Shown here one piece after another: positions 1-13,648 of a stretch of DNA of 13,648 bases (position 1 is its first letter; each line of letters starts with the position of its first letter). A model generated the notes under the pieces. The model did not search any database and had not been told where the DNA came from. It saw only the letters and a list, made by a program, of their open reading frames with translations. Made by a program: the position numbers and the translations under genes. The DNA comes from Candidatus Nanopusillus sp. (GTDB lineage: Archaea > Nanobdellota > Nanobdellia > Nanobdellales > Nanobdellaceae), in NCBI GenBank assembly GCA_046533775.1, contig JAWDOO010000012.1, forward strand, positions 1 to 13,648, given 5' to 3'.

Positions 1-78
1 TGAATATAATATTAAAGAAATTGCAACTGTAATAACAATAATTAATATAGATGCTATTATTGGAGAAATAGATTTCAT
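1..78 (-). CDS. Archaeal type IV pilin-like protein, N-terminal fragment (class III signal peptide); CDS continues past the window start
   Basis: Minus-strand ATG at 78..76 translates to MKSISPIIASILIIVITVAISLILYS. A short basic leader followed by SP-I-I-A-S-I-L-I-I-V-I-T-V matches the archaeal prepilin N-terminus (pilin_N/DUF1628 type). A TATA-like A/T box lies ~20-35 nt upstream on the minus strand. Absent from the ORF track because the window edge truncates it. Confidence 0.6.
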   Translation of the reverse strand, partial: MKSISPIIASILIIVITVAISLILYS

Positions 79-167
79 ATATATTCTATATTCTTTAATA
101 TATAAATATTTTATGGATAATGAAGATTAAGAATGAATTATGATTTGTAATATATAAAAATAATAAA

Positions 168-240
168 TGGGACCGCGGGGATTTGAACCCCGGACCTCCA
201 CCTTGTAAGGGTGGCGTCATAGCCACTAGACCACGGTCCC
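168..240 (-). tRNA. tRNA-Val (anticodon UAC)
   Basis: Reverse complement is GGGACCG-TG-GTCT-AGTGGCTA-TGAC-G-CCACC-CTTACAA-GGTGG-AGGTC-CGGGG-TTCAAAT-CCCCG-CGGTCCC-A. It has a perfect 7-bp acceptor stem, 5-bp anticodon and T stems, a TTCAAAT T-loop and anticodon TAC flanked by T33/A37. There is no encoded CCA. It is a GC-rich island in AT-rich DNA. Confidence 0.93.
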
Positions 241-266
241 TTTCATTTAATATTTTTGTAAAAATT

Positions 267-635
267 TTAAAATACTATTGAAGATTCATATTCAATTTCT
301 GGAGTCTTTAAATATACAATAATTTTATCTTCTTTTATTTTTCTTCTTATTGATAATAGACCTTTATCTAAATAAATATTAAATATATAATATTCCAATT
401 CATTCATTTCATTACTTTTTGTTAGTCTTTCACAATCAGTTATTTTACAATCTTTTATGTTCAATATTTCGAAATCAGAAGTTATATTGGAACCTGCCAT
501 AAATGTTAAGCCATTTTCTTCAGATAATCTAATATAATATTTATCTCTTACGCATTCTATATATGTCCCTTCTCTATATTCTCCCCCACTTATTTTACAA
601 AACATTTCAAATTCTTTTTTAATCTTATTTTCCAT
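267..635 (-). CDS. Hypothetical protein (122 aa, four Cys), last gene of the trxB operon
   Basis: Long ORF in DNA where stop codons are frequent by chance. Its ATG shares one nucleotide with the upstream stop (TAATG at 637..633). I recognise no family. Confidence 0.7.
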   Translation of the reverse strand: MENKIKKEFEMFCKISGGEYREGTYIECVRDKYYIRLSEENGLTFMAGSNITSDFEILNIKDCKITDCERLTKSNEMNELEYYIFNIYLDKGLLSIRRKIKEDKIIVYLKTPEIEYESSIVF

Positions 636-931
636 TATATCCCCAATTGTTTTCTTACTTCTGGGTTTATTCTATCCACACTCCATTTGTTTTCAAAATC
701 TATCTCTATTTTTGAATTTTCATATATATTTAATTCTTTTAATTTTTCATCTATTTGTTCTAGAATTTCAGATATAAATGGACAAAAAATAGAAGTAGGC
801 AAAAATTTTATAATATAAATCCCATTTTCTTCTTTAACATCTTCTATTTCTCCTAAAGATATTATATCATATCCAAGTTCTGGATCTGTTACTTCTCTTA
901 ATTTGTTTAATATATCTTCAATTTTTACCAT
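635..931 (-). CDS. DUF59/MIP18-family (SufT-like) Fe-S cluster assembly protein
   Basis: Family signature present: VTDPELGYDIISLGEI, LPTSIFCPF (conserved Cys-Pro), W...INPEVRKQLG, ~100 aa. The start codon sits inside the trxB stop region (ATGGTAA, 7-nt overlap). Confidence 0.82.
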   Translation of the reverse strand: MVKIEDILNKLREVTDPELGYDIISLGEIEDVKEENGIYIIKFLPTSIFCPFISEILEQIDEKLKELNIYENSKIEIDFENKWSVDRINPEVRKQLGI

Positions 932-1896
932 TTCTTTGTTTTAATATATAAGAAAGCGCTAAATGCAGCTACAGCACCCTGTGCTGCTGAAGTAACAACC
1001 TGTCTTAAATTGCATATTTGTATTGTTACATCTCCTGCAGCAAGTAATCCTACTACATTTGTTTTTCCACATTGATCTACAATTATATGTCCGCTTTCAT
1101 CCATATTTACCTTTAAATCTTTAACTATTTCAGATAATGGAGCTAATCCTATTGCTACAAATAATCCATCTAATTTCATTGAACTTATTTCTCCAGTCTT
1201 TGTATCCTGTAAAATCACCTCTTCAACTTTTTCTGTTCCTTTTATTTCTTTTACAACTTTATTTAGTATGAATTTAATTTTTGGATTCTTTTTTGCTTCT
1301 TCAACTTCTACAGGATCTGCCCTAAACTCATCTCTTCTATGAATTATATATACTTCTTTTGCATGTTGGGCAAGTACTTGTGCATCATGGAATGCACTAT
1401 TTCCTCCTCCAACTACTCCTACAATTTTATCCTTAAAAAGTGGAGCATCACATTCCGCACAATATGATACACCCTTTAAATTCTCTCCAGGAACACCTAA
1501 TCTTTTTCTTTGGGAACCAGTTGTAATTATAATAACTTTTGCAATAAATTCTTTACCTAGATTCGTAAGAACTTTAAAGTTTCCATCAGGTAATTTTTCA
1601 ATTCTAACAACGCTTTCTAATAATGTTTTTACTCCATATTTTTCTGCATGTTTTTTAAATAAATTTCCCATTTCAGATCCTTTAACGTTTTCCAAGCCAG
1701 GGTAGTCATCAATAATGTTTGCCTCATTTAATGTTCCCCCGATATCTTTTGTTATTACTAATGTTTTTAATCTATATCTTCCACAATATAATGCAGCAGC
1801 ATAACCTGCAGGACCTCCTCCGACAATAATTACATCCCATTCTTTATCTAAATTTTCTATATTAGATATATTACTCAGCGATAAATTTATTGGCAT
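925..1896 (-). CDS. trxB: Thioredoxin-disulfide reductase (low-Mr TrxR family)
   Basis: FAD motif VIIVGGGPAGYAAA, redox-active CAEC-D (canonical CATC-D position), second dinucleotide motif GVVGGGNSAFHDA...HRRDEFRA, C-terminal FAD motif LLAAGDV. Length 323 aa. Confidence 0.9.
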   Translation of the reverse strand: MPINLSLSNISNIENLDKEWDVIIVGGGPAGYAAALYCGRYRLKTLVITKDIGGTLNEANIIDDYPGLENVKGSEMGNLFKKHAEKYGVKTLLESVVRIEKLPDGNFKVLTNLGKEFIAKVIIITTGSQRKRLGVPGENLKGVSYCAECDAPLFKDKIVGVVGGGNSAFHDAQVLAQHAKEVYIIHRRDEFRADPVEVEEAKKNPKIKFILNKVVKEIKGTEKVEEVILQDTKTGEISSMKLDGLFVAIGLAPLSEIVKDLKVNMDESGHIIVDQCGKTNVVGLLAAGDVTIQICNLRQVVTSAAQGAVAAFSAFLYIKTKKW

Positions 1897-1943
1897 AGAA
1901 GAAATTTGTTCAAAAATTTTTATAAATGTAATCCTTGATAATT

Positions 1944-2369
1944 TTAGAAAATATATATTTTAACTGTCATTTCAAGACCTTTTCCATTATTTGCTAATTG
2001 ATATAAATTCCATTCATTTGTTATCATCTTTACTTTACCATCTAGGTTATTATCTGGTAATATTTCTACTGGTTGTCTTTTTATATATTTTTCTAATTTA
2101 CTATTCTGAGGTCCTTCATAAGAAACGTCAAAAACAATTCCTTTTAATCTATATGAATTATATATTCTTTTGTTATATATTGATAAATTATCTATAATTT
2201 TTTTGTAAGAATTATCAGGAACATAAATGCTACTAATTACTTCAAATGGGTTTTCTGGATTTTTAATATTTAGATATGAAGCTCTAGATATATTAAAGAT
2301 ATATATATCTGCACCTACCATCGTTATTGGCCCATTTTTTATATTAACTAATTTATAGTTACCCCACAT
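1944..2369 (-). CDS. Hypothetical protein (141 aa)
   Basis: Uninterrupted ORF co-directional with its neighbours. No motif I can name. Confidence 0.65.
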   Translation of the reverse strand: MWGNYKLVNIKNGPITMVGADIYIFNISRASYLNIKNPENPFEVISSIYVPDNSYKKIIDNLSIYNKRIYNSYRLKGIVFDVSYEGPQNSKLEKYIKRQPVEILPDNNLDGKVKMITNEWNLYQLANNGKGLEMTVKIYIF

Positions 2370-2408
2370 AAAAATCTACTATGTATGTTAAAATTTATAA
2401 AAATATAT

Positions 2409-3113
2409 TTATTTAGAAACCTTTTCTAAACTTTCTTTTATTTTATTAGCAAATATTTCCATTTCTCCAATAGCCCCCTCCCATTCTGTTAAAACGTTTC
2501 CATCTTTATTTATTATTGCAATATGTGGTACACCATATACTTTAAATTTTTCAGCAAATTCTGGAAATTCATATGATTCGATCATTATACCTCTAATATT
2601 ATTTTTTGCCATTGCAAATTGATGGGAATGATGTGTCATATATGGACAATATGGGCATGTTGGAGTTACAAATACATATATATCTATTGGTTCATTTATT
2701 GATGCTAATTTTTTTGCTGTAGCTCCATCTATATCAAAATGATCATTTGATACATGTGTTATATCTTCTAAAAATATTGGAAATTCTTCTCCAGATGGCA
2801 ATCCATAATATATAATCCCAGGATATTTTTTGAATACAAATATTGGACCTCTCCTATTTCCATATTTATCTATTAACAAATTTTTACTTTTCATTTCTTC
2901 CTCTACCTTTGGATCATATGCATCTAGGAATTCAAATTTTATCTTATCATTTATTTGCATTAATAGTTCTCCAATTTTCTTTGCAAAATCACTGGTTTCC
3001 TTATTATTTTTTTCATCTAAGTATACAGTTATTTCTACCGGGTTTTTCAAGCTTTTATCAAACATTTCTTTTAATGTTTTTTTGTCTTCTTCACTTAAAA
3101 TTTCCTCAGCCAT
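2409..3113 (-). CDS. Protein disulfide oxidoreductase (PDO, glutaredoxin-like, two thioredoxin-fold units)
   Basis: Typical ~230 aa size for thermophile PDOs. The C-terminal unit has VFVTPTCPYCPY (CPYC active site) and YGVPHIAI (cis-Pro loop). The N-terminal unit has the fold-length spacing but no CXXC. Confidence 0.8.
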   Translation of the reverse strand: MAEEILSEEDKKTLKEMFDKSLKNPVEITVYLDEKNNKETSDFAKKIGELLMQINDKIKFEFLDAYDPKVEEEMKSKNLLIDKYGNRRGPIFVFKKYPGIIYYGLPSGEEFPIFLEDITHVSNDHFDIDGATAKKLASINEPIDIYVFVTPTCPYCPYMTHHSHQFAMAKNNIRGIMIESYEFPEFAEKFKVYGVPHIAIINKDGNVLTEWEGAIGEMEIFANKIKESLEKVSK

Positions 3114-3149
3114 TTAATAATATATAATATCCATTATTTTATAAATTTA

Positions 3150-4241
3150 TCATATATCTATTAATTCATTTAATTTTCTCAAAGATCTTAATTTAAAATT
3201 ATTATTAACTTTTGCTTCTTCAATTGCATTCTTTAATAGTTCTGCTTCTTCTAACATTAATGCTCTTTTAACATAATATGGTTTCCCAACCTTTGTTCCA
3301 TGTGCAAATGTATATATTATTGGATCTTTCCATGATAATTCACTTCCATATATTATTTTTGCAGTATATGCAAGTGCTCTTAACAATCCAGGTCCAAAAC
3401 CTTTTATAAATAATAAATCTTTGAAATTTTCTACAGTTTTATTAATTTCCAAAGCTTTCCAATATATTTTATCAGGTATCCTTAAATAGTAAGGTAATTC
3501 TTGATAAAATATATAATCATTGTTTTCTTTATTAATATATTTTAATATAGTATTATTTTTATTTTGATATGATTTTAATCTTATTATATATTCTTTTATT
3601 TTTTCTATTCTTTCATTATTAATTATTTCTAAAATATTTTTCCTTAATTCTTCAGATTCTTTTGATGATAAATTTAATGTTTTTGTATTTGATCCAAAAC
3701 CAATTTGGGAATCATCAAAATAATTTATATTTATCCAATGAAATCTTCTAACTTTTTGTTCTTTTATTGACATCTTTTGATTTATAATTGTCATATTACC
3801 TTTTTCATCAGAAATTAAAAAATGAAAATACAAATTATATCCATCTTGAATTAAATAATTATCAACTTTTGCAGAAGTTATTGATACATCCTTTATCTTA
3901 TCTTTTAATTTGTCTTTTATATCTTTAGTTTCTACTTCTTCAGTTATTTTAGAATCTTTTCCTTTTCCTCCCAAAACAATTATTGGTAAATTATCTTCTA
4001 TAGATATTTCTTTTAATGCTTTTAGTGTTACAGTAGTCATTCCAGAATAATTCCATTCAAATCCAAGTAAACATGCTAAAGAATTAAACCATAATGGATT
4101 TGAATATCTTTTTATTAATTCTTCTGTCCCAAATTCTTCAATAATTACTTTTACTATACTTCTTTCTAATTCTTTTAATTCTTTATAATGTGGAACAGGT
4201 CCTTTTGCCAATCTTAATTCTACATCACCTACCTTTTTCAT
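3150..4241 (-). CDS. DUF763 domain-containing protein
   Basis: The N-terminal region LAKGPVPHY...YSNPLWFNSLACLLGFEWNYSGMTTVTLKALKE...GGKGKDS matches my recollection of the DUF763 signature (PLHGGKAP...SDPFWFQ...GFDWHSSG.TT...GGKG). Recalled from memory, not searched. Confidence 0.7.
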   Translation of the reverse strand: MKKVGDVELRLAKGPVPHYKELKELERSIVKVIIEEFGTEELIKRYSNPLWFNSLACLLGFEWNYSGMTTVTLKALKEISIEDNLPIIVLGGKGKDSKITEEVETKDIKDKLKDKIKDVSITSAKVDNYLIQDGYNLYFHFLISDEKGNMTIINQKMSIKEQKVRRFHWININYFDDSQIGFGSNTKTLNLSSKESEELRKNILEIINNERIEKIKEYIIRLKSYQNKNNTILKYINKENNDYIFYQELPYYLRIPDKIYWKALEINKTVENFKDLLFIKGFGPGLLRALAYTAKIIYGSELSWKDPIIYTFAHGTKVGKPYYVKRALMLEEAELLKNAIEEAKVNNNFKLRSLRKLNELIDI

Positions 4242-4351
4242 TATAAATTATTTATCTAAATTGTACTTAAAAGCTATAATGTTGACCTTTTAACCTTAGA
4301 TTATATTTTTTAATTAATTTAACATAGAAGAATTTAATTGATAATAAAAAA

Positions 4352-5902
4352 TTATAATTTATAATTCCAAACACCTTTATCCTTATAATTGTATACTATT
4401 GATTTATACGTTGTAGTATATTCAATTCCATAACCCAATCCTTCTTTACCAATTCCAGAATCTTTTCTACCTCCATAAGGATAATATCCAATTCCATGCC
4501 TTGGCATATCATTAATATATACAGCTCCAACTTCTAAATATTCTGTTATTTTTCTAATTTTATTTATATCATTTCCAAATATTGCTGCATCTAATCCATA
4601 TCTTCTTTTTTCTATAATTTTTAATCCTTCATCTATATTATCTATTTTTACTAATAATGCCACAGATAAGAATACTTCCTTATTAAATAAATATAATTTA
4701 TCTACATTTTCTTTATCAACTTCTATTAAAGTAGGTTCAATATATGTTTTATCTAATCTATTTCCTCCATATAATATTTTCCCTCCTTTTTGTTTTGCAT
4801 CTTCTAAAGAATATACAAATTCATCTACAGTCTTAGGATCTGCAATTGGTCCAAATGTTGTATTATCATCTCTAGGATCTCCTATTTTTACCTTTGAAAT
4901 TTCTTCTATTAATTTTTCTTTAAATTTATCATATATTTCTTTTTCTACGAATATTATTTTTATAGAATCGCATCTTTGTCCAGAATATGATGTAATACCA
5001 GATGCAACTTTTTTTGCTGCATCATTTATATCAACATCATTTAATACAAATGCAGGAGCCCCTCCACCCAATTCCATTAAATATTGTTTAATTCCAGAAT
5101 TCTTCATTATTTCTTCCCCAGTTTCTGTGGATCCAGTAAATATTATTGAAGATATTTTTTTATTTGGTGTTATTTTATTCATATCTTTTCCAGGTACTGT
5201 TATTAATGATATATATTTCATTGGAAAACCTGTTAATTCTAATAATCTAATATATAATATTATTGGTAATGGATCTAAAGATGGAGGTTTAATAATTAAT
5301 ACATTTCCAGGTAATAGTGAAAATATTATTTTATTTACAGAATCAAATAATGGATAGTTAAATGGAGCTATTGCTAAAACTAATCCTAAAGGTTCCCTTT
5401 TTATAATTCCTTCAGATTCTAAGTAATCTTTACCAAATTCACCTGGTAAATAATCTCCAACAATTTTTCTATAATCAATTTCAATATTTTTTATCCTATT
5501 AATTGTAGATTCTATTTCTCCCAAAGCTTGCTTTCTTGTTTTTCCAGCATTTATAATTAATAAATTTACAAAGTCTTCTGAATATTTTTCTAATAATTCT
5601 GCAGTTTTTAATAATTTTTCAACCCTTAAATATCCTGGATAATTTCTTGCATTAAATCTTTCATTATATAATCTATCAATTTCTTTCTCTACAATTTCAT
5701 ATTGAACTTTTGGAACTTTTGCAACAGGTGATAAATCTATCGGGGTATTAATAGTTATATATTCTTGATTTCCATAATACCATTCTCCATTAATAAATGC
5801 TGGAAATATTGGTAGACCATCTTTATCGTATTTTATTATTTTTCTTAATTCTTCGCTTTTTATCTCAATTTTTGGTTTTTCAGGTAATAAAGTTATACCC
5901 AT
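4352..5902 (-). CDS. gapN: Aldehyde dehydrogenase superfamily, most likely non-phosphorylating glyceraldehyde-3-phosphate dehydrogenase (GAPN)
   Basis: ALDH hallmarks: FTGSTETG, catalytic Glu in MELGGGAP, catalytic Cys in SGQRCDSIK. The GGG-P and QRCD variants and the ~510 aa length resemble archaeal GAPN. Subfamily assignment is from memory. Confidence 0.78.
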   Translation of the reverse strand: MGITLLPEKPKIEIKSEELRKIIKYDKDGLPIFPAFINGEWYYGNQEYITINTPIDLSPVAKVPKVQYEIVEKEIDRLYNERFNARNYPGYLRVEKLLKTAELLEKYSEDFVNLLIINAGKTRKQALGEIESTINRIKNIEIDYRKIVGDYLPGEFGKDYLESEGIIKREPLGLVLAIAPFNYPLFDSVNKIIFSLLPGNVLIIKPPSLDPLPIILYIRLLELTGFPMKYISLITVPGKDMNKITPNKKISSIIFTGSTETGEEIMKNSGIKQYLMELGGGAPAFVLNDVDINDAAKKVASGITSYSGQRCDSIKIIFVEKEIYDKFKEKLIEEISKVKIGDPRDDNTTFGPIADPKTVDEFVYSLEDAKQKGGKILYGGNRLDKTYIEPTLIEVDKENVDKLYLFNKEVFLSVALLVKIDNIDEGLKIIEKRRYGLDAAIFGNDINKIRKITEYLEVGAVYINDMPRHGIGYYPYGGRKDSGIGKEGLGYGIEYTTTYKSIVYNYKDKGVWNYKL

Positions 5903-5924
5903 ATATAAAAAATGATTTTCATTT

Positions 5925-6674
5925 TTATATATTTATTTCTAATAATATTGGAACATGATCTGATCCATATATATTATCTAATATATCTGCATTAACTATT
6001 TTATCTTTTAATTCTTTACTTACTACACAATAGTCAAGTCTCCATCCCTCATTTTTCTTTCTCGCAATAATTGAATATGAAAACCAGCTATATTTTCTTA
6101 TATTTCCTTTTATATATCTAAATGTATCAATAAATCCTAAAGATAGAAAATGATCAAACCATTGTCTCTCCTCATCTGTAAATCCTGCATAACCTTTCAA
6201 ATTTATTGGATCATATATATCAATATCTTTATGTGCTACATTAAAATCTCCACAAATTATACATGGTTTATTTAAAGAAAGTACATATTTTTCAAATTCT
6301 TTATCAAATTCTAATTTAAAATTCAATCTTTTTAATGTTCCAACTCCAGCATTTGGAAAATATACATTTATTAAATAAAATTTATCATATTCCATTGTTA
6401 TAACCCTTCCTTCAATATCAAATTTCTCAATTCCAATTCCATATTTTATATTATTTGGTTTTATTTTCGATAATGTTAATACACCACTATAACCATTTCT
6501 TTTTGCTGGAAATGAATATACATTATATCCAATTAATTGAAATGTTAATGGTATTTCTTTTGTTTTTATTTCTTGAAATAGATAAAAATCTGAATTGTAT
6601 TTTTTAATAAAATCAATTAAACCTTTTTGAATTATTGATCTTAATCCATTAACATTCCAGGATATAATTTTCAT
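5925..6674 (-). CDS. xth: Exodeoxyribonuclease III (AP endonuclease, Xth family)
   Basis: MKIISWNVNGLRS N-terminus, FQEIK, CGDFNVAH, WRLDY, C-terminal GSDHVPI. Length 249 aa. Confidence 0.9.
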   Translation of the reverse strand: MKIISWNVNGLRSIIQKGLIDFIKKYNSDFYLFQEIKTKEIPLTFQLIGYNVYSFPAKRNGYSGVLTLSKIKPNNIKYGIGIEKFDIEGRVITMEYDKFYLINVYFPNAGVGTLKRLNFKLEFDKEFEKYVLSLNKPCIICGDFNVAHKDIDIYDPINLKGYAGFTDEERQWFDHFLSLGFIDTFRYIKGNIRKYSWFSYSIIARKKNEGWRLDYCVVSKELKDKIVNADILDNIYGSDHVPILLEINI

Positions 6675-6678
6675 TTTA

Positions 6679-6726
6679 TCAGTTTCCGGGTTCTACATCA
6701 TTTTTCAGCCTATATTTATTCATCAT
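6679..6726 (-). ncRNA. Candidate C/D box sRNA (2'-O-methylation guide)
   Basis: Minus strand reads AUGAUGA(C)-AUAAAUAUAGG(11 nt)-CUGA(D')-AAA-AUGAUGU(C')-AGAACCCGGAAA(12 nt)-CUGA(D). Box order and spacing match archaeal C/D sRNAs. The second guide is 50% GC in a ~25% GC background. The element spans the TatD stop codon and ends 4 nt before the xth ATG. Confidence 0.55.
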
Positions 6727-7477
6727 TATTTATATTATATACTTTAACAAAGTTATTAAATATTATTTCTTCTAACTCTTTCTCATCTATGTCTTTTATT
6801 TCAGATATCTTTTTCAATGAATATATTATTTTCCATGAATTATTTACTGCTTTACCTTTTTCTATTGGATCTAAATATGGAGAATCTGTTTCAGTTAAAA
6901 TAAATTCTAATGGTACATCTTTTACAATTTTTTGAAATCCAGGATCTCTATAAACAATTGCCGGTATTGATAAATAACAATTTATTTCAATTGCTTTATC
7001 TATTAAGGAAGGTTTCCAAAATGTATGCAATACTTTTTTATTATTATAACTTGTTAATATATCTAATACATCTTTTTCAGCTTTTCTAGCATGAATTATT
7101 ACTGGTTTCTTTAATCTATCAGCCAATTCTAAAAATTTTTCAAAATATATTTTTTGTTTTTTAATTTTATCTTCATCTACATTAGAAAAATCCAATCCAA
7201 CTTCTCCAATTGCTAAAAATTTTTTATCCTTATTTTCTTCAATAAATTCAAATGTTTTTTCTATATCATTATCATTCATTTTTTCAATTTCCTCAGGATA
7301 TAATCCTAAAGCATAATATATTATATCATACTTTTTAGATTCTTCAATTACTTTATTTATACTTTCAATATCTATAGAATTTTCAATTATATATTTTACA
7401 TTTCTTTTAATATTTTCCCTTATTTTTTCATCTACATTATTATATAAAAATAGATGTGCATGATCATCAACTATCAT
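6716..7477 (-). CDS. TatD-family metal-dependent hydrolase/DNase
   Basis: N-terminal DDHAHL (HxH metal site), EVGLD, IIHAR, ETDSPYL. Length 253 aa. Only 2 nt separate it from the upstream methyltransferase stop. Confidence 0.82.
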   Translation of the reverse strand: MIVDDHAHLFLYNNVDEKIRENIKRNVKYIIENSIDIESINKVIEESKKYDIIYYALGLYPEEIEKMNDNDIEKTFEFIEENKDKKFLAIGEVGLDFSNVDEDKIKKQKIYFEKFLELADRLKKPVIIHARKAEKDVLDILTSYNNKKVLHTFWKPSLIDKAIEINCYLSIPAIVYRDPGFQKIVKDVPLEFILTETDSPYLDPIEKGKAVNNSWKIIYSLKKISEIKDIDEKELEEIIFNNFVKVYNINNDE

Positions 7478-7479
7478 AA

Positions 7480-8139
7480 TTAAAACTTTTTCTTTAAATA
7501 TATTAAAAATATATCTTCAAAGAAAATATGTATGTTATCTATTATTCTATAATCATAGAATTTTGAATATTTATTTAATATATATTGAGGATTTGTTATT
7601 GAAGACATTATTATTAATATTTCTCCAAAATTATTTAATTTAGTTATACTTTGATATAAAAATCTATCGATTGTTTCATATCCAAATTTTCCCCCAGAAA
7701 CCCATCTTTTGACTTTTATTCCTTCATAACTTACTTCTGGTAAATATGGGGGATTAAATAATATTAAATCAAATTTTTCATTTATATTATTAAATAAATC
7801 GGATAAATAAAATTTTACCGGTAAATTCATTTTTTCTATATTTTTATATAAATAATCTAGATCAGAATTATTATCTATATAATTTATATAGAAGTTTATT
7901 TTAGATAATTTTAAACATTCTTCAGATATATCTGAAAAAGATACATTTTTTGTATATTTATATGCCTCTAAACCCTGAATTCCAGATCCACATCCAATAT
8001 CTAATACTTTTTTACCTCTAGCAAACTCTTTTATATGGTCATTTAATAAAAAAGAATCTTCCTTTGGAGGATAACATTCAAGATCATAAATCTTATAATA
8101 TATTATTAGATCGTTATGTTTTACATATTCAAATTCCAT
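7480..8139 (-). CDS. HemK-related class I SAM-dependent methyltransferase (NPPY type, N5-glutamine/N6-adenine class)
   Basis: SAM motif I VLDIGCGSGIQG and catalytic motif IV ILFNPPYLP. The ~220 aa size fits the archaeal HemK-related family. Confidence 0.8.
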   Translation of the reverse strand: MEFEYVKHNDLIIYYKIYDLECYPPKEDSFLLNDHIKEFARGKKVLDIGCGSGIQGLEAYKYTKNVSFSDISEECLKLSKINFYINYIDNNSDLDYLYKNIEKMNLPVKFYLSDLFNNINEKFDLILFNPPYLPEVSYEGIKVKRWVSGGKFGYETIDRFLYQSITKLNNFGEILIIMSSITNPQYILNKYSKFYDYRIIDNIHIFFEDIFLIYLKKKF

Positions 8140-8178
8140 AATAATATTTATTTAAGTTTTAATTTAAATTATTAATTT
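8140..8178. promoter_or_regulatory. 39-bp divergent promoter region (methyltransferase <-> rfcS)
   Basis: The spacer aataatatttatttaagttttaatttaaattattaattt has TATA-like boxes ~25-35 nt from each start codon in both orientations. No room for leaders or SD sequences, implying leaderless or near-leaderless mRNAs. Confidence 0.4.
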
Positions 8179-9147
8179 ATGCCAGAGAATGAAATATGGA
8201 CTGAAAAATATAGACCAAAAAAATTGGATGATATAAAAGGACAAGATGAAATAGTAAAAAGATTGAAGGCATTTGTAGAAAATAAAAATATGCCTCATTT
8301 ATTATTTACAGGACCTGCTGGGGTTGGAAAAACAACTGCTGCATTAGCATTGGCAAGAGAATTATATGGAGATAAATGGGAACAAAATGTATTACAATTA
8401 AATGCTTCAGATGATAGAGGAATTGATGTAATAAGAGAAAAGGTAAAGGAATTTGCAAGAACAAAACCAATTGGAGATGTTCCATTCAAAATTATATTTT
8501 TAGATGAAGCAGATGCAATGACAAGAGATGCACAACAAGCTTTGAGAAGAATAATGGAAGAATATTCTTCAGTAACAAGATTTATATTGGCATGTAATTA
8601 TTCATCAAAAATTATAGAACCAATACAATCTAGAACTGTTATATTTAGATTTAAACAATTAGATAAAAAGGATGTATTTGACTTATTAAGATCAATAGCT
8701 GAAAAAGAAAATTTGAATATAAATGATGATGCATTGGAAGCAATATACTATATTTCAGAAGGTGATATGAGAAAATCAATAAATATGTTACAGGCTGCGG
8801 CTTTGTATTCTAAAGATATAACTCCAGAATTAATATATGAAGTTGCTTCTGTAGCAAAACCACAAGAATTACAGGAAGTATTAAAATTAGCATATGAAGG
8901 AAAATTTGTTGAAGCTAGAGAAAAATTAATTGATTTAATGTTAAAATATGGTCTTGCGGGAGAAGATATAATTAAATATCTATCAAAAGAAGTTTATTCG
9001 ATGAATATATCCGAAAAGGAAAAATTAGATATAATATATTATGCTGGAGAAGTAGAATATAGATTGTTAGAAGGTTCAGATCCAATAATACAATTAGGTG
9101 CTTTGCTAGCATATATAGGGCTTAGAGGTTTACAAAGTAGAAAATAA
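8179..9147 (+). CDS. rfcS: Replication factor C small subunit (clamp loader AAA+ ATPase)
   Basis: [13 protein letters not shown] (RFC box II), Walker [10 protein letters not shown], Walker B/DEAD box FLDEADAMT, sensor-1 region ACN, arginine-finger motif QSRT (SRC-motif position). Length 322 aa, no intein. Confidence 0.95.
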
Positions 9148-9220
9148 TTTTTGATAATCATTTTTGAAATTCAAGAATATAAAGCAATCATTTATATTTT
9201 GGAAAATAGTAAAATTTTAC

Positions 9221-9478
9221 ATGCCATATAATATTGAATATGAATTTAAGATTCCAAAATATATAATAGAAGGGGTTTTAGATGAATATAATTCTGAAAA
9301 TTTGCATAAGAATGCAGATATTATGATAAAAAGATTAATAATGGATTATATATTAAATAAATATCCAGATCTATTTGATATAGATGATAAAAAATATGAA
9401 GAGATTATAAAAAATATGAAAATCGAAGACAGGGGAAATAAATATATCTATGTTTATATATATGTAGATCAAAATTAA
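9221..9478 (+). CDS. Hypothetical small protein (85 aa from the first ATG; the ORF track extends it to a TTG at 9164)
   Basis: Open frame ending at 9478. The first ATG is at 9221 (MPYNIEYEF...). The 9164 start is TTG with no supporting signal. Acidic, K/E/Y-rich, no recognisable domain. Confidence 0.55.
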   Translation: MPYNIEYEFKIPKYIIEGVLDEYNSENLHKNADIMIKRLIMDYILNKYPDLFDIDDKKYEEIIKNMKIEDRGNKYIYVYIYVDQN

Positions 9479-9482
9479 TTTT

Positions 9483-9899
9483 ATGGATATATCAAAGATA
9501 CCAAAATTTGTAATCTGGGTTGGTGTAGCAGCTTTTATATTGGTTGTGCTATATGCAATATATATATATTATGTAACATCCTATTTACCTCCATATTTGG
9601 AATATTTTACATATAGCTGTCAATATGCAAATGGAACATCTCTTATTATAATTACTGCAAAACAAAATTTGGAAAATGTAACAGTATATAATTTCTATGA
9701 AAATTCATCATGCAATTTAGGAAATATAAATTATGGATCTATGAATGCATGTAGTATAAATAATAATATTATTATAATAAATCCATATGTAAGAGTATAC
9801 TATACTGTAAATGGTAATCAATATGAAGCTATTTTACCATGTCAAATAGTTGAAAGTGGTGGTATATTAAGTGGACTTTTCTCTTTATTTAGTCATTAA
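9483..9899 (+). CDS. Small membrane-anchored/secreted Cys-containing protein (138 aa)
   Basis: N-terminal hydrophobic helix FVIWVGVAAFILVVLYAIYIYYV. The remainder has four Cys and three N-X-S/T sequons (NGT, NVT, NSS). Its stop codon (9897..9899) lies inside copy 1 of the array core repeat. Confidence 0.7.
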   Translation: MDISKIPKFVIWVGVAAFILVVLYAIYIYYVTSYLPPYLEYFTYSCQYANGTSLIIITAKQNLENVTVYNFYENSSCNLGNINYGSMNACSINNNIIIINPYVRVYYTVNGNQYEAILPCQIVESGGILSGLFSLFSH

Positions 9900-9920
9900 A
9901 TAAAAATTAAATAAATAAAG
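9895..9920 (-). repeat. Array core repeat, copy 1 (ATTAAATAAAA tandem; T-rich on the minus strand)
   Basis: attaaataaaaattaaataaataaag. Same element at 10835, 11686, 12390 and 13441. It marks the distal boundary of the array. Confidence 0.85.
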
Positions 9921-9922
9921 AT

Positions 9923-9940
9923 CTTATATTTTTATATAAG
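9923..9940. terminator. Perfect 7-bp hairpin (CTTATAT-TTTT-ATATAAG) flanked by T/A runs; likely bidirectional terminator for convergent genes
   Basis: Inverted repeat read directly from the sequence. It is followed on the plus strand by TATTTTTTAT and on the minus strand by the T-rich core. A 6-7 bp version recurs at 11714..11731 downstream of paralogue C. Confidence 0.45.
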
Positions 9941-9969
9941 AACTCTCTATTTTTTATATAACAATTTAT

Positions 9970-10086
9970 CTAATAATTTTTTAACTGCATATATTCTTCA
10001 AATCTTTCTCTATATCTTTCAGGATTTCCAATTAGATATCTTATAGCTGCTTTAATTGCTTTACTCAATTCTAGCCAGGAGTGAGC
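9970..10086 (-). pseudogene. Fossil 3' end of a C-type paralogue (last ~34 codons), out of frame with and directly abutting paralogue A
   Basis: 9921..10056 aligns to 11712..11849 (3' end plus 3' flank of the 182-aa gene) at ~90% by hand. The -1 frame relative to gene A reads AHSWLELSKAIKAAIRYLIGNPERYRERFEEYMQLKNY*, against gene C ...DIKAAIKYLIEDPEKHREKFEEYMQVNKLLDKLLY*. It has no start codon of its own, is bounded upstream by TGA, and two 1-nt indels alter the tail. Confidence 0.8.
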
Positions 10087-10730
10087 TCACATAATTCTCT
10101 AATAAAGGTTTCTAAATTGTCTAATTTCATTAGTTGCATATACTCATCAGGATTACTTAATAGACATTTTATATGGGAGTAAAGATAATTGTATGCAACA
10201 TTCTCTGGTACATACTCTTTAGTTTTCCAATTTAATCCTTGACCATTATAATCTTCAAGAGAGTTCCCTATTTGTTTTAGATAGGAATTAACTAATGAAA
10301 GAGATTTTCCAGAATATACATCCCAATATAATTTAGATAGTTTATTACGTACATTTATCTTCAATAGTAGTTCTAAACCTTTTTCTAAGTTTTGAATCTT
10401 CTGTTTGTAAGTATTATCATGTTCTGTATAAGGTATGTAAATTAGAATATAGTCTCCAATTGCTGAAAATAGTTGAATATAAAAACTATCTATGCTAGTT
10501 TCTTTTACCAATTTTTCTAATTTTGGTAAGACTTCTGGAGCTTTCTCTTTGGCTAGTTTATATAATCTTTCCAATTTTATTGAATATTCATACATCTTAA
10601 GAAATTCATCAAGAAATCCTGAATGTTCATTCTTATTAAGACTTTCTTCAGCTCTTTGTTTAGTCCATCTTATTCTCTTTTCTATTATCTTAGATTGGTT
10701 TTGATTTGAGGATGAGGATTTTCCTTCCAC
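10071..10730 (-). CDS. Array paralogue A (219 aa), uncharacterised all-alpha protein family
   Basis: Long ORF. The only available start is GTG at 10730..10728, because an in-frame stop lies 10 codons upstream. Shares the family motifs RLYKLAKEKAPEVLPKLEKLV, YKQKIQNLE and the C-terminal HIKCLLSNPDEYMQLMK. No signal peptide or TM segment. Confidence 0.8.
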   Translation of the reverse strand: MEGKSSSSNQNQSKIIEKRIRWTKQRAEESLNKNEHSGFLDEFLKMYEYSIKLERLYKLAKEKAPEVLPKLEKLVKETSIDSFYIQLFSAIGDYILIYIPYTEHDNTYKQKIQNLEKGLELLLKINVRNKLSKLYWDVYSGKSLSLVNSYLKQIGNSLEDYNGQGLNWKTKEYVPENVAYNYLYSHIKCLLSNPDEYMQLMKLDNLETFIRELCELTPG

Positions 10731-10753
10731 AAATAAATATATTATTGAAAATG

Positions 10754-10834
10754 ATTTTTAAATATATCGTTAATATCTATCATCAAATAGTAGTTATATC
10801 AATATCTTCTATAAAATATAGTTGTAAATTAGTT
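10754..10834 (-). repeat. Alpha-type 5' flank module, copy 1 (upstream of paralogue A)
   Basis: Together with the adjacent core, 10754..10860 aligns to 12309..12415 with 9 differences in ~108 columns (hand count, ~92%). Its gene-proximal end carries a TATA-like TTTAAAAAT on the minus strand ~25-33 nt from the GTG. Confidence 0.85.
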
Positions 10835-10859
10835 ATTAAATAAAAATTAAATAAAAAAG
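10835..10859 (-). repeat. Array core repeat, copy 2
   Basis: attaaataaaaattaaataaaaaag. It lies 16 nt downstream (minus sense) of the paralogue B stop. Confidence 0.85.
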
Positions 10860-10875
10860 ATTTTATCAAAAAGTC

Positions 10876-11553
10876 TTATGTATTTTGTTTTTCTGTTTTA
10901 CAGTTACAATATAATCTGCATACTGCTATATCAAGCCATCCTAATGGCTTCTTTCCTACATATTTCATAAATTGATCTTCAAGATCTTTAGGTTTCTCCA
11001 AATAATTAGATATAAAAGACTTAATAATTATAGCTGCATCTTCACGTGCTCTTTCTTCCCTTTGAGATGCAGTTTGATATATTTCTGCTATCTTTTCTAA
11101 TGATATTTCCTTTACTTTTTTATAGAGGTTATACAGACCCTTTATTACTTGTTCGTCTTCTAAAGTTTTCAAACTATCCATAAATTCTTTAATTCTTTCT
11201 GGTGTATATTCCAATAAAAGAGTGTCTGCAATACCTTTCATTAAGCTACTCTTAAAGGTATATTCTTCTATACACTGTTCGAGAGATCTTGGATCTATAG
11301 TTGAAAGATTTTTACATTCTCCAAATTTCTCTAGATTTCCTACTAATGTTAAGAATAATGATAAAGCTTGTGGCATATGTTCTGATATTGATGAGAATGT
11401 CCATCTTATTTCGTATAGATAAGATGAGTATGTTTTTATGACTTCCTCAAATTCTTTCATTTCATTATCTTCTTTTATTTTTTCATCTAGTGTTTTGACC
11501 ATAACCTGTATTATATTGAAGAAGTTTTTAAACTTATCGTTGTTTTTTACCAT
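10876..11553 (-). CDS. Array paralogue B (225 aa), same family, Cys-rich C-terminal tail
   Basis: Long ORF with an ATG start. Motifs YLYEI...HMPQALSLFLTLV, GNLEKFGECK and C-terminal AAIIIKSFISNYLEKPKDLEDQFMKYVG, followed by the tail WLDIAVCRLYCNCKTEKQNT. Confidence 0.85.
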   Translation of the reverse strand: MVKNNDKFKNFFNIIQVMVKTLDEKIKEDNEMKEFEEVIKTYSSYLYEIRWTFSSISEHMPQALSLFLTLVGNLEKFGECKNLSTIDPRSLEQCIEEYTFKSSLMKGIADTLLLEYTPERIKEFMDSLKTLEDEQVIKGLYNLYKKVKEISLEKIAEIYQTASQREERAREDAAIIIKSFISNYLEKPKDLEDQFMKYVGKKPLGWLDIAVCRLYCNCKTEKQNT

Positions 11554-11625
11554 AAAATAATAACTATATCTAATATACCTACATATTTTAATATCCTAAT
11601 TAAAAATATAAATAATGGTTGGACC

Positions 11626-11663
11626 ATGGATAAAAAATATACAACAAAAAGGTGGTATATTAA
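11626..11663. repeat. Beta box, copy 1 (upstream region of paralogue B)
   Basis: atggataaaaaatatacaacaaaaaggtggtatattaa aligns with 13381..13416 atggataaaaatatacaacaaaaattagtatattaa. Confidence 0.7.
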
Positions 11664-11685
11664 ATGAATTCATATATTTATTGTC

Positions 11686-11711
11686 ATTAAATAAAAGATT
11701 AAATAAAAAAG
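11686..11711 (-). repeat. Array core repeat, copy 3
   Basis: attaaataaaagattaaataaaaaag, with a one-base insertion between the two 11-mers. Confidence 0.85.
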
Positions 11712-11744
11712 ATTTTATATTTTTATATAAGAATTCCCTATTTT

Positions 11745-12293
11745 TTAATATAATAATTTATCTAATAATTTGTTAACTTGCATATATTCTTCAAACTTTT
11801 CTCTATGTTTTTCAGGATCTTCAATTAGATATTTTATAGCTGCTTTAATGTCTTCAGACGTTTCTTTATATATTTCTTCTAATGAATCATACTTACGTAT
11901 ATTCTTTTGCAATTTTTCTAAGAAAGTTATATATGTTGCATTAAATACTAATCTAGTCGATAAATGTAACATACTATACTCCAAATTATCTACTTTCTTT
12001 TTATAATCTGGTCCTGTAGGATTTATTTTTTCAATATATTCTCTAAAAGCTCTTATTATACTAGCTTTAAATATATCTGATTCTTCTCCTTTCTCGCATA
12101 GGTCACAACTATTTATTCTTCTTAATAGTAGTTCTAATGTTGTTTCAGCTTGTGGTGCTTTTTTTGATATTTCTTCATATAACTTTTTTACTTCTTCTAA
12201 ATAATTTTTATTATCAATTCTATATTCTTCATCTCTTTGGGCTCTTTCTAACATTTTTTCTAATTCTGATAGATATTCACCAGCCATAATCAA
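11745..12293 (-). CDS. Array paralogue C (182 aa), same family
   Basis: Long ORF (start MIMAGEY; the second ATG at 12287 is equally possible). Motifs KLYEEISKKAPQAETTLELLL, SCDLCEKGE, YKKKVDNLE and C-terminal IKAAIKYLIEDPEKHREKFEEYMQVNK. Confidence 0.85.
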   Translation of the reverse strand: MIMAGEYLSELEKMLERAQRDEEYRIDNKNYLEEVKKLYEEISKKAPQAETTLELLLRRINSCDLCEKGEESDIFKASIIRAFREYIEKINPTGPDYKKKVDNLEYSMLHLSTRLVFNATYITFLEKLQKNIRKYDSLEEIYKETSEDIKAAIKYLIEDPEKHREKFEEYMQVNKLLDKLLY

Positions 12294-12308
12294 TTTTTTA
12301 TTAGAAAA

Positions 12309-12389
12309 ATTTTTAATCTATCGTTAATATATATCATCAAATAGTAGCTATATTAATATCTCCTATAAAAATATAGTTGTAAATTAGTC
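12309..12389 (-). repeat. Alpha-type 5' flank module, copy 2 (upstream of paralogue C)
   Basis: See 10754..10834. ~92% identical including the conserved block atcgttaatat.tatcatcaaatagtag.tatat.aatatct.ctataaaa. Confidence 0.85.
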
Positions 12390-12414
12390 ATTAAATAAAA
12401 ACTAAATAAAAAAG
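12390..12414 (-). repeat. Array core repeat, copy 4
   Basis: attaaataaaaactaaataaaaaag. Confidence 0.85.
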
Positions 12415-12477
12415 AATTATATTAATTTATTTTATGAACTATTCCTAATATATTTAATTAATAAACTTTCTATCTTT

Positions 12478-13257
12478 TTAATAAATCCCTTTGAGATATT
12501 TAAGAAATATCCTTTCTATCTTTATATTAAATCCATTCGTATTCTTGCGGAAAAGTTCTTCTATAATATCTTCAATATATTTGGATGCCTTTTGATATGC
12601 TAAGTCGGTCCATTCTATTTGTTTCTGAATATAGTCCTGAATTGCATGAATATAATTTTGAACATCATTAGATGCTTTTAAACGTTTTATTTGTCCAATC
12701 ATTTTATCATTAATTGATGAGTTTTCAGGGGTGCTTAAGATATCGTCTAAGGCATAGTATTCTGTTAACATATAAGCTGCTAATAAGGTTTTATATACTT
12801 CGAGTTTTGATAGAGATCTTAAAACATATAGTATATTCATAATTTCTTTACCATAATTTAGTTGTGTAGTATATAATCCTTCAAGATGTTTATTAATAAT
12901 TCTTATTATATTAGTCTTAAAGTGATTTATATATGTATATTGATAAATAAGTGACCTTTTATGTGGATCATATGGATTTAAATAAGTTTCTTCTTTGCAT
13001 GAAACAGAGTTATCTATCTTTTTTAGTAATTCATCTAGAGTCTTTCCATATACTTCGTATAGTTTGTTGTGTAATTTTTGTAATTCTTTTTGATACTCTT
13101 CATATGAATTTTTTGCATACTCTACTAATTTTTCTCCATATTTTTTTACAAACTCTGTTCCCAATTCTTCTTCATATAAATTCGTCGGCGCTGTACTCAA
13201 TAATTTATATATCCAGAAATAAACCTCTGAATTTAAATTAATGAATTTATCTGACAT
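12478..13257 (-). CDS. Array paralogue D (259 aa), most divergent member of the family
   Basis: Long ORF with an ATG start. Retains KLYEVYGKTLDELLKKIDNSVSCKEE (compare C: KLYEEISKKAPQAETTLELLLRRINSCDLCEKGEE). The C-terminal motif is only weakly recognisable (IHAIQDYIQKQ). Its 3' flank is unique. Confidence 0.8.
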   Translation of the reverse strand: MSDKFINLNSEVYFWIYKLLSTAPTNLYEEELGTEFVKKYGEKLVEYAKNSYEEYQKELQKLHNKLYEVYGKTLDELLKKIDNSVSCKEETYLNPYDPHKRSLIYQYTYINHFKTNIIRIINKHLEGLYTTQLNYGKEIMNILYVLRSLSKLEVYKTLLAAYMLTEYYALDDILSTPENSSINDKMIGQIKRLKASNDVQNYIHAIQDYIQKQIEWTDLAYQKASKYIEDIIEELFRKNTNGFNIKIERIFLKYLKGIY

Positions 13258-13380
13258 ACTTAAATTATTGTTAAAAAAATTTTAAATTTATTGTTTATAC
13301 TGATCACAAAATAGTAACTATAGTAGATACATCCCACGTACTTTAATATTTAGCTTAGAATATATTGTAATGATTAAACT

Positions 13381-13416
13381 ATGGATAAAAATATACAACA
13401 AAAATTAGTATATTAA
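13381..13416. repeat. Beta box, copy 2 (upstream region of paralogue D)
   Basis: See 11626..11663. Confidence 0.7.
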
Positions 13417-13440
13417 GGAGATTTTTCTTCCCATTTGATT

Positions 13441-13464
13441 ATTAAATAAAAATTAAATAAAAAG
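13441..13464 (-). repeat. Array core repeat, copy 5
   Basis: attaaataaaaattaaataaaaag, with the A-run one base shorter than in copies 2-4. Confidence 0.85.
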
Positions 13465-13545
13465 ATTTTATTAAAAAGCCTTATGTATTTTGTTTTTCTG
13501 TTTTATAGTCACAATATAATTTATATGCTGCTATATCAATCTATC

Positions 13546-13648
13546 TTAATGTTTCATTCCTGCATATTTCATAAGTTGATCTTCATTATCTTTAGGATTT
13601 CTGAAATAATCCACTAGAAGATATCTAATACTTTCACCTGCACTTGCA
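13546..13648 (-). CDS. Array paralogue E (B-type), 3' end only; C-terminally truncated relative to B, possibly decaying
   Basis: The minus-strand frame open to the window edge reads ...ASAGESIRYLLVDYFRNPKDNEDQLMKYAGMKH*, against B ...IIIKSFISNYLEKPKDLEDQFMKYVGKKPLGW.... 13465..13610 aligns to 10860..11007 at ~87% (hand count). Not in the ORF track because it is cut by the window end. Confidence 0.55.
   Translation of the reverse strand, partial: ASAGESIRYLLVDYFRNPKDNEDQLMKYAGMKH

Follow-up and report, generated by a model that had tools for sequence, protein, structure and literature searches.

The window, the whole stretch of 13,648 nucleotides that was analysed, is one contig of a Candidatus Nanopusillus MAG. 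Positions 9900-13648 are occupied by a minus-strand tandem array of genes for an orphan family of all-alpha proteins, bounded on one side by p138, a gene for a membrane protein of 138 amino acids, and on the other by the RFC large-subunit gene (rfcL). The window covers one end of this array, and the contig stops inside it. The p138 ORF (9483..9899, + strand) forms the right-hand boundary and is convergent on the array; the RFC small-subunit gene (rfcS; 8179..9147, + strand) lies outside and served as the anchor for syntenic comparison. The p138 protein has a single N-terminal transmembrane helix and is kept in every related locus, with 82-96% amino-acid identity and a dN/dS of 0.18. By gene order and the numbering of the Nst1 ortholog, it corresponds to Nps_02365 of N. 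acidilobi, listed as arCOG05419 with one transmembrane domain (PMC4935971 Suppl. Data 1). The array family is known only in Nanoarchaeota of the Nanopusillus/Nanobsidianus type, with members of roughly 180-260 aa.

All cassettes are read from the minus strand. The array ends on the p138 side in a copy of a T-rich core (9889..9927), which reads CTTTATTTATTTAATTTTTATTTAATGAC on the cassette strand, overlaps the p138 stop codon and is a putative terminator common to the last cassette and p138. Gene A (10071..10730), an ORF of subfamily F01, has a GTG start and 219 codons for amino acids; its homologs occupy other array positions in other strains, for example the first in L001 (70% nucleotide identity). 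Gene B (10876..11502; F12) ends in ...LGWLDIAVCRLYCNCKTEKQNT, and its protein, P0115 (208 aa), is a 100% identical match. Its start is most likely the ATG at 11502 (MVKTLDEK...) rather than position 11553 of the mechanical ORF, because the TATA box, within the motif at 11525-11566, would otherwise fall inside the reading frame. Gene C (11745..12287; F04, 180 aa; NCBI locus RXQ68_03185) gives an all-alpha AlphaFold2 model with 10 helices and a pLDDT of 92.6. Gene D (12478..13257; F06, 259 aa) shares 84% nucleotide identity with the second L001 cassette. Of gene E only the 3' end is present (13546..13648), cut by the contig end; it closes with ...YFRNPKDNEDQLMKYAGMKH and a stop codon, the same ending as in the F03 genes L006_2, L019_4 and L026_2. 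We assign gene E to the F03 subfamily, a correction to the sequence-only reading made earlier of this DNA.

Between gene A and the terminal core lies a remnant of an F04 (C-type) cassette 3' end (9921..10068, - strand), encoding the peptide LSKAIKAAIRYLIGNPERYRERFEEYMQLKNY followed by a stop and including a hairpin-plus-T-run flank. It is 89.9% identical to 11712-11849, and its peptide and the C-terminus of gene C share 68% identity. Its first 18 nt, on the other hand, match the tail found behind F01 genes in L019, L022 and L030, making the remnant a chimera of an F01-associated tail and an F04 gene 3' end, joined at a shared ATTAAA. The sequence-only reading had proposed that A arose by replacement of a C-like gene's interior, but gene A has a complete C-terminal family motif and stop codon of its own, and the C-type piece, judged by its sequence, is an appended remnant and not the end of A. 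Such a structure fits a deletion or recombination event in which a downstream cassette was mostly lost.

The same reading had held that the flanks of these genes are about 87-92% identical around bodies that cannot be aligned, and computed alignments give this picture. In global alignment, the flank pairs 10754-10860/12309-12415, 9921-10056/11712-11849 and 10860-11007/13465-13610 are 91.7% (99/108 columns), 89.9% (124/138) and 85.2% (127/149) identical, against 55-59% (maximum 64.5%) in shuffled-sequence controls, whereas the gene bodies reach 54-57% and shuffled sequence 52-55%. Sensitive blastn of the array region against the window returns the same blocks, somewhat longer: 9858-10056/11651-11849 (87.6% over 202 nt), 10732-10863/12288-12418 (88.1% over 134 nt) and 10833-11006/13439-13610 (87.4% over 175 nt), together with a "beta" pair, 11510-11718/13264-13471 (72.7% over 216 nt). 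Within the window, the bodies have no blastn match except between C and D (82 nt at 70.7%), and they are clearly not as similar as the flanks. In a sliding comparison of units C and A, identity runs at 92/92/87% through the 5' flank, falls to 42-53% in the body and returns to 85-90% in the 3' flank. The cassette proteins are only 21-25% identical in pairs; profile comparison shows their homology, and hhalign connects all subfamilies. The module map E-D-C-B-A, with its alpha and beta 5' and B- and C-type 3' assignments, is correct by blastn and spacer comparison.

Every cassette has a dyad (CTATCT-N4-AGATAG type) followed directly by a BRE/TATA element about 23 nt ahead of the start codon, and behind the stop codon a T-rich core (the "core" of the earlier note), by its sequence a putative terminator. 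The cassettes would accordingly each be transcribed on their own. The promoter consensus was built from 67 copies, and its PWM finds one match per cassette and zero elsewhere in 236 kb. The 21-nt core has four copies in the window (five with a variant copy), all in the array, where 0.06 would be expected by chance; the 24-nt core, conserved at 92-100% behind most cassettes, occurs as a 24-mer in only three nanoarchaeal genome records in GTDB, always at the array locus. Promoter and core are both absent elsewhere in the DNA scanned (236 kb for the promoter PWM).

Where did the conserved flanks come from? What the sequence-only reading missed is that internal spacers copy the ends of the two bounding genes, which explains their origin: ~42 nt from the 3' end of p138, ~36 nt from the 5' end of rfcL and a divergent promoter region of ~112 nt. 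In the full beta spacer between C and B (11503..11744, - strand), the + strand order is the B promoter (the motif at 11525-11566), a copy of the rfcL promoter, an rfcL 5'-end fossil at 11615-11650 (ATGGTTGGACCATGGATAAAAAATAT...), a p138 3'-end fossil at 11651-11692 (...GGTGGTATATTAA...TCATTAA) and the core (11683-11718); the genuine ends read ATGGTTGAACCATGGATAAAAAAATAT (MVEPWIKKY) for rfcL and GGTGGTATATTAAGTGGACTTTTCTCTTTATTTAGTCATTAA for p138. The beta spacer between E and D (13258..13545, - strand; promoter motif 13279-13320, core 13441-13461) has its rfcL fossil from 13370 and its p138 fossil at about 13408-13445, and also a Cys-tail fossil, the B-type 3' module, at 13465-13545, now non-coding. 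The short alpha spacer between B and A (10731..10875, - strand) is without most boundary fossils, with its core at 10832-10855 and its dyad-plus-BRE/TATA promoter at 10755-10796 (51.3 bits). The alpha spacer between D and C (12288..12477, - strand) has its promoter motif at 12309-12350 (45.2 bits) and its core at 12390-12410; a 46-nt tandem duplication (12450-12541) starts in its D-proximal part and spans the D stop codon. A small fusion ORF across the boundary pieces is broken in most copies, and these pieces are therefore fossils, not genes. By its sequence, the beta spacer is a fossil duplication junction, with the p138 end fused to the start and promoter of rfcL. Since both boundaries are copied in the spacers, the unit whose tandem duplication made the array grow would have included both.

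The same site holds an array in about 35 related loci and strains (related strains being those with RFC small subunits at least 95% identical), with one to six cassettes from at least 16 subfamilies in almost any order, always between p138 and rfcL. In more distant relatives, rfcS, p138 and rfcL lie on one strand, with p138 and rfcL abutting and no array; one such relative, L039 (RFC small subunit 74% identical), has 12 nt between its p138 homolog and rfcL. L082 has very divergent family members, still in the array locus. Junctions compared between strains share both neighbours in 6 pairs, one in 196 and neither in 799. L017 has the order F03-F05-F04 and L049 the order F03-F04-F05, and L030 and L031, whose background is 97% identical, are told apart by a single cassette. 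Truncated or split cassettes occur in L037, L015, L022 and L004_5. One spacer type, 92-95% identical, precedes different genes in different strains (the L004 F02->F04 and L036 F02->F03 spacers are 95% identical), and the left part of a spacer is linked to the upstream gene, the right part to the downstream gene. Thus the central claim of the earlier note, mosaic flanks around unlike bodies beyond what duplication and drift would give, stands, as order and number vary among strains with ~95% identical neighbouring genes, and one of its proposed causes, recombination at the flanks, is borne out by the shared spacers and the two-sided linkage. Another, homogenisation of the flanks by gene conversion, fares less well: junctions from one genome have a similarity of 0.592, those from different genomes 0.583 (permutation p = 0.37), and local homogenisation is visible only in L017, L054 and L004. 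The main force is therefore something other than gene conversion between the spacers of a single genome.

As to the third proposed cause, very strong diversifying selection on the proteins, these do evolve very fast: median dN/dS values are about 0.6-1.4 in the seven larger cassette subfamilies, compared with 0.08-0.18 in the neighbouring genes at similar dS. The values are near 1 over the whole cassette length, which also fits relaxed constraint as well as positive selection, and pN and pS co-vary along the genes. At 24% GC a stop is expected about every 11 codons, and 180 open codons would arise by chance with a calculated probability of ~4e-8; nevertheless, ORFs of 180-400 aa are maintained in the array. 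The AlphaFold2 models of the cassette proteins are confident. The N. acidilobi cassette Nps_02355, which adjoins the RFC large subunit, ranks 55th of 656 proteins by spectra (PMC4935971 Suppl. Data 1); it is the ortholog of Nst1_466, the F05 gene of L005. The cassette proteins have no match in Pfam, NCBIfam, PADLOC, PHROGs, PDB sequences or Foldseek PDB/BFVD. With no signal peptide, lipobox or membrane-spanning segment, they show no sign of being exposed at the surface.

The array is probably the product of homologous recombination in the conserved spacers and 3' ends, together with diversifying or relaxed selection that acts on the bodies. A founder gene in opposite orientation would have split an rfcS-p138-rfcL operon, and a segment that extended into both neighbours would then have been duplicated in tandem, giving the first junction, which later copies would have inherited. 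The spacers of 145-290 nt and the conserved 3' coding ends could then provide homology for RadA-dependent recombination; in N. acidilobi, RadA ranks 14th in the proteome and Hjc is encoded. Unequal crossing-over, loop-out deletion, gene conversion and exchange between co-occurring strains would add, delete, reorder and splice cassettes. The flanks would look "too conserved" because they coalesce recently through recombination and because part of them is working promoter and terminator, while the bodies would be old allelic lineages whose amino-acid sequence diverges fast. Most plausibly, this divergence comes from diversifying selection while the helical scaffold stays stable, probably where the protein meets host or virus.

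Could the flanks have been kept without recombination, by purifying selection on promoters and terminators, while the bodies drifted since ancient duplications? The promoter consensus is strongly conserved in 67/67 copies whatever the gene, and the core resembles an archaeal oligo-T terminator. However, this is unlikely, since it leaves unexplained the different order and number of cassettes in near-identical strains, the 85-90% identity between non-coding remnants and coding copies (the Cys-tail fossil after E against B, and likewise the F04 tail after A against C), the boundary fossils that are conserved yet broken, the identical spacers ahead of different genes and the co-variation of pN and pS. 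That faulty assembly of metagenome reads across the repeated spacers produced the apparent shuffling, with the window contig itself chimeric, is very improbable. Most comparison loci are indeed short-read metagenome contigs, of which individual ones may be strain-chimeric across spacers 75-97% alike, and both the window contig and L004 stop inside the array, as happens when repeats break assemblies. On the other hand, an identical array is found in three independent assemblies (L001, L002 and L012), the single-cell genomes L005 (Nst1) and L009 (SCGC AB-777_F03) and a MAG all differ from each other, and in N. acidilobi, a closed PacBio/MiSeq genome, both of the two cassettes have orthologs in Nst1, where their order is swapped. 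The contrast between flank and body within the window is, moreover, independent of assembly order.

An integron-like system, in which circular cassettes are excised and inserted by a site-specific recombinase with the core as its recombination site, would account for cassettes that act as independent units in nearly random order, each in most cases followed by the conserved core, and for the joining of right to left boundary, a junction that a circularised unit would also carry. It is quite improbable nonetheless. There is no integrase within 10 kb on either side of any locus, and the gene list of N. acidilobi holds a single integrase (arCOG01241), far from the array locus, with zero transposases and zero reverse transcriptases. 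A separate promoter for every cassette also sets the array apart from integrons. The core is without an attC-like imperfect palindrome, its sole symmetry being an 8-bp inverted repeat, all A and T, that it forms with the p138 stop region, and is missing in the spacer types F07->X and F01->X and in variants of F02->X. Nor are breakpoints fixed: that between L030 and L031 is the F01 stop codon, and linkage decays gradually over the spacer. A mechanism of targeted hypermutation acting on the bodies, such as a diversity-generating retroelement (DGR), with the conserved 3' ends as template and variable repeats, is effectively refuted. DGRs are reported in some DPANN archaea, and gene 3' ends are the usual place of their variable repeats, but there is no reverse transcriptase at any locus or in the N. 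acidilobi list, mismatches between repeats are a two-way mix of transitions and transversions rather than adenine-specific, the body diverges while the repeat does not, and the dS of the bodies, too, reaches the level of the neighbouring genes.

Among known systems, integrons, reportedly present in archaea, likewise form one-directional rows of small genes, mostly of unknown function, each followed by a conserved short element, with length and order that differ by strain. The array differs from them in having no IntI-type integrase and no attI/attC structure, a promoter for each cassette, one protein superfamily instead of unrelated genes, and diffuse breakpoints. Polymorphic-toxin loci are said to carry cassette arrays of orphan immunity genes or toxin tips, and clusters for recombinase-associated acquired interbacterial defence (rAID) have reportedly been described. 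These resemble the array as strain-variable rows of small, fast-evolving genes in which conserved intergenic or 3'-end sequences favour recombinational exchange and displaced 3' ends persist as remnants; unlike them, the array has no toxin, secretion-system or recombinase gene in or near it, and its cassettes are all mutually homologous, with no PADLOC or Pfam immunity-family match. The PFam54/lp54 and other lipoprotein loci of Borrelia and the vsp/vlp loci of Mycoplasma consist of tandem recombining paralogs with conserved flanks and divergent bodies. Unlike these, the array resides in an archaeon, its proteins have none of the export signals or membrane segments sought (signal peptide, lipobox, transmembrane segment), no phase-variation switch is seen (neither homopolymer tract nor invertible promoter), and its spacers are fossils of two neighbouring housekeeping genes; Foldseek similarity to Borrelia BBA65/BBA69 is not significant (prob 0.08-0.13). 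What they have in common are tandem paralogs at one locus, each with a near-identical promoter and 5' region, bodies nearly beyond alignment, strain-variable copy number and content, signs of recombination, raised dN/dS and, as the bearer, an organism of tiny genome that lives as obligate symbiont or parasite. A tiny archaeal symbiont has a strain-variable, fast-evolving row of genes that resembles the variable gene families of parasites.

The array lies in the right-hand part of the window, beyond a run of ordinary genes, and GC content is about 24%. Positions 1-9900 hold tRNA-Val and the genes for an Fe-S assembly protein, thioredoxin reductase, a thioredoxin-domain protein, a DUF763 protein, aldehyde dehydrogenase, an Exo III-like nuclease, TatD and a methyltransferase, together with three plus-strand genes: the RFC small subunit (rfcS, 8179-9147), a 104-aa ORF (p104) and p138, a 138-aa ORF with an N-terminal transmembrane helix (9483-9899). 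(A weak match to Rfam sR9, an archaeal C/D-box sRNA, falls in the 41 nt that separate the Exo III-like gene from TatD, at 6677-6730 on the minus strand, with E = 0.084 and 26.3 bits, short of the gathering score of 36; it could be a genuine guide sRNA. The Rfam search of the array returned no RNA element.) The cassette genes follow on the minus strand, in transcription order: E (partial, stop codon at 13546), D (13257-12478), C (12287-11745, its protein identical to NCBI RXQ68_03185), B (11502 or 11553 to 10876) and A (10730-10071), with a 32-codon remnant after A (10068-9970). The mechanically called ORF of gene B (10876-11553, minus strand) begins 17 codons early, and the extension contains the promoter TATA box and dyad; the ATG at 11502 opens MVKTLDEK, which is also the start of P0115, a database protein of the family (208 aa), and of homologs in cassette subfamily F02. 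A 46-nt tandem duplication (78% identity, 12450-12541) spans the stop codon of D, such that the gene's last part and the adjoining downstream sequence are two copies of one unit.

The sequence-only reading had claimed that conservation in the array is inverted, with similar flanks and 3' ends surrounding gene bodies that cannot be aligned, and this observation was confirmed. Global alignment of its three hand-aligned flank pairs gave 91.7%, 89.9% and 85.2% identity, against 55-59% (maximum 64.5%) for shuffled controls. Sensitive blastn of the array region against the window recovered the same blocks, and added a fourth, weaker "beta" pair (72.7% over 216 nt). The bodies have essentially no nucleotide match, reaching 54-57% in global alignment versus 52-55% when shuffled. 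In a sliding profile of C against A, identity runs at 92-92-87% over the 5' flank, 42-53% over the body and 85-90% over the 3' flank. (This was the only pair used from that set of profiles, since free-end-gap global alignment mis-registered D-B and B-A.) The cassette proteins share 21-25% pairwise identity but nevertheless form one superfamily. On profile-profile comparison, the 10 subfamilies with at least two members are joined in one network (F01-F02 99.6%, F03-F05 100%, F04-F07 96.9%, F06-F11 98.1%, F05-F07 94.9%).

For comparison between strains, 69 loci were fetched from JGI metagenomes with the RFC small subunit as anchor, and further ones were added through exact-protein look-ups and a core-pattern scan of GTDB genomes. 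About 35 loci have an RFC small subunit at least 95% identical to that of the window, and in each of these the array occupies one and the same site, with p138 on one side and rfcL, the RFC large-subunit gene, on the other. The content varies from 1 to 6 cassettes, drawn from 16 subfamilies (clustered at 45% identity or more) in nearly any order. The window reads F03(E) F06(D) F04(C) F12(B) F01(A), locus L001 reads F01 F06 F07 F04 F02, and L004 reads F02 F04 F03 F16 F01; L017 has F03 F05 F04 and L049 has F03 F04 F05, while L018 and L050 have F05 only and L043 F10 only. L030 and L031, at 97% identity over 2.7 kb, differ by one terminal cassette. Differing arrays even come from single metagenomes (L013, L030 and L036 from Ga0081473; L019 and L022 from Ga0081534). 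Between different strains, 6 junction pairs had both neighbours in common, 196 had one and 799 neither. The housekeeping part of the window is 95.4% identical to L001 over 9.1 kb, whereas the cassettes common to the two are just 70-84% identical and occupy different positions. Wherever its context is available, the family is always found at the p138-rfcL locus, with RFC subunits, p138, p104, methyltransferase, TatD, ribosomal proteins and similar genes as neighbours. About 1.5 kb past rfcL, L001 has a 549-aa gene (3763-5412) corresponding in position to Nps_02340 of N. acidilobi, which is annotated "archaeal flagella assembly protein J" (PMC4935971). A FlaJ/TadC homolog has been flagged as diversifying in Nanoarchaeota (Jarett et al. 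2018, PMC6142677), and the FlaJ-like gene and the cassette array may be two adjoining fast-evolving features.

How did the array arise? In L039, where the RFC small subunit is 74% identical, a single strand (3837-5813) carries rfcS, a p138 homolog and rfcL in succession without an array, the last two separated by a 12-nt gap, and at about 50% RFC identity rfcL directly follows rfcS. (RFC gene order without the array is also seen in L046, L047, L048 and L052.) The array-free order in distant relatives suggests that the array is a lineage-specific, recent insertion that split an rfcS-p138-rfcL operon, which would have obliged rfcL to gain its own promoter. The long (beta) spacers between cassettes are made of the boundaries of the array. 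Read on the strand opposite the cassettes, they consist of a copy of the ~112-nt region from rfcL to the first cassette; a fossil of the rfcL start, ATGGTTGAACCATGGATAAAAATAT... (the real gene opens ATGGTTGAACCATGGATAAAAAAATAT, encoding MVEPWIKKY); and a fossil of the p138 end, ...GGTATATTAAGTGGACTTTTCTCTTTATTTAGTCATTAA (GILSGLFSLFSH and stop), followed by the T-rich core. In the window, these boundary fossils are at 11615-11692 and 13370-13445. Because the internal junction joins the right boundary to the left, it points to the tandem duplication of a stretch that extended into the gene on either side, and since the breakpoints are identical in all beta spacers, these presumably descend from one founding event. 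The fusion of the rfcL N-terminus to the p138 C-terminus was considered as a functional small ORF and rejected, its length being 4-43 aa and its frame broken in most copies; as only a few copies are intact, it counts as a fossil and not as a gene. In the short (alpha) spacers (10731-10875 and 12288-12477) most of the fossils are missing; what is left is the promoter, the core and the final ~10 nt of p138, and these spacers are probably deletion derivatives. The long spacers also keep a well-conserved copy of the rfcL promoter (for example at 11566-11650 and 13320-13405, plus strand) that is directed back toward the upstream cassette, into its 3' end. Such copies might give rise to antisense transcripts that modulate which cassettes are expressed.

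The consensus of 67 aligned upstream regions (...tATAatTacTATtTnnTaaTAgATAntAACgATAnaTTTAAAAattTTTctAAtAataanTttAnTATG) has a dyad (best copies CTATCTAGTAATAGATAG) immediately upstream of a BRE/TATA-like element, with the start codon about 23 nt past the TATA. From what is generally known of archaeal promoters, this spacing suggests leaderless or near-leaderless transcripts. A PWM of the 42-nt module matched once per cassette (32-59 bits), and nowhere else in 236 kb of related loci at an 18-bit threshold. The core, (C)TTTTTTATTTAATTTTTATTTAATGAC, is present after most cassettes and is a putative archaeal oligo-T terminator. Within the window it is confined to the array (0.06 chance matches expected). 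Among 185,579 GTDB species genomes, the exact degenerate 24-mer was found in three nanoarchaeal records, each at the array locus, and in four bacterial records, taken as chance matches. The window, 236-kb and GTDB scans thus did not find the flanks to be generic promoter or terminator sequences that occur beside unrelated genes.

Spacers match those of other strains best, often with the same gene upstream and a different one downstream. The spacer from F02 to F04 in L004 agrees to 95% with that from F02 to F03 in L036, and this spacer also lies ahead of F08 in L022 and of F06 in L028. Alpha spacers are found after F03, F06, F12 and F16 and before F01, F03 and F04. Among 26 aligned beta spacers, the left ~130 nt are 67/81/94/76/72/74/62% alike when the upstream gene is held in common, against a background of 46/58/85/75/70/66/48%. 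From about -90 to -50, similarity is slightly higher with a common downstream gene, and the fossil block shows the same degree of conservation in every class. This linkage pattern argues for exchanges inside the spacer rather than at a single fixed point. The 3' ends are mosaic as well. The Cys-tail, or B-type 3' module (...LDxAxCxLYGGCKTEKQNT and stop), ends F03, F05 and F12 genes and is in frame in some copies. In others, the window's E among them, a premature stop has left it as a non-coding fossil, yet it is still ~85-87% identical to the coding copy in B. The piece after A is a chimera, joined at ATTAAA, of the tail that follows F01 in L019, L022 and L030 (TTGAGTAAAGCAATTAAA...) and an F04 3' end.

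Homologous recombination is the simplest agent of this shuffling. By copying the ends of both neighbours, the founding tandem duplication would have created portable homology arms, and ample homology is supplied by spacers of 145-290 nt at 75-97% identity and by the conserved 3' coding ends. N. acidilobi encodes Hjc and has RadA as one of its most abundant proteins; its gene table has no transposase, no reverse transcriptase and a sole integrase, Nps_00600, distant from the locus (Nps_02350-02375). The interpretation given in the sequence-only reading was largely right, except that gene conversion homogenising the flanks within genomes, one of the explanations it offered, showed no overall excess (0.592 vs 0.583, p = 0.37); locally homogenised spacer pairs within a genome were found in three genomes. 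The locus holds a cassette array that recombines and varies in copy number, its genes belonging to an orphan nanoarchaeal protein family; the conserved spacers copy the array's own boundaries.

The cassette proteins themselves evolve very fast, as had been suspected. Median dN/dS (Nei-Gojobori estimates, all within-subfamily pairs) was 0.61 for F01, 0.72 for F04, 0.73 for F03, 0.91 for F06, 1.06 for both F02 and F07 and 1.39 for F05, the seven larger subfamilies, as against 0.08 for rfcS, 0.12 for rfcL, 0.15 for p104 and 0.18 for p138. (Two further subfamilies, with three pairs each, had medians of 0.32 and 0.77.) Median dS was 0.19-0.49 for cassettes overall and 0.23-0.28 for neighbours overall; amino-acid change thus outpaces that of the neighbours by a factor of 5-15, and silent change is about equal. 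The window's own cassettes follow the same pattern. The high ratios could reflect either positive selection or relaxed constraint. Sliding-window pN/pS is ~0.5-2.2 over the full cassette length, and pN and pS co-vary in F02, F04, F01 and F06 (in F02, ~0.08-0.10/0.05-0.09 at codons 91-120 and ~0.31-0.35/0.23-0.31 at codons 61-90), which suggests mosaic alleles assembled from segments of different ages. Subfamilies common to several strains must be older than the strains, yet flank differences between subfamilies do not exceed silent-site differences between strains. The flanks therefore either coalesce far more recently than the bodies, through recombination, or are constrained.

Could constraint be the whole answer? 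It is an unlikely cause of conservation in broken fossils, and purifying selection on the flanks is insufficient by itself, leaving unexplained the reordering, the conserved fossils and the identical spacers before different genes. Nor is the shuffling likely to be a general artefact of assembly, though individual metagenome contigs may be affected: arrays agree across independent assemblies (L001 = L002 = L012), and order also differs among single-cell and closed genomes. An integron-like mechanism would move cassettes by a dedicated recombinase, but the array departs from integrons in three defining respects. No IntI-type tyrosine recombinase was found by Pfam in the window ORFs or in 10 kb either side in L001, L002 and L004, and the N. 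acidilobi integrase lies far from the locus. The core TTTATTTAATTTTTATTTAATGAC, judged by sequence symmetry only, is not palindromic as an attC site, an imperfect palindrome that folds single-stranded, would be, its only symmetry being an AT-only 8-bp repeat with the p138 stop region, and several junction types have no core, whereas each integron cassette has one attC. Finally, integron cassettes are promoterless and depend on a shared promoter, Pc; here each cassette has its own dyad-plus-BRE/TATA module.

Two other known systems were considered. A DGR was rejected: no RT domain was found in the window ORFs or the Pfam calls of the flanking 10 kb, nor in the N. acidilobi gene table, and the mismatches of three repeat pairs are bidirectional transitions plus transversions, not a template-adenine pattern. 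For a polymorphic toxin/orphan immunity array, there is no variable-C-terminus toxin gene or secretion apparatus among the neighbours of the locus. Homologous recombination between the spacers and 3' ends stands as the favoured account.

What do the proteins do? Stop codons should turn up roughly once in 11 codons at 24% GC, and 180 open codons would arise by chance with a calculated p of ~4e-8. AlphaFold2 gave confident ten-helix models for F04 (pLDDT 92.6) and F02 (pLDDT 95.2). Searches for known families (Pfam, NCBIfam, PADLOC, PHROGs, PDB sequence profiles) returned only noise, and Foldseek found no match in PDB or BFVD. A profile search of 1.84 billion cluster representatives gave 55 clusters, all of the same family bar two marginal false positives. 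A viral origin was rejected, neither the family nor the core being found in IMG/VR. Cassettes of ~400 aa, among them the F03 cassettes L004:10785-11918, L006:1709-2902, L009:4846-6039 and others, are head-to-tail fusions of two family domains, and the family profile matches protein P0124 twice. Some cassettes, truncated or split, are plainly in decay, so the family undergoes turnover by birth and death.

The closed N. acidilobi genome has, in order, Nps_02350 (RFC large), Nps_02355, Nps_02360, Nps_02365 (arCOG05419, 1 TMD), Nps_02370 and Nps_02375 (RFC small) (PMC4935971 and its Suppl. Data 1). In the single-cell genome Nst1 the orthologs of Nps_02355 and Nps_02360 are 466 and 464, in reversed order (PMC4935971, Suppl. 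Data 1). Nps_02355 is counted in the family by its position and because Nst1_466 is the F05 ORF of L005. It makes up 0.44% of spectra in the proteome (rank 55/656), and Nps_02360 was not detected (PMC4935971). The presence of one of two cassettes is only a hint of on/off switching; among phase-variation features, no repeat tract or invertible element is visible.

As a working hypothesis, the proteins would form a variable repertoire that acts where the symbiont meets its host or a virus, an idea drawn solely from the evolutionary pattern and the lifestyle of the organism. A more specific reading is tentative and, on balance, doubtful: that the array supplies each strain with its own set of proteins, cytoplasmic or delivered to the host, which recombination and positive selection diversify as part of an arms race against the crenarchaeal host or nanoarchaeal viruses. 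If this were true, it would be an archaeal counterpart of the variable effector and antigen families of parasites, and the repertoire might contribute to host range. Nanoarchaeal genomes are stripped to ~0.6 Mb of essentials, yet these strains maintain at one site up to six copies (~1% of the genome) of a fast-evolving family that varies between strains, and the only cultured relative expresses one member or more in abundance. The locus, of which no description was found in the literature searched, is an obvious candidate for the molecular dialogue of DPANN symbionts with hosts or viruses and a potential strain marker. It also illustrates cleanly, in nature, how an array of cassettes can form and reshuffle without a dedicated recombinase.

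Among known systems, recombining multigene families of the contingency type provide the closest comparison. Their products are surface-exposed or secreted, but the cassette translations have no visible N-terminal hydrophobic segment, and for Nps_02355 and Nps_02360 neither a TMD nor a signal peptide is listed (PMC4935971, Suppl. Data 1). The array has their tandem homologous paralogs in strain-variable number and order, their conserved flanks mosaically combined with divergent bodies, and their accelerated amino-acid evolution relative to neighbouring genes. It belongs with the hypervariable multigene families, as a variant of them.
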